Source: Bacteriovoracaceae bacterium
GTDB taxonomy: Bacteria > Bdellovibrionota > Bacteriovoracia > Bacteriovoracales > Bacteriovoracaceae
DNA length: 64,000 bases
Assembly (NCBI GenBank): GCA_048270185.1
Contig: JBLWTJ010000002.1
Location: forward strand, 416,001-480,000
Direction of reading: 5' to 3'
The position numbers and the translations under genes were made by a program. Shown here piece after piece: positions 1 through 64,000 of the stretch (position 1 is its first letter; each line of letters begins with the position of its first letter). Under the pieces are notes generated by a model. The model was not told where the DNA came from. It saw nothing but the letters and a program-made list of their open reading frames with translations, and did no database searches.

Positions 1-1477
1 TAAAGATTCCTGCCAAAATCCTTTCGGCAGTTGCAGCTTCTAGGTCATCAGGAACAATTTCACCTGTTCCAAAAAACTTATATGGTAACGAGTTGAAGTC
101 GATTGCTAAATTAAAGAGTGATCCGTAATTCAGGCACTGATCCAAGTGTGTTACCACTAAACCATTAGCAATATTTGCATAACGATTTAGTACTTTTCTA
201 TTATACAACTCTGTATTGATTCCCGATAGACAGATTAAAACTTCCACATTTTCAAAAGAGCGTTTTAAACCATCCACGAACTTCTTGATTTCATTGAGTT
301 CTTGGTTTTGTGCCTTATAGTCAATAAAAACATTCTTCTTTGTTTCAATTGATTTTCGAGTAGTTGCAACAATTTCAGAAATTGTTTCACATACGCTCGA
401 CTCAACATTAAAGAATTTTTCAGAAAAACTTGTATTATCTTTATATCCTACTCTTCCCTTATTTCTGATGATTACAGAATCATCTTTAAGAGCTGAAAGC
501 TTTGTTAACATTGAGCTTTGACCACAAGTTGCATCTGAGATCATAACAGTAACTGTCTTTGATGCTTCATTATCAACAGAAGAGAACAGTGGCATCGCTG
601 TATTTACTTCGCCAAGCATTTCTTTTAGAGCAAACTCAAATACTAAATCTGGGTTTTCTTTTTCATCGTCTGATAATTCAAAATTTGCTTTTCTTACAAC
701 TTGTTGAATATATCTTTCTTCGATGTCTAAACTTCTAAAAATTGTTACCATCTCTTTAACACCAAGTGCTTGAGGCTTTGTGATTCCTTGTACACTTTGT
801 GCTAATTCATATAGCTTCTTTTCAAGATCATCAATTTTATTTCTTTGAGTTTCAATTAACTCATTCATTTCATGATTTGTTTCTTGAATTTCAACACGAT
901 TAACTTGTGTTTGTGGTTGCGCTTGAACATGAGAGCGGGCCTGAACCTGTGGTTTCTCTTCAAAATCGATTTCTTCTTCAAGAGAGAAGTCACCATTTAA
1001 GAAATCATTAAAGCTTTCAGAGTTAGCATTGGCCGTCGCCTTCTTCACTTCTTCACGATCGATAGAACTTAAGAAGTCATCAAGTCCTGAAGCTTGTGAA
1101 TTTGAAGATGAATTAGTTCTGTTTTCTTCAACAATATTAACACTCTTATTTAATCCTAAGTTACCATATCCACCAGCAGATGGATTAGCAGCAGCTTGGT
1201 TCTGGTCGTGTGAATTAATCATATTTGCGATATAAGACGAATTATTTTGATAAAAAGATTGTTTTTGATCTTGTGAGAGGACATTATCGACACGTGCTTT
1301 CTTTGTGTAGTTCTTTTCAGAGATAGCGGCCGTAATTTCGATTTTCTTCTTTTTAAATGCGCCTTTAATTCCTTTATTCGTTTGAGTCTTAAGAATAATT
1401 GCATCAGGTCCCAGCTCGGCCTTAATATTCGCTAGCGCCTCATCTAAAGAATCTGCTTCAAATTTTCTTACGTACAT
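1..1477 (-). CDS. flhF: Flagellar biosynthesis protein FlhF-like (runs off window edge; GTPase motifs degenerate)
   Basis: Not in the ORF track. Hand translation from ATG at 1477 gives MYVRKFEADSLDEALANIKAELGPDAIILKT (FlhF N-terminus); the same frame ends ...FFGTGEIVPDDLEAATAERILAGIF. Lies directly downstream of flhA. Confidence 0.85.
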   Translation of the reverse strand, partial: MYVRKFEADSLDEALANIKAELGPDAIILKTQTNKGIKGAFKKKKIEITAAISEKNYTKKARVDNVLSQDQKQSFYQNNSSYIANMINSHDQNQAAANPSAGGYGNLGLNKSVNIVEENRTNSSSNSQASGLDDFLSSIDREEVKKATANANSESFNDFLNGDFSLEEEIDFEEKPQVQARSHVQAQPQTQVNRVEIQETNHEMNELIETQRNKIDDLEKKLYELAQSVQGITKPQALGVKEMVTIFRSLDIEERYIQQVVRKANFELSDDEKENPDLVFEFALKEMLGEVNTAMPLFSSVDNEASKTVTVMISDATCGQSSMLTKLSALKDDSVIIRNKGRVGYKDNTSFSEKFFNVESSVCETISEIVATTRKSIETKKNVFIDYKAQNQELNEIKKFVDGLKRSFENVEVLICLSGINTELYNRKVLNRYANIANGLVVTHLDQCLNYGSLFNLAIDFNSLPYKFFGTGEIVPDDLEAATAERILAGIF

Positions 1478-1478
1478 C

Positions 1479-3554
1479 CTATAACCTCACCGTTCCAAGC
1501 GATCTAATATTCACATCCGGGCTTAACTCATTATGACTTACTACAATTAAGTTTGGTATGAATTTTTCTGTTAATTTCTTAAAGTGGCCACGGATAACTG
1601 GGGAACAAAGAACAACCATCTTCTCACCCATATTTGTTGCCTCCTCTATTTTCTCATTTAAACTGGCCAAAATCGATTGGGTAATTCTTGGGTCTAAAGA
1701 AACTTGTTGACCATTTTCAGTTTGTATGAGATTGCCCGCAACCTGTTCTTCAATTTTACGATCTAGTGTGAATATAGGCAAATCACCATTGGCAGACTTA
1801 ATTGATTCAGTGATAGTGCGGTATAACGATTGTCTGACATTTTCTGTCAGGAGTTCTGTATCTTTAATTTTGGTCCCATATTCAGATAGAGACTCTAAAA
1901 TTGTTCTAAGATCGCGAATGGAAACATTTTCCCTCAGTAAATTTTGAAGTACTTTTAAAACCGACCCAAGAGGTAGGATATCTGGAACAAGGTCTGCAAC
2001 AATCTTAGGATAGTGCTCTTTGAAGTTATCAAGAACACGTACAAGTTCTTGACGACCAAATAATTCGTGAAGATTCGTTCTAAGTATCTCTGTTAAGTGA
2101 GTTGCAAGTACAGTTGAAAGGTCAACAACTGTATAGCCATTGAATCCAGCATCATCTTTTTGATCTTCTGTAATCCAAACGGCCGGAAGTCCGAAGACTG
2201 GCTCAATTGTCTCCATTCCATCAATTTTTTCAATTACACTTCCTGGATCCATGGCCAAGTAGTGATCAGGAACAAGCTCACCTTGAGCAACTTCAATCCC
2301 CTTTATCTTAAGAGAGTATCCTCCAGGGGCCAATTCTAAATTATCCTTAATTCGCACAGATGGAATAATAACCCCCCAGTCTAGTGCAAATTGCTTTCTC
2401 ATATAAGTAATACGTTCAAGTAGATCACCATTTTGAGATGAATCCACAAGATTAACCAGTCCATATCCAACTTCAAGTTCAACAAGTTCAAGATTAAGAA
2501 GATCTTCAAGAGAGTCAGGAGTTGCCTTCTTCTCTTCTTCAACATTAACCTCAGCAGCAAGGGCCGCAGCTTCTTTTGTATTCTCCATTCTATTGGAAAC
2601 GTAAAGCATAGCAAGCCCAACAGTAATGAATGGCAACTTTGGAAGCCCTGGAATAAGAGAGAAAATTAATAGAACACAACCTGCAATAAGCACAGCTTTT
2701 GGGTGTAAGCTAAATTGCTTACTCATCTGCTCACCTAGATTATCTTCACTTGTATTTCTTGTAGCGATAATACCAGCTGCGGTCGAGATGATTAGAGCTG
2801 GAATTTGTGAAACAAGTCCATCCCCAACAGTTAGGAGTGTATAAGTTTCAGCAGCACTTCCAAAGCTCATCTTATACTGACCAACACCTACGATGATCCC
2901 ACCGATGATATTGATAGCAGTGATAAGAATACCAGCGATGGCATCTCCTCGAACGAATTTCGAAGCACCATCCATAGACCCGTAAAAGTCAGCTTCTTCA
3001 GCTACTTCAGAACGTCTTCTTTTTGCTTCTTCATCATTAATAAGTCCAGCATTTAAGTCAGCATCAATTGCCATCTGCTTACCAGGCATCGCATCTAACG
3101 TGAAACGTGCACCAACTTCAGCAACCCTACCGGCACCTTTTGTAATAACCATGAAGTTGATAATTACTAAGATAATGAAGACGATGATCCCAACTACAAA
3201 ATTTCCTTCAACAACGAATTCACCGAAACTTCTGATGATCTCACCAGCAGCACTTGTACCTTCACTTCCTGAGCGAAGAAGAATGTTACGTGTTGAGGCA
3301 ACGTTAAGAGAAAGTCTAAATAGAGTTGTCACTAGAAGAACAGCAGGAAATGTCGAGAAATCAAGTGGCTTCTTTGTATAAACAGAAACTAAAAGAATAA
3401 TAATTGCAAATGATAATGTGATTGCAAGAAGTAAGTCTAATACGATTGGTGGAACAGGAATAATCATTACAGCAAGAACTGCTAATATACCAATGGCCAC
3501 TGCCAGATCTGAATTTTCCGTGAGAACTTTTAGTCTCTTAAAGATACCATCCAT
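1479..3554 (-). CDS. flhA: Flagellar export gate protein FlhA
   Basis: FHIPEP motifs RVAEVGARFTLDAMPGKQMAIDADL and FYGSMDGASKFVRGDA; 691 aa. Confidence 0.97.
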   Translation of the reverse strand: MDGIFKRLKVLTENSDLAVAIGILAVLAVMIIPVPPIVLDLLLAITLSFAIIILLVSVYTKKPLDFSTFPAVLLVTTLFRLSLNVASTRNILLRSGSEGTSAAGEIIRSFGEFVVEGNFVVGIIVFIILVIINFMVITKGAGRVAEVGARFTLDAMPGKQMAIDADLNAGLINDEEAKRRRSEVAEEADFYGSMDGASKFVRGDAIAGILITAINIIGGIIVGVGQYKMSFGSAAETYTLLTVGDGLVSQIPALIISTAAGIIATRNTSEDNLGEQMSKQFSLHPKAVLIAGCVLLIFSLIPGLPKLPFITVGLAMLYVSNRMENTKEAAALAAEVNVEEEKKATPDSLEDLLNLELVELEVGYGLVNLVDSSQNGDLLERITYMRKQFALDWGVIIPSVRIKDNLELAPGGYSLKIKGIEVAQGELVPDHYLAMDPGSVIEKIDGMETIEPVFGLPAVWITEDQKDDAGFNGYTVVDLSTVLATHLTEILRTNLHELFGRQELVRVLDNFKEHYPKIVADLVPDILPLGSVLKVLQNLLRENVSIRDLRTILESLSEYGTKIKDTELLTENVRQSLYRTITESIKSANGDLPIFTLDRKIEEQVAGNLIQTENGQQVSLDPRITQSILASLNEKIEEATNMGEKMVVLCSPVIRGHFKKLTEKFIPNLIVVSHNELSPDVNIRSLGTVRL

Positions 3555-3562
3555 GAATTATC

Positions 3563-4639
3563 CTAACTTATTGCTTTATTCTTTCTTTTTAATTTATATA
3601 CAAATGCTAATACTTCAGCGACTGCCTTATAAAGTGTACGAGGAACACCTTCTCCCACTTTTACTGATTTATATAGGGCCCTTGCTAAAGGTACATTTTC
3701 AACGATTGGAATATTGTGCTCTTTTGCAATCTCTCTAATTTTCATTGCAAGGTGGTCTGCACCTTTCCCAACAATTCCAGGAGCAACCATTGTTTCTTGA
3801 TCATACTTAAGAACAATTGATATGTGAGTTGGGTTTGTAATAATAACGTCTGCCGTTGGGATGTCCGCAAGCATTCTTTTCTGAGCTTGTTCTCTTTGAA
3901 TTTGACGAATTCGTTGCTTAACTTCAGGTGAACCATCTTGCTCTTTAGACTCTTTCTTCACTTCTTCTTTTGTCATCATCAGTTTCTTCTTATGAGCAAA
4001 CTTTTGATAAGCAAAATCAGCAATAGCGATAATAACGAGTCCTGCGAGAATAGCAAAACCAAGCTTAATAAGAATATCTTTTCCAATCATAAAAGCTTGG
4101 AAGAAATCAATGTGTAAGAAGCCGACAAATTGAGTGATATCATCTTTCATATAGAGATAGACAATACCTAGAATAAAAATAAATTTAAAAACACCCTTTA
4201 TCGCCTCAACCACGGCCTTCATTGAGAATAGTCGCTTCATCCCTTTGATTGGATCGATACGGTCAGGCTTCCATTCAAGAACATCTGGTGCGAAAATAAA
4301 GCCGATTTGAGCAACGTTTGCAATAATACCAGAACAAAGAGCAACAAGACATACCGGAGCGGCACATACAAGAGCAGTCGTCGCCGTTTTATTAACAATT
4401 GTCTTTAGTGATTTTTCAGTAAATGCAGTTGAACTATCAAGATGCATAATCCAACGTATAAACTCTTCCATCTCTTGATAAACGAAAAGAAGTGATAGAC
4501 CTAGAGTCATGATACAAGCAGACAGCACCAACACACTTGTTAGTTCTTTTGATGAAGCAACTTCCCCCTTCCTCTTTGATTCGTCGATCTTATGCTGGGA
4601 AGGGTCTTCCGTTTTTTCTTGGTCTGTATCTTCTGCCAC
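3563..4639 (-). CDS. flhB: Flagellar export switch protein FlhB
   Basis: N-terminal EKTE motif, NPTH autocleavage site, VENVPLARALY. Confidence 0.97.
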   Translation of the reverse strand: MAEDTDQEKTEDPSQHKIDESKRKGEVASSKELTSVLVLSACIMTLGLSLLFVYQEMEEFIRWIMHLDSSTAFTEKSLKTIVNKTATTALVCAAPVCLVALCSGIIANVAQIGFIFAPDVLEWKPDRIDPIKGMKRLFSMKAVVEAIKGVFKFIFILGIVYLYMKDDITQFVGFLHIDFFQAFMIGKDILIKLGFAILAGLVIIAIADFAYQKFAHKKKLMMTKEEVKKESKEQDGSPEVKQRIRQIQREQAQKRMLADIPTADVIITNPTHISIVLKYDQETMVAPGIVGKGADHLAMKIREIAKEHNIPIVENVPLARALYKSVKVGEGVPRTLYKAVAEVLAFVYKLKRKNKAIS

Positions 4640-4647
4640 GCTTTATC

Positions 4648-5424
4648 CTATAAAATAAAGTTAAACCACTCACCGAGACGGTCAGTGTACATTTTAAATG
4701 CAACATGAAAGAACTCATCGCTTGTTGCCGTAAATACTAGTAGACCTAGGCCAATATTGACGACAAAGCTAACCATAATGATATTCATTTGTGGAACAGT
4801 ACGAGCAATAATTCCGAGAACTGTACTGATGAGCATATTTGTAAAAATTAATGGTGTCGCAAGCATAATAGCGGCGACAAAAATTGACTTGAAAGCTTCA
4901 ATATAAAAGATATGAGACTTTGCAAATACTCCCATATCGTAGACATGAATAGTATAGAAGGACTGAAAAATCCCTTTAAACATTGGTAAAAGTGCACCTG
5001 AAGAAATAACCATAACAAGAACAGTCCATTGTATGAGTTTTTCGAAAGGACCCACCTGCTGACCCGAAGACGGATCAAAGTAGCGAATCGCTGCAAATCC
5101 AATTTGCTGAGTAATAATACTCCCTGCTGACAGGAAGATACCCATAATTGATTTTACCAAATAACCGATCACCAATCCAATTAGTGTGTAAATAATAGTG
5201 AGTGCCCAGAAATGATCTTTTCCTACGTACATAATGTCTTTAATAACTTCCCCTTGAATATATGGGTAGAAGCAAAAACTCATGACAAGCGTCGATAATA
5301 TCTTTACCATCATCGGGATTGGTAAGTTATCGTAAATAGGTAATTGGAAATTAATAGCAAGTAATCTGGTAAAGATTAACCAGAAGGCAATGATTGGGAC
5401 AATGTCAGTGATTTGAATTGTCAT
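4648..5424 (-). CDS. fliR: Flagellar export protein FliR
   Basis: Hydrophobic 258 aa, GIIARTVPQMN motif, located between fliQ and flhB. Confidence 0.93.
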   Translation of the reverse strand: MTIQITDIVPIIAFWLIFTRLLAINFQLPIYDNLPIPMMVKILSTLVMSFCFYPYIQGEVIKDIMYVGKDHFWALTIIYTLIGLVIGYLVKSIMGIFLSAGSIITQQIGFAAIRYFDPSSGQQVGPFEKLIQWTVLVMVISSGALLPMFKGIFQSFYTIHVYDMGVFAKSHIFYIEAFKSIFVAAIMLATPLIFTNMLISTVLGIIARTVPQMNIIMVSFVVNIGLGLLVFTATSDEFFHVAFKMYTDRLGEWFNFIL

Positions 5425-5433
5425 CGACTAAAC

Positions 5434-5703
5434 CTACCTACCAGTTACGAGACTTGGAATACTGATAATTAATTCTCTAGTAAAAGTTGTTAATTGATCC
5501 GACATCCACGGTGCCGTTAAAACAAGAGCTCCAATGATGACAAGAATCTTAGGAATAAATGAGAGCGTTTGCTCATTGATTTGAGTTACTGCTTGAAAGA
5601 TCGAAACAAGAATACCCATAAAGAGTGCTCCTGCTAGCATCGGAGCTGAGATCATCAGACCAATTGTTACCGCTTGTCTTGCAATGTCTGAAAAAAAGTC
5701 CAT
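5434..5703 (-). CDS. fliQ: Flagellar export protein FliQ
   Basis: FQAVTQINEQTLSFIPK signature. Confidence 0.96.
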   Translation of the reverse strand: MDFFSDIARQAVTIGLMISAPMLAGALFMGILVSIFQAVTQINEQTLSFIPKILVIIGALVLTAPWMSDQLTTFTRELIISIPSLVTGR

Positions 5704-5711
5704 GTCGTCTC

Positions 5712-6464
5712 CTAATTAAATGATCTAAGTAATGAACCTGTTACTAGCTGCCAGCCATCAACAAGAACAAAGAGTAATAATTTAAATGGAAGTGAGATTA
5801 CAACCGGAGGTAGCATCATCATCCCCATCGCCATTAAAACTGAAGCAACAACCATATCTAGAATTAGAAATGGAATATATAGTAAGAAGCCAATTTGAAA
5901 GGCCGTCTTAAGCTCTGAAATAATAAAAGCTGGAATTAAAAAGTGAATAGGAACATCATTAATCGATTGAGGAGCTGTTCTTCCTGTCACATCGTAGAAA
6001 AGTCCGATATCAGCTTTTCTAACTTGCTTATTCATAAACCCTCTAAGTGCCCCTTCAATTCGGTCAATGGCCAGAGTTGTTGTAATTTTCTTATCAAGAT
6101 AAGGCTTAACAGCATTGGCATAAATATCTTCACCAGTTGGCTGCATAACAAAGACAGATAAGAAAAGAGCAAATCCAACAAGTAGTTGGTTTGGTGGCAT
6201 ACTCTGTGTTCCGATTGCCTGTCTCATAAATGAAAGTACGACAATAATACGAGTGAAACATGTACAAAGAATCAAGACGGCCGGAGCTAGAGTGAGTACC
6301 GTGAAAAGAATTGTTAACTCAATTGTATCAACGAGATCAACTCCCTGTCCGAAATTAACAGAAAGACCTGGAAGTCCCAGGTTAGTTGACTGTTGAGCAT
6401 AGATTGCAGTTAGCCATCCCCCAATACTAAAAACGATTAATGCTCTTAAAAAATTCTTCATCAA
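5712..6464 (-). CDS. fliP: Flagellar export protein FliP
   Basis: FTRIIVVL, PPNQ, SELKTAFQIGF and MGMMMLPPVVISLPFKLLLFVLVDGW motifs. Confidence 0.97.
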   Translation of the reverse strand: MMKNFLRALIVFSIGGWLTAIYAQQSTNLGLPGLSVNFGQGVDLVDTIELTILFTVLTLAPAVLILCTCFTRIIVVLSFMRQAIGTQSMPPNQLLVGFALFLSVFVMQPTGEDIYANAVKPYLDKKITTTLAIDRIEGALRGFMNKQVRKADIGLFYDVTGRTAPQSINDVPIHFLIPAFIISELKTAFQIGFLLYIPFLILDMVVASVLMAMGMMMLPPVVISLPFKLLLFVLVDGWQLVTGSLLRSFN

Positions 6465-6479
6465 ACTTCCTATTTTGAC

Positions 6480-7649
6480 TTATTGTAGAGACTTCATGTC
6501 TTTAACTTTTTTCTTAATTTGTGCTGTTAAACTTACTTTCTCAGCACTATTTCCAGCGGCCTGCCCAGCAAGGCTTGCAAGGATATCTTCTTGAGAAGAT
6601 ACTGAGTTACTTGCTTCTTGCATATTTTGTGCAACTTCTTTTAACTTAAACTCTTTCGAACCAATATTGGCCATATCAAGATTTGTATCAAAGTTTGAAC
6701 CAGTTAAATTCTTCTCACCTTCTTTAAAGAAAGATGATGTATCTGTAATTTCAGTTAGAAAATCCATTCCCTTCTCAGATTGTGCCATTAAGAAAACTTG
6801 CTTTTGTACTCTAACAATTAATAGACTTCTTTTTGGACCTAAGTATGTTGTAGAAAGAACCTCAACCATCTTTGCATTCGAAAAAATACCTAATCCACCC
6901 TTCTTAATCATTCCCTTTCTAAAGAAATTCATTAAGAAGAAAATCCCCGCAGCAAAGATTGCGAAGAATCCGATAAATTTAAAGATATAAGTCGACATTT
7001 GGAAACCACCCTTTTCTACACTAGAAGAAAGAGTGCTTACACTGTCTTCAATTTTTTGTGTCTTTTCTTTTTTTAGTGCTGCAAGTGAACTTGCAGTCTG
7101 ATCTAACTTGTTTGTATTTTCTTCTTTCTTAACGACTTCTTCTTTGTCTTTAAGAAGTTTATTTAAATAACTCTCGTCATATGAATCTGCAGTCTTAACC
7201 ACTTCATTTTTTTCGATTTTCTTAGGAGCTGTTGTAACGGCAACTTGTTTAGAAGATTCTGCAATTGGGAAATACATTTTAATTTCGTTGTCATTTACTT
7301 CAAGGCTAACCTTGTCTTCCTTTCCCTTCAAATCGTAAGGTAGAATCGCACGAACACGAGCAACGTCTTTGTTAAACTGATAAGCTAGAAGCTTCGTATC
7401 GAATTTATTATTTACTGAAACTTGCTTCTCAATTTTTGGCCAAACAACTGTACCATCAAGAGCGATTTGAATAATATCGTCCTTAATTGTTAACTCAGGT
7501 GTTGTTCTAAACTTACCTTTAAGTCCTACAGTCACAACTCCAGTCTTACCATTTTTTGATAGCTTAACTTTTCCAATTTCAACTTTTGCAAAAGCATTAG
7601 CTGATAAAAGTGAAACAAGTAAAAATAATAATTTAAATTGCTTGGCCAT
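6480..7649 (-). CDS. fliO: FliO-family protein with a large N-terminal periplasmic extension
   Basis: Lies between fliN and fliP. Signal peptide, one TM helix, then FliO-like VEVLSTTYLGPKRSLLIVRVQKQVFLM. Confidence 0.75.
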   Translation of the reverse strand: MAKQFKLLFLLVSLLSANAFAKVEIGKVKLSKNGKTGVVTVGLKGKFRTTPELTIKDDIIQIALDGTVVWPKIEKQVSVNNKFDTKLLAYQFNKDVARVRAILPYDLKGKEDKVSLEVNDNEIKMYFPIAESSKQVAVTTAPKKIEKNEVVKTADSYDESYLNKLLKDKEEVVKKEENTNKLDQTASSLAALKKEKTQKIEDSVSTLSSSVEKGGFQMSTYIFKFIGFFAIFAAGIFFLMNFFRKGMIKKGGLGIFSNAKMVEVLSTTYLGPKRSLLIVRVQKQVFLMAQSEKGMDFLTEITDTSSFFKEGEKNLTGSNFDTNLDMANIGSKEFKLKEVAQNMQEASNSVSSQEDILASLAGQAAGNSAEKVSLTAQIKKKVKDMKSLQ

Positions 7650-7658
7650 AATATTTTC

Positions 7659-8042
7659 CTATTTTAGATTTTCAATTCGCTCAATTGGAGAAATGATGTC
7701 TGTTAGACGAATACCGAATTTTTCGTTAACAACAACAACTTCACCCTTCGCTACGAGTTTCCCGTTAACTAGAATCTCAAGTGGCTCACCTGCAAGCTTA
7801 TCAAGCTCAAGTACAGAACCCTGTCCTAATTGAAGTAGGTCTTTAATAATTACTTCAGTTCTTCCTAGCTCTACAGTTACCTTTAGAGGAATATCTAAGA
7901 TAAAGTCTAGGTTTTGAACTTTAAGTTTATTAATTGCATCATCACCTGCTCTGATCTCATCAGCTAGTTTTTCAACTTCCATTGTATTGAAGTTTTCTAG
8001 TCCTTGAGTTTGCTGGTTATTTAGTTCAGTTTGATCGCTCAT
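7659..8042 (-). CDS. fliN: Flagellar motor switch protein FliN
   Basis: [12 protein letters not shown]...[15 protein letters not shown]. Confidence 0.96.
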
Positions 8043-8057
8043 TTATATCTCCCTTAA

Positions 8058-9080
8058 TTAATCGACATCGATATCCATAGAAACTTTAGGTGTCTTATCA
8101 ACATGAGTGACTTGAACCGCTCGGTTTCCTTTGTAAGTTCCTATTAGGCACTTGAGTTTTTCAACTCCTTGAATCGCACCTTTTACTTCGCTTGAAGCTT
8201 CTTGATTTAGAGGAATAATATCTCCAGTTTGAAGAGTTAGAAGATCCCCTACCGTCATTTCTGCTTCACCAAGTTTCACAACGATTTCTGCTTTTGTATC
8301 CTTGATGTGCTCATTCATAGCACTAGTCCAGATACTGTCGGCCATATCATTATCAGTTTGGTAATTTGAAGATAGTTTTTGCTTAATTGGTTCAATCGTA
8401 GAATAAGGAACAACAATCATAATTGTTCCAGATGCCGATTCAAATTCAACCTCTAGAGTTGTTGCAATGATTACATCTGATGGAGGTACCACACCAACGA
8501 ATTGTGGGTTAATCTCAGTTCTTACGTATTGTGCATCAATACGGTGAACTTGTGCCCATGCTTCTTCAAGATCAGAAATGGCCATATCCATAACTTTTCT
8601 CATGAATGAAAGTTCAATTGCTGTGAATTCCTTCCCTTCGATCTTTGTGAAAGGACGATCAGTACCACCAAAGTATGAATCGATAATTGCGTAAGCAAGT
8701 TTTGATTCGAATACAAGTAGAGCTGGCCCTCTTAGTTCATTGAATTTCATAATACACATACACGAAGGTATCGGAAGTGTGTTTACGAATTCACCAAACT
8801 TCAGAAGATCGGTCGAGATCATTGAGATAGTTGAAATTTTTCTAAGAGAGTTAGATAAAGACACTCGAAATGAACGAATGAATCTTTCATAAATGATTTC
8901 GAGAATAGGCATTCGCCCACGAATAACTCGGTCTTGATTGGTCAAGTCATACGGCTGTATGTTCTCGTCTTCACCTTCATCATCGAAGTCTGCACCTTCA
9001 CCTAGAAAATCATCTGTATCACCATCGTTTACAGCGTTTAATAGAGCGTCGACTTCGTCTTGACTTAAAACCTGTGCCAT
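8058..9080 (-). CDS. fliM: Flagellar motor switch protein FliM
   Basis: MAQVLSQDEVDALL CheY-binding peptide. Start moved to ATG 9080, which follows a GGAGG RBS. Confidence 0.96.
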   Translation of the reverse strand: MAQVLSQDEVDALLNAVNDGDTDDFLGEGADFDDEGEDENIQPYDLTNQDRVIRGRMPILEIIYERFIRSFRVSLSNSLRKISTISMISTDLLKFGEFVNTLPIPSCMCIMKFNELRGPALLVFESKLAYAIIDSYFGGTDRPFTKIEGKEFTAIELSFMRKVMDMAISDLEEAWAQVHRIDAQYVRTEINPQFVGVVPPSDVIIATTLEVEFESASGTIMIVVPYSTIEPIKQKLSSNYQTDNDMADSIWTSAMNEHIKDTKAEIVVKLGEAEMTVGDLLTLQTGDIIPLNQEASSEVKGAIQGVEKLKCLIGTYKGNRAVQVTHVDKTPKVSMDIDVD

Positions 9081-9146
9081 CGTTCCCCTCCTAGGATTTG
9101 ATGATCTTGGCATCCTGCCAATAATTTAAACAAACTTATATATTAA

Positions 9147-9680
9147 CTAGTTGATCTGGAAACCAACGTAGTAAACATCTAAAACTTTTCCATCAACAAG
9201 ATATGAGTTAATTGCTGATTTGATCTCTTCCTTAAGGTATTCCTTACCTTGAACTTTTAAAAGATCTTCTGGCCTCTTAGAGTTAAGGATACTAATGATT
9301 GAATCCCTAATCTGAGGTTTTCTTGCTTTATACTCATCCTCTTTTGCTGAAAGAGATAATTTTAAAACTGCATTTAAGCGAATATATCGTTGTGGTCCGT
9401 CACCTTGTGAAAGGTTGGCCGTAAAGCTATCAAGTGGAAAGAGCTTTCCTTCTTCTTCTTGAGCTTCACCCGTCTTAACGGCTTCTTGATCTTCAGATTG
9501 TTCTTTCATCTGTGCTTTAACAATATCTTCAACTGAAGACTGAGAAGCTAGTTTCAAATGTGTCTGATACTGAAAGTAAGCGATTGCACCCATTAGAACT
9601 ATATTCAGTAGTAGAGCTACTGTTAGTAGAGGGTTTTTTCCACTTCCTTGGTTTGTATTGTCAGCACTTCCATCTGCCAT
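9147..9680 (-). CDS. fliL: Flagellar basal body protein FliL
   Basis: Single N-terminal TM helix, FTANL and PQIRDSII motifs, upstream of fliM. Confidence 0.92.
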   Translation of the reverse strand: MADGSADNTNQGSGKNPLLTVALLLNIVLMGAIAYFQYQTHLKLASQSSVEDIVKAQMKEQSEDQEAVKTGEAQEEEGKLFPLDSFTANLSQGDGPQRYIRLNAVLKLSLSAKEDEYKARKPQIRDSIISILNSKRPEDLLKVQGKEYLKEEIKSAINSYLVDGKVLDVYYVGFQIN

Positions 9681-9929
9681 AATTTATAAATCCTTTATTC
9701 ACACAGAAAAAAATTCCATTTAAAACTGTGCCTCGTCAAAAATTATACATCTAGCAGAGGTTTTCCACAAGATAGTAAAGTATGTTCTGGTATATTCTGC
9801 CCATGTATTTTGAAATATTAGCAGTTTATGGCCAGTGTAAATTTTAGATGGTGTCAAAATGTCGACGGTTATCGCTCACTTTCGGGATTGGGAGGCAAGA
9901 TTTTCCTATTTGAATCTCTCCTAAAAATA

Positions 9930-9956
9930 GAAAGGCCCCCAAATAGGAGGCCTTCT
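9930..9956. terminator. Probable intrinsic terminator downstream of the HU gene
   Basis: Imperfect hairpin AGAAAGGCCCCC-aaata-GGAGGCCTTCT. Confidence 0.5.
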
Positions 9957-9984
9957 ATATCGATCTAATTTTAAAATCTTTAAA

Positions 9985-10263
9985 TTAGAACATTTCCTTC
10001 CAAGCTTTACCTGGCTTGAATTTTGGAAGTGTCTTAGCTTTGATTTTAATTTTTTCACCAGTTGCTGGATTGATACCAGTTCTAGCTGCTCTTCTTACTT
10101 TTGTGAAAGTACCAAAACCGATTAGTGAAACATCGTCACCTTTCTTAACTGCTTTTTTGATTGTATCAAGAGTAGTTGATACGAATGCATCTGCATCTTT
10201 CTTAGTTAGGTGGCTTAATTCTTTGTTTTTTAAGATTGCTTCTACAAGTTCTTTTCTGTTCAT
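9985..10263 (-). CDS. hup: HU family DNA-binding protein
   Basis: MNRKELVEAI...GFGTF...ARTGINPATGE...PKFKPGK. Confidence 0.95.
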   Translation of the reverse strand: MNRKELVEAILKNKELSHLTKKDADAFVSTTLDTIKKAVKKGDDVSLIGFGTFTKVRRAARTGINPATGEKIKIKAKTLPKFKPGKAWKEMF

Positions 10264-10382
10264 TTTAACTCCAAATAGTTAGTTATTTAGTTGTTGTTAA
10301 AATAGGATGACGCTTGAAAGACGCTTTGACAAGGGTTTTTAGGCTTTTTTTTATTAAAAAAATATTTTTTTATTTTTTAGAG

Positions 10383-10820
10383 TTATTTTAAGCTTTTTTC
10401 TTGCCAAACTATTATCTCTTCCTCTAGTGCGATTCTCACTGCTTTTAGCCATTCGGCTTCAAGTTTTTCGTGCTCTTTTATACTTTCGACTTCAACAAAG
10501 AGTTGAATGAAAACCGGCCCCAATTGGTGATAGAACACATTTAAAGAGGGTATTTGAATATCAACAGGAAGATGATCTGCAAGTTTTTCTAAAACCTTTT
10601 CAACTTCTAATACTTCTTTAGCAAGGTCATAAATAGATTCAACTTTTAGGAGTTGGTATAGGCGGCCGATATAGGCTTCATCAAAAATTCTCTGCTCGAT
10701 TAATGAGTGTGGAACCTTATCTTGTAAGAAGTCTTCTAATGTATAGTGTGCCTGACGTGCCGATTCACGAAAGAATTCTTTATTAACTTTAACTTGGTTA
10801 TGATCAAAGAAGCTTGTCAT
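10383..10820 (-). CDS. Hypothetical protein
   Basis: Clean ORF; GGAGG RBS before ATG 10820. Confidence 0.7.
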   Translation of the reverse strand: MTSFFDHNQVKVNKEFFRESARQAHYTLEDFLQDKVPHSLIEQRIFDEAYIGRLYQLLKVESIYDLAKEVLEVEKVLEKLADHLPVDIQIPSLNVFYHQLGPVFIQLFVEVESIKEHEKLEAEWLKAVRIALEEEIIVWQEKSLK

Positions 10821-10954
10821 AAGTACCTCCACAACTACTAGTATAACAAAGAATTATATTTTTGCATGATTATCGTTCATTGTCTGATCAATGCAAAAAA
10901 AAAGCCTACTTAAGTAAGTAGGCCTTCTATTTAAAATTTGAATATATTCATGAA

Positions 10955-11746
10955 TTAAAGTGTAAGTTTACCTTTCTCTTTAAGTAGGTCAAGAATCATT
11001 TCAAAGTGAGAAAGTGGGTAAGCACCTTTAACAGGAACACCATTAATTACGAAACCAGGAGTCCCTTGGATTTCGAATTGTCTTGCTTCATTCTCATCTG
11101 CTTTAACTCTTTCAACAACTTCTTTAGACTTTACGTCTTTTGCAAGCTTAGACATATTAGCACCTAACTTCTTCGCAAGTTGCTTTAGGTATTTTTCTTT
11201 GTACTGTCTTAACTTAGTTTGACCTTCTTGAGTGAAAAGCTCATCGTGAAATTTAAAAGCCAGTTCATTTTTTTGAATTCTTAGTGCTTCATAGTACTCA
11301 GCTGCAATTCTTGCTTCAGAGTGGAATGAAAGAGGAAGGTGCTTATAAATAAATTGTACCTTACCTTTATATTTTTCAAGCATTGGTTTAACAACGTTAT
11401 CAAATCCTCTTGTACAATATGGACACTGAAAATCAGAGTATTCAACTAGAGTGATTACTCCACCTTTAGTTCCTCTAATCGCTTCGTCTTCTCTAATTTG
11501 TGGCTTTAATGGATTTTCAACGAAAGCGTGAAGTTTTTTATTTTCTTCTTCTTCTCTCTTCTTCGCCATTGCTTCTTTTGCATTTTGCGCAGCCGATTGT
11601 AGAGCTTCCATAACTTCAGCTGGATGAGCTTTAATTGCTTCTGCTAAAATTGTTGGATCTTCTTTAAGTGCTTTTTTAATTTCTTCCTTACCTACACAAC
11701 TTGCAAGTAAAACTAGTGACATTACAATGCCTAAAACTTTTTTCAT
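10955..11746 (-). CDS. DsbA-family thioredoxin-fold lipoprotein
   Basis: Lipobox LLASC, EYSDFQCPYC active site, GTP cis-proline loop. Confidence 0.9.
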   Translation of the reverse strand: MKKVLGIVMSLVLLASCVGKEEIKKALKEDPTILAEAIKAHPAEVMEALQSAAQNAKEAMAKKREEEENKKLHAFVENPLKPQIREDEAIRGTKGGVITLVEYSDFQCPYCTRGFDNVVKPMLEKYKGKVQFIYKHLPLSFHSEARIAAEYYEALRIQKNELAFKFHDELFTQEGQTKLRQYKEKYLKQLAKKLGANMSKLAKDVKSKEVVERVKADENEARQFEIQGTPGFVINGVPVKGAYPLSHFEMILDLLKEKGKLTL

Positions 11747-11821
11747 TACTATCCCTTTTGTTTTTAAAACAAATTATTCATCAAATTAATATTATGATTT
11801 TACTTGAACAAAATTAAATAC

Positions 11822-12808
11822 TCAATCTTCTTTTGAAGAGTACTCTTTTTCCATGTAGTCCAGATACTTGTTGATGGTACGCGTCTGATTGCGTACATAC
11901 TTATAACCAATGAGGTGAACTCTTGAGGCATATCGTCCATTAATGAAAGATCGCATCGTTGCAAAAATCCCAAATGCAGGTGTTGCTACCTTATTATAGA
12001 GATAGGCCATGAAGAAACTATAACAAATAATATTTGTCCCAATGGTAATATAAGCAATATCTCTCTGGATCAAACTCATGTAACTAAAGTATTCTTCAAC
12101 ACCTTTACCACCAGTTAAGATTTCATTTACCACTGAAATAACAGCATCAAAGAGTGCGTAGTTAATAATTGAAATAATCATCCCTGTAAGAACACAAGTT
12201 ATCGCGACATAAATACTCTTATGAATAAAGAACATTGTTTCAAAGACAGGCTTGTGTATCTTTTTGTATTTAGACGGAACTTCAATTTGAGTTAATTTTC
12301 CACTCTTTCTTAAAGTTGTTGTTGTCGTAAAGAACCAATCACTAAATCCAGAAAGAAGTCTTAATTCCGACTGAAACTCTCCATCAAAGGCCCACTTCTC
12401 TTCATTAGGACAAATAGCAGCTTCACAATATGCTGAGATTTCATCAAATGGCTTTAATACTAATTGGGCCAGAATTATACCAGCGATGAGAAGGCAAATG
12501 AACGAACCAATTGCCCAAGGGAGAACTTCTAATAGGCCATTTTGAATATAGTCCATAATCAATGGGCTAATAATGTAATCAATATCTTTTCTAAAAGAAG
12601 TTATATAAATAATTGCCGATTTGAGTAAAACCCAATTTAGAATGAATCCCAAGGTGATTGAAACAAAAGGTACTAGTGCGAAGATAACACCTATTTTCAA
12701 ACGAAACTTGGCCTGATCATCTTTTTTAAAGTCTCTAAAAGATTGCGTAATGATTTTATACATGTCTTCCCACTCATCGTGAATTAATTCATAAGTCTTT
12801 ATTATCAT
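11822..12808 (-). CDS. Hypothetical membrane protein (two similar TM-hairpin halves)
   Basis: 328-aa ORF with about 4 hydrophobic segments. Confidence 0.7.
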   Translation of the reverse strand: MIIKTYELIHDEWEDMYKIITQSFRDFKKDDQAKFRLKIGVIFALVPFVSITLGFILNWVLLKSAIIYITSFRKDIDYIISPLIMDYIQNGLLEVLPWAIGSFICLLIAGIILAQLVLKPFDEISAYCEAAICPNEEKWAFDGEFQSELRLLSGFSDWFFTTTTTLRKSGKLTQIEVPSKYKKIHKPVFETMFFIHKSIYVAITCVLTGMIISIINYALFDAVISVVNEILTGGKGVEEYFSYMSLIQRDIAYITIGTNIICYSFFMAYLYNKVATPAFGIFATMRSFINGRYASRVHLIGYKYVRNQTRTINKYLDYMEKEYSSKED

Positions 12809-12813
12809 GTAGT

Positions 12814-12841
12814 TATTCGGCGTAATCTAAATAATTCTTAA
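12814..12841 (-). promoter_or_regulatory. Putative sigma28 (FliA) promoter
   Basis: Minus strand reads TTAAG-N15-GCCGAATA just upstream of the 12808 start. Confidence 0.45.
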
Positions 12842-12858
12842 TATTTTTATCCATTAGC

Positions 12859-12886
12859 TAAAGAAAACTTAAAAAAGCTCCGATAC
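12859..12886 (+). promoter_or_regulatory. Putative sigma28 (FliA) promoter
   Basis: TAAAG-N15-TCCGATAC upstream of the lipoprotein gene at 12921. Confidence 0.5.
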
Positions 12887-12920
12887 TGTTAATAGCGTAA
12901 ATCTAATATTTGAGGATATT

Positions 12921-13553
12921 ATGAAAAAATTTAAGACTTTATTAATTCTAACAATCACATCGGCCCTTATCACAAGTTGTGGTAGTGACTCAGGTGGATC
13001 TAACTCACTTGGTGGCTCTGGCTGGGGAGTTAATAATTCGAGCGTTGGTAGTATGACATCAAATGTACAACAAGTTCATGCTAGCCTTGAACGAATCACA
13101 AACTGTCAAAGTGGTAGTAGAAAAGTTGTAACGGCAAATGTTCAATCCGGTCTTAATCAAGGTATGAACTCCACTCAGCTATATGGACAGCTAAATGAAG
13201 GCGCTCTTCCAGGAGAGAGTGGTGAGTATTATTCAGGAATAAGTGCGACAGGAGATATTCTCATTATTTCGAGAGCATCCAATGGTTTTAATTTCTACTT
13301 CTCTTTTTGTAGTCTTTATTTCTCACTTTATAATCAACAATATCCACTACTAGCTGATGGACGTGGTATCCAAAATCTATACATGTCTAGTCCAACTGTA
13401 TTAACGGCTTCAACTTATTATCCAACGAATTTAATTTCAAGTGCTAATATTGTTGTCACTGTTCCTCAATACACAGCAAACTACAATGGTTATAGCGTAC
13501 CAGTTGAAGGACAAACACTATACTTCGCTTTTACAGCACCAGTAAGAAATTAA
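12921..13553 (+). CDS. Hypothetical lipoprotein
   Basis: Signal peptide with lipobox LITSC, Gly/Ser linker, GAGG RBS. Confidence 0.75.
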   Translation: MKKFKTLLILTITSALITSCGSDSGGSNSLGGSGWGVNNSSVGSMTSNVQQVHASLERITNCQSGSRKVVTANVQSGLNQGMNSTQLYGQLNEGALPGESGEYYSGISATGDILIISRASNGFNFYFSFCSLYFSLYNQQYPLLADGRGIQNLYMSSPTVLTASTYYPTNLISSANIVVTVPQYTANYNGYSVPVEGQTLYFAFTAPVRN

Positions 13554-14710
13554 TAAAGTTTTAAGATATTTAATTTAGGAAAATAATGGGCCAGAATTTT
13601 TTTATGGCCCATTCCTTTTTGGGCCAAACCTAGAGAGCCAACTTGGCAAAGTCCGACACCGTGGCCATTTCCCTTACCGACAAATTGCATCCCTGCCCCT
13701 TCAAGATCAACCATATAGAAATGGTTAGAAGGAAATTCAACGCGACCAAAGTAGCGACGGAATAAACTCTTTTTTATTTTTATTTTCTTATTTCCATTTT
13801 TTACAAAGATTGCTTTTGCATTCTTCTTATCAGGATAAATATACATTTTCTTCTTAAGAGGTGTCTCTTCGAGATATCCTTTTCTCATGGCCCATTGAAG
13901 AAATTTTTTAAAACGATGTTTTGTAATTTTTGAATCCCAATTCTTTTTCTTCTGACAATATTCACATTTTACTGTTGAGTATCCATGAACTTTATTCGTC
14001 CAAACATCAGAAGGTATAAGAGTTGTTCCACCACAGCTAGCATGAAAGAAGGCCGGCACAAGATCTCCCTTCTTATTTGTAAGAACGAGTCCTGCTGTAT
14101 CCTTTGATGCTTCAATCGTCTTGGCCGTTACGTCATTAAATGTTCCATTTACTTGATGTTTTTCAGAGTTTTCAAGATCAAAGAGGGTATCATTTTGAAG
14201 TCCCGAAATCATCATATGATGAATAGCATAAGTTCTGGCCGCAACAGCTTGGGCCTTTAACGCTTCAATTGGCCATGAAGCGTTCATTTCTTTTGCAAGC
14301 AATGTCGCAATATAATCATCGAGATCCATTTCGTTAACAACATCACAAGAATTACCATTCTCACTCGTTACGACATGCATCTGTCCCATGAATTGTTTTT
14401 GTTCAAAACCAATGAGACCTGTTTGAGAACTGAGAGAAGCAAGGTACTGTGGTTTAACACTATCAATCTTGCCAAGTGAATTACAGTTGATTTTTATTTT
14501 CTTATGGCCATTAAAGGTTTTTGAATTCTTAGTCGCAACAACTAAGCGAGTTATATCGACACCTTCTAAGAGAACATTTTGTAAATTTTTTGCAACTCTT
14601 ACTTTTACAGTATGACCTGACTTAAAATTTTGAAGGGGACTAATTCTTGCAAAAGAATTTATTGAAACCGCTAGTGTTAATAAAAGAAAAATATTCCTCA
14701 ATGATATCAT
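13550..14710 (-). CDS. SpoIID/LytB domain peptidoglycan hydrolase
   Basis: EMNASWPIEALKAQAVAARTY and GNGHGVGLCQ...ILAHYFP motifs. Confidence 0.92.
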   Translation of the reverse strand: MISLRNIFLLLTLAVSINSFARISPLQNFKSGHTVKVRVAKNLQNVLLEGVDITRLVVATKNSKTFNGHKKIKINCNSLGKIDSVKPQYLASLSSQTGLIGFEQKQFMGQMHVVTSENGNSCDVVNEMDLDDYIATLLAKEMNASWPIEALKAQAVAARTYAIHHMMISGLQNDTLFDLENSEKHQVNGTFNDVTAKTIEASKDTAGLVLTNKKGDLVPAFFHASCGGTTLIPSDVWTNKVHGYSTVKCEYCQKKKNWDSKITKHRFKKFLQWAMRKGYLEETPLKKKMYIYPDKKNAKAIFVKNGNKKIKIKKSLFRRYFGRVEFPSNHFYMVDLEGAGMQFVGKGNGHGVGLCQVGSLGLAQKGMGHKKILAHYFPKLNILKLY

Positions 14711-14770
14711 CCTGACTGGTCTTGCTTCCTTGCAAACCTAGTAAAATGATATATGAAATCACTACACTAC

Positions 14771-15604
14771 TCAACTCGTTAATTTATCGATCACTTTTTT
14801 CATATCGGCCCAAGCCGTTTTCTTCATCGAAACATTATGTTCTAGTAGATTAGGATGGAAGAGAGGCATTACTTCAATTATCCGACCACTTTCCTCAGTC
14901 TCTATTTGAACTGAGAAAAACTCTCCATGTGCCTTGGCCATTTTAATCTTCTTATCAAGACATAGACTGGTTGCAGGGGCTCCTAAAGGAATTAAGAAAC
15001 GAGGCTTAAAGTGAGCACAACAAGAGAATAGGAACTCTCTTGCGTCTTTCTTTAAGTATGGCACGCGGATAAATCGTCCGGCCGGTATTTTCATGGCCTT
15101 AATCATTCGGCCCATTAAGTCCTGATCTGATTCAATCATTGAAAGTGGTAGAAATTCTGGTATTTCATCATCTTCAATTTCATCGAGTCCGTAGAAGACA
15201 ATATCCACTTCACCTTCAAATTTATCAATGCCAGGTATCGAATCAATTTTCCAGCTTGAATTGATCTGTGAAAGAATTTTATTGAAGCTGGTAGAAACTC
15301 TTAGACTCTCCGCTTGCACTTCTTCTTTTTCTATTTCGACAGTGTTTTGAGTTGGGATTTTAGGCTTTTGAATCGGTGCTTGTTCAAGCGTATCAGGAGC
15401 GACAACTTTCTCCTCTTCTAAGCTTAAAGAATGCTTACTAACAGGCTTAGAATCGCCTTCAAGAGCGTTTAATTGCTTGCCCTTTAACTTTAGAAACCAC
15501 AGTGAATTTTCAAAAATTTTGCTATAGAACGTCGGCTTATGCCCACCCATAGGGTTTGCATTATTGCTAAAATCTTTAGTTAATTTATTCAAAAACTTGG
15601 CCAT
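14771..15604 (-). CDS. Uracil-DNA glycosylase-like protein (degenerate)
   Basis: C-terminal PRFLIPLGA...PLFHPNLL...KKTAWADM resembles family-4 UDG. Confidence 0.55.
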   Translation of the reverse strand: MAKFLNKLTKDFSNNANPMGGHKPTFYSKIFENSLWFLKLKGKQLNALEGDSKPVSKHSLSLEEEKVVAPDTLEQAPIQKPKIPTQNTVEIEKEEVQAESLRVSTSFNKILSQINSSWKIDSIPGIDKFEGEVDIVFYGLDEIEDDEIPEFLPLSMIESDQDLMGRMIKAMKIPAGRFIRVPYLKKDAREFLFSCCAHFKPRFLIPLGAPATSLCLDKKIKMAKAHGEFFSVQIETEESGRIIEVMPLFHPNLLEHNVSMKKTAWADMKKVIDKLTS

Positions 15605-15764
15605 TACTTTATTTCCTATGGGTAAAATATCCCTAAGATACTAAAAATAAAAGCATAAATTTTAGAACTCCTCTAAGCCTCCGATAAATCAAGTATATCC
15701 ACTGGATGGGACACTCTGCACAACAGGTCTCCAGTGGTAATTAGACAATTAAAGGAGTTGCTAC

Positions 15765-15977
15765 ATGTCTTTCGATCCAGATTTCCAATTAGAGAACTTT
15801 GAAGAATTATTTGGTGATATCGAACAGGTACATAAGGTTTTAAATGAATGCCCAGTTTGCGGCTCTAAGATGATTCACACACACCTTTCTGATTATAAAA
15901 ACCTGTACATACATGAGAATTCAAGATGTACGGATTGCGGGCACGGCAATAGAAAGAAGATTCATCACCTCAACTAA
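15765..15977 (+). CDS. Small zinc-ribbon protein
   Basis: CPVCG...CTDCG; AAGGAG RBS. Confidence 0.75.
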   Translation: MSFDPDFQLENFEELFGDIEQVHKVLNECPVCGSKMIHTHLSDYKNLYIHENSRCTDCGHGNRKKIHHLN

Positions 15978-15986
15978 GCATTCAGA

Positions 15987-17864
15987 TTATTGAGGGAATT
16001 CACTTGATAGCCTCTTGTGGATTCTCTCAGCAATCCCCTCTTTGACATTCAATTTATGACTTATTTCAATCACAGATAATTGTGCCAACTCATTGAGAGT
16101 CAAATCTAGATTCTCATGTATCGTCTTCAGTGTCTGCTCACCAATTCCATCAATTTCACTAAACCATGAATTAAAGATACGATCCTTTTCTTTCTTATGG
16201 TGAAGTTTGCGAGAAAAACGGTGGGCCTCATCTCTCATTTGAACAATAATGCGCATAAGAGAAGGAGTCTTTTTTAAGAAGTATGGATTGATTCGATTTG
16301 GAATAATTAGTCTTTCTTCAGAGCTTGTAACTTCCTTATCTTTAAAAGTATCACTCTTACTAGTTTTAATTTTTGCGATACCAACAACTGGTATATCTAA
16401 TTTAAAATCTTTTAAGACTGCTTGAAAACTTGAGACTTGTCCCTTACCTCCATCAACAATGAAAACATCAGGAAGCTTTCCTTTCTTTAAACGACGAGAA
16501 AGAACTTCTTTCATCATAGCAAAGTCATTATTTCCCTCTGGTCGCTCTTCTAAGTGGTAGTAGCGATACTGCGTCTTATCAGGCTTTCCATCGCGAAAGA
16601 CGATTTGCGACGCCGTTGGAGACTTTCCTTGCCAAATAGCAACGTCGTAACACTCTAGTAGTTTTGGTGTCTCTTTCAGTTTCAATAACTCTTTAAGCTT
16701 TCCAAGTCCAATCCAAGGGCCATCAAGATTCTTTACTCGAAAGCGCTGATGTTCTCTCGCATGATCGAATGTTAAATCGTAGAGACTCTTCATTTTTCCA
16801 ATAGGCTTTTGAACTTCAATTTCAATATCCAGAACTTCATTAAAAGCCTCATTAATCATTTTGAGGTCTGCTTTCTTTTCATCGATATAAATACGTGATG
16901 GAAGTTGCTCTTTTGTATTTGAGTAGTATTGAAATAAGAATGTTTGGAAGAGTTCATGATTTTCTTCCTCACTATCACCACGGCCAAAATGATAATTCTT
17001 ATGACCTAGAAGAATCCCTGATCTCATCATATAGATTGAAATATCAACTTCAAGATCACCCACATGATAAGCGACAATATCAAAGTCTCTTTCTGTTGAA
17101 AGTTCTACTGTCTGTCGTTGATAGCCTTTAGAAAATTCTTTTAACTCTTCGATATTATCTCGAATTTCTGCCGCCCTTTCAAAGTGTTCTTTTTCAGCTT
17201 CGGCCATCATTCGTTCTTCTAAAACCTTAATGACTTTTGTCCCCTGTCCTTCAAAGAAATTCATCACATATGATAAATCCTTGTCATAGTCTTTCGCAGA
17301 AATATAGTCCACACATGGAGCTGAGCACTGGCGCATCTGATAAATAAGACATGGCCTCTTTCTACGATTCATCTCTTCAAGAGAACAATCTCTTAGAGAA
17401 AATGACTTTGTGAGAATACGAGATATTTTGTGGATATTACTCCCCGTCGTAAATGGCCCAAATAACTTTACTTTCTTTTTTCGCTTTGGACGTCTCGTAT
17501 AAACAAGCCTTGGAAACCTTTCTGTCATATCAATTTGAATATAGGGATAACTCTTATCGTCTTTTAACTGAATATTGTACTTGGGTGTATGTTTCTTGAT
17601 TAAATTATTTTCTAAGATATATGCTTCAGCATCTGTCTTAGTCATAATAAAGTCAAAGTCTTGAATATGAGAAACTAATATCTGAGTTTTAGGTGTTTTC
17701 TCTGAACTATTGAAATAACTTGATACACGAGATCTTAGATTTTTTGCCTTTCCAATATAGAGAATTTCTTCCACACCAGCACGTTTGCGCTTCATTAGGT
17801 AGCAGCCAGATTTAGTCGGTAAATGTTTGGCCTTCTCAAGAAGATCTAAAGTATTTTTCTTCAT
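15987..17864 (-). CDS. uvrC: Excinuclease ABC subunit C
   Basis: GIY-YIG (GCY...YIGKAKNLRSRVSSYF), Cys cluster, UVR domain, PDVFIVDGGKGQ, RDEAHRF, HhH. Confidence 0.97.
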   Translation of the reverse strand: MKKNTLDLLEKAKHLPTKSGCYLMKRKRAGVEEILYIGKAKNLRSRVSSYFNSSEKTPKTQILVSHIQDFDFIMTKTDAEAYILENNLIKKHTPKYNIQLKDDKSYPYIQIDMTERFPRLVYTRRPKRKKKVKLFGPFTTGSNIHKISRILTKSFSLRDCSLEEMNRRKRPCLIYQMRQCSAPCVDYISAKDYDKDLSYVMNFFEGQGTKVIKVLEERMMAEAEKEHFERAAEIRDNIEELKEFSKGYQRQTVELSTERDFDIVAYHVGDLEVDISIYMMRSGILLGHKNYHFGRGDSEEENHELFQTFLFQYYSNTKEQLPSRIYIDEKKADLKMINEAFNEVLDIEIEVQKPIGKMKSLYDLTFDHAREHQRFRVKNLDGPWIGLGKLKELLKLKETPKLLECYDVAIWQGKSPTASQIVFRDGKPDKTQYRYYHLEERPEGNNDFAMMKEVLSRRLKKGKLPDVFIVDGGKGQVSSFQAVLKDFKLDIPVVGIAKIKTSKSDTFKDKEVTSSEERLIIPNRINPYFLKKTPSLMRIIVQMRDEAHRFSRKLHHKKEKDRIFNSWFSEIDGIGEQTLKTIHENLDLTLNELAQLSVIEISHKLNVKEGIAERIHKRLSSEFPQ

Positions 17865-17939
17865 TATTATTATCTTTTTATTCTCTTTACTTTAACGCCA
17901 TTCACCTTTAAATTGTCCCTATTCACAAAAGGAAAATTC

Positions 17940-18359
17940 ATGTCAAATTTAGGTGTTGGTAAAGAAATTGTAACATATTGTAGCAAGTGTAAGCTCGATC
18001 TTGCTCATTTAATTGTAGCAATGAAAGATATGGAAACTCCATACAAAGTTCTTTGTAACACTTGTAAGACAACACACGCGTATAAAGCAAAGAAAGTTGC
18101 TTCACCAAGTGCTGTTCGTCGAAAGTCACCAACAAAGAAGAGAGTCTCAACAGAAGATAAAATTATCAATATCTGGGAAAAGGCAATGAAAGACCTTGAT
18201 GGTGAACCAATCGCTTATAATATCCGCCAAAAATTTGAAGTTGGAGATGTTATTGGTCACCCAACTTTTGGACCTGGCCTTGTTGATAAGAACCTCGATT
18301 CTAATAAAATCGAAGTTGTTTTCCGCGGATCCATCAAAATTCTTCTTCATAATAAATAA
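17940..18359 (+). CDS. Conserved hypothetical zinc-ribbon protein
   Basis: CSKCK...CNTCK..H and C-terminal GDVIGHPTFGPG; ATG 17940. Confidence 0.75.
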   Translation: MSNLGVGKEIVTYCSKCKLDLAHLIVAMKDMETPYKVLCNTCKTTHAYKAKKVASPSAVRRKSPTKKRVSTEDKIINIWEKAMKDLDGEPIAYNIRQKFEVGDVIGHPTFGPGLVDKNLDSNKIEVVFRGSIKILLHNK

Positions 18360-18364
18360 ATAAA

Positions 18365-18394
18365 TAAAAAAAGAGGTTGATAACCTCTTTTTTT
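18365..18394. terminator. Bidirectional intrinsic terminator
   Basis: A-tract, AGAGGTT-gat-AACCTCT, T-tract. Confidence 0.7.
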
Positions 18395-18700
18395 ATTTAT
18401 GCGTCCTTCGTTTGAAATGATGTATAGACACGAGAGAAAGACCTTTAGGTCTTTCGGTTCGCCACAAACGCAACACAAAGAGACTGAGTGTCTCTTTTTC
18501 TATTTATGCGTCCTTCGTTTGAAATGATGTATAGACACGAGAGAAAGACCTTTAGGTCTTTCGGTTCGCCACAAACGCAACAAAAAGAGACAATCAGTTT
18601 CTTTTTTTATTTATGCGCCCTAACTTTTGAAAAGACGTATATACACGAGAGACAAACCTTTAGGTTTGTCGGTTCGCCACAGGCGCCGCCACAAACGCAA
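18394..18700. repeat. Three tandem copies (107-bp period) of a structured REP-like element
   Basis: 18394-18475 is identical to 18501-18582; a diverged third copy spans 18608-18700. Each has an internal palindrome (GAAAGACC-TTTA-GGTCTTTC in copies 1 and 2). Confidence 0.9.
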
Positions 18701-18753
18701 AAAAGCCTTCCATCCGGAAGGCTTTAAAATATCTCTCTTTCTTTTTTATTAGA

Positions 18754-20559
18754 TTACGGATTCCAATTCATCCCAGCGTTACCACCAATTCCAATGCTGA
18801 ACTGACCATTAAGGGCACCTCCGGCCATTGAACCATAGTTTACACCAGAGTTGTAATACCCAGCATAGTTATTAGCATAAAGGTTCTGCTGTGCATTTTG
18901 CAGGTTCTGATAAAGAGCCTGATTTGCATACATCGCCCCCTGTTGGTTCTGGTAATTTGATTGACCAGCAGCTTGTGCTTGAGCACCATTAATATAGTTT
19001 GAAAATTGTTGTGCTTGGTATTGAGCATTTACATTACCATTTACACCCCAACCGTTACTTCCATTAGATCCCCAACCACCGTTTACACCAGTGTTAAGTC
19101 CCCAAGAAGTACCACCATTCATACCTGGATTATAAATTCCACCGTTGTTTCCCCAACCTCCGTTGACGCCCCAACCACCATTGATATTTCCGTTTCCACC
19201 TGGAAAAGTATTTCCACATGAACATGGTGCTGAAATACACATACAAGCAGCATTTCCACCACCGGCAACTCCGCCAGGATACATCCCACCGTTTACACCA
19301 CCGTTGATTCCCCAACCGCCGTTAACTCCACCACCGGCAGGATAAGTTGGGTATACACCACCAACGCCCCAGCCACCATTAACTCCGCCAGGATACATTC
19401 CACCGTTTACACCGCCGTTGACTCCCCAACCGCCGTTAACACCACCTGGATACATTCCACCAGTATTTAAACCACCGTTAACACCCCAACCAAGATTGAT
19501 TCCAGCATTAACACCTGCTCCTGGATACATTCCCCAACCTGAGCCTGGGTACATTCCATAATTTGGCATTCCACCAATATTAAGACCAAAGTTTACTCCA
19601 GCTCCTGCGCCAGGATAACCAGTCATACCTGGGTACATTCCACCCATTCCATTCATACCTAGGCCAAAATTAGCACCAAAACCAGCTCCGTAACCATTAC
19701 CATAACCAGCTCCATATCCTGGGTACATTCCTCCACCCATTCCGAAGCCTGGATACATTCCGCCCATTCCCATGCCACCCATAGGGTAACCATAACCGGC
19801 TCCACCACCTACACCTAGGTTTGCATTGATTCCAAAACCAACACCATTACCACCAGTAAGTAGTCCGGCCAGAGCTGAACCGGCCATTGAACCAAGCGGG
19901 TTCATATAGATATTTGCAGAAGCGCCGTAACCGCCTCCCATACCGTTTCCGTACATACCATTACCGTACATACCTCCACCGTAAATTCCGCCACCAAAAT
20001 TAGGTCCACCCATTCCACCTAGGAATCCACCAGTGTAACCTTGGCCAAGCCAACCATTTCCAACACCACCGTAAAGTCCACCTGATAGACCTAGTCCACC
20101 AGCGTACATTCCAGAACCGTAACCATTACATGTTGAAAGCATATCTGATTGTTGATCAGCTAGAATTGGGTTTGCCCCTCTTTCTAAATTGTAGTCTAGA
20201 TAATTTGAAACTTGTCCATGACAAGATTTGATTCCATTTTCATAAGCATTTGCCCAGTACTCTTGGGAATCCGCTGCGTGCTTTGTTGAGAAGTAAACAC
20301 TTCCCATGGCAGCTAATGAAGGAATTGCTACTTTCGCTACTTCGGCCCATTCGTTTCGTTCCGGTAGTTTCGGTAAACATTCAACACAGAAGTCTCCACT
20401 ATTTGAGCCTCGAGATGCCCTACTAACACACATTTGCGCATCATCTTCATAACCATTCTCTCTTAACATGAGACAATCGCTAATATCGATTTCGGCGTAT
20501 GCATTGAACATCAGTGCAAATAAAATGATGCTCTTTGTGTTTAAAAGTCTTAACTTCAT
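18754..20559 (-). CDS. Secreted glycine-rich low-complexity protein
   Basis: GGAG RBS before ATG 20559, signal peptide, long GGVNGGWG/MYPG repeats, Q/N/Y-rich tail. Confidence 0.85.
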   Translation of the reverse strand: MKLRLLNTKSIILFALMFNAYAEIDISDCLMLRENGYEDDAQMCVSRASRGSNSGDFCVECLPKLPERNEWAEVAKVAIPSLAAMGSVYFSTKHAADSQEYWANAYENGIKSCHGQVSNYLDYNLERGANPILADQQSDMLSTCNGYGSGMYAGGLGLSGGLYGGVGNGWLGQGYTGGFLGGMGGPNFGGGIYGGGMYGNGMYGNGMGGGYGASANIYMNPLGSMAGSALAGLLTGGNGVGFGINANLGVGGGAGYGYPMGGMGMGGMYPGFGMGGGMYPGYGAGYGNGYGAGFGANFGLGMNGMGGMYPGMTGYPGAGAGVNFGLNIGGMPNYGMYPGSGWGMYPGAGVNAGINLGWGVNGGLNTGGMYPGGVNGGWGVNGGVNGGMYPGGVNGGWGVGGVYPTYPAGGGVNGGWGINGGVNGGMYPGGVAGGGNAACMCISAPCSCGNTFPGGNGNINGGWGVNGGWGNNGGIYNPGMNGGTSWGLNTGVNGGWGSNGSNGWGVNGNVNAQYQAQQFSNYINGAQAQAAGQSNYQNQQGAMYANQALYQNLQNAQQNLYANNYAGYYNSGVNYGSMAGGALNGQFSIGIGGNAGMNWNP

Positions 20560-20596
20560 AGTTTTCTCCATAAAAACTTTAACAATCCTCAATGAC

Positions 20597-20624
20597 TTAA
20601 CGACATATTAACAATGAAACTTGA
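20597..20624 (-). promoter_or_regulatory. Putative sigma28-like promoter
   Basis: Minus strand reads TCAAG-N15-GTCGTTAA upstream of the Gly-rich gene. Confidence 0.35.
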
Positions 20625-20712
20625 GTAAACTTTGTACTTTTCTCATAAGTTATTGAATTAACTAATTAATATCACGTTTACGAAGCCTAAAAGTCGCGCT
20701 AAATTACGGATT

Positions 20713-21258
20713 ATGGGTAATACTTTTTGGTGGATTCTACTGGCCACTGTCTTAATTTTTGCCACCTATGCCGCCTTCATTATAAGAGGTGAAAAAGATG
20801 TGGCCCTAAAGAATGCGGTAACGTTAGTTTTTCACGGATTAGAAATTCCAATTCCTCCTTGGTGGACGGCCACAACAAATACTGATGAGATGATTATTTT
20901 TGAAAGAACTGATACTCGCTATGAATGGCAATCTCGTTTTTCATTTTCAACAGAAGAATATAAAGACCTGCAAGATGCTTTTGAAAAATTAGCTCTTAAA
21001 CACAAACTTATTTTTGATAAAGATACTTCCATCATTCATGAACCAAGTTCATTTGCTAATTTAAAAAATCAGGGAATCGAAGCACTTCGTGTTGAAGGAA
21101 CAGCAACAAAAGGTCATGAAGATCGTGTTTACTACGATGCGGCCCTATTAAAGATTGAAGATGGTATCGTTATATTAGAAAGTGAGAGCTCTGTATTAAA
21201 TGGTCTGCTTGAAGGGCCGTTTTTTGAACAAGCACTACTGCATATCAAAAAACAATAA
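20713..21258 (+). CDS. Hypothetical membrane-anchored protein
   Basis: N-terminal TM helix; 181-aa ORF. Confidence 0.7.
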   Translation: MGNTFWWILLATVLIFATYAAFIIRGEKDVALKNAVTLVFHGLEIPIPPWWTATTNTDEMIIFERTDTRYEWQSRFSFSTEEYKDLQDAFEKLALKHKLIFDKDTSIIHEPSSFANLKNQGIEALRVEGTATKGHEDRVYYDAALLKIEDGIVILESESSVLNGLLEGPFFEQALLHIKKQ

Positions 21259-21425
21259 CATTTCCATTGCTCCAGAGGCAACAAAGCCGGGCTTGAACCC
21301 GGCTTGTTGAATATAGTTTTGAAGTTAAAATGTTGGGGAGCTAGCACTGCAAACAATAGCCCGACTTTGGTCGGCCAATTTTGAAGTTGCTTTGAACAAG
21401 CATTACTACATATAAAGAAGATATA

Positions 21426-21453
21426 AAAAAAAGCTCCGAAAGGAGCTTTTTTT
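21426..21453. terminator. Bidirectional intrinsic terminator
   Basis: A-tract, GCTCC-GAAA-GGAGC, T-tract, between convergent genes. Confidence 0.75.
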
Positions 21454-21454
21454 A

Positions 21455-21895
21455 TTAACGAGTTTTAAAAGTTCTAATATTTGAAACGAGGAAGTTATGA
21501 ATTTCTTCATCTGTTCCAAATACGTCATCGATGAACTCACAATCAATTAAGAATGCAGTCATACGATTAGCGATATTGTGAAGAGACTCAACAAGGTAAA
21601 GACCACCAATATTTTCACCACTAAATGATTTAATGATTTCTTTACGAGCGTGGTTAAACATCTCTGACTCTGTCACATCCTCAGGCATATTATCTACACC
21701 CATCTTTTCTTCAACTTCTTCAATTGCTTGATCGCGAATATCTTCGTCAGTTGCTAGACATACACCAAATTCAGTGGCCATTGATTCAATAAGCTTCTCA
21801 CGATTGGCAATATCAAATTCAATAACTCCCTTCTCTTTTAGGGTATTGATTGTATGACTCGCTAAATTTTCGAGTGTTTCAAAATTAGTTCTCAT
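21455..21895 (-). CDS. Hypothetical protein (DUF507-like)
   Basis: Acidic helical 146-aa ORF with GGAG RBS; family call by resemblance only. Confidence 0.6.
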   Translation of the reverse strand: MRTNFETLENLASHTINTLKEKGVIEFDIANREKLIESMATEFGVCLATDEDIRDQAIEEVEEKMGVDNMPEDVTESEMFNHARKEIIKSFSGENIGGLYLVESLHNIANRMTAFLIDCEFIDDVFGTDEEIHNFLVSNIRTFKTR

Positions 21896-21995
21896 TTACT
21901 GCTCCAAATGTGTAATCTCTTTAAGTTTAACGACTTGCCAAGCATCAAGCAAGAGAAATACTGTAAGAAACTTGGAATTTTCCAACGAGTCAAAG

Positions 21996-23588
21996 CTACT
22001 TTTTACGAAGAAGCTTATTAAGGAAGCGCTGAATTAATACATAATCCCCTAAGACACTAAGCACAATAATATAAGCAACTCCACCTGCAACGGCCGCGAA
22101 AACAAAGGCCATCAGATTATCAAGAGTCGATGAAATATTAGTTGGAAAATATCCACGAATAGTAACAGTCACAAAATAAGCACAGATACTACTAATCCCT
22201 ACTTTAAAGAAGCGAAGTGGAAAAAAGAAGTTCAACTTTAGATCAAGAATTCTAAAGAGAATAATTGATTGAACAACGATGATAAAAATCATGGAAACAG
22301 ATGTTCCCATTGCTAATATTTTAAATCCATATTGATCAACAAGACTAAAACAGAAGATTATATTAATCGCCACTGAAAGAGATGAGATGATAACCGGAAT
22401 CTTTGGTTTATCTAGTGTATAAAAACTTGGAGAAAATACTTTATAGAGTCCATAAAAAGGTAAGCCTATTAAGTAAGCGTATAAAGCCTCTGTCACCATT
22501 TTTGTATCATCAAGTCCAAATGCTCCCCTTTGAAAAGAGATGGCCACACAATCTTGGGCAAGAGCAAACATTAAGGCCATCGCCGGAAGAAGAACAAATA
22601 GACTTGTTATATAACTTGTTTGTAGTGCACTCTTCGCTTCCTCTTCTTTTCCACTTCTCCAAAGTTCAGAAAAATACACAAGGTTTGAGTTACCGATTGA
22701 GACACCTAAAATCCCCACGGGAAACTGAAAAAGTCTAAATGCATATTGGAGCCAAGATACGGCACCTACAATTGTTCCCGTAGCAAGAAATGTTGAAACG
22801 AGTAAATTAATCTGAGTTGCAGCAACACCAATTGTTCCAATACTCATTCTTTTTAATATTTCTTTTACATCGTTTGAAAATAAATTAAGGCCACTAAACT
22901 TTAGAAGCCCCTTACGCGCAAGCATAGGTACTTGAACAAGCATTTGTAAAAGACCACCAACAAAGACACCAATTCCAAGAGAGACGATCGAATGATATCC
23001 CCTCGACTCTAATAAAGTAGGCATCGTCACCATCGAAATAATCATAATAATATTAAAGACGGCCGGTGCCATGGCAGGCGCAAAGAACATCTTATAGGTG
23101 TTTAGAACTCCCATAAATAAAGCCGCAATTGAAACGAAGGCCAAGAATGGTGACATCACTCTTGTTAGTAGAATCGACATTTCAAAGCGATTTTGATCAC
23201 GAGTAAATAATTCATTAGTTAAGAGTTGAATAATCTCTGGTGCAAAAATAAAAATCAGAACACAACAAAGAGAAGTAATTGCCAACAGAACAATGGCCAT
23301 GGACCATAGTAGCTTTCTTGCATGATCACCTTCATCATTTTTAGCTGATGTAAAAATTGGAACAAAGGCCGATGAGAAAGCACCTTCTGCAAAGAGGTCT
23401 CTAAGCATATTAGGAATTCTAAAAGCGATTTGATAGGCATCAGTTAGCCCTGATGCTCCAAAGAGTTTGGCCATTAAGATTTCACGGGCAAAGCCCAAGA
23501 CTCGACTCGAGAGTGTTGCGATGGCCATCTTCAATGAAGATAATAAAAAGTTCTTCCTATGTGCTTGTGTCATTTCAATATTTTGCAC
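21996..23588 (-). CDS. murJ: Lipid II flippase MurJ
   Basis: TLSSRVLGFARE, AFRIPNMLRDLFAEGAFSSAFVP, YAFRLFQFPVG. Confidence 0.96.
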   Translation of the reverse strand: MQNIEMTQAHRKNFLLSSLKMAIATLSSRVLGFAREILMAKLFGASGLTDAYQIAFRIPNMLRDLFAEGAFSSAFVPIFTSAKNDEGDHARKLLWSMAIVLLAITSLCCVLIFIFAPEIIQLLTNELFTRDQNRFEMSILLTRVMSPFLAFVSIAALFMGVLNTYKMFFAPAMAPAVFNIIMIISMVTMPTLLESRGYHSIVSLGIGVFVGGLLQMLVQVPMLARKGLLKFSGLNLFSNDVKEILKRMSIGTIGVAATQINLLVSTFLATGTIVGAVSWLQYAFRLFQFPVGILGVSIGNSNLVYFSELWRSGKEEEAKSALQTSYITSLFVLLPAMALMFALAQDCVAISFQRGAFGLDDTKMVTEALYAYLIGLPFYGLYKVFSPSFYTLDKPKIPVIISSLSVAINIIFCFSLVDQYGFKILAMGTSVSMIFIIVVQSIILFRILDLKLNFFFPLRFFKVGISSICAYFVTVTIRGYFPTNISSTLDNLMAFVFAAVAGGVAYIIVLSVLGDYVLIQRFLNKLLRKK

Positions 23589-23645
23589 TAGCCTACTAAG
23601 CTTTACAAGTTGCCAATGAGACTAATATTTTCTAATCTTAGCGCC

Positions 23646-24179
23646 ATGGAAAAGACAATTAATCACATCGAGACAAAGAGTGCTGTTAGCTGGGACGAAT
23701 ATTTTATGTTACAGGCCATCATGGCAAGTTATAAAAGTAAGGACCCTGCCACGAAGGTCGGATGTGTCTTCGTTGATGATAATAACCACCAAATAACTTT
23801 TGGTTACAACGGATTTGTTGCGGGAATAGACGAAGCAAAACTTCCATGGGGAAAAGAGAGGACTGTTCCACTTGAACATCAAAAATATGGCTATGTTGTA
23901 CACGCGGAGGCCAATGCTATCCTTCACTCAAATCGCCCACTGTCTGGCACAACATGTTATGTGACACTCTTTCCATGCCACGAGTGCGCTAAGCTTCTGG
24001 CCTCTTCAAAAATCAAAGAAATCGTATACTTACAAGATAAACACGCCGGAACTGAATCCAATCGTATTTCACGTCGCATCTTTGATCTGACTGGTATCAC
24101 ATACCGTCGTCTCGATCTTGGAGAACACGTTCTAGACTCACTCATTGCACATTTTACAGACGCTTTTTACCGCGACTAG
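23646..24179 (+). CDS. dCMP deaminase family protein
   Basis: SWDEYFM, HAEANA and PCHEC zinc-deaminase motifs. Confidence 0.92.
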   Translation: MEKTINHIETKSAVSWDEYFMLQAIMASYKSKDPATKVGCVFVDDNNHQITFGYNGFVAGIDEAKLPWGKERTVPLEHQKYGYVVHAEANAILHSNRPLSGTTCYVTLFPCHECAKLLASSKIKEIVYLQDKHAGTESNRISRRIFDLTGITYRRLDLGEHVLDSLIAHFTDAFYRD

Positions 24180-24262
24180 AACATGGCGTAAATTCTCGGA
24201 TTACCCTAGACAAGTTTGACTGATAAAACTATAGTAAGCCCATTCAGACAATGGAGAAATAT

Positions 24263-24493
24263 ATGGTTTTATCTAAAGTAAAAAAAGGCGCAAGTGTTAG
24301 GATTCTATCTTTTGAGAAAGAACTTAAGCACAAGACAATTATGACAGGACTTGGAATTCTTCCGGGTGATTCAATTGAAGTTGTGGCACCATCATTTTTA
24401 GGATCTCCATTAACACTTAGACTTACTGACGGTGAAACTGTAGCTCTTCGTTTAAGTGAAGCTAATTATATTAATGTTGAGGAAATGCTGTAA
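24263..24493 (+). CDS. feoA: Ferrous iron transport protein A
   Basis: LGILPG...GSPL...VALRLSEA; TAATG coupling to feoB. Confidence 0.9.
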   Translation: MVLSKVKKGASVRILSFEKELKHKTIMTGLGILPGDSIEVVAPSFLGSPLTLRLTDGETVALRLSEANYINVEEML

Positions 24494-26466
24494 TGAAAAA
24501 AATGCTTTTAATTGGTCCAGCAAACTCTGGAAAGTCAGCAATCTTCAATGCCTTATCAGGTGCCAATAGAAAAGTTGCAAATTATAACGGAATCACTGTT
24601 GATACAGCGACGGCCGGACTTCTTTCAAATAATAGAAATGAAGAAAAAATCGCAGTTGTCGACCTTCCAGGGATCTACTCTCTCGTTCCTTCTTCTATTG
24701 ATGAAGCTGTAACTGTTTCAACTTTAATTGGCAGAAACAATCAAGTAACTGAGTTTCATGATGTTGTCTGTGTTGTTGACTGTGCAAGACTCGACTCTTC
24801 TCTTTCATTAGTTCTTGCATTAAAAGACTTATTTGGCGGAAATATCAAAGTAATTTTTAATAAGTGTGATCTTGAAGTTGTTAAGAATTACGACTTTGAT
24901 AAGATCGGTCAACACTTAGGTGTTCCTTATATTAAGTACTCAACTGTCAGAGATACTGGAGCGACATTAGAAAACTTCCTACGTGAGAACGTTTCAAGTG
25001 AAATCCTTCTACCACAGAATAAAATTCTTCTTTCAAATGAATCAACTGAATACAATCCATTCAATGTAGCTTTCGAAGAAGATCAATATGTTGATTTAGA
25101 AAATGAAGTTGCGGCCCTGTCTTTAATTGAAAAATATCAAAGAGAAGCCAGAGACCTAAAAGCAAGTTATGCAATTGGAAAGAATAAAACTCTTATTCAA
25201 ACTTCAAATAAGATTGATAAACTTGTTCTTCACCCAGTTTTAGGTGGGGTTATCTTCTTGGCCATCTTTTATTTAATATTCCACTCAATCTATACTTGGG
25301 CCGGCCCAGCGATGGATATTATCGATGCCGGTGTTGGAGCTTTTGGTGAATATGTAGGAGCTCTTCTTCCTGCCGGAATGCTTAATAGCTTCATTGTCGA
25401 TGGTGTTATTGCCGGTGTTGGTGGTGTTGTTATTTTCCTTCCACAAATTGTCATTCTCTTTTTCTTACTTAGCTTACTCGAGCAAAGTGGATATATTTCA
25501 AGAGCTTCAATTATCACAGATCGAGCGATGTCTTACTTTGGACTTAATGGAAAAGCCTTCCTTCCGTATCTTTCAGGATTTGCTTGTTCTGTACCGGCCA
25601 TCATGGCAACAAGAACAATTTCAGATAAGAAAGAAAGACTTGCAACACTTATGACGATTCCTCTAATTACTTGTTCAGCAAGGCTTCCTGTTTATATTCT
25701 GCTTATTGGAACATTCATTCCAGAGAAGACAATATTTGGAATCTTTAACTCTCAGGCTCTAGCTTTCTTCTTTCTCTATTTCCTAGGAAGTATCGTTGCT
25801 CTTATTATTGCGAAAATTTTCAGACTAACTCTTTATAAAGGAAGTACAACTTCATTTATTATTGAACTTCCTCTTTATCAAATGCCATCACTTAAGCCGG
25901 CCATTAAGGCCATGACTTTCAAAGGGAAAATTTTCCTTAAGAAAGCTGGGACAATTATTCTTGGACTTTCAATGGTTATTTGGTTCCTTTCAACTTTTCC
26001 AAAACCAAGTGAGCAAATGCTTTCAGGACTTGATGATGCACAAGCAGCTTCAGTTTCTCTTGAGCACTCGGCAATTGGCCAATTTGGAAAGTTAATAGAA
26101 CCAGTGATTAAGCCACTAGGATACAATTGGAAGATGGGAGTGGGAATCACTGTCGCGATGGGTGCACGTGAGCTATTCGTTTCAACACTAGGAACAATCT
26201 ATGCTCTAGGTGACGTTGATGAAGAGTCGACAACACTAAGAGAAAGGCTTCTATCCGAAATTGATCCTGAAACAAATCAACCAGTATTTAATACGGCCGT
26301 TGCTTGGTCACTATTAATCTTCTTTGCCTTTGCAATGCAATGTATTTCAACACTAGGGATTGTTCACCGTGAAACTGATGGCTGGGGACATGTCTTTTTA
26401 ATGTTTGGATATATGACGGTTCTTGCTTACGGTGGAGCTTTTGTTACTTACCGACTTTTAATCTAA
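24493..26466 (+). CDS. feoB: Ferrous iron transport protein B
   Basis: GPANSGKS, NYNGITVD, DLPG, NKCD; gate motifs GFACSVPA and CSARLPVY. Confidence 0.96.
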   Translation: MKKMLLIGPANSGKSAIFNALSGANRKVANYNGITVDTATAGLLSNNRNEEKIAVVDLPGIYSLVPSSIDEAVTVSTLIGRNNQVTEFHDVVCVVDCARLDSSLSLVLALKDLFGGNIKVIFNKCDLEVVKNYDFDKIGQHLGVPYIKYSTVRDTGATLENFLRENVSSEILLPQNKILLSNESTEYNPFNVAFEEDQYVDLENEVAALSLIEKYQREARDLKASYAIGKNKTLIQTSNKIDKLVLHPVLGGVIFLAIFYLIFHSIYTWAGPAMDIIDAGVGAFGEYVGALLPAGMLNSFIVDGVIAGVGGVVIFLPQIVILFFLLSLLEQSGYISRASIITDRAMSYFGLNGKAFLPYLSGFACSVPAIMATRTISDKKERLATLMTIPLITCSARLPVYILLIGTFIPEKTIFGIFNSQALAFFFLYFLGSIVALIIAKIFRLTLYKGSTTSFIIELPLYQMPSLKPAIKAMTFKGKIFLKKAGTIILGLSMVIWFLSTFPKPSEQMLSGLDDAQAASVSLEHSAIGQFGKLIEPVIKPLGYNWKMGVGITVAMGARELFVSTLGTIYALGDVDEESTTLRERLLSEIDPETNQPVFNTAVAWSLLIFFAFAMQCISTLGIVHRETDGWGHVFLMFGYMTVLAYGGAFVTYRLLI

Positions 26467-26470
26467 AAAT

Positions 26471-27586
26471 TTAACGACATTTGTCACTTGAATATAGCCT
26501 TACGGCATCGCTTAACATTAAGCCGATGTCGAGGGGCTCTCTCTCAAAGATCACTGAAATCATCTTTGCTTCTTCAAAATTTAATTTTCCTAAAGAAAAC
26601 CAACCAGTAGCGACCTTCCCCTCCTTTTCTGGTTTATAGTTGATATAACTTGAAAAGACTTCGGTATCTTCTTGAAAGACACTTACTTTCACATTTGAAA
26701 GTGCATCACTATTAATGACTCGGTAAACTTCTAAACAGTAACTGGTTCTTGTTGGTAGAAAATTATAAGAAACATAAGCATATTCATCTTCACTCATACG
26801 AACTCGATTACTATTGAATCCAACGAGTGTACTATTCTCCCAGTCTCCGTATTCACGGTAACCATCAACTCCTGCAAATGTCTTTGGGTTAACTTCTTTT
26901 GGAAGTATCGTCGCACTATCATCCAGAGGCGTATAGACTAATCCCTGGCAATCGTGAGATTCATCTATTTTTTCAAATTTAACTTCATCTGCTCTAAGAA
27001 TAGATTCATCTTCAACACTTTTGGAAATGATCACTCGTGACTCTTGGCCATGAGTAAATGAATATTCTCCCAATGGAAACCAGCCACGCATACTTTCATC
27101 AGCGGCAAGACTAAAAGAAGCAATCCCTATTTGCTCGGCCCCATCAAAAATATCAACTTGGGCCGAAGTAGTAGCATCTTTTGAGGTTACACGATAAACC
27201 CAAAGACAATACGTTGAGTCCCCTAATGCATCCGTAACATAGATGGCCCTTGCACTTGGGTCATTAGTGAAGCGAGAAATACTATTTTGACTTCCCTTTA
27301 ACTTATCTTGAAACCAATTACCTTCTTGAATAAATCCGCTCGAATCATCCTTTAGTTTGGTCTGTGAGCCTTGAGTGATATCAAAGTAATTTCCAATAAC
27401 GACTCTTTCTATACCTTCAATATAAGTAATAGATGCAGGGGCCCTTTCAGCTTCAACTTGAGAGCCTACAGGCTTTGTTTCAACACTACTAAGTTTTCTC
27501 AGATTATGTCCTCTTCCCAAGCAAGCATAGAGGCCAAGAAGGACTAGGGGGATGGCGGTAATTGTGAACAACTTACTCATTTTCAT
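26471..27586 (-). CDS. Exported protein with two repeated beta-sandwich (golvesin/CBM-like) domains
   Basis: Duplicated pattern G.W...YCL.VYRV...GWF.LG...AD/SDAV; N-terminal anchor. Confidence 0.65.
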   Translation of the reverse strand: MKMSKLFTITAIPLVLLGLYACLGRGHNLRKLSSVETKPVGSQVEAERAPASITYIEGIERVVIGNYFDITQGSQTKLKDDSSGFIQEGNWFQDKLKGSQNSISRFTNDPSARAIYVTDALGDSTYCLWVYRVTSKDATTSAQVDIFDGAEQIGIASFSLAADESMRGWFPLGEYSFTHGQESRVIISKSVEDESILRADEVKFEKIDESHDCQGLVYTPLDDSATILPKEVNPKTFAGVDGYREYGDWENSTLVGFNSNRVRMSEDEYAYVSYNFLPTRTSYCLEVYRVINSDALSNVKVSVFQEDTEVFSSYINYKPEKEGKVATGWFSLGKLNFEEAKMISVIFEREPLDIGLMLSDAVRLYSSDKCR

Positions 27587-27694
27587 AAAATGCCTCTGTT
27601 ACGGTCATCTTATCAGCTGTTCAAAGAATTTCTAAAATGAAGATGAGTAAATAAACTCAAGTATTATTAAGTTCGATTGAATTTTAATAAGAAG

Positions 27695-28192
27695 CTAGAG
27701 AATCGTCTTATAGATCTCATAGCTTTCATCATCAAAGCAACAAAAGATAATATCATCAAAGGCTTCTAGCTCATCAAAGCTCTTTACTGCTGAAGTTGCA
27801 GTAATGGCGGCTTCAATTTTTGGATAACCATAAGCACCTGTTGAGATACATGGAAAGGCTATTGACTTGCACTCATTTTCAAGTGCGAGAGCAAGTGAGT
27901 AGATATAACATTTTTCAAGTAGATCAGATTCACCTTTAACACCACCTTCCCAAATAGGACCGACAGCGTGAATAATAAACTCAGCAGGAATATTATAGGC
28001 CTTTGTTAGTCTTGCTTCTCCAATAGGACAACTCCCTATTTCGGCCAGCTCTTTAGTGAGTTCTTCACCACATGCGGCGTGAATTGCACCATCAACTCCG
28101 GCTCCACCTTTTAATTCAGAATTGGCCGCATTAACGATGGCATCGACGTCTAAAGTTGTAATATCTGCTTTGATTACTTGAATATTTTTCAT
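27695..28192 (-). CDS. Macro domain protein (O-acetyl-ADP-ribose deacetylase-like)
   Basis: ADIT...DAIVNAAN..L.GGAGVDGAIH, IHAVGP, SIAFPCISTGAYGYP. Confidence 0.93.
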   Translation of the reverse strand: MKNIQVIKADITTLDVDAIVNAANSELKGGAGVDGAIHAACGEELTKELAEIGSCPIGEARLTKAYNIPAEFIIHAVGPIWEGGVKGESDLLEKCYIYSLALALENECKSIAFPCISTGAYGYPKIEAAITATSAVKSFDELEAFDDIIFCCFDDESYEIYKTIL

Positions 28193-28216
28193 AGAACATT
28201 TCTAGCATGGAAAGTA

Positions 28217-28912
28217 CTAGATTTCATCGTAAAACTTCAAGATCGTTCGAGCATACCAGTACTTTCTCTCCCCAGGCTCTCCATTGTAGTTCACAAGGGC
28301 ATCATAATAATTGGTTTCAATATCAGAGTTGTAATTTTTAGCAAGGTAGATCTTTAAGAGAATGGCACCATAGATGAGAGATAATTGAATATCGTCGAGA
28401 AAAAATAATTTTTGTTCGGCCCAACGAGATGAACGTGTCCAAAGTTGCTGCCAATTTAGGGTACACCCGTTGACGATATCATTTAGATACTTAGTATTCT
28501 TACGATTTGCATAATTTGGGCCGCGTTGCCCAAGTTGATCTGAAACCTCTTGAGCACCAATAGACGTAAATTGACTAAGGCCAACTGCACCAGTGCGGGA
28601 GATGGCCTTTTGAGCAAAATTTGACTCCATGCGAATAAGTGCGAGATAAAGTTTTGCATCAATTCCAAAGCAATTAGAGACGGCAATTACCCCATCAACA
28701 ATGGCCAAGGCATCATCGAGCTCTACCGCAGGATTCTCCGCAAGAATATACGAGAGGAAGTCTCTTTTATTATAGTCCTCATCTTGCATTTGATAATTCT
28801 TAATCAAATAAGCATGAGAGACGAAGTAGCCTTCAGGCATTGCGGCCATCGTCATGTTGAATATCATCGTAAGTATAAGTAATCCTAATAATTTTCGTAT
28901 CATAGATATCAT
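28217..28912 (-). CDS. Lytic transglycosylase (SLT domain)
   Basis: LIRMESNF...AISRTGAVGLSQ, ALVNYNG; signal peptide. Confidence 0.85.
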   Translation of the reverse strand: MISMIRKLLGLLILTMIFNMTMAAMPEGYFVSHAYLIKNYQMQDEDYNKRDFLSYILAENPAVELDDALAIVDGVIAVSNCFGIDAKLYLALIRMESNFAQKAISRTGAVGLSQFTSIGAQEVSDQLGQRGPNYANRKNTKYLNDIVNGCTLNWQQLWTRSSRWAEQKLFFLDDIQLSLIYGAILLKIYLAKNYNSDIETNYYDALVNYNGEPGERKYWYARTILKFYDEI

Positions 28913-29032
28913 TATTCTTAATTCCTTTCTTAAAGACAACTTACAAAATCTTTCCAATATTAAGGGTTACATGAAGCCTTTAGCGTTCTATAATCGCAAT
29001 ATAAAAAATCTTAATATTTACGGAGGCCCTAC

Positions 29033-29980
29033 GTGAAACCTTTTATTGTTGTATGCGATGGAATGGATGCAGAAGTTTTCGCTTCTCTACAAGCAATTGA
29101 TGGACTTGAAGTACATCCAAAACCAAAATTAACTCAAGATGAAATTAAAGAATTATTACCAAAGGCAAGTGCCCTTGTAATTCGTTCATCAACTTCTGTT
29201 GGTGAAGAATACTTAGAGCTTGCTCCTAATTTAAAATACGTTATTCGCGCCGGTGCAGGAACAGATAATATCGATAAGGTAAAATGTGGTGAGCGTGGAG
29301 TTAAAGTTTCAAATACACCAGGGGCCAATAATAACTCTGCAGCGGAACATGCTGTTGCACTTATGCTGACAGTACTAAGACATACGGCCGCAGCAGATGC
29401 CACAATGAAAAACGGTGGTTGGGATAAATCAAAGTACACAGGAAATGAACTAGCAAATAAGAAAGTTGGTATCGTTGGCTTTGGTCAAATTGGAAAGATC
29501 GTTGCAAAACGCCTTCAAGGTTTTGATCCACAAGTTAAGTTCTTTGATCCATTCTGCGAATCAAGTGATCTTCCATATGTAACAAAAGCAAATACTGTTG
29601 AAGAAATTTTCGAAACTTGTGACATCATTACACTTCACACTCCTCTAATGGATGCGACGAAAGGAATGGTTAATAAGGATCTGTTTAATAAAATGCTACC
29701 ACATGCAATTCTAGTAAACGCATCACGCGGTGGAATTGTTAATGAAGATGATTTAGTCACAGCTCTTAAAGAAGGGAAATTAAAAGCTGCTGGTTTTGAT
29801 GTTTTTGCAACTGAGCCACTAGAAGATAATTCACCTCTTAGAAGCATTCCTAATCTCGTTCTTACTCCACACCTTGGAGCTTCAACAGATGAAGCACAAC
29901 TTCGCGTTGGAGAGATGGCGGTTAATCAACTGAAAGAATTCTTTTTAAATGATAATTTACTACACGAGGTTAAAGCTTAA
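29033..29980 (+). CDS. D-2-hydroxyacid dehydrogenase (SerA-like, no ACT domain)
   Basis: RAGAGTDNID, GIVGFGQIG, NASRGG, DVF..EP, TPHLGAST. Confidence 0.88.
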   Translation: MKPFIVVCDGMDAEVFASLQAIDGLEVHPKPKLTQDEIKELLPKASALVIRSSTSVGEEYLELAPNLKYVIRAGAGTDNIDKVKCGERGVKVSNTPGANNNSAAEHAVALMLTVLRHTAAADATMKNGGWDKSKYTGNELANKKVGIVGFGQIGKIVAKRLQGFDPQVKFFDPFCESSDLPYVTKANTVEEIFETCDIITLHTPLMDATKGMVNKDLFNKMLPHAILVNASRGGIVNEDDLVTALKEGKLKAAGFDVFATEPLEDNSPLRSIPNLVLTPHLGASTDEAQLRVGEMAVNQLKEFFLNDNLLHEVKA

Positions 29981-29982
29981 TT

Positions 29983-31251
29983 ATGAAATCACTTGCGATT
30001 ATTGGTTCTCAATGGGGAGACGAAGGTAAAGGTAAAATCACAGATCTACTTGGTTTAAAGTGCGACGTTGTCGTTCGCTACCAAGGAGGCAATAACGCTG
30101 GTCACACGATCATCGTAGGAACTAAGAAAGTTGTTCTTCACTTAATTCCATCTGGTATTTTACATGACCACTGTGTTTCAGTTATTGGTCACGGTGTTGT
30201 TCTTGATCCAGAAGCATTTTCTAAAGAATTAGAAAACGTCAGAAATTCAGGCCTTAAAGTTACTCCGGAAAAACTTAAAATTTCTTCTAATACTTCTGTT
30301 ATTACTTTCTACAACAGACTCCTTGACGGTCAACGTGAAGCGAAAGGTCCAGTAAAGATCGGCACGACAGGAAAAGGTATTGGGCCAGCATACGAAGACA
30401 AAATTTCTCGCAAGGGAATCAAGGTAAAAGACCTTTTTGATAAAGAAGTATTAACTGAGAAGTTAAAAGCAAACTTACTAGAGAAAGAAACTCTTTTTAC
30501 AAAACTATATGAATGTGAATACCCAAGTGTTGAATCTGAAGTTGAAAGACTAATGGCCCTTGCTGAAGAACTTAAACCATATGTTTGTGATACTTTTAGC
30601 TTCCTCGATGAAGCCAAGCGTGCAGGAAAGAAGATTCTTTTCGAAGGAGCACAAGGTGTTCTGCTTGATATCGACTTTGGTTCGTACCCATTCGTAACTT
30701 CTTCTTCAACTGCTTACGCAGGTATCTATTCAGGAGCAGGTCTTCCTGGTGGAACAGTTGAAGAGGTTTTAGGAATTACAAAAGCCTACACAACAAGAGT
30801 TGGAGAAGGTCCATTCCCTACTGAATTATTCGACCAAATGGGAGACGATATTCAAACTAAAGGTGGCGAGTTTGGTGCGACAACAGGACGAAAGAGAAGA
30901 TGTGGGTGGCTTGATCTTCCACTTCTAAAATACTCAGTTAAATGTTCAAACCTAACTTCAATTGCTCTTACAAAATTAGATGTTCTAAGTGAAATGGGAC
31001 CTCTAAAAATCTGTACAGGATATGAGTACGAAGGTCGTACGATCGATTGCGCTTATCCAGGTATTGATTTAACTAAGGTGAAACCTATTCTTAAAGAAGT
31101 TGCTGGATTCAACGATGACTTTAAGGGTGAGCTTTCTAAAGAGTTGAAAGACTATATCGCTATGATCGAAGAGGCCATTGAGATTCCAGTTGGAATCATT
31201 GCCTTTGGCCCAGAAAGATCAGAAATTAAATTCCTAAAAGAATACTTCTAA
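29983..31251 (+). CDS. purA: Adenylosuccinate synthetase
   Basis: QWGDEGKGK, GGNNAGHT, EFGATTGRKRRCGW. Confidence 0.98.
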   Translation: MKSLAIIGSQWGDEGKGKITDLLGLKCDVVVRYQGGNNAGHTIIVGTKKVVLHLIPSGILHDHCVSVIGHGVVLDPEAFSKELENVRNSGLKVTPEKLKISSNTSVITFYNRLLDGQREAKGPVKIGTTGKGIGPAYEDKISRKGIKVKDLFDKEVLTEKLKANLLEKETLFTKLYECEYPSVESEVERLMALAEELKPYVCDTFSFLDEAKRAGKKILFEGAQGVLLDIDFGSYPFVTSSSTAYAGIYSGAGLPGGTVEEVLGITKAYTTRVGEGPFPTELFDQMGDDIQTKGGEFGATTGRKRRCGWLDLPLLKYSVKCSNLTSIALTKLDVLSEMGPLKICTGYEYEGRTIDCAYPGIDLTKVKPILKEVAGFNDDFKGELSKELKDYIAMIEEAIEIPVGIIAFGPERSEIKFLKEYF

Positions 31252-31265
31252 GTATAAAAAACTTC

Positions 31266-31292
31266 GGCCCTGAATTCCTTCAGGGCCTATTT
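31266..31292 (+). terminator. Terminator hairpin after purA
   Basis: GGCCCTGAA-ttcc-TTCAGGGCC followed by TATTT. Confidence 0.65.
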
Positions 31293-31298
31293 CCATCA

Positions 31299-31690
31299 TT
31301 TGACGATTTTTTTGGAGATGGCCGTTGCAGATTACCATCGTTGAAGACGAGTGCTCAATTCTAAGCGACTCTAAGGTATGTGTGATATATGCTCGATCGC
31401 ATTAGGCGCGATGGAATCGTTATTAAAAAAGTCTTTGTGCCACCACGGAGAGAGAGATGAGTAGTAGCACAAAGCTTTGTCGTCAGTAGGAAAGACACTT
31501 CTTTCAGAGAGAGGGACTTCCAGAAGGATGAACCAAAAAAACGGTAAGAGGAGTTTAAATTTAGCAGAACAAAAACTAGAGGCTTACCGACCTTGTTTCC
31601 TACTGACAAATTAAGAATATAAGAAAATCCGAGAACGAGTGTTCAAGTTATGTTAGGTAAAAGTTTTTAATTGTTAAATAATTGTCAAAA
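31299..31690. other. Structured non-coding intergenic element (candidate ncRNA or MITE)
   Basis: Several nested complementary segments (see findings); no credible ORF. Confidence 0.45.
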
Positions 31691-31711
31691 ACACCAAGAG
31701 CAGCGCAGCAT

Positions 31712-33019
31712 TTAAATTAATTCAGCTAAAACTTGATTATCATTGAACTCTTTTAGGATAACTTTATGAATTTGATTCTTTAAATCACCTTCATGATTCA
31801 CTTTGACGCGAATAAAGTTAGAAGTGTAGCCTTCCCATAATCCATTCTTATCTTTCTTTTCAAAAAGAACTTCAGAGGTTTCGCCAATAAAGTCTTCTGC
31901 AAACATATTAAGCTTTGCATCCCCTAACATCATAAGGGTCTTTACACGACTCTTTTTAACTGGATGTTGGATATGATCTTCCATACGTGCAGCAACAGTA
32001 TTCTTTCTCTTTGAATATGGGAAAACATGAAAGTGCGTAAGAGGTAGCTCTTTCATTAAATTAAATGTGTCTTGAAATTGCTCATCTGTTTCACCAGGGA
32101 AGCCACAAATAACATCAGCACCAATTCCAGCATTTGGAAAACGAGATGTGATCTTTGTAATAATCTCTCGGTAATCTTCAACGGTGTACTTTCTCTTCAT
32201 TCCCGAAAGAATGTCGTTATTTCCACTTTGTAATGGTACGTGAAAGTGATCTAAGAACTTAGATGATGAGGCCATATAATCAAGAAGTTCATCAGTGATT
32301 GTATTTGGTTCAACACTTCCCAGACGAATTCTCTCTAGGCCTTCAAGAGCGTTTAATTCTTTTAAAAGATCTAACAGTTTTTCGCCCGAAGTTGTTTCGT
32401 ATTCACCAATATTTACACCAGTAAGAACGATCTCTTTAAAACCTTGTGCAACAACTTCGCGAGCTTCAGTAATTGCCTGTGCAATAGAAACAGCTTTTGA
32501 GCGTCCACGTGCAAATGGAATAATACAAAATGAACAAACGTAATTACACCCGTCTTGAATTTTTAAGAAAGCTCTCGTGTGCCCTTCTTCTTTTGAAGTT
32601 GCAGCACCAAAGAAGTCTTTTGATTTATCAATGTGAATCGCATCGACTTCATCTTCATTTAAGTAATCGAAGACTTTATATTTCTCACTTGTCCCCAAAA
32701 CAAGATCAACCCCTGTCATCTTAGCGATACGAGGAGCATCCATTTGAGCATAACAGCCGGCCACGACAATCTTTCCATCTGGAGAAGCTCTGTGGGCCTT
32801 ACGAATAAGGTTACGACAAGTTGAGTCCGCCCCATCCGTTACAGTACATGTATTAATAAAAGTAACGTCTGCACTTTCACCAAATTCAACAACCTTATAA
32901 CCACGCTCAACAAACCCCTGCGAGATTGTTCCCGTTTCTGAAAAGTTTAAGCGGCAGCCAAGAGTATGAAATGCTACTCTTTTATTTGTTTCTAATGTTG
33001 AATTTACTTCTGTCGTCAC
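31712..33019 (-). CDS. mtaB: tRNA t6A37 methylthiotransferase MtaB
   Basis: TLGCRLNFSE, INTCTVT, AGCYAQ, LKIQDGCNYVCSFCIIP, HVFPYSKR, C-terminal TRAM domain. Confidence 0.93.
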   Translation of the reverse strand: MTTEVNSTLETNKRVAFHTLGCRLNFSETGTISQGFVERGYKVVEFGESADVTFINTCTVTDGADSTCRNLIRKAHRASPDGKIVVAGCYAQMDAPRIAKMTGVDLVLGTSEKYKVFDYLNEDEVDAIHIDKSKDFFGAATSKEEGHTRAFLKIQDGCNYVCSFCIIPFARGRSKAVSIAQAITEAREVVAQGFKEIVLTGVNIGEYETTSGEKLLDLLKELNALEGLERIRLGSVEPNTITDELLDYMASSSKFLDHFHVPLQSGNNDILSGMKRKYTVEDYREIITKITSRFPNAGIGADVICGFPGETDEQFQDTFNLMKELPLTHFHVFPYSKRKNTVAARMEDHIQHPVKKSRVKTLMMLGDAKLNMFAEDFIGETSEVLFEKKDKNGLWEGYTSNFIRVKVNHEGDLKNQIHKVILKEFNDNQVLAELI

Positions 33020-33171
33020 TGAAGTCTACCTTTATAAAGTCCTGTATTAATCGAGTTAAAATAGACTATTGACCTATTTATGGCAACCCAACGGATAAAA
33101 AATACCAGCAGTAAATAAATTTAACTTCCTAAAAAAATTACTATTTTTTACATATTTTTTAAGATTCTATG

Positions 33172-33200
33172 TTGACTTCTGAACCAAGATTACTTATATT
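33172..33200 (+). promoter_or_regulatory. Sigma70 promoter of the tRNA operon
   Basis: TTGACT-N17-TATATT with an AT-rich upstream element. Confidence 0.75.
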
Positions 33201-33221
33201 CTATTTCACCAAAACACAGAT

Positions 33222-33298
33222 GGTCTCTTAGCTCAGTTGGTTAGAGCATCTCCCTTTTAAGGAGAGGGTCCTGCGTTCGAGTCGCAGAGAGATCACCA
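33222..33298 (+). tRNA. tRNA-Lys(TTT)
   Basis: Cloverleaf: acceptor GGTCTCT/AGAGATC, anticodon arm TCTCC-CTTTTAA-GGAGA, T-loop TTCGAGT, encoded CCA. Confidence 0.97.
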
Positions 33299-33340
33299 TT
33301 TTAATGTTTTTTGGTTTCCAAATCCGGGAAATAAGTTAGC

Positions 33341-33418
33341 GCTCCCATCGTCTAGCCCGGTCTAGGACACCGCCTTTTCACGGCGGTAACAGGGGTTCGA
33401 ATCCCCTTGGGAGTACCA
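33341..33418 (+). tRNA. tRNA-Glu(TTC); island integration target
   Basis: Acceptor GCTCCCA/TGGGAGT, anticodon arm CCGCC-TTTTCAC-GGCGG, T-loop TTCGAAT, encoded CCA. Confidence 0.97.
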
Positions 33419-33454
33419 GTTTTATAAAGAAGCCAGACCTAGTCTGGCTTTTTT
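33401..33454 (+). repeat. att copy 1 (tRNA-Glu 3' end plus terminator)
   Basis: 33403-33454 equals 37024-37075 (52 bp); 33401-33426 equals 45493-45518 (26 bp). Confidence 0.93.
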
Positions 33455-33753
33455 GTTTTCTAGCTACGGCGCAAATGAAATTCGGGTGTGCCACTTTAAA
33501 TCCAGCTTTATTGATCCACTATATTATCTATCAAACAAGGCCGTAGAAACAGCTAGTATCCACCGCCAATATTCTCCAGGTACTCTTTCATGATCTTGTT
33601 ATATTCCCTATTCATATTCTGATAAAACTGTTGTTGCTCATTCATAAGGTTTTGCTGATTCATCATATGTATTTGCTGTTGTGAGGCTAATTGGCGTCTA
33701 TATACAGACATTAATTTGTGCAAGAAATATAGTATGGGAAATTTCACAGATAT

Positions 33754-35232
33754 CTAAATTTCATTTTTAAAATACTTTCTCATATATGTTGAAAAGTAAG
33801 ATTCATATTTCTCTCTTAAAAAATTATCTTTATAAACAATTCTTTCCCCTTGGAATATTGCTTCCAAATATTGAGCGAATATCCACTTTCGACTTGCAGG
33901 ATCTTTTTTCAGTGCAATGACTTTATCTAGAATATTTACTATTTCCTCCACTTTTCCATTAGCTAAAATTAAAAGTTTATCGAAATCTTCAATCGAAACA
34001 AAAAACACATTACTTTTCGGTATAACAATATCATCAAAGCTATATTTTTTAGATAATGTTTCACCAATAAATTCATCCCAAGCGTTCTCACTATCTCCAA
34101 GATATAACTCCTTGTAAGTTACAGTGATTAGGTATTTTCTCTCCTTCTCGCTTTTTTTTGCTACATAATTCCCTTGTATAATTGATTTAACTATATTTCC
34201 CTTGTACTGATTCATGAGCACTTCGTCCGTTGGAAATACCTTTACACTAGTAGAAGCCTCTATCCCCTTTGCTTCAATTGATAGAGAGTAATCAAGTCCA
34301 GTCAGCAAGAAGTCCACTTGCTTTTCATATCCTTTTTTCTTCAGATCATTTTCATCAAGAAAGCTTATTCTATAATTAAGTAATCTACTTGTTATGTAAT
34401 TTTCAAATGCATTTAAACCGAAATCTCGAGTAAAGCCGCCCTTGCACTCTAGCTTGAGTACATCATAAATTCCAAACTCCACAAGTTCCTGTATTAAATT
34501 AATATCCCATAAGAAATAATAATCTCCAAGTTTGATAAATGGTTTAAAAACAAATGGTGAATGATCAAACATATCATTTGAAATATTTCTAATTGGAAAA
34601 TCTTCAAAAAAATAATCTATCTTATCTAATTCGAGTGAAAAATATTCTAAAAATTTTTCAATTTTAATTCTTTCAATTTCTACAAATAGTTTTGAAAATG
34701 TTTCAACCTTAACATATTCAATGGGTGTACAAGAAAATAATGTCCAAATAGTAAATACAATATCTTGAAACTCGTTTCTTTCAACCCCACACACTCTTAC
34801 TAATGATTTTGAAAAATGAGCATCCATCTTTGAGTTAACTAATAGTTCACTTGCACGTGCTAATGTACTACTACAAAGCGATTTCTGTCCCCACATTTGC
34901 TGAAAGGACATTCTCCTCATAAATTTAAAAATTCCTTTTCCTTCACCATTTAAAAAGTTTAGTCCGCTATCATTACTAAAGTCTTTGATAGCCATTAAAA
35001 TTTTATTAATAGCTAATATATTAACTTCTTCGTCACCATCAATATTTTTCCAGTCAAATAACACCATCCTAGCTAATAACATTATTTCCCAAGGTACATA
35101 GCCTTTTTTCCAAGCATTTAATTGACTTCTAGAGACATGCAAACTTAATATTAAAAGCTCGTATATCAATTCTTCTCTTCTATATGCTCTTATCATTCTT
35201 AAAATTGGCTGAAATTCCTCTAAGCCTCGCAT
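33754..35232 (-). CDS. Putative defence protein with a C-terminal PD-(D/E)xK nuclease domain (GAPS1-like architecture)
   Basis: FENYI...QVDFLL...SIEAKG catalytic pattern after a long helical N-terminal region; GAGG RBS before ATG 35232. Confidence 0.65.
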   Translation of the reverse strand: MRGLEEFQPILRMIRAYRREELIYELLILSLHVSRSQLNAWKKGYVPWEIMLLARMVLFDWKNIDGDEEVNILAINKILMAIKDFSNDSGLNFLNGEGKGIFKFMRRMSFQQMWGQKSLCSSTLARASELLVNSKMDAHFSKSLVRVCGVERNEFQDIVFTIWTLFSCTPIEYVKVETFSKLFVEIERIKIEKFLEYFSLELDKIDYFFEDFPIRNISNDMFDHSPFVFKPFIKLGDYYFLWDINLIQELVEFGIYDVLKLECKGGFTRDFGLNAFENYITSRLLNYRISFLDENDLKKKGYEKQVDFLLTGLDYSLSIEAKGIEASTSVKVFPTDEVLMNQYKGNIVKSIIQGNYVAKKSEKERKYLITVTYKELYLGDSENAWDEFIGETLSKKYSFDDIVIPKSNVFFVSIEDFDKLLILANGKVEEIVNILDKVIALKKDPASRKWIFAQYLEAIFQGERIVYKDNFLREKYESYFSTYMRKYFKNEI

Positions 35233-35392
35233 GCTAACCTCAATATATAATCCTTCAACAAAATAATTTCTATAATTTAAGTTTTCACTCTCTACACGTC
35301 GCATAATACATGAACAATTTATACCTAACAAAATAAAAAACTATTGAACTAATATCTATTTTTTAATAGAAATATCTACACAAGAGAGAATT

Positions 35393-36508
35393 ATGACAGC
35401 CAGCAAAAAAATAGACTTTTCAATTCACGATCTTTATCAATATTTAGAAAATTCATTTTCTGATAATAATGATTTAGATGTAATATACGTAGAAGACAGC
35501 GATGTAAGTAATACTCAAACACATCTAGTTTTTGAAGCAGCAGTTGGTACTGGTTCTAAAAGACTTAAAGTAAACCTATATGAACGCTTAGATGGAAGTA
35601 AAAACCTTACTGCTCCATCCAGTGGCCCATTAAAAGAAATAGGCGAGCAAATAATTGATCTAATTTATAATAATATTACAACAGTTCCCGTAAAGAATGG
35701 TTCACATGTAGTAAGAGGAACAGAAGAAACTCAAGTCCAATCATTTCTAGAAAAAGTTAAAGCAGCAGGAAACATTGTTGAAATATCAAAAGATGATGAC
35801 TCATTCTTTGTGTTTAAAGTAAACAAGATTAAATGCGGTGAAGTAAAAGTAACGTTCTATCGTACAAATGGAACTATAATGCTTCAAGGGGCTAGTAATA
35901 TATATTTTGGTGAAATTGTATCACACTGCATTGCAGAGCTTGGACACAAATTTGATGAAGCATTTAACTCCATAACAAATTCTGTAGATAATCAGTCTGT
36001 TATTAGTTGGAATGTTAATATACTTGAAAGTAATCTTAAATCAAAGCTAGGCAGTGCTTATGATCAACTTTGGCCCCATGATAAGGAAAGACTAAAAACT
36101 CTACAAATATTCGTCGATAATGATTTGAATTTTCCTGATTATTCAATTTTTGTAGCTTACGTTGGATTTGTTGTTGAAGGTGCAATCAAGTGCTTTTTAG
36201 TAAAGACAGGAATGTATTCAGATGAACAGGTAAGTCGAACAGATTTTAAAATGGCACATCCAGACTGTACAAAACAGGCTCCGTTCCACTTCCCTCAAAC
36301 TAGCTCAGTTAATCCTGTTCTTAACTTTGGACTGCCCAATATTTATGCTAATCTAGAGGGTAAGCTTATTGAGTGCTACCAGTTTTTAAGGACTTATAGA
36401 CATGACTTTAGTCACTCTAGAAAAAATATACAGCTAGTTGCGTCAGAAGCCGATGCGAAGGATAATGTGTTAGATGCATTGGACTTAATAAGAGAGCTAT
36501 TACAATGA
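35393..36508 (+). CDS. RnlA/LsoA-like (RNase LS) HEPN toxin
   Basis: TBP-like segment VTFYRTNGTIMLQG, DYS...VEG and C-terminal HEPN Rx4H motif RHDFSH; 371 aa. Confidence 0.75.
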   Translation: MTASKKIDFSIHDLYQYLENSFSDNNDLDVIYVEDSDVSNTQTHLVFEAAVGTGSKRLKVNLYERLDGSKNLTAPSSGPLKEIGEQIIDLIYNNITTVPVKNGSHVVRGTEETQVQSFLEKVKAAGNIVEISKDDDSFFVFKVNKIKCGEVKVTFYRTNGTIMLQGASNIYFGEIVSHCIAELGHKFDEAFNSITNSVDNQSVISWNVNILESNLKSKLGSAYDQLWPHDKERLKTLQIFVDNDLNFPDYSIFVAYVGFVVEGAIKCFLVKTGMYSDEQVSRTDFKMAHPDCTKQAPFHFPQTSSVNPVLNFGLPNIYANLEGKLIECYQFLRTYRHDFSHSRKNIQLVASEADAKDNVLDALDLIRELLQ

Positions 36509-36888
36509 AACTTGAAAGAGTAAGTTTACCAAATTCAAATTTCTTCTTTGTTGTTCATGACAGCAATAATATTGTTATTTTTGAAAATAAGAATATTCCA
36601 TACACTGGCAATAGCGAGGAGTATATAAAATCCCTATCTGCTTATGATCTAAGCTCTAAGAAAGTTTTTATAGATCAATTGGTAGGCTCAGATATCTCAT
36701 GTTACAGAATTTTAAAGCTAAATGAAAAATCTGCTGTTGAACTTGAATTTCTAACACTACCTAAAAAGATCAAGAGCATGATTAATATGTTTTACAATGA
36801 GGGTGTTGACTTTAAGTACCCTAAATTCTTAGAAAAAACATTTTCGAAGAAAAGAAACAATATTTTAAGTTTCGCACTCTCCTCTTAA
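36505..36888 (+). CDS. RnlB/LsoB-like antitoxin
   Basis: ATGA overlap with the toxin; 127 aa; KVFIDQLVGSDISCYRIL resembles the RnlB core. Confidence 0.62.
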   Translation: MKLERVSLPNSNFFFVVHDSNNIVIFENKNIPYTGNSEEYIKSLSAYDLSSKKVFIDQLVGSDISCYRILKLNEKSAVELEFLTLPKKIKSMINMFYNEGVDFKYPKFLEKTFSKKRNNILSFALSS

Positions 36889-37023
36889 TTAAATAACCAT
36901 CTTTCAATCTTATTCATACTACTAATAAAACTATTCAAGTTTTAATAAAGATATATACTTTAATTAATATAGTAATTAAGAAATAATACCTAAGTAACTA
37001 TGATCATTATAATTTAATACACA

Positions 37024-37076
37024 CCCCTTGGGAGTACCAGTTTTATAAAGAAGCCAGACCTAGTCTGGCTTTTTTT
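37024..37076 (+). repeat. att copy 2 (tRNA-Glu 3' end plus the same terminator)
   Basis: CCCCTTGGGAGTACCAGTTTTATAAAGAAGCCAGACCTAGTCTGGCTTTTTT, identical to 33403-33454. Confidence 0.93.
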
Positions 37077-37097
37077 ATGTCTAAAATCTTCTGCTCG

Positions 37098-38408
37098 TTA
37101 TTTGCTCGTCGATCCTACTTTCGTACTATTCTCATTCATGAAGCCTTCGATATTCTCTAAAGCATCTTTTGTAAGATGAGCTGGACGATCTGTATAGACA
37201 TGCTCCACTAATTCTCTGGTCTTCCAACCACCAACAGCTTGTGCATGCTCAATGCCCATTCTCTCTCGCACGAGGTTTGCCATAGAGTGACGTAGAATGT
37301 GAGTCGAACTAAACTTATGGCCTAATCCTGCATTTCTTAGGGCCTTATTATAACGATAGTGGATCGTTCGATAATTAAGAGGCTGGCCATCTAGATGAAA
37401 GACGAAATCACAGGAAACCTTGTTCCCTGTTCTCATATCTTCTACCTTAGAAGCTTTCCTCTCCTCGAATCGTCTTTTAAGAATAGCAAAAAGTCTTGAA
37501 GTCATAAAAACATTTCGATCTTCACCATTTTTAGGACAATCCTTTATATACTGAAATGATTTTTGTGGTCCCCAGACAGCTACATTTTCAATCTCAATGA
37601 TCCCATCCACAAAGTCGACACTTTCCCATTGAAGCCCTGCAACTTCTTGCACCCTACCAGAAAAATAAAATTGAACTTCGGCCAAATCACGCCAGAAGAT
37701 ATCGTCTTTTTCCAATTCTTCAAAAAAAGAAATGAGTTCATGCCTGCGCATTTTCTTCTTTCTTTTGGGAACTTTTCTAATAAGACCCTCTTGCTTATGT
37801 CTTTTAAGAATTGGATTAACAAATTGTGCATCAATATTTTCTCGATACCAATTAAGTACTGCTTTTAGACATTTAAGGTCATCATTAAAATTGTATCTTC
37901 TACTCTGAGGATTATTTATCGCCTCTTCCTTTTTATCCATTAGATATTCGGAAATATAGCTTGCTGTCATTTCAACCATAGGCCTAGACATCATTCCCTT
38001 TAAAAAGAGCTTTCCATTTTGTACTCGTCTATCAAAGGTTGATTTCTCTACTGTGACGAGGTGTTTAGAGACATAAAGTTCCCAAACATCACTAAAGGAG
38101 TAACCAAAATCATTACCATTTTTCATTTTAATGGTGTCATGCCTTTTTATTTCCTTTCCTAAACTTGAAAGTCGCTGGACAAGCTTTCCTTTTTTAAGTT
38201 TGCTTAAAGGAGTTAAATTAAGACTTGGATGGAAATTTTTCTTCCAATCCGCCGCCTCCTCTAACGTCTTAAAGGACGAATAATATCTCTTTCCTCTGAT
38301 ATATTTTTGCACGAGGAAAGTTCCATTAACTAAATCCTTTCTAATCCCTTTTACATCTTTATACGATACTGAAACGTATCTTCGTTTTTTTTCTGTTTTA
38401 TTGTTCAT
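37098..38408 (-). CDS. Tyrosine recombinase / integrase
   Basis: Catalytic R (GRVQE), K (PKNG), HxxR (HILRH), W (GGW), Y (HVY); adjacent to att. Start ATG 38408 after AGGAG, overlapping the upstream stop. Confidence 0.95.
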   Translation of the reverse strand: MNNKTEKKRRYVSVSYKDVKGIRKDLVNGTFLVQKYIRGKRYYSSFKTLEEAADWKKNFHPSLNLTPLSKLKKGKLVQRLSSLGKEIKRHDTIKMKNGNDFGYSFSDVWELYVSKHLVTVEKSTFDRRVQNGKLFLKGMMSRPMVEMTASYISEYLMDKKEEAINNPQSRRYNFNDDLKCLKAVLNWYRENIDAQFVNPILKRHKQEGLIRKVPKRKKKMRRHELISFFEELEKDDIFWRDLAEVQFYFSGRVQEVAGLQWESVDFVDGIIEIENVAVWGPQKSFQYIKDCPKNGEDRNVFMTSRLFAILKRRFEERKASKVEDMRTGNKVSCDFVFHLDGQPLNYRTIHYRYNKALRNAGLGHKFSSTHILRHSMANLVRERMGIEHAQAVGGWKTRELVEHVYTDRPAHLTKDALENIEGFMNENSTKVGSTSK

Positions 38409-38668
38409 TAACAATCTCCTTGTAATACCCATTCAAGGATTTCGTTAGGAACGAAAAACAAAAACTTACCTTTTTTCCTTCTCGGAATCTTCTCATCTGA
38501 ACACAGATTATAGATATGTCCTACAGAACAATCTAAGAATCTTGCTACATCGCTTACACGCCATATTCTTTTTTTAAAGAGCTGTTCTTCTTCTCGGAAG
38601 AAACTACTTTTTTCTATGCTATTTTCTACTTCATTGCAATTATTAAACCCTCTAATCACACTATCCAT
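38408..38668 (-). CDS. Helix-turn-helix excisionase/AlpA-like protein
   Basis: WRVSDVARFLDCSVGHIYNLCSDEKIP..K.GK.LFF...ILEW; translationally coupled to the integrase. Confidence 0.85.
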   Translation of the reverse strand: MDSVIRGFNNCNEVENSIEKSSFFREEEQLFKKRIWRVSDVARFLDCSVGHIYNLCSDEKIPRRKKGKFLFFVPNEILEWVLQGDC

Positions 38669-38698
38669 ACTACTCCAATTTTACGTATTACTAATCTT

Positions 38699-38822
38699 GG
38701 CCCGCTCTAACTTACTGAAATATTACCCCCGTCTAAATTGACCTCCTCCACACTACTGGTTGAGTGGGGGAGGTCAATTTCGTAAGGGGGATTTCTAAGT
38801 AAGTTTAAATACTTTGCGGGCC
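38699..38822. repeat. Long imperfect inverted repeat (124-nt hairpin)
   Basis: Nested pairs GGCCCGC/GCGGGCC, AACTTACT/AGTAAGTT, GAAAT/ATTTC, CCCCC/GGGGG, AAATTGACCTCCTCCAC/GTGGGGGAGGTCAATTT. Confidence 0.85.
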
Positions 38823-38891
38823 ATAATTTTTACCATCCACCTTAATCGCCTCTTAGACGCTTCGTAATCCCTCTCTAATCGCCGGTCATAC

Positions 38892-39626
38892 TCAGATCAA
38901 TCGCTCGCCGAAAGTGTTCGTAAAATTGAAGTTATATTGAAAGTTGTAATAGCCAGTCGTATCCTCTAGATTAATTTTTCCTTTCACCAAATGTGGATTA
39001 TGGCAGAATATAAATAGATCTGAATGCTGTGTTTCTAAATGCTCTTGGAAGACTTCTACATACTTTTTCAAAATAGATTCTTCAGGAAAGAAAAAGATAA
39101 CATAATCGAATGTGTCATCTTTTATGAATTTATAATATTTATTTTGAATACGCGTCGAAGACTTTTGAGTTAGCTCTAACTCTACTGCCATTTTCACATT
39201 ATCATCGGCTTGAGTAATCACCTCTAAGACTCCATCAGGATAGTATCCTCCATCTGATCTATCGTAGCTAAAATCTCGATAGACGTGTTCAAGATCAAAC
39301 TCATTAACATTCTTACGTAGACGAAGTTCTCTAATCAACTCAACCATTCTAGTATCGTGAAACATACTGTGATGGTTTGGTGTAAATTTTCCTCCTTTCA
39401 ATAACAATTCGTTTCCAAGCTCAGTCGCAAATATATATTTTTTGCGACTGAAGTAATCCCTATAACCTTGCACAAGGCCCTTTTTCTCTAGGCCTCTCAT
39501 AACCTTATTGAACGTCTTATACGTTCCTTGGTAAATTGATTCTTCAAATAGATTCTCTAGTGTTAGAATTTTCCACTTAATTAGTGGTCTTAAAAGTTGT
39601 AAATGTACTGGGTTGATTTGAATCAT
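38892..39626 (-). CDS. Replication-relaxation family-like protein (wHTH plus PD-(D/E)xK-like domain)
   Basis: wHTH N-terminus (MRGLEKKGLV...YIFATELG), HxxxHD, PDG...AVELELTQKS..R...KY. Confidence 0.7.
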   Translation of the reverse strand: MIQINPVHLQLLRPLIKWKILTLENLFEESIYQGTYKTFNKVMRGLEKKGLVQGYRDYFSRKKYIFATELGNELLLKGGKFTPNHHSMFHDTRMVELIRELRLRKNVNEFDLEHVYRDFSYDRSDGGYYPDGVLEVITQADDNVKMAVELELTQKSSTRIQNKYYKFIKDDTFDYVIFFFPEESILKKYVEVFQEHLETQHSDLFIFCHNPHLVKGKINLEDTTGYYNFQYNFNFTNTFGERLI

Positions 39627-39853
39627 AACGTCGATAAGTTTCTCCTTAAAAATCGTGAATAAACATGAGAAACAAGGTCTTACCGAAGTAATAAATGAGC
39701 TGTCAAACGCCTGATTTCGCTTACATCTTACATTTGAGGTATTTTTGCTAGTGCCTGACATCTCTAGAAATCTCGGGACATCTCCAGACAGGTCAAAGTG
39801 CTGTAAGAAAAAAAATTAAAAAAATTTTTCTTACACTTATATAATTGTATCTT

Positions 39854-40486
39854 CTATTTTCGTCGTTTCTTACTTACGTGAAATTTATAATAATCTTCAT
39901 AGAACTTTTCATATTGTTTAAAAAACTCTTCATAATATTTACTATTACTTTCTGGTGTATATGGAGGAAGAGGAGGTAAAGGTGCTCGAGGAAAGCCATC
40001 AAAGGGGCCTCCTCCGTTCGGATCTATATAGTTATTAATTGTAATAAAATTATAAAGAATAGCTCCACCAAATATACTTATATTCATTAATAAGTGTATT
40101 GATGTTACCAAATACCCCAATTGATTTAATGAGAATATTTGTTCAACTGATCCTGCAACTGCAACTCCCACCGTAAATGAGAAAACATTTATGATTCTAT
40201 TTATTCCAGTCCCTAAAGAAATGTAGGAAGCTTTATTTTTTGCAATTTCCCCTAACAGAATTTCCCCAAAACCATAATAAAGAAAAAAGAATCCAATATT
40301 TATAGTCAACAAAAAGAGAATTGCTGTGCTAGGAGATATACGAAAATTACAAATCATACTGAGAGCTCTATCTTGAGATATATAACTTCTATTTTCATGA
40401 TATATGGTATTTAGATAGATCAAGATGAGTACCAAACAAGGAATAATTCCTAAGCAAATACCTAAAATTATGTAATGTAAGTTCAT
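39854..40486 (-). CDS. Hypothetical membrane protein with Pro-rich and Tyr-rich tail
   Basis: About 4 hydrophobic segments; GGAG RBS. Confidence 0.65.
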   Translation of the reverse strand: MNLHYIILGICLGIIPCLVLILIYLNTIYHENRSYISQDRALSMICNFRISPSTAILFLLTINIGFFFLYYGFGEILLGEIAKNKASYISLGTGINRIINVFSFTVGVAVAGSVEQIFSLNQLGYLVTSIHLLMNISIFGGAILYNFITINNYIDPNGGGPFDGFPRAPLPPLPPYTPESNSKYYEEFFKQYEKFYEDYYKFHVSKKRRK

Positions 40487-40630
40487 TTTTTCTCCAAAAT
40501 TTCTGTATAAATTTCAGAATAGGAAGGCACTTTAATCTAGCTCCTCTCTAAGTATAAACATTATCAATTAATAGCATTTATGAACATATTGATGTTAATC
40601 TAAATTTTAAAATCAATAAGTTATATAAGA

Positions 40631-40703
40631 ATATCCATAAAAATATCCATATATATCCAAAAAGAGTGGATATATGGATATATATGGATATAATTATGGA
40701 TAT
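40631..40703. repeat. 29-bp inverted repeat built from TATCCA/TGGATA units upstream of the fic-RT cassette
   Basis: 40631-40659 is the reverse complement of 40675-40703 at 27/29 positions. Confidence 0.9.
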
Positions 40704-40714
40704 AGAGGTAAAAA

Positions 40715-41764
40715 ATGGAAATATGGCAAAAGAATGTTCAAATCACACCCAAAATTCTCAAACTTATAGCTGAGATTGATGAATTTAAAGGCTCGTGGTC
40801 TGCACTTGGCCAGTTAGCTCCAGATAAGCTTATGAGCCTAAAGAAAGTGGCCACAATTGAATCTGTCGCTTCATCAACTAGGATCGAAGGTGTTAAATTA
40901 AGTGACTCAGAAGTAAAGGCTCTCTTGTCTGGTCTTGATGTGAATTCATTTAAAAGCCGTGATGAAGAAGAAGTCGCAGGTTATGCAGAAGCAATGAACC
41001 TTATCTTTGAAAGCAGTTCAGAACTTATCCCAAATGAAAATATTATCAAACAACTTCATCAAGAGTTACTAAAATTTAGCTCAAAAGACATTCGTCACAG
41101 AGGCGAATATAAAAAACTTAATAATCATGTTGAGGCATTTGCTCCGGACGGAAAAAGTCTCGGTATTATTTTTCAAACCTCAACTCCTCTTGAAACTCCT
41201 TACAAGATGGAATCTCTATCTGACTGGCTTTCTAAATCTACGAGTGAACCTGAAATACATATCTTAATTACCATAGCGATTTTCACAGTGAGTTTTTTGG
41301 CAATTCACCCCTTTCAAGATGGAAATGGAAGACTATCACGTGCACTCACGGCCCTCCTACTTCTAAGAGCAGGTTACGACTACACTCCCTATTCTTCTCT
41401 GGAAAGAGTCATAGAAGAAAATAAAGATTTATATTACTTGAAGCTTAGAGAAGCGCAAACTGAAAATGAAGAGAGTGCTGACGGGCTTATTAGCTGGATA
41501 ACTTTCTTTCTTGAATGTCTTGTTAAGCAGAAGAATTCTCTTAAGAGAAAGGTTGAGAAAGAAAAAATATTAAAATCTCTTCCAAAGCTTTCAGAGAAAA
41601 TTCTCATCCTATTAAAAGAACATGAAAAACTATCTGTTAGTGACATTGTTAAGCTTACAGGAGCTAATAGAAACACGGTCAAATCACACGTTTTTAGCCT
41701 TGTAGAAGACAATGAAATTCAAAAAGGTGGACAAGGTAAAGGGACTTACTATTTTTTAACCTAA
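40715..41764 (+). CDS. Fic family protein with C-terminal winged HTH
   Basis: Canonical HPFQDGNGRLSR, inhibitory motif SSTRIEG, C-terminal LSVSDIVKLTGANRNTVK...GKGTYY. Confidence 0.93.
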   Translation: MEIWQKNVQITPKILKLIAEIDEFKGSWSALGQLAPDKLMSLKKVATIESVASSTRIEGVKLSDSEVKALLSGLDVNSFKSRDEEEVAGYAEAMNLIFESSSELIPNENIIKQLHQELLKFSSKDIRHRGEYKKLNNHVEAFAPDGKSLGIIFQTSTPLETPYKMESLSDWLSKSTSEPEIHILITIAIFTVSFLAIHPFQDGNGRLSRALTALLLLRAGYDYTPYSSLERVIEENKDLYYLKLREAQTENEESADGLISWITFFLECLVKQKNSLKRKVEKEKILKSLPKLSEKILILLKEHEKLSVSDIVKLTGANRNTVKSHVFSLVEDNEIQKGGQGKGTYYFLT

Positions 41765-41788
41765 AATGTATCCACATAGGAGAATTAA

Positions 41789-43534
41789 ATGAGCTTTAGA
41801 GTAAAGCCAAATCGTCTTAAGTCTTTAATCACAAGAGGTTTTTTTCCAAAAGAAATACCATGCTGTTTTAGGCCAACAAACTTTTCAGATATTGTAGATC
41901 TATCTCCGGATGAACTAAATCAAAATAAACGTCAATCAGCAAAACTCATTTCACACAATGTAACACGATTTGGTTCATTTACTAGAAAACTAGGAATACC
42001 AAATCCTATCACATTTTATCGTTTATCATCTTTAATATCTGAGCATTTTAATGAAATCCTTCCTCTAACTATAAAATCTAGCTACGGAGTAACTTTTCCA
42101 AAATCATCAACCACTGGAAGAGCTTTCGTCTGGGAATCAGATTGGCAAGAATGGAAAGAAGAAAAGATAAAAAGACAAGCAGGGTATAAATATGCTCTCA
42201 AAACAGATATTTCTAACTTTTATCCCAGTATATACACTCATATAATCCCTTGGGTTCTTCATGGAAAAAAACATTCAAAATCTAATAAAAGAGATAAAAC
42301 ATTACTTGGTAATAGAATAGATTCTTCAATTGGCTTTTCACAAGATAATCAAACACAAGGGTTACCAATTGGTCCAGACACATCATTTCTCATATCCGAA
42401 TTGATTCTAAACAAAATAGACACTACAATAAAAAAGCAACTCAAAAGTGCAAAAATTAAACATAGTGCTATTCGATTTGTAGATGACTGTGAATTTTATT
42501 TTCTCAATAATGACGATGCAAATAAAGCGTTAAACATCATTTCAAGAGTATATTCTAATTTTGAATTAGCACTAAGTCCTCACAAGACTGAAATATACAA
42601 ACTCCCTTTAGAATTTGAAAAAAAATGGGTGTCACAAATAAGAAGCTATCCTAGCCCCATTGCGACAAAAAAGTCCCAAAAGAGTAAACGTCAACTAATC
42701 ATTGACTACTTTGACTTTATCATAGAGCTCCAAAGAGAGAATCCTCACGAACAGGTAATTTCATATGCGATGGCCAGAATTGAAAAAGAGTTTTATCTAC
42801 TTGATGATGAACTGTTATTTTTCTCATTACTCATAAATTTAATCCCATTAGATACGAGTATATTAAAGTGGATAATTCATTTTCTTAATCTTGACTCAAA
42901 ACTACTAGAATCAAATATGCTACAAAATCTATTTCAAGAAGTTATTCCTAGAATTGCTCTTGATTGTAGCGAACATGGAAAGCACAATGATACACTTTGG
43001 GCATTAATTATTTCATATATATTTGATATTTCCTTCTCAAAAAAAATGAGCAATGAAATTTATAAACTAGGAAACTCTTTTGTAAAGATTCTTTGTCTCG
43101 ACTTAACTCTTGTTAGCCTAATGAAAATTGAAAAATCACTGTCTCCAAAAGAAGATGATTTCTTTGAAGAAGACTGGCTTCTTTTTTACACAGTATTTAC
43201 TAACGATGAATTCATTAATTTTAGATCTAACAAAAGTAACGGTATCAAAAAAAATATCTTTTTCAAGATGTTAAAAAATAATAATGTCTCTTTCTATGAG
43301 CCCTTTCCTTCCGATGACTCTATAGAGGCTATTCAGGAATATGTAGCAAAGCTATGTGACAAAATTGAAAGCACAGAGTACAAAATTGAAATTGATGGTG
43401 ACTTCTATGACCCAGAAGACCCACATCTAAGCCAATGTCTCCGATGTGGAGCATTCTTCACCCCTTCTGAACAAGAACAAATTTGTAATTCATGCTGGGA
43501 TGATATAACTCATGAAGACGACATTCCATTTTAA
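41789..43534 (+). CDS. Abi-type (AbiK/Abi-P2/UG class 1-like) reverse transcriptase with C-terminal zinc ribbon and DDIPF tail
   Basis: RKLGIPNP, DISNFYPSIYTHIIPW, GLPIGPDTS, RFVDD, helical C-terminal region, CLRC-x12-CNSC, ends EDDIPF. Confidence 0.9.
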   Translation: MSFRVKPNRLKSLITRGFFPKEIPCCFRPTNFSDIVDLSPDELNQNKRQSAKLISHNVTRFGSFTRKLGIPNPITFYRLSSLISEHFNEILPLTIKSSYGVTFPKSSTTGRAFVWESDWQEWKEEKIKRQAGYKYALKTDISNFYPSIYTHIIPWVLHGKKHSKSNKRDKTLLGNRIDSSIGFSQDNQTQGLPIGPDTSFLISELILNKIDTTIKKQLKSAKIKHSAIRFVDDCEFYFLNNDDANKALNIISRVYSNFELALSPHKTEIYKLPLEFEKKWVSQIRSYPSPIATKKSQKSKRQLIIDYFDFIIELQRENPHEQVISYAMARIEKEFYLLDDELLFFSLLINLIPLDTSILKWIIHFLNLDSKLLESNMLQNLFQEVIPRIALDCSEHGKHNDTLWALIISYIFDISFSKKMSNEIYKLGNSFVKILCLDLTLVSLMKIEKSLSPKEDDFFEEDWLLFYTVFTNDEFINFRSNKSNGIKKNIFFKMLKNNNVSFYEPFPSDDSIEAIQEYVAKLCDKIESTEYKIEIDGDFYDPEDPHLSQCLRCGAFFTPSEQEQICNSCWDDITHEDDIPF

Positions 43535-43558
43535 AGGAATTTATATATTGGAGAAAAT

Positions 43559-44317
43559 ATGGGCCACTACGATACACAACAAGTTTGTTTAAACGGACAC
43601 CAAATTACAGATTCAGTAAAAAAACACCCTAATGGGAAAAAGGACTTTTGCAATACATGCGGAGCAAAAACAATTACGACATGCCAAAACTGTGGTGCTG
43701 AAATAAAAGGGCATTACTATACTCCAGGTATTGTAAGTATGTTTTCTGCAAGTATTCCAAGTAACTGTGACAGCTGCGGAGCTGAACACCCATGGACTAC
43801 TGCCAGTAAATCAAATGCAACAAAAGCAGCATCTTCAGAAGCTCCATCAATAAATGATTCTATTGAGTTAATAAAATTAATTAGTCAAAGGTTTCATATG
43901 TTTGCAAGACAAATGCAAAATAGGCATTCTAATCGCTCAACTCTAGAATTTAATGATGAATATGATGTGCAAGATGCTTTCCATGCAATTCTTAAATTAC
44001 ATTTTGATGATGTTCGAGCAGAAGAGTATGTCCCAAGTTATGCTGGATCCTCTTCACGTATCGACTTTTTAATACACGATGAAGAAATTGCAATTGAAAT
44101 TAAAAAAACAAGAAATGGACTAAAAGACAAAGAGGCTGGTGAACAGATTGCCATTGATATACAAAGATACGAGACTCACCCGAAGTGCAAAAAACTTATT
44201 TGTTTTATCTATGATCCTGAAGGTAGAATTGGGAATCCAACAGGAATTGAAAGAGATTTAACAAAAAAGGTAAATGAATTACAAGTTATTACAATAGTTG
44301 CACCAAAAGGGCACTAA
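43559..44317 (+). CDS. Zinc-ribbon (DUF2321-like) fused to a DpnII/MboI-like restriction endonuclease domain
   Basis: CLNGH, CNTCG, CQNCG, CDSCG...PWT, then EYDVQD...EE..PSYAG...RIDFL...IEIK. Confidence 0.8.
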   Translation: MGHYDTQQVCLNGHQITDSVKKHPNGKKDFCNTCGAKTITTCQNCGAEIKGHYYTPGIVSMFSASIPSNCDSCGAEHPWTTASKSNATKAASSEAPSINDSIELIKLISQRFHMFARQMQNRHSNRSTLEFNDEYDVQDAFHAILKLHFDDVRAEEYVPSYAGSSSRIDFLIHDEEIAIEIKKTRNGLKDKEAGEQIAIDIQRYETHPKCKKLICFIYDPEGRIGNPTGIERDLTKKVNELQVITIVAPKGH

Positions 44318-44341
44318 GTTTCGCGTTTATAAGGGAGTTCT

Positions 44342-45358
44342 ATGCAGGAACATTTTGGATATTTTCCCAAGAAGAACTGGGAGGAACTATCAAATGAACA
44401 ACAAGAGTACTTCTATTCACTTTCAGAAGAAGAGTTGATTTCTCGTTGGAAGACTGAGGACGGATATAAAATACTCGAAGAAATCTTATCTCTAAATAAA
44501 AAGATGAACCTTTCTGGCAAACCATATGAAAGACCAGACTATAGTAAAATTACTGGTACAGTTAAAAGTGACTTGTCAAAAAAACCTCCAAAGTTTGATT
44601 TGAGAGGTATAAATCTTCAAGAATACAAAGCTTCAACAATTGATGAGATTGTTCCACATAACTTTTCATTCTGTGACCTTAGATATTCAAACTTTAAAAA
44701 TGGCAATTATAGTAACTCACATTTTAATAATTCCGATATATTATATAGCGATTTTTCTGGTTCAATATTAGATGAATGTAATTTCTCAAAATCAAACCTA
44801 ACATTGAGTGATTTCAGTTACACAAACCTAGACCATGCAAACTTTAGTAATAGCTGGATAACTAGCCTGAGATTAAAAAAAGCCTCTCTCTCATATGTTA
44901 AGTTTTCTAACGATACAAAGTTTTATGACATAGATATTAGTGAAATCTCAGGAAATGCAAACCCTTTCTTCACTTCACATGTACGTAGAACACTATATCT
45001 GAACAACTTCAGAGAGCAGAGTTCTACAAACAACCTGTTATATCACGCATGGAAAATCACAAGTAATTGTGGAGAAAGTTTCTTTCGATGGTACATAACA
45101 GCATCATGTATTATAGCCCTTTTTGGTTTTATATTCTCCTTGATGCCTGAAGTATTACATAGCGGAACAACTAAAGAGTTAACACCATTCACTTTTTATT
45201 ACTTTAGCACAGTCACCTTCACAACTCTTGGCTTTGGAGATATCACCCCCGTTGGTTTAGTAGGAGAAGCTCTTGTAACAATTGAAGTTATTTTAGGATA
45301 CATAATGCTAGGTGGATTAATTAGTATATTTTCAAACAAATTCATTGCAAAAGATTAA
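44342..45358 (+). CDS. Pentapeptide-repeat protein fused to a two-TM potassium-channel-like (Ion_trans_2) domain
   Basis: (S/C)(D/N)(F/L)Sx pentapeptide run; YFSTVTFTTLGFGDITP pore motif flanked by TM helices. Confidence 0.88.
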   Translation: MQEHFGYFPKKNWEELSNEQQEYFYSLSEEELISRWKTEDGYKILEEILSLNKKMNLSGKPYERPDYSKITGTVKSDLSKKPPKFDLRGINLQEYKASTIDEIVPHNFSFCDLRYSNFKNGNYSNSHFNNSDILYSDFSGSILDECNFSKSNLTLSDFSYTNLDHANFSNSWITSLRLKKASLSYVKFSNDTKFYDIDISEISGNANPFFTSHVRRTLYLNNFREQSSTNNLLYHAWKITSNCGESFFRWYITASCIIALFGFIFSLMPEVLHSGTTKELTPFTFYYFSTVTFTTLGFGDITPVGLVGEALVTIEVILGYIMLGGLISIFSNKFIAKD

Positions 45359-45492
45359 TATTGCTCGTTTTTGCTCGTCGATAGCCATGAATTAAGATGA
45401 AAAATGATGAAAAGTCCCGAGAAAGAAAAAGGCAAGCCTTTGAAATCGCTCGTAACGCCTTAGAATGATTGATTAAATTTACACGATTGGAT

Positions 45493-45518
45493 ATCCCCTT
45501 GGGAGTACCAGTTTTATA
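45493..45518 (+). repeat. att copy 3 (right island boundary)
   Basis: ATCCCCTTGGGAGTACCAGTTTTATA, identical to 33401-33426. Confidence 0.93.
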
Positions 45519-45520
45519 TT

Positions 45521-45544
45521 AGGCCAGTCTTTGACTGGCCTTTT
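45521..45544 (+). terminator. Intrinsic terminator, probably the original tRNA-operon terminator displaced by integration
   Basis: AGGCCAGTC-ttt-GACTGGCCT followed by Ts, directly after att copy 3. Confidence 0.75.
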
Positions 45545-45565
45545 ATATTTTTGGAGGCAGCAATT

Positions 45566-45750
45566 GCCACGATGGCAAATTGATGCCGAACAACGCCGAC
45601 CGACCAGTATGGGAGGTCAGGTGAATCAACTAAGCAAAATAGCCTCACCTACTTTTACTGACAATAATTCAAACAGAAGCGCCACGATGGCAAATTGATG
45701 CCGAACAACGCCGACCGACCACTATGGGAGGTCAGGTGAATCAACTAAGC
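45566..45750. repeat. Two direct 70-bp REP-like repeats
   Basis: 45566-45635 and 45681-45750 differ at one position; 45-bp spacer. Confidence 0.9.
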
Positions 45751-45830
45751 TATTCCACCCTTCCCCCATTCGTACAAAATCAATTTCTAGCTTACAATAT
45801 TACTTTATCCCTTTAATAAATGAGAAAGTA

Positions 45831-46958
45831 TTGAGCTTAGACTTCTATAATAAACTTCCAATTATCAGCGAATTCACACAAATGGCGGACTTGAGCTTCT
45901 ATCAAGACCTACCGGATGATTGGATTATTATTGTTACAGATGTCATCGATTCAACCAAGGCCGTCGCGGCCGGAAAGTATAAAGATGTTAATACCATTGG
46001 GGCCGCAACGATTTCATGTGTGCAGGCCAAGCTTAAAACGCTTGGTTTTCCCTTTGTCTTTGGAGGCGATGGTGCAACTCTTGTGCTACCAACGAATCTC
46101 TATGAAGAAGTTAAAAGCGATCTAGTGGCCCTAATGAAAATCTCACAAGATAAGTTTGGGCTTAGTATGCGTGTTGGGGCCATTTCAAATAAAGAGCTTC
46201 TTGATAAAGGTATTAAAACAAAAGTCTCGCGTTATCAAATCAATCCCAAGCAGGCCATTGCCGTCTTTAGTGGAGGCGGACTTAAGCTTGCGGATAAAAT
46301 TATAAAAGATGAATACGATAAGTATCAACTGACGGCTTCTCAGGATACAAATTCCGACCTGAGTAATCTCTCATGTCGCTGGAACCCTATTCCAAGTAAA
46401 TTTGGAAAGATTCTAACTTTGCTTATTGAATCAAAATCTCAAGATGAGAATTATTATAATGAGATTCTAACCAATCTGGATCAAATTCTTGAAGGACAAG
46501 TTTTAAATCGAGGACCGATGAACTTGGATAAGATGACGTATAAGGGATTCTTTCAACTATTATTTGAAGAGTCTCGCCTATCCCTATCACTGGATCGTTT
46601 GAAGAGTATCTTCTTTTCAATAGTTTTATTCAAGTGGGGCAAATACAAAGACTATCCAAATGTGGAAAATTACCGCAAGCAGATGGGGCTTCACAGTGAT
46701 TATAAGAAATTTGATGACATGATTAGACTGGTTCTCGACTGTGGCCCAGAACAAGTTAATAAGATCGAAAAATATCTTAAGGATGAATATCAAAAGGGTC
46801 ACTTAATCTACGGAACTCATCTTTCTAACACAGCTCTTATGACTTGCTTAGTGGAAACAATTGAAGATGGAGATCATATTCACTTTATAGATGGTGGTGA
46901 TGGTGGTTACACAGCAGCTTCAATTCAATTAAAAGAGCAGGCCTTACTGCGAGAGTGA
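45831..46958 (+). CDS. DUF3095-like protein (nucleotide cyclase-like fold)
   Basis: LPDDW.I.VTDV..ST.A...GKYKDVN, PFVFGGDGA, LSCRW, HIHFIDG.DGGY..A. Confidence 0.8.
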   Translation: MSLDFYNKLPIISEFTQMADLSFYQDLPDDWIIIVTDVIDSTKAVAAGKYKDVNTIGAATISCVQAKLKTLGFPFVFGGDGATLVLPTNLYEEVKSDLVALMKISQDKFGLSMRVGAISNKELLDKGIKTKVSRYQINPKQAIAVFSGGGLKLADKIIKDEYDKYQLTASQDTNSDLSNLSCRWNPIPSKFGKILTLLIESKSQDENYYNEILTNLDQILEGQVLNRGPMNLDKMTYKGFFQLLFEESRLSLSLDRLKSIFFSIVLFKWGKYKDYPNVENYRKQMGLHSDYKKFDDMIRLVLDCGPEQVNKIEKYLKDEYQKGHLIYGTHLSNTALMTCLVETIEDGDHIHFIDGGDGGYTAASIQLKEQALLRE

Positions 46959-47753
46959 TATCGCTTCTTCGACAACATTGCCTTTAAAACCTCGACGTTC
47001 AATATAGCGTCTAAAGAAGCCTGAGGCCTTAGCGATGAGGGTTTGTCTTTTTGGAATAACGATCTGTTCAGAACGTTGCTCAATTCCTTGAATGATCTCG
47101 CGAACAACTTCATCAATTGAGATCATCTTCCAAGGTCCTGATTGATTTCCACCCCATAACTTTTCACCGACTGGATCACTTGTTACTCCATCCATTAAAG
47201 GGGACGCAAAGAATGTAGGATGGAAGCTTCCTACATCGACACCTAAGTGCTTAACTTCAAGGCGAATACTATTACAGATGGCGTGAAGACCGGCTTTACT
47301 TGCTGCATATGAAGCTTGCAATGGACAGTGAACAAATGAGGCCATGGAACAGATAGCGGCCATGTAACCTTCGCTAAGGGCAATATAAGGAAGGGCCGCT
47401 TTAAAAGTTCTCCAGGAACCGTTTAAGTTAATATCAATAACTCGTGAAAAGTCTTCTTCATTAGTTGTCATCATTGGGGCCACTTGTGTAATACCTGCAT
47501 TGGCAATGACGATATCGATGCAACCATAGTGAGAATTAATCTCTTTCATCGCAACTTCAAGGGAAGAGTAATCTCTTACATCGGCACTGAAGCCAACTGC
47601 ATCTAAATCTCTGGCCAACTCATTAACCTGTGTTAAGTCGAGATCAATAAGAGCAAGCTTGGCGCCACGTTTAACTAACTCATAAGATAGAGCACGCCCT
47701 AAGCCTCCAGTGGAGCCAGTAATGGCAATCACTTTATCTTTTACTTCTCTCAT
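46944..47753 (-). CDS. Short-chain dehydrogenase/reductase
   Basis: TGSTGGLG, ANAG, YAASK. Confidence 0.92.
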   Translation of the reverse strand: MREVKDKVIAITGSTGGLGRALSYELVKRGAKLALIDLDLTQVNELARDLDAVGFSADVRDYSSLEVAMKEINSHYGCIDIVIANAGITQVAPMMTTNEEDFSRVIDINLNGSWRTFKAALPYIALSEGYMAAICSMASFVHCPLQASYAASKAGLHAICNSIRLEVKHLGVDVGSFHPTFFASPLMDGVTSDPVGEKLWGGNQSGPWKMISIDEVVREIIQGIEQRSEQIVIPKRQTLIAKASGFFRRYIERRGFKGNVVEEAISLSQ

Positions 47754-47929
47754 AAATTCTCCCGATATCGCTTTGGTATAGCACAAGTAAATCTATCGAA
47801 TTGAGTCTTTGTAATAATTCCATCTTCCAAAGAAGGCTAAATAGCGAATTTCACGAGATATTAGTCAATCTAAACAAGCAAAAATGCCCCCTAATCAATT
47901 GTTTAAATTTAAAATGATATAATTAATTG

Positions 47930-48769
47930 ATGAGATGGATTTTGCTAATCGCCCTATTTCTACTAAATATCATGGCCTTTGCTCAAGAAAAGTTCGCCAA
48001 TGAATTCTCATTTAAAATCGAAAATGATGCCGCCTTTGAAACCGATAAGTATTACTCCAATGGAGCTGAACTACTTTATCAGAGAAGATTCTTTCACTCG
48101 TCATCAATGACGAAACTTCGCTTTGGCCTTACTCACCAAATCTACACTCCAGAGGCGACATTTGATGAGACCGTTGTTGAAGGGGATCATCCATATACAG
48201 GTGTTTACTATGGAACTCTAGGACTACTTCACGTCAATAATAGCTTCTATTTAAAAACTGATTTATGGATTGGCAAGCAAGGCCCTGATGCCAAAGCAGG
48301 TATCCTACAAAATCTCTTTCACAAGATGACCCCTTCTTCGCAAGTTAATGGATGGACAAATCAAACGGCCAATAGCTCATTTTATAACGGTGATATTAAA
48401 TTTATAAAAATTAATCGTTCACAATTTTTAGAATTATCACCATGGATGAATATCAGGTATGGTGGTCTAATTAAAGATTACGAGTTGGGACTTAAGACTT
48501 CTCTCTTTCTTGGCCCTCTTCAACTCTTTGCCAACGGATCTGTTGTCTATAATGAATATAACTCAACTCTTCAAGGCCCAAAGAATGGTGAGTCGGTCTA
48601 TGTTATTGCGGAGGACAAGATGAATGATCTCTACTATAAAGCCGACGTTGGTTTTCATCTCATCTTTAGTCGCGTGCGATTTACGATTAAGGCCAATTGG
48701 TATAGTGCTCAATTTGAGGGGGCCAGTGATCATACCTACGCCACTTTTGAGACGGCCTTCTACTTCTAA
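47930..48769 (+). CDS. Outer-membrane LpxR/DUF2219-like beta-barrel (lipid A deacylase family)
   Basis: Signal peptide, ENDA...TDKYYSNG, QIYTP, DHPYTG, GW.NQ, terminal Phe. Confidence 0.8.
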   Translation: MRWILLIALFLLNIMAFAQEKFANEFSFKIENDAAFETDKYYSNGAELLYQRRFFHSSSMTKLRFGLTHQIYTPEATFDETVVEGDHPYTGVYYGTLGLLHVNNSFYLKTDLWIGKQGPDAKAGILQNLFHKMTPSSQVNGWTNQTANSSFYNGDIKFIKINRSQFLELSPWMNIRYGGLIKDYELGLKTSLFLGPLQLFANGSVVYNEYNSTLQGPKNGESVYVIAEDKMNDLYYKADVGFHLIFSRVRFTIKANWYSAQFEGASDHTYATFETAFYF

Positions 48770-49306
48770 TTAATCCCTTAGAATTGAGTAATACTTCATA
48801 TCCCAAAATTGGTTGCGGTGATAGATCTCGCGTCTCAATGTCCCTTCATAAGTCATGCCTAATTTTTGCATAACTCTTTCACTGGCAAGATTTTCGGCCT
48901 TACAGCGACACTGAATACGTTCAATATCAAAGTGCTCAAAGCAATACTCAATGACAGCATCAGCGGCTTCCACCACGATCCCCTGGCCCCAGTAGTCATC
49001 ATTAATGACATAGGCCAATTCCATAGACTTATTCTTCGTTGAAACCCAAAAGCACCCAACACAGCCAATTAGCTTATCGCTTCCCTTAAGAGTTATGGCA
49101 AATGGTTCGGGAACTCCTTGCTCATAATTGCTAAAGGCATACTTTTCGATGAAGTGAACACTATCGGCGACACTTTCATGGGGCTCCCATAAGGTATATT
49201 TTGAAACGTGAGGTCTTTGGCCATACTCAAAAATAGCATCTTGGTCGGATAAGCGAATATCCCTTAGCACAAGTCTTTTTGTTTCAATAGATGGAGGCTT
49301 CCACAT
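48770..49306 (-). CDS. RimJ/RimL-type GNAT acetyltransferase
   Basis: ETKRLVLR, YWGQGI..EA, N.AS.RVMQKLGM..EG.LR. Confidence 0.9.
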   Translation of the reverse strand: MWKPPSIETKRLVLRDIRLSDQDAIFEYGQRPHVSKYTLWEPHESVADSVHFIEKYAFSNYEQGVPEPFAITLKGSDKLIGCVGCFWVSTKNKSMELAYVINDDYWGQGIVVEAADAVIEYCFEHFDIERIQCRCKAENLASERVMQKLGMTYEGTLRREIYHRNQFWDMKYYSILRD

Positions 49307-49473
49307 GAGGCTGTTCCTTATTTTAGGCTAAATATGAGAATTTATTATAGCACTGAAAAAAAGTGTAAAAAACTGCAATTTTTTGTTGTGCAGAAAAATG
49401 GAAGGGAATATTATATAGCAAATATATATAACTTAGATATGTATTTTTTTCGTAAACCAAATGAGGATTAACT

Positions 49474-49707
49474 ATGAAAAAACTATTACTTCTACTCCTA
49501 ATTGCTTCAGCAACTTTCACGTATGCTAATGAAGACTATTCTGATTCAACAGCTACAGAAACTAGCTCAGATTTTGAAAGTGCAGTTGAAGAATCAGCAC
49601 CAGCTACAGACTGTGCTTCAACAGGAGACTGTGTTGAAGAATCATCACAATCAAATTCTCTCGACGCCGAGCTCTCTGATGATTCAGATCTCGAAGTTGA
49701 GCAATAA
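49474..49707 (+). CDS. Small secreted acidic protein
   Basis: GAGG RBS, signal peptide MKKLLLLLLIASATFTYA, Ser/Glu/Asp-rich mature region. Confidence 0.7.
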   Translation: MKKLLLLLLIASATFTYANEDYSDSTATETSSDFESAVEESAPATDCASTGDCVEESSQSNSLDAELSDDSDLEVEQ

Positions 49708-49765
49708 TAAGAATTCCCACCGCAGCAGCCCTCCAGCTGCTGCATTCGTTTACGACCGGTAACTC

Positions 49766-50206
49766 TTGGTTTATACTCAAAACGTGAAAGATTTAGAATT
49801 TTCAAGAATACTTCTCGATTTAATGCCAATTATCATTCGCTCAATAAGAAGTGAATTAAAAGAGGCTGCATCTCCGCGAATTTCCTACCCTCAATTTAGG
49901 GCACTTTCAAATATTGGAAGAGGGCTTCAAACTGTTGGAGAACTTGCAGAACATCATGGTATTAGCCAACCGGCCATGACCAAGACAATTAATATTTTAG
50001 TTGGAGAGAAGTTAGTTTCAAAAAACAAGTCGACAGAAGATGCTCGACTAACAATTCTCACTCTTAGTTCCAAAGGCCAAATACTCTACAAAGAAGTTTG
50101 GGGCGAAGTACAAGAAAAAATTTCTTTAAAACTAAAAGACTTCCCTATCAAAAACAGAAAGGCGATGGTTAGCAATCTTGAAAAGCTCAGAAGTATTATC
50201 GCTTAA
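49766..50206 (+). CDS. MarR family transcriptional regulator
   Basis: QFRAL...TVGELA...ISQPAMT..I..L....LV...EDAR...LTLS.KG; start uncertain. Confidence 0.88.
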   Translation: MVYTQNVKDLEFSRILLDLMPIIIRSIRSELKEAASPRISYPQFRALSNIGRGLQTVGELAEHHGISQPAMTKTINILVGEKLVSKNKSTEDARLTILTLSSKGQILYKEVWGEVQEKISLKLKDFPIKNRKAMVSNLEKLRSIIA

Positions 50207-51072
50207 GATTTATTGAAGCGATTTATATAAGTACAGTGCTGACAGAATTTTTCAACTCGTTTATTTTGATCAAAGCCCTTTCTCATTGCAACAGCTCTCT
50301 CAGACTTTAAAATTGAGTCGAGACTTTCATCAAAAGCATTGCCTAGTGGAATTTGGCATTCTTTATCCAAGCAACATGGAACAACAGTACCATCAGCATG
50401 AATTCCGATATGTGACTTTAAAGCATGACAGCGACCAGCTTCACCTTGATTTGGAAGATCCCAAGATGGCCAGTCAAAGTGAGAATCAAAGTGGAGATAG
50501 ACGCGATTCCATATTCTCTTACTCTTAATGGATTCGACTTGAGTATTACGATTGATCTCAACTTCATAGAAAGACTCAAGAGTTTGAAAAACTTCTTCAT
50601 TCTCCTTCATGATTTTTTCATTGCGTCCTAGGTTCCAAAGACGATAGTTCACATAGGTCTCAGGTGCAGATTCATTAAGCTCTTTTGAAAACTCAAGAAT
50701 TGGCATTAGGTAGGCACCAAAGTCACGATTGGGAAAATTGTCTTTATAACTTTGAATCGAGAAGTTAATTTGTCTAAGAACTTTACTCTTTAATAGAATC
50801 TCTTTACGTGAGGCGATGACCACACCATTTGTTGTAATTTGAACTGGTACTTCATGACGCTCACAAATTTCCATAACTTTGACAAAATTAGGATGGGCCA
50901 GTGGCTCTCCCATTAAGTGGAGGCAAACTTGTTTGGCCAGAGGCTTTGCTTCAATAAGAACCTTTTCAAAATCTTGCGGTCCCATCACTCTCTTGTCGCG
51001 TTCAACGACAGGACAGAATGTACACTGCAAATTACAGATATTTGAAATTTCGATAAAGATTCGATCTAGCAT
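50203..51072 (-). CDS. Radical SAM/SPASM domain protein
   Basis: CNLQCTFC, GEPL, ITTNG, C-terminal DGTVVPCC...CQHC. Confidence 0.9.
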   Translation of the reverse strand: MLDRIFIEISNICNLQCTFCPVVERDKRVMGPQDFEKVLIEAKPLAKQVCLHLMGEPLAHPNFVKVMEICERHEVPVQITTNGVVIASRKEILLKSKVLRQINFSIQSYKDNFPNRDFGAYLMPILEFSKELNESAPETYVNYRLWNLGRNEKIMKENEEVFQTLESFYEVEINRNTQVESIKSKRIWNRVYLHFDSHFDWPSWDLPNQGEAGRCHALKSHIGIHADGTVVPCCLDKECQIPLGNAFDESLDSILKSERAVAMRKGFDQNKRVEKFCQHCTYINRFNKS

Positions 51073-51179
51073 GGCAACTTTCTAACACCCTTCATCATTT
51101 CTGTCAGTAAAAAAGGCCTAGAATACTCTAGGCCTTATTGATTCTCTCTAGTAGAAATATATTCTACTTCCTCGAAAAA

Positions 51180-52136
51180 TTATTTAATTTGGATATTTCC
51201 TGCATTGATGTTCTCAAGAGACTCTTCAAGATTAGGAACTGTTAGTCTTAGCTTGATATATGCATCAATTGTATTGTCATCAAGAAGAGCATTTAGGTCT
51301 TCACCATTCTTGATATTTTCATTGATGTTATATCTAATCAGTTCACGAAGTCCTGCAAGACCTTCAACATCATTTCTCTCAATCATTTGCTCAATTTGCT
51401 CTCTTTCTTTTCTGTTGAAATCAAATAATTGAGAAATACCAGTTGTTGCTTTAGATACTAGGTAGAAAGCTGCACCGATACCATTTGAAGTAAGAGAAAT
51501 TCCTTTACCAGTGTACTCAATACCTTTTTCTAGGTTTTCAGCACCTAATAAGAACTCAGAAACTTTCGTTGATTGCTCACTCGCTTTAGCAATTAGTTCA
51601 ACGATTTCTTCAACAGTCATTTGAGTAAGATCTAGTGGTTTCTCAAGAACTCTTGAAAGGAATTCACTAATATCTGAAAGTAGATCTGAAGCTTCAGAAG
51701 TACCGTCAAATGCGAAATCTAAGATCTCAAGTAGTAGATCTCCAGTTTGCTCAAGAGTTGGCTCTAGGAAAATATAAATTTTCTTAGAAACTTCCATTCC
51801 TTTTGCTGTCCCTTTAGCTGAAACTTCAAATACCATTGCAATACCATCAGCAGTTAGACGGAAAGCAGGTTTTGATACTTCTGAAAGTTTAACAATATGT
51901 TTAGCAATCTTTTCTGAAGCTTTGTATGAAGATTCAAGATTCTTTGAAATGAATGCCTTTAGGTGTTCACCAGTAAAGTCTGCTACTTCAATTGTTTCAT
52001 CAGTTGCACTTTTCCCTGCATCATAGATCGCTTCAGATACTTTTGAAGAAGCACCTAGAGAAGCATCTCTTAAATCAGATGCATTTACTTGTAGTGCGAT
52101 TAGTGTAAGTAGTGCTGCTGCTGTCATTCTTTTCAT
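51180..52136 (-). CDS. Secreted helical hypothetical protein
   Basis: AGGAG RBS, signal peptide, Ser/Ala/Glu-rich helical sequence. Confidence 0.75.
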   Translation of the reverse strand: MKRMTAAALLTLIALQVNASDLRDASLGASSKVSEAIYDAGKSATDETIEVADFTGEHLKAFISKNLESSYKASEKIAKHIVKLSEVSKPAFRLTADGIAMVFEVSAKGTAKGMEVSKKIYIFLEPTLEQTGDLLLEILDFAFDGTSEASDLLSDISEFLSRVLEKPLDLTQMTVEEIVELIAKASEQSTKVSEFLLGAENLEKGIEYTGKGISLTSNGIGAAFYLVSKATTGISQLFDFNRKEREQIEQMIERNDVEGLAGLRELIRYNINENIKNGEDLNALLDDNTIDAYIKLRLTVPNLEESLENINAGNIQIK

Positions 52137-52179
52137 GTTAATCTCCTTTGGTTTTGTTCTTTGTTTGTTTTTGTTGTTA

Positions 52180-54237
52180 TTAATTCGAATATACTTTCAA
52201 TGAAATAATTCTTGCTTCATCTCTGATATTTCTAATTAGGTCTAATATTCTTGCTAAATCCTGTACTTCTTTCTCATAATTACTTTTTACATCTTCTAAA
52301 AGTTGATTCTCTAATTCCTCTAGCTCTGCACTTTTAATATTATGATTTTCAAAATCTGAATCTTTTAAGACGAGAGGAATCCCATAACTTCCATCAACTG
52401 GCTTAACTCGGCTAGCTTTACGAAGTTCATTCCACTTTCTAATTCTTTCTCCAATTTCATTTTCAGCTTCTTCATTCTTTTCAAGGAAAGTTCCTACTTC
52501 CTCATCAATAGATGCTTGCTTAATTTTAAAGATCGCTCCCGTTAGAATTGATAGATCATTCATTTTAGATTCAACATCAATCGTTTCACTTAGATCTCTT
52601 AATTCATTAAATTTTTCAAAGAGACGATCAACATCAAATTCCTCAAGGATATCCTTTATAAATTTCTCTCTCTTATATTCTTTAAATTGGTGTGATCTTT
52701 TCGGATGACCAACACGACGTCTTTTAATTTTAAAGTCTGATGCTTCAACTCCAAAAAGTGATTTTTTAACATCTTTTAAAAGCTCAATATCACTTGGGAA
52801 GAACATCCCATTCTTTTGAGCTTCTGAATGGTCTTCGAGGTCTTCTTCTTTTGCAAATTCACTATCTGTAAATTTGTCTAAAAGTGAATATGGAAGAATA
52901 ACTCTCTTATAAGCAAATTCATTATTAGGTAGAGCTGCTTGGAAGAGCTCGTTAGATTCAGAAGCACAGTTATTTGTAATAAACTTATAGTCACCTTCAT
53001 ATTCCCAGTAGACTTCTAACACCTTGTGAATGAAAGCCTGTTTCTGCTCGTTAGATAGATATAGTGGTTGGCTAATTAGATCTCTTAACTCTCCACCATT
53101 GTACTCATTTAATACTTCAGGAAATGAAAGCATGAAAAGAACAGAGTCATAGCCCCCAAGAATTCCTTTTAGAGTATTACTTTTAATATCAGTTACGTTT
53201 GCACGATATGAAAGAACCACATGATAAAGCTTGTCTTTAAGGCAGTTCTTATCCACCTTCTTTCTAAATGGTGCACAAAGAACAATTCGATACATTGAGT
53301 GACCAAATCCTGAAACCATTGAGTCACCTTTTGAAGCCAGTAGATAGTCAATACGATAAACTCGATCTGGATTAATATCTCTCGTTACTTTCAAGTCATC
53401 TAAAATGATTTCAGTAAAGATCTTGCAATCACTTTCAGGAAATGGAGTATGCCCTAAAAGCTCGCTATAGAATTTATAATAAGATGGTCTCTTACACTTG
53501 TAGTCTTTATCCATTAGGAAGAATTCAAGGTTAACGGCATTGTGCTCTTTTAGATTTTCATATTCATAGGCATCAACCGATCTCTTTGAAGTAAGGTTCT
53601 TTGTTTTCTTCTTAAACATTCCCTTCTTCCAATTAGCAAGCTTGAAGAATGAGTATAGGCCACTGATTGAATTACGATTCGTTTCTTGAGATAGGATGGC
53701 ACGACACTCTGTTGAGACGCGATTATTATCTTCCTTTTCACGCTTACACACACGGGCCTTTGCCTTGTGTTCAGCACTTCTTACTTTCTTAAGGTCATAT
53801 AAGTGAGCAAGCTCGTGAAGAATTGTTGCCTTTGCCTTTCTTACATAGTTCTTATGGCCACAATTGAATTGAATTGATTCTTCATCACCTTTAATAATTT
53901 CTTTTAGAAAGAGTGATGTAATCTTGATTTCTTTTTGATTAAAGAAGCTCACACTTCCATACTTAACAGGAACGCTCTCAGTACAACGATCGGCAGGTAG
54001 GTCTGTGATGCCTTTATTATCTTTAAAGTCTTCGAAAGAGATTTTAATTTTTCGGCCGATGGCCTCTCTCATTACGTGAGGTACTTTTTCATCAACTGAT
54101 TTTAAGAAAGACTCTAATTTTGCATGGTATTCTTTTGGAACTGAGTCTTTATTTAACTTAAACATTGGCCCAGAATAGGCGAACGCTGTTGCTGTCAATA
54201 AAGTAGTCACAATACTCTTTAAAATTAGCTCTCTCAT
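52180..54237 (-). CDS. DUF4105 (Lnb N-terminal-like) domain protein with HExxH motif
   Basis: Signal peptide, HELAH, SGFGHS, YKFITNNCA. Confidence 0.78.
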   Translation of the reverse strand: MRELILKSIVTTLLTATAFAYSGPMFKLNKDSVPKEYHAKLESFLKSVDEKVPHVMREAIGRKIKISFEDFKDNKGITDLPADRCTESVPVKYGSVSFFNQKEIKITSLFLKEIIKGDEESIQFNCGHKNYVRKAKATILHELAHLYDLKKVRSAEHKAKARVCKREKEDNNRVSTECRAILSQETNRNSISGLYSFFKLANWKKGMFKKKTKNLTSKRSVDAYEYENLKEHNAVNLEFFLMDKDYKCKRPSYYKFYSELLGHTPFPESDCKIFTEIILDDLKVTRDINPDRVYRIDYLLASKGDSMVSGFGHSMYRIVLCAPFRKKVDKNCLKDKLYHVVLSYRANVTDIKSNTLKGILGGYDSVLFMLSFPEVLNEYNGGELRDLISQPLYLSNEQKQAFIHKVLEVYWEYEGDYKFITNNCASESNELFQAALPNNEFAYKRVILPYSLLDKFTDSEFAKEEDLEDHSEAQKNGMFFPSDIELLKDVKKSLFGVEASDFKIKRRRVGHPKRSHQFKEYKREKFIKDILEEFDVDRLFEKFNELRDLSETIDVESKMNDLSILTGAIFKIKQASIDEEVGTFLEKNEEAENEIGERIRKWNELRKASRVKPVDGSYGIPLVLKDSDFENHNIKSAELEELENQLLEDVKSNYEKEVQDLARILDLIRNIRDEARIISLKVYSN

Positions 54238-54341
54238 ATTATTCCTTAAACAGTTGTTTAAACTTTATCCAGCTTTTAATTCTTGTTAGCATTGCTAGCT
54301 AGCTGAAACTTGGTTTTACTTCTTTGTTTGGAATAATATGA

Positions 54342-54358
54342 TGCAATTGGGATGCCAA
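54342..54358 (-). promoter_or_regulatory. Putative sigma54 (-24/-12) promoter
   Basis: Minus strand TTGGCATCCCAATTGCA (GG-N10-GC), about 105 nt upstream of 54237. Confidence 0.6.
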
Positions 54359-54376
54359 AATAGAATCTGTTCAGTC

Positions 54377-54655
54377 CTACTCAATACGCCCGTTGCCTAT
54401 CTTATCAAGCTCTTCTCCACAAATATTTATAGGAGCTTGGCCATCTGCCCCTAGTGGAATCGACTCAATTAGTGTTCCTTCGACGTCATCATCACTATCA
54501 AATCCTCGACATTCAATTGAGCGCTCCCGGTAACTAATGATCTTATAGTGATACTCATTGACTGAAGCTGGGCCTCGGTCAACTCCATCAGAGCTGACTC
54601 TAATACAGGCCGGTAGAAAAACAATGATAATTAGGATTAGTTCTAAGAATTGCAT
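54377..54655 (-). CDS. Small putative lipoprotein
   Basis: Hydrophobic leader ending LPAC; RGPAS motif. Confidence 0.55.
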   Translation of the reverse strand: MQFLELILIIIVFLPACIRVSSDGVDRGPASVNEYHYKIISYRERSIECRGFDSDDDVEGTLIESIPLGADGQAPINICGEELDKIGNGRIE

Positions 54656-54731
54656 AGAACTTATTTCGGAGAGAAGAGAATTTATGGGAGTTAAAATAGA
54701 TTAAAAAAAGGGGCCTTAAAGACCCCTAGAA

Positions 54732-55358
54732 TTAATTATTACTTGTATTTGAATTATTACCTAGGCCATTAATCAAGTGCCTTGAAGTAAAACGAATATA
54801 ATCAATACTCTCTTCAGCACCAAATGAAGATGTATAGGCATGAAAACTTGATAAGAAGTGATGCCAGAACATTCTTCTAAAGCCTTCCTCCTCTTCAGTT
54901 CTAATGATAATTCCCGAACTTCTAAAGAGAGGTTGCACCCAGCTCCAATATAAATCGACAATCTGTGGAGTTAATCTAGCAGCAACAGAATTCGTATCAT
55001 TCAAATTCTTTGTATTATAAGCTAGGGATAAAAACTCATCAGCAATATTCTTGTGAATCATCAGCTCTTGAAAAATTGCCTTATAATTGGCCGCTAAAAT
55101 CTCAGCGTTTTGTGCACCTTCTTCAATTGAAAATGGTTTAACAGTGATTGCTGTATTTAAGTTCTCACGAAATAGACTGAAGATCACATCCTCCTTAGAC
55201 TTAAAGTAATTATAGTAAGTCCCAATTCCCAGTCCACACACTTGGGCCAACTCTCGCATTCCTACTTCGTCGACACCTTTTTGAGTAAATAATTCCATCG
55301 AATTCTTTAGAATCATTTCTCTTGTTCTCTGTTTCTTGATTTCTCTTAAACCTGCCAT
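54732..55358 (-). CDS. TetR/AcrR family regulator
   Basis: GLREIKKQRTR...LF..KG...MRELA...G...GTYYNYFKSKED; AGGAGG RBS. Confidence 0.92.
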   Translation of the reverse strand: MAGLREIKKQRTREMILKNSMELFTQKGVDEVGMRELAQVCGLGIGTYYNYFKSKEDVIFSLFRENLNTAITVKPFSIEEGAQNAEILAANYKAIFQELMIHKNIADEFLSLAYNTKNLNDTNSVAARLTPQIVDLYWSWVQPLFRSSGIIIRTEEEEGFRRMFWHHFLSSFHAYTSSFGAEESIDYIRFTSRHLINGLGNNSNTSNN

Positions 55359-55587
55359 AACACCTCCTTCATGGTCAGCGTAGCTCTAAAGAGCTTCCGA
55401 GCGAAAAGGTCGAGAACTCTTTCTAATTTGATCATAGGCGATTTATGGATGACGCTCATCTTAATTAAGTTAAAAGATGGTAATTAGTTGGTAAATTAAT
55501 AGTCAGGTAATTTTGAAGGTTGATCACATTTAAAACGTTATGATTGCTCATTGTCTAAGTATTAGACATTTGCGATAATAGCTAACT

Positions 55588-56235
55588 ATGTTGAATATAA
55601 TAATTCCTAAACTAATTTCGTGGTATTTGAGGTTTGTAAAACTCACTTCTCGCATCACAATCCTCAATAGTGAAAACCTAGAAAAGGCCAAGCAAATGTC
55701 AGCTAGTGGTAATTACACTTTATCATGTTGGCACGAGCACTATCCAACTTGTGTTCTCTCAGAGGTTGATACAGGCCTAGTTGTCATGGCATCTAAATCA
55801 AAAGATGGAACACTTGCGGCCAACACGGTTGAGGCCCTTGGCTTTACACCAACTAGAGGTAGTTCTTCTCGTGGCGGAAGTGAGGCCCTAAAATCCATGA
55901 TTAAATTGATAAAGAGTCAGAAGTTAAACTCGGCCATCACTGTTGATGGACCACGTGGCCCTCGACGCATTCCTAAGAAGGGAACATTTGTTGTTTCACT
56001 TGAGGCCCAAGTTCCTATATTAAATCTTCAAGCGATTTCCACAAGACGATTTTGCTTTAGTAAGAGTTGGGATCAAACTAATTTACCACTACCTTTTGGC
56101 CACATTTACATCAACTATGGTGAGCCAATTTTGATTACTGAACTCAATAAAGACTCCTTAAACGAGTATTCTCAGCAACTTATCGCACAACAGCAAAAGT
56201 TAACTGATGAAATTCGTCAGTACTTAGTATTTTAA
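55588..56235 (+). CDS. Lysophospholipid acyltransferase family (DUF374-like)
   Basis: WH, SKSKDG, RGSSSRGG, TVDGPRGP, SWD...PLPF. Confidence 0.88.
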   Translation: MLNIIIPKLISWYLRFVKLTSRITILNSENLEKAKQMSASGNYTLSCWHEHYPTCVLSEVDTGLVVMASKSKDGTLAANTVEALGFTPTRGSSSRGGSEALKSMIKLIKSQKLNSAITVDGPRGPRRIPKKGTFVVSLEAQVPILNLQAISTRRFCFSKSWDQTNLPLPFGHIYINYGEPILITELNKDSLNEYSQQLIAQQQKLTDEIRQYLVF

Positions 56236-56377
56236 GTTACTGAATTTAGGTCATATACGATCTAATTTTGATGAATTAAGTCGTGAAATTATGTGTCGGA
56301 AGTGGTACAAAATTAGGCTATAGTTAAGAATTCAAAAATAATATAAATATTTTAAATTTAATTACAAGTGAGATGTT

Positions 56378-58084
56378 ATGGCAGAGAATATGCTAGAAAT
56401 TAAAAACCTAACAATTGAATTTCGTACTGAAGATGAAACAGTTAAGGCCGTTAAAAGCTTAAACCTAAGTATTCCAAAGGGAAAAACAGTTGGGCTCGTT
56501 GGTGAGTCAGGTTCAGGAAAGTCAGTTACTTCTCTTGCAATCATGGGGCTAATCCCTAATCCTCCAGGTAAAATCAGCGAAGGTGAAATTCTTTTCCACG
56601 GTGAAGACTTAACAAAAGCTTCAAACGAAAGAATGAGAAAACTTCGTGGAAATAAGATCGCCATGATTTTCCAAGAGCCAATGACTTCTTTAAACCCAGT
56701 ATTTACAACTGGTAATCAAATTGATGAAGTTCTAATGCTTCACCAAAATATGACAAAAGAACAAGCTCGTAAAAGAACTATCGAACTATTCGAAGAAGTT
56801 GGTATTCCATCTCCAAAAGAATCAGTTGATAAATACCCACACCAAATGTCAGGTGGTCAAAAGCAACGTGTAATGATCGCAATGGCAATGGCCTGTGAAC
56901 CAGAACTACTTATTTGTGATGAGCCAACAACAGCTCTTGACGTTACAATCCAAAAGCAAGTTCTTGAGCTAATGTTCGAGCTTCAAAGAAAACACAATAT
57001 GAGTATGCTTTTCATCACACACGATCTTGCTGTTATTGCAGACATTGCTGATGAAGTTGCTGTTATGTTCAGAGGTGATCTTGTTGAGCAAAATACAACA
57101 AAAGCACTTTTTGAAAATCCACAACACCCATATACAAAAGGTCTTCTTGCTTGTCGTCCAAGCCTTGAAGAAAATCCAGTTAGACTTCTAACTGTAGAAG
57201 ACTTCCTAAACGCAAAAGAAGATATCGATGTTTCTTCACTTGAAATGAAGAAGCCAAGACCAATTAGTGAAACGGAAAACCCAGTTATTCTTGAGGTTAC
57301 AAACTTCAATAAGCACTTCCCTATTAAAGGTGGACTATTCGGTCGCACAGTTGATTGGTTTAAAGCCGTTGATGATGTAACTTTAAAAGTAAGAAAAGGT
57401 CGTACACTTGGTCTTGTAGGTGAATCAGGATGTGGAAAGACAACTCTAGGTCGTTCTATCCTAAGACTTCTTGAGCCAACTGCCGGAGAAGTAATTTACA
57501 ACGGTGTAAACGTTACTAATCTAAATAAGAAAGAAATGAGAGAGATTCGTGAGAAGATGCAAATTATCTTCCAAGACCCGTACTCATCTCTTAACCCAAG
57601 AATGACAATTGGTGATATTATCACTGAACCAATGGTTATTCACAATATGGGTGGTTCTAAGAAAGATAGATACCAAGTTGCAGCAGACCTTCTTGAGAAA
57701 GTAGGACTTAAAGGTGATTACCTTAACCGTTATCCACACGAATTCTCAGGTGGACAACGTCAACGTATCTGTATTGCTCGTGCCCTTTCTCTTAAGCCAG
57801 AATTTATTATCTGTGACGAATCGGTATCAGCACTTGATGTATCAGTTCAAGCTCAAGTTCTTAATCTACTTCAAGATCTACAAGATGAACTAGGTCTAAC
57901 TTATATCTTCATTTCACACGACCTTTCTGTTGTTAAGTATATCTCAGATGAAATCGGTGTAATGAACAAAGGTAAGATCGTTGAGTACGGTCCGGCCGAA
58001 GAGGTTTACCACAACCCACAAGATGAATACACAAAGAAGCTTCTAAGTGCTATTCCAAAGGGAGTTCCAAAAGAACTTCTATAA
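56378..58084 (+). CDS. Peptide ABC transporter ATP-binding protein (two fused ATPase domains)
   Basis: GESGSGKS and GESGCGKT Walker A motifs; YPHQMSGGQ and YPHEFSGGQ. Confidence 0.95.
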
Positions 58085-58115
58085 AATTTAACAATTTTTA
58101 CTTTAAATATTAAGA

Positions 58116-58140
58116 AGGAGGCCAATTGCCTCCTTTTTTT
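58116..58140 (+). terminator. Intrinsic terminator
   Basis: AAGGAGGC-caatt-GCCTCCTT followed by a T-tract. Confidence 0.8.
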
Positions 58141-58178
58141 ATACCTAAATATTTCTTATAATATGAGCTCTAGGAGGA

Positions 58179-59153
58179 ATGTATATGCCGGTTATCGAAA
58201 GCCAATACAAGTGTCATCAGACCTTACAGAATGGACACCTTCAGACAATCATCCCCTTCTTCATTAGAAGAAATATAAAACATGAAATTGAAGAGTTTAA
58301 GCTCGATTTACCAGATGGTGACTTTCTTCACTACTACCTATCCCGCGCTCAAAAGCCTATTAAGCATCTTATTATTATTTCTCATGGCCTTGAAGGAAAC
58401 GGACGAGATCGCTATATTCTAGAGATGAAGCAAAAATTCTGCGAAGAAGGTTTTGATGTCATTTCATGGGATATGCGTTCATGCGGCGGACGTATTAATC
58501 AGACACAAAAATTCTATAATGCTCAAGATTATCATGACCTTAAATTCTTAATTGAAAGCGTTGCTAAGAATTATGACAAGGTATCGCTTATGGGAATAAG
58601 TCTTGGCGGAGCAATTACGGCAAACTACTTAGGAAGAAAACCAAAAGAGATTCACCCTAAGATTCATCGTGCTTTCATCCTCTCCTCACCCATGGACCTT
58701 AATGGCTGCTCACTCAAGCTAAAGAGAAATATTTCACGCCATATCTATCGACATGTTTTCATTTACTCAATGAAAAAGAAAGTCATTGAGAAGTCAAAAC
58801 TGATGGAACTTCCAGTAGATCTCGAGAAAGTCAAAGGGATTCGATTTATTGATGAGTTTGATGATTATGTAACAGCTCCTATCTATGGGTACCGCGATGG
58901 TGAACATTACCGTTCGGAAGCCTCTCCTCTAAACTACCTAGAAAATATTGAAGTTCCTTTTTATATTCTAAACGCCTATGACGATCCTTTCTTGTCTGAA
59001 GAAAGTTATCCATTTGACTTGGCCAAGAGAAAAGAAAATATTTTTTTAGAAGTCCCGAAAAATGGTGGACACGTTGGCTTTATTAAATCGCCTAATGAGA
59101 AATACTATTTTTACGAAGAACGCATATTAGATTTTTTAAAAATGAAAATTTAG
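58179..59153 (+). CDS. YheT-like alpha/beta hydrolase
   Basis: GHLQT, HGLEG, GISLGG, NAYDDPF, GGHVGF. Confidence 0.9.
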   Translation: MYMPVIESQYKCHQTLQNGHLQTIIPFFIRRNIKHEIEEFKLDLPDGDFLHYYLSRAQKPIKHLIIISHGLEGNGRDRYILEMKQKFCEEGFDVISWDMRSCGGRINQTQKFYNAQDYHDLKFLIESVAKNYDKVSLMGISLGGAITANYLGRKPKEIHPKIHRAFILSSPMDLNGCSLKLKRNISRHIYRHVFIYSMKKKVIEKSKLMELPVDLEKVKGIRFIDEFDDYVTAPIYGYRDGEHYRSEASPLNYLENIEVPFYILNAYDDPFLSEESYPFDLAKRKENIFLEVPKNGGHVGFIKSPNEKYYFYEERILDFLKMKI

Positions 59154-59189
59154 AAAAAAAAAGGCTTCCTTCTGGAAGCCTTCTTTTTT
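59154..59189. terminator. Bidirectional terminator
   Basis: A-tract, AAGGCTTCC-ttct-GGAAGCCTT, T-tract, between convergent genes. Confidence 0.75.
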
Positions 59190-59197
59190 GATGTTTA

Positions 59198-60346
59198 TTA
59201 TTTGCTAAAAGTTAACTTATAATCTGCAGTTGCTCCTTTGTACCCGTAAACCTTAATATAGTATACGTTAGAGCTATTTACTTTTAATCTTACTGCTTCA
59301 TTATCTGTTGAAGATTGTTTCTTCGATACGGCTTCAAATTTTCCATTTACTTTCTTGTAAACGATAAAGTCGAGATCACCCTCACTATGCTTAAAGAAGA
59401 TTCTAAAGTCTAAGATCTTCCCTGCTGTCATTTCTACTTTGTAGAAATCAACGTCACTTGCACTTGAGATTGAAAAGCTCTTTGAAGTTCCCGAAGCTAA
59501 AGTGATGGCAGTTTCAAAAGAAGTTCCATCTTGAGTGTTATCATCTGAGCTATCATCGTCACTATCATCTCCTGTCGTGAAAACCGTTGGAAAGTTATCG
59601 TTGATGTGTGGAACGATTTTACTCATTGGAACACCACCGTTTTTAACACCACGTCCTCCCCAGCTTCCACCGTATCCAGCGTGGTGAATGGCAAATACTT
59701 TATTCGAGTCGGCATTAAACACTGGTGAACCTGAAGAACCACCAAGAGTATCTGCATCGTAGAAAACATCTGTAGCAAATCCTACAACTTTCCCTTCAGA
59801 TACTTTCTTACTCCAGTCACAGTAGTAATCAGTGTAGTAGTCACAGTTTTGGTGAATAACATAAACACTATCGCCTTCAACTGCCTCAGTTGTATCTAAT
59901 TCAACCTTTCCATATGTTTGACCAGGCATCCCGCTACATTTAACAAGTGCGTAGTCTAGAGTTTCATCATTTCCAATAAATTCACTACACGTGATTTCGG
60001 CCCAATTTTCTTTTGAAACACCCTTTTCGTGTTTCATAAAAACTTTCATTCCCACAACATCAGAAGCACTTCCGATACAGTGATGATTTGTCATCAGCAC
60101 ACTGTCAGTAATTAGAAAACCAGTACAACGTCCACCATTTGAAAATTGAACATCTGCAACTGCTTTAGAATTTTTCCTAATATCGCTTGAATCATCAAAG
60201 GCAATGGCCTCTGTCCAATTAACTTCACCTACAATAATCGAGCCTGATGTAATATCAACGGCCGAACCTGGTGAAACTGATTTTCCGCATGATGTTGCGA
60301 ATACAGTTGATAAAGCGACTAAAACTAACATTTGCTTCTTAAACAT
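59198..60346 (-). CDS. Trypsin-like serine protease lipoprotein with C-terminal PPC domain
   Basis: Lipobox FATSC, CTGFL..TNHHC, LDYA, GGSSGSP; DVDFY..GDLD PPC-like tail. Confidence 0.88.
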   Translation of the reverse strand: MFKKQMLVLVALSTVFATSCGKSVSPGSAVDITSGSIIVGEVNWTEAIAFDDSSDIRKNSKAVADVQFSNGGRCTGFLITDSVLMTNHHCIGSASDVVGMKVFMKHEKGVSKENWAEITCSEFIGNDETLDYALVKCSGMPGQTYGKVELDTTEAVEGDSVYVIHQNCDYYTDYYCDWSKKVSEGKVVGFATDVFYDADTLGGSSGSPVFNADSNKVFAIHHAGYGGSWGGRGVKNGGVPMSKIVPHINDNFPTVFTTGDDSDDDSSDDNTQDGTSFETAITLASGTSKSFSISSASDVDFYKVEMTAGKILDFRIFFKHSEGDLDFIVYKKVNGKFEAVSKKQSSTDNEAVRLKVNSSNVYYIKVYGYKGATADYKLTFSK

Positions 60347-60539
60347 ACCCTCTCTCCTCGAATCGTCCTGCTAGGAATTCCCAAGTTCTCTCTTTGAACT
60401 TTGTGAATGGGTAAGTTATAAAAAATTAAATATACTTAAAGAATACAAGGACTTAATTTACATACTAAAAAGGCCTAGATTTAAGCAAATGTAAGAAAAT
60501 ACACCATTATTACAGAGATTAATGGTGCTAAAAAGTCAC

Positions 60540-61469
60540 CTAATCAATAGGTACTATTGATACATCATTATTTTTGTAGCTTTTTAGTTCTTTGGGAATA
60601 ATTTTAAGAATAGTCTCTTCTAGGGCGTCAATAACCTTCTCCTTATGGAAAATTCTCCCATAAGCTATTGAAACTTCGCGTGTAGGTATTGGTGGCGCAA
60701 AAGAGCGTACCATTTTCTTTCTAATTCCATGAATATCGAGCATATCGAGATGTGGAATGATTGTGTAGCCACTATCTTTGGCAACGAGATTTTTAATTGT
60801 CTCTAGTGAACCGCTTTCGAAGTGATGGTAGCCCTTAACTTTCTTACAAAGATTTAGAACCTGGCCACGAAGACAGTGCCCTTCTTGAAGAAGCCATAGG
60901 CCATCTTTATCAAGGTCATCATACTCAAGCTGTTTCTTATTAAAGAGCTCATGGTCTTTTGAAACAAAACCATAGAGTGGTTCATAGAATAAAACTCTCT
61001 CAACAAGTTGATTATTATGTAATGGTGTTACAAGAAGTCCTGCATCAAGTTCATCGCGATCGAGCTTATCAATAATCTCTTCAGTTGTTCTCTCTTCAAT
61101 GATCAATTCTACTTTTGGAAATTCTTTAACGAAGCGACTTAGGAAAAGTGGAACGAGGTATGGAGCAAGAGTTGGAATAACACCGAGCTTGAACTCACCT
61201 TCAATTCCAACAATTGGATCACTTGCAATATCTTTTAATTTTTTAAACTCTTTATTTACGACACGAGCTTGGGCGATAAATGTTTCACCTTCAATTGTAG
61301 GTACAATTGGATTTTTCGATCGATCAAATATAACAAAACCAAGACTGTCTTCGAGCTTTTGTATTTGCATACTAAGAGTCGGCTGAGAAACATGACATTC
61401 TTCTGATGCTTTTCTAAAGTGTCGATGCTTATCAACGGCCAGTACGTATTCGAGTTGTGTAATGGTCAT
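60540..61469 (-). CDS. oxyR: H2O2-sensing LysR regulator OxyR
   Basis: LysR HTH, IPTLAPYL, EGHCLRGQVLNLC with both redox cysteines. Confidence 0.88.
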   Translation of the reverse strand: MTITQLEYVLAVDKHRHFRKASEECHVSQPTLSMQIQKLEDSLGFVIFDRSKNPIVPTIEGETFIAQARVVNKEFKKLKDIASDPIVGIEGEFKLGVIPTLAPYLVPLFLSRFVKEFPKVELIIEERTTEEIIDKLDRDELDAGLLVTPLHNNQLVERVLFYEPLYGFVSKDHELFNKKQLEYDDLDKDGLWLLQEGHCLRGQVLNLCKKVKGYHHFESGSLETIKNLVAKDSGYTIIPHLDMLDIHGIRKKMVRSFAPPIPTREVSIAYGRIFHKEKVIDALEETILKIIPKELKSYKNNDVSIVPID

Positions 61470-61532
61470 ATTTCTTTCCCAAGCTTGATTTATAATATCT
61501 ATACTATATTATACTTCATAATCGGAGTCTAT

Positions 61533-62942
61533 ATGCAGAACAAAATCGACCTATACCAAAGTCTTACAACTTTGGACTTAATTATATTTTTCGCCATTCT
61601 CTTATTAACAATTGCAAGTGTAATCTACGGGCAATACCGAATGAATAAGACAAGTGAGAAAGAAACATTTCTCGACCTACTAATCATGGGGCGAAGACTT
61701 ACTCTTCCTCTATTCGTGGCAACACTTGTTGCAACTTGGTATGGGGGAATTTTTGGTGTAACAGAAATTGCATTTAACCAAGGAATTTATAATTTCGTTA
61801 CTCAAGGTGTTTTCTGGTATGTCGCTTATATTATATTTGCACTTTTCTTAATTAAAAAAATTGAACCATACAAAGCAGTTACTCTTCCAAACTTGGTCGA
61901 GAAAATGTTTGGACCTAAGTCAGCAAAACTTACGGCCATCTTTAACTTCTTCAACGTCATCCCAGTCGCCTATGCCATTAGTCTTGGAATCTTTTTACAA
62001 CTTATTTTTGGTGGTAGTTTATTATTTAATACTTCAATTGGTGTAACTTTTGTCGTTCTCTACTCAATGTGGGGAGGACTTCGTTCAGTAGTTTTTTCTG
62101 ACTTAATTCAATTCTTTGTCATGTGTATTGCTGTTGCTCTGGTTCTTGGATTTTCATACTTTGAATTTGGTGGCATTTCATTTCTCAAGGCAAATTTACC
62201 GGAGAGCTATTGGTCACTAACAGGGAAGAACTCTGTTGCCACAACATTTGTCTGGGGATTTATTGCTCTTTCAACTCTTGTAGATCCAAACTTTTACCAG
62301 CGCTGTTTTTCAGCAACAAGCTCTGCTGTTTCTAAAAAAGGTATTTTGATCTCAACCGCTATTTGGTTCTGTTTTGATATTTGCACAACCTTTGGAGCAA
62401 TGTATGCCAAGGCCGTTATCCCAGAAGCACAAAGTGGTCATGCTTACTTAACATATGCAATTCAAATTCTACCTGATGGATTAAGAGGATTTATGCTAGC
62501 AGGGATTATTGCAACCATTCTTTCAACTCTTGATTCATACCTCTTTATTGCTGGAACAAATCTCGCTTATGACCTTGCACCAAGGAAATTCAAAGGAAAA
62601 ATATGGGTTCACCACTTTGGTGTTATCTTCGTTGCCATTTTAACCGTAATTATGTCTGAATATTTTCAAGGTAATATCAAGGCCGTTTGGAAGACTCTGG
62701 GTTCTTTTTCCGCATCGTGTCTATTACTTCCAGTGCTTTATGGCTATGTCTTCCCTAAGAGAATCTCAGACATGCAATTCGTAACAGCCTGTTTAATGGG
62801 GGTTGTGACAACTGCAACATGGCGTCATATTCCCAAGCAAGGCTTCTACAATAATATTGATGAACTTTACATCGGGATTATCGCTACGAGTCTAACACTA
62901 TTTCTGTACCACCTAATTAGGGATAAAAAAGTAGTCGGATAA
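61533..62942 (+). CDS. Sodium:solute symporter family protein
   Basis: LVATWYGG, GGLRSVVFSDLIQF, YQRCFSA, ATILSTLDS; ATG 61533 after GGAG. Confidence 0.9.
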   Translation: MQNKIDLYQSLTTLDLIIFFAILLLTIASVIYGQYRMNKTSEKETFLDLLIMGRRLTLPLFVATLVATWYGGIFGVTEIAFNQGIYNFVTQGVFWYVAYIIFALFLIKKIEPYKAVTLPNLVEKMFGPKSAKLTAIFNFFNVIPVAYAISLGIFLQLIFGGSLLFNTSIGVTFVVLYSMWGGLRSVVFSDLIQFFVMCIAVALVLGFSYFEFGGISFLKANLPESYWSLTGKNSVATTFVWGFIALSTLVDPNFYQRCFSATSSAVSKKGILISTAIWFCFDICTTFGAMYAKAVIPEAQSGHAYLTYAIQILPDGLRGFMLAGIIATILSTLDSYLFIAGTNLAYDLAPRKFKGKIWVHHFGVIFVAILTVIMSEYFQGNIKAVWKTLGSFSASCLLLPVLYGYVFPKRISDMQFVTACLMGVVTTATWRHIPKQGFYNNIDELYIGIIATSLTLFLYHLIRDKKVVG

Positions 62943-63003
62943 GGGGCGAAAAGTGTATGCTTAGTGCTTAATTTCATAGGGATTTTAAGCCAAAGGATTA
63001 CAT

Positions 63004-64000
63004 ATGTCTGATTCAAAAAAAATCGAAGACAAGTCTCACGCAGACAAGCAAAAAATTGAAAAAGCACTTAACTACCACTCAATGGGTCGCCCAGGAAAAA
63101 TCGAAGTTATCGCAACTAAGCCTTGCTTAACAGCTTCTGATTTAACGAAAGCATATTCACCAGGTGTTGCCCACCCATGTTTAGAGATCGCAAAGAACCC
63201 TGAAGATGTTTACAAATACACAGCGAAAGGAAACTTAGTTGGTGTTGTATCTAACGGTTCAGCTGTTCTAGGACTAGGAAATATCGGTCCAGCTGCAGGA
63301 AAGCCTGTTATGGAAGGAAAAGGTATTCTCTTTAAGCGTTTCGCTGATATTGATGTTTTTGACATTGAAGTTGATGAGTCAACTGTTGATGGAATGGTAA
63401 ACGTTGTAAAAGCTCTTGAGCCTACTTTTGGTGGGATCAATCTTGAAGATATTAAAGCACCAGAGTGTTTTGAAATCGAAAAGCAACTAATCGAGAAGAT
63501 GGATATTCCTGTTTTTCACGATGACCAACACGGTACTGCCATTATCGCTGCCGCAGGATTTATCAATGCTCTCGAAATTTCTAAAAAGAAAATTGATAAG
63601 GTAAAAGTTGTCTTCTCAGGAGCTGGTGCAGCCTCGATGGCATGTGCAAAGCTATTCTTCCACCTGGGAGTTAAGAGAGATAATCTACTAATGACAGACT
63701 CTCGCGGAGTTATTTATAAAGGCCGTGAAAGCGGAATGAATGAATATAAAGAAGAGTTCGCAGTTGAGACAAAAGCCAGAACTCTTGGAGATGCAATGGT
63801 TGATGCTGACGTATTCATCGGTTGTTCTGCAAAGGGTGTTCTTACAAAAGAAATGGTTAAGACAATGGCAAAGAGTCCAATTATCTTTGCCATGGCAAAC
63901 CCGGATCCAGAAATTCTTCCAAGTGAAGTAGAAGAAGTACGTGATGATGCAATTATGGCAACAGGACGTTCTGACTTCCCTAACCAAGTTAACAACGTTC
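63004..64000 (+). CDS. maeB: NADP-dependent malic enzyme (partial, runs off window)
   Basis: Not in the ORF track. Hand translation gives ALNYH...[52 protein letters not shown]. Confidence 0.93.

Follow-up and report, generated by a model that had tools for sequence, protein, structure and literature searches.

The reverse transcriptase and its island

The window, a stretch of 64,000 nucleotides from the genome of a Bacteriovoracaceae bacterium, encodes a DRT6-like class-1 UG/Abi reverse transcriptase (RT) of 581 amino acids (41789..43534, + strand). Residues 121-275 match Pfam RVT_1 (1e-12). The catalytic residues D140 and FVDD (230-233) are present, and among 130 sequences D232 is invariant and D233 is conserved in at least 90%. 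The best PADLOC profile is Drt6 (6e-127, 422 bits; residues 8-517, profile positions 2-491 of 511), although its lead over the best Drt4 model (1e-120, 402 bits) is small; AbiK scores 157 bits. The best match among solved structures is PDB 9wy8 (MBP-DRT6; 1.9e-45, 159 bits), with weaker matches to DRT4/UG15 (4e-30, 109 bits) and AbiK (2e-14). These matches bear out the original prediction that this is a defence-type RT, and they place the protein in class 1 of the UG/Abi reverse transcriptases, with DRT6 (UG12) as its nearest known system.

H151 and D178 of the RT align with the RNase residues H160 and D192 of DRT4, and both are invariant in our family alignment (A1). The protein carries the His/Asp pair of the DRT4 RNase effector site, and we regard this as a predicted RNase site. 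The priming tyrosine of DRT4, Y125, is replaced by Ser117 in a column that is variable across the family. Thus, the DRT4 mechanism does not transfer residue for residue. A terminal tyrosine as an alternative primer was considered and dropped, as tyrosine in the Y125-aligned loop is not anticorrelated with terminal tyrosine (24 and 7 vs 78 and 21). An AlphaFold2 model of the RT has a mean pLDDT of 90.5 and a body that is confident to about residue 520. It includes helices at residues 300-497 (pLDDT >90) that form the C-terminal alpha-helical repeat domain replacing the thumb.

The RT gene is the second of four genes that are separated by identical 24-nt gaps and look co-transcribed, in an apparent operon. 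The first gene (40715..41764, +) encodes a Fic-domain protein with a C-terminal wHTH (SoFic-like; Pfam Fic 8e-16, PADLOC SoFic 1.6e-48). Directly after the RT is a gene for a protein that joins a DUF2321 zinc-ribbon domain to a restriction nuclease domain of the DpnII-MboI type (43559..44317, +; PF18742 1e-55, PF10083 3e-29). The last gene (44342..45358, +) encodes a pentapeptide-repeat protein with a C-terminal ion-channel domain (Pentapeptide 3e-11, Ion_trans_2 8e-10), and a terminator-like hairpin lies past it (45521-45541).

The RT gene is cargo of a small mobile integrase island of 8.5 kb at tRNA-Glu. The island encodes a tyrosine integrase (37098..38432, - strand; Pfam Phage_integrase 7e-15). 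At its left end is an att-like repeat that copies the tRNA-Glu 3' end together with the bases that follow (37024..37047, +), and at its right end is a second such repeat (45495..45518, +). Both belong to a direct-repeat family with copies at 33403, 37024 and 45495 (D1), and the tRNA-Glu itself lies at 33341-33418. GC content is 31-35% within the island and rises to 39-41% past it. The RT was not found in 60 relatives of the host and is accessory cargo. An Rfam scan of 33000-47000 identified no ncRNA; it returned two tRNAs and a below-threshold match on an AT-rich palindrome.

A tail that ends in the host SSB tip

The last conserved motif of the RT body, SFY, lies shortly before residue 505 (position 43300, the start given in the original prediction), and residues from about 518 to 581, the last 64 or so, are an extension past the family body. 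The best 150 of 3554 representatives (E up to 0.001) stop aligning at about residue 504-545; the exception is a cluster at 52% identity. The original prediction described an acidic linker, CLRC-x12-CNSC and a terminal WDDITHEDDIPF-stop, and all three were confirmed in the open reading frame. The linker (residues 518-549; 43340..43435, +) is acidic and mostly disordered, with 13 acidic and 3 basic residues over residues 508-545 (43310..43423). It contains the motif KIEIDGDFYD, which aligns with the DRT6 tail motif KIEVHFDFDD. Following it is a C4 zinc-ribbon-like module, recognized by its sequence (C550, C553, C566, C569; 43436..43495, +). The Pfam DZR_2 match to this module is weak (E 0.001, 19.4 bits, below the curated cut-off of 27). 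All four of its cysteines occur in three of the 263 proteins examined, the RT and the homologues P0002 and P0003 only.

The terminal peptide, WDDITHEDDIPF, runs from W570 to F581 (43496..43531, +), with the stop codon at 43532..43534. Its last five residues, DDIPF (43517..43531, +; HEDDIPF-stop), form the free C-terminus of the RT. In the AlphaFold2 model, residues 528-543 have pLDDT <50 (disordered) and residues 548-576 form a small module of moderate confidence (pLDDT 58-74). The tail is not placed in the RT body, with a pLDDT of only 41 at the tip. As modelled, the tail has the shape of a tethered peptide.

Both SSBs of the host end in DDIPF, identical to the end of the RT, so the SSB-like tail that had been proposed for this protein is real. 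The 3.35-Mb genome has 5300 stop-to-stop frames of 80 aa or more, and only 3 of them, the two SSB genes and the RT, end in this way. Amino-acid composition predicts about 0.001 such endings among the 2277 frames of 200 aa or more. Pfam identified no SSB or OB domain in the RT, and thus the tip is a mimic rather than an SSB. Gene conversion from ssb was set aside as an origin of the tip: the last 18 nt of the RT gene differ from the two ssb genes at synonymous sites, in a stretch too short to decide.

The original prediction proposed that conservation of the zinc ribbon and of terminal DDIPF be examined among RT homologues, and the two features part ways. P0002 and P0003, the two closest homologues (52% identity), retain the zinc ribbon but end in KMLKD and KILED, without DDIPF, which is one half of the outcome that the original prediction named as refuting. 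The basic function of this RT lineage can thus do without an SSB-like tip. Across the family, however, PF endings are about 18-fold enriched, occurring in 14 of 239 full-length homologues versus 17 of the 5300 genome frames. The other 225 homologues have different tails. Eleven of the 14 PF-ending proteins have a net charge of -5 or lower in their last 20 residues. Endings of the form [DE][ILV]PF occur in six of the 239, including NDDIPF (P0194, 32% identity) and DDDDLPF (P0262). More generally, tails are strongly acidic in 55 of the 239 homologues, and the last residue is aromatic in 100.

PF endings are scattered over the family tree. On a tree built without the tails, the PF label requires at least 12 changes for 14 rows, which indicates repeated gain or loss of the ending. 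The members of one 90% cluster end in EDEDLPF, DDKDLPF, DNDGLPF and DDEDLLF; here the tip is kept and the linker drifts.

Relatives in other genomes were collected by a profile search of genome contigs with alignment A1 (585 relatives, 80 kept). A single-protein query of genome contigs gave 108 pattern matches, with no relative among them. Two of 71 complete RTs from named genomes end in DDLPF or EDLPF, and the motif occurs in 1 of 1566 flanking frames. None of seven DRT6-like RTs in a sample of 401 Pseudomonadota genomes has an [ILV]PF tip. Among 301 Bacteroidota genomes, 19 have RT matches (E up to 1e-20); four RTs are full-length and DRT6-like (E 1e-90 or better, about 500 of 520 profile positions), and two of these four end in LPF.

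In four of four genomes with an RT ending in [IL]PF, the RT and the host's own SSB make the same choice between I and L. RT and SSB both end in DDIPF in the window's host and in DDLPF in a Chitinophagaceae genome. The other two pairs are EDLPF with DDLPF (both SSB copies) in Albibacterium, and TDLPF with DDLPF in a fourth genome (G256). Three of the four are Bacteroidota, so these matches are not fully independent. Two further acidic tails fit their host's SSB less well, in Geobacteraceae (RT DDDPF, SSB DDDIPF) and Corallococcus (RT EDNGF, SSB DEDIPF).

Candidate functions of the tip

The exact copy of the tip and the repeated host-matched tails point to a decoy or adaptor that would plug the RT into the SSB partner network. 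The reading that we prefer, though we put it at somewhat less than an even chance, is that the tip is a functional, host-matched mimic of the SSB C-terminal peptide (SSB-Ct), carried on the variable sensor tail of the RT and most likely baiting phage proteins that dock on SSB. The original prediction of SSB-Ct mimicry thus gains from the recurrence of SSB-tip-like tails that follow the host's SSB variant, and loses from the two closest homologues, which lack DDIPF.

How class-1 defence RTs recognize infection is currently being worked out, and phage SSB-like proteins, phage annealing proteins and the host exonuclease SbcB have all been implicated. All of these meet on ssDNA and the SSB tip. 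A natural RT that reproduces the host SSB tip letter for letter in its sensor tail offers a direct and cheap handle, five residues long, on this recognition.

The analysis shows the sequence of the tip, its rarity in the genome, its recurrence among homologues and its agreement with host SSB tips; any binding by the tip, the identity of its clients and the downstream events we infer as follows. By homology, the RT would be a hexamer that makes protein-primed, untemplated ssDNA. Its last 64 or so residues would be a lineage-specific version of the flexible C-terminal region with which DRT4 contacts a phage SSB. Proteins with an SSB-tip pocket would dock on the RT, beside the ssDNA that it makes. 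The likeliest clients would be phage replication or recombination proteins that need the host SSB tip, and candidates include single-strand annealing proteins of the RecT, Red-beta and Sak types, phage SSBs and parts of the replisome. The tip and the ssDNA could then jointly report infection and license an abortive response.

Several published results are consistent with these steps. DRT4 and DRT6 are hexamers that carry out protein-primed, template-independent ssDNA synthesis, and residues 507-540 of DRT4 are flexible (PMC12783706). The same residues are required for association with the phage SSB gp44 and for activation (bioRxiv 10.64898/2026.10.21.760695). A phage SSB that triggers DRT4 itself ends in DDIPF, and escape from AbiK maps to phage single-strand annealing proteins (SSAPs) (bioRxiv 2026.10.27.754916). 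The host SSB-Ct has been tied to the function of RecT and Red-beta (PMC13490951).

The tip could instead recruit host nucleases, although we consider this unlikely. SSB-partner nucleases, chiefly exonuclease I (ExoI, SbcB), would dock on it and trim the ssDNA, which would do no harm until its 3' end is covered by a phage SSB-like protein. If so, this would account for the harmlessness of a polymerase that makes ssDNA constitutively. ExoI is a classical SSB-Ct client (solved complexes 3c94 and 3c95), the host encodes a 551-aa homologue of E. coli ExoI (E 3e-61), and a host client fits host-matched tips as well as a phage client does. However, the six residues that we take to be the SSB-Ct site of E. 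coli ExoI (R148, Y207, Q311, R316, L331 and R338, 1fxx numbering) read F, Y, E, S, D and N in the host enzyme. Only one of the six is kept, which makes recruitment a weaker explanation than bait. A safety function should also be stably conserved, whereas the closest homologues lack the tip and its distribution on the tree is scattered. In favour of recruitment, a host 3'-5' exonuclease degrades the ssDNA of DRT4 and DRT6, knockout of sbcB makes both systems toxic, and the ssDNA 3' end is protected by T5 ORF55 (PMC12783706).

We think it quite improbable that the tail, which is hypervariable and acidic in the family, has no specific function and acquired DDIPF by drift. The absence of the tip in the closest homologues would suit drift, as would the almost random scatter of the PF label (12 changes for 14 rows), and the motif was first picked by eye. 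Drift accounts poorly for an ending expected about 0.001 times per genome, the roughly 18-fold excess of PF endings in the family, the host matches in all four genomes, and the retention of the tip within a 90% cluster in which the linker varies.

Little probability attaches to a cis-acting regulator, in which the acidic, aromatic-ended tail would fold back as a DNA mimic, either in the ssDNA channel of the RT or on the OB fold of product-bound SSB, and gate synthesis or RNase activation. The abundance of strongly acidic (55 of 239) and aromatic-ended (100 of 239) tails is in keeping with this, as are the intramolecular binding of the SSB tip to its own OB domain (PMC3936761) and a low-confidence prediction that puts the acidic tail of phage gp44 in the DNA channel of DRT4 (bioRxiv 2026.10.21.760695). 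However, a generic DNA mimic needs neither the exact host tip nor the host's I, L or V variant, and the tail lies outside the body in the AlphaFold model, though tip pLDDT is low.

That the tip tethers an operon partner, holding the downstream DUF2321-REase or the Fic protein on the RT, is very improbable: the equal gaps of the apparently co-transcribed genes and a neighbour with zinc ribbons and a nuclease effector domain would favour it, but the tip tracks the host SSB rather than a neighbour, Fic (SoFic) is known to act as a defence gene on its own (PADLOC), and the neighbours of other SSB-tipped RTs are mutually unrelated (an M20 peptidase and CLC channel; SIR2-HerA and a type I R-like gene; SLATT), which indicates that the client of the tip is not an operon partner. 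The DUF2321-nuclease gene was not found beside the other SSB-tipped RTs examined.

Comparison with known systems

The SSB tip also occurs on a second and unrelated defence enzyme. An Mrr-like "restriction endonuclease" family (about 326 aa; P0283 and P0284), found in defence islands, carries a terminal copy of the tip (DDDIPF), and 112 of 120 listed homologues end in [IVL]PF. In the one genome checked, the Mrr-like protein and the host SSB both end in DDDVPF. The fold and enzyme differ from those of the RT. Among the nucleases, conservation of the tip extends over the whole family, but among the RTs the tip is sporadic. A P0283-like nuclease gene directly follows a DRT6-like RT at one locus (L071), and at another (L096) an RT is followed by an ORF whose N-terminal domain is similar. 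A general partnership with RTs was nevertheless rejected, as none of four other loci of the nuclease family holds an RT. The P0283-like nuclease shows no similarity to the REase neighbour of the RT in the window.

RT relatives that converged on the tips of their own hosts, together with an unrelated nuclease family that is tipped throughout, suggest that SSB-tip decoys may be in general use in bacterial immunity, where they may parallel the SSB tips with which phages equip their own replication proteins. A broader and more doubtful proposal than bait on this one RT is that host SSB-tip copies are a portable, host-matched sensor module, a decoy placed on unrelated defence enzymes (sporadically on DRT6-like RTs, family-wide on a mobile Mrr-like nuclease) that would catch phage proteins unable to avoid docking on host SSB, for example annealing proteins, phage SSBs and parts of the replisome. 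If this is true, immunity would be triggered by an interaction that the phage needs for its own replication, and in the RTs the ssDNA that the enzyme makes would join the decoy as a second recognition factor.

The RT tip resembles the bacterial SSB-Ct (...DDDIPF-COOH) in its free C-terminal Phe, the preceding acidic residues and a disordered tether. Unlike SSB, the RT lacks an OB fold or other ssDNA-binding core, and its peptide hangs from a polymerase via the zinc-ribbon-like module, which sits between linker and tip.

AbiK of Lactococcus (PDB 7r06) is a homologous class-1 Abi polymerase, more distant from the RT (E 2e-14). AbiK genetics are tied to phage ssDNA recombination proteins, the same clients that we propose for the RT tip. 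AbiK is not known to bear an SSB-like tip.

The closest known systems are DRT6 (UG12; 9wy8) and DRT4 (UG15; 21ou, 9ltm, 9vdo), which share with the RT a palm with catalytic Asp, an alpha-helical repeat domain, the lack of a thumb and a flexible C-terminal region after the body. DRT6 itself has a long acidic tail with a KIE[IV]..DF.D motif common to the RT described here. The systems are defined as single-gene ones, whereas the RT belongs to a four-gene apparent operon whose other genes are not conserved beside its relatives, and DRT4 primes from Tyr125 where the RT has Ser117. The examples compared end differently from the RT: P0059, the match of the 9wy8 DRT6, in ...EDEDGDIFE, and P0101, a DRT4 from P. 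aeruginosa, in ...DYLEKN. We found no paper in the literature that describes a copy of the SSB tip on such an RT. The original prediction called the mechanism unusual for a defence RT. This holds for the form of the tail but not for the principle, as the flexible C-terminal region of DRT4 is already reported to contact a phage SSB (bioRxiv 10.64898/2026.10.21.760695). The novelty lies in how the sensor tail is built, with a C4 zinc-ribbon-like module followed by the exact host SSB tip, and not in the existence of such a tail.

The reverse transcriptase and its island

The RT is encoded by a 581-residue ORF on the forward strand (41789..43534), the last 82 residues of which are SFYEPFPSDDSIEAIQEYVAKLCDKIESTEYKIEIDGDFYDPEDPHLSQCLRCGAFFTPSEQEQICNSCWDDITHEDDIPF-stop. 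An acidic stretch (residues 508-545, with 13 acidic vs 3 basic residues) is followed on the same strand by the sequence CLRC-x12-CNSC (C550-C569, 43436..43495) and by a 12-residue terminal peptide ending in DDIPF (43517..43531). The translation agrees exactly with the acidic linker, CLRC-x12-CNSC motif and DDIPF terminus of the original prediction, and the observation of a zinc ribbon plus DDIPF tail on this RT is confirmed. An AlphaFold2 model with the 130-sequence alignment of the RT family (A1) as input has a mean pLDDT of 90.5 and a body that is confident to about residue 520. Residues 528-543 are disordered in the model; beyond them, a small module spans residues 548-576 (pLDDT 58-74), and pLDDT is 41 at the tip.

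Pfam places RVT_1 at residues 121-275. PADLOC returns Drt6 (6e-127, residues 8-517) and Drt4 (1e-120), then UG30, UG14 and AbiK. The best solved-structure match is 9wy8, an MBP-DRT6 fusion (1.9e-45), followed by DRT4/UG15 (4e-30), 7r08 (a 541-aa reverse transcriptase, 1e-24) and AbiK. Because of the PADLOC and solved-structure matches, we classify the protein, by sequence, as a class-1 UG/Abi defence RT with DRT6 as its nearest relative. Catalytic D140 and FVDD (230-233) are kept. H160 and D192, described as forming the RNase site of DRT4, align with H151 and D178 of the RT, both invariant in A1. The reported DRT4 priming residue, Tyr125 (PMC12783706), corresponds in the alignment to Ser117, at a position that varies across the family.

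The 3' end of a tRNA-Glu gene (33341-33418) and the bases after it occur in three copies (33403-33426, 37024-37047 and 45495-45518), which bound two tandem islands at 33.4-37.0 kb and 37.0-45.5 kb. An integrase and the RT operon lie in the second; since the tRNA-Glu 3' end is repeated at its ends, 37024-45518 is an 8.5-kb integrative island, and it has lower GC. A tyrosine integrase (37098..38432) is on the minus strand. The four plus-strand genes encode, in order, a SoFic-like Fic protein, the RT, a DUF2321-plus-DpnII/MboI-type nuclease and a pentapeptide-repeat ion-channel protein. They are separated by gaps of exactly 24 nt (41765-41788, 43535-43558 and 44318-44341) that differ in sequence, and each gene has its own Shine-Dalgarno-like ribosome-binding site. 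A promoter-like site (40667-40694) precedes the Fic gene, and a hairpin is present at 45521-45541. The promoter-like site is overlapped by copies of the AT-rich repeat GGATATAT, present in both orientations (40633-40715), which may be an operator; an Rfam microRNA match to them was below threshold and was rejected as spurious. Just beyond the right end of the island are two 70-nt direct repeats (45566-45635 and 45681-45750; 99% identical, 115 nt apart) for which no Rfam match was found. The RT was not found among 60 relatives of the window host.

Tails of homologues and the tips of host SSBs

The genome of the window host (3.35 Mb, 36.6% GC) encodes two SSBs, ending in ...FTSDDIPF and ...MDFDDDIPF. 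DDIPF is the ending of only three of the 5300 frames that reach 80 aa, namely the two SSBs and the RT; composition predicts about 0.001. The longer SSB, the one with the MDFDDDIPF terminus (244 aa, contig C8, 3513-4250), has a Gln/Pro-rich repeat linker and may be part of a mobile element; its 12.9-kb contig has the same GC as the genome. Also present, on a 6.5-kb contig (C19, 1222-1776), is a 184-aa ORF with a further SSB-tip-like ending, EFSEDLPF, for which no Pfam family was found.

We collected 263 RT homologues, combining 117 from a word-indexed search with an overlapping set of 150 library representatives, the best of 3554 library matches at E up to 0.001. Past about residue 545, the RT aligns, among these 263 proteins, only with P0002 and P0003 (52% identity), which share the zinc ribbon and a KIEVDG motif and end in KMLKD and KILED. 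Thus, of the two elements whose conservation was in question, the ribbon recurs in these relatives and DDIPF does not: by alignment, the ribbon is a trait of this small lineage and the tip is unique to the RT within it.

In the 239 homologues with a length of 480 aa or more, tails are hypervariable yet not random. Over the last 20 residues, 55 of these proteins have a net charge no higher than -5. The terminal residue is aromatic in 100 (Tyr 70, Phe 27, Trp 3), compared with frequencies of 4.5%, 7.7% and 0.8%, respectively, in host-genome frames, and this looks like a family-wide feature. Terminal Tyr is often preceded by a run of Gly (GGGGY) or of acidic residues, and shows no anticorrelation among the homologues with Tyr in the loop aligning with DRT4 Tyr125. 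PF endings occur in 14/239 homologues vs 17/5300 genome frames, and [DE][ILV]PF endings in six, including NDDIPF (P0194) and DDDDLPF (P0262, a Mucilaginibacter protein). Because the 14 PF proteins need at least 12 changes on a FastTree phylogeny of RT bodies (last 60 residues left out), the PF tip was gained or lost many times. In one 90% cluster (EDEDLPF, DDKDLPF, DNDGLPF and DDEDLLF), the tip is kept while the linker drifts.

A reference-genome scan with A1 gave 585 relatives; 80 were retained, 71 of them with a complete RT of at least 480 aa; SSB genes were looked up in the genomes that encode these RTs. In all four cases where the RT has an [IL]PF tip, the I/L variant is the same as in the host SSB: the window host (DDIPF in the RT and both SSBs), a Chitinophagaceae MAG (...VYDDLPF; SSB ...TRDDLPF), Albibacterium (...SEDEDLPF; SSBs ...EEDDLPF and ...SEDDLPF) and a genome of a Bacteroidota sample (...EPTDLPF; SSB ...GDDDLPF). 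The independence of these matches is limited, as three of the four are Bacteroidota. Looser matches occur in Geobacteraceae (RT DDDPF, SSB DDDIPF) and Corallococcus (RT EDNGF, SSB DEDIPF). In Nitrospira the RT ends in EDGDF and the genome's single SSB match in DMDEQG, and none of seven DRT6-like RTs of 401 Pseudomonadota genomes has an [ILV]PF tip.

A nuclease family with SSB-like tips

In an Acidobacteriota genome, the gene for a DRT6-like RT is followed directly by a 328-aa ORF (L071:5607-6593, forward strand) that ends in EEFDDDVPF. It is Mrr- or restriction-endonuclease-like, and its ESM Atlas cluster is named 'restriction endonuclease'. The family has 3890 matches; among the 120 listed (74-100% identity), 112 end in [IVL]PF and 76 in DDDIPF, and it is very conserved. 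The ORF ends in DDDVPF and the SSB of the same genome in NDDDVPF, so the V variant of the tip is again that of the host. No RT adjoins the nuclease at four other loci of the family. In a Bacteroidota genome, the ORF that follows a class-1 RT of more distant kinship (L096:3-680, minus strand), truncated by the locus edge, shares the N-terminal motif FPYRSS.F...HDGTTR with this family. On a wider reading, somewhat less likely than not, decoys of the SSB tip would serve generally as host-matched sensors in immunity.

Possible roles of the tip and comparison with DRT4

The proposal that the RT mimics SSB-Ct, the docking tip of SSB, is partly supported: the tip matches that of the host and recurs in the family, but is missing in P0002 and P0003. 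The tip probably has some function. Among the rival explanations, recruitment of host ExoI/SbcB to the RT has the highest prior, and the host does encode an ExoI homologue (551 aa, contig C23, L004:853-2508). However, the C-terminal region of this protein is unlike that of E. coli ExoI, and at the positions that we take to form the SSB-Ct site of the latter (R148, Y207, Q311, R316, L331 and R338, exactly the residue types in the 1fxx sequence) the aligned host residues are F, Y, E, S, D and N, with only one of six kept. If ExoI recruitment were a safety device, the closest homologues should share it as well. Weaker still are cis-autoinhibition by the tail, drift as the origin of DDIPF, and a tether for an operon partner; genes adjoining other tipped RTs are unrelated to one another and to the window operon, so a conserved operon partner is very unlikely to be the client.

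DRT4 and DRT6 are described, in PMC12783706, as producing protein-primed, untemplated ssDNA that is removed by a host 3'-5' exonuclease; both are toxic without sbcB and both are activated by T5 ORF55. DRT4 residues 507-540 are flexible (PMC12783706). Deletion of 508-540 or mutation of N521, F523 or E525 abolishes protection and activation dependent on the phage SSB gp44, while polymerisation is kept; without the region, gp44 associates via newly made ssDNA only, and the authors term the scheme 'two-factor authentication' (bioRxiv 10.64898/2026.10.21.760695). A further DRT4 trigger, the phage SSB-like protein 0087, itself ends in DDIPF, and AbiK escape mutations fall in phage annealing proteins (bioRxiv 10.64898/2026.10.27.754916). 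RecT and Red-beta need the last seven residues of host SSB (PMC13490951, PMC6393309). In the literature, with the DRT6 cryo-EM paper and preprint supplements outside the coverage, we found no defence RT described as having an SSB-type tip; this DRT6-like RT would be new in its putative sensor tail, which combines a zinc ribbon and an SSB tip.

We tentatively suggest that the tail is a host-matched SSB-Ct mimic for infection sensing, because it lies at the position of the phage-SSB-contacting region of DRT4, is disordered and evolutionarily labile, and in several lineages has converged on the SSB tip of its own host. Its likeliest clients would be phage proteins for which the SSB tip of the host is a docking site, and, as in DRT4, the tail may provide the protein-contact half of infection sensing beside the ssDNA made by the RT.
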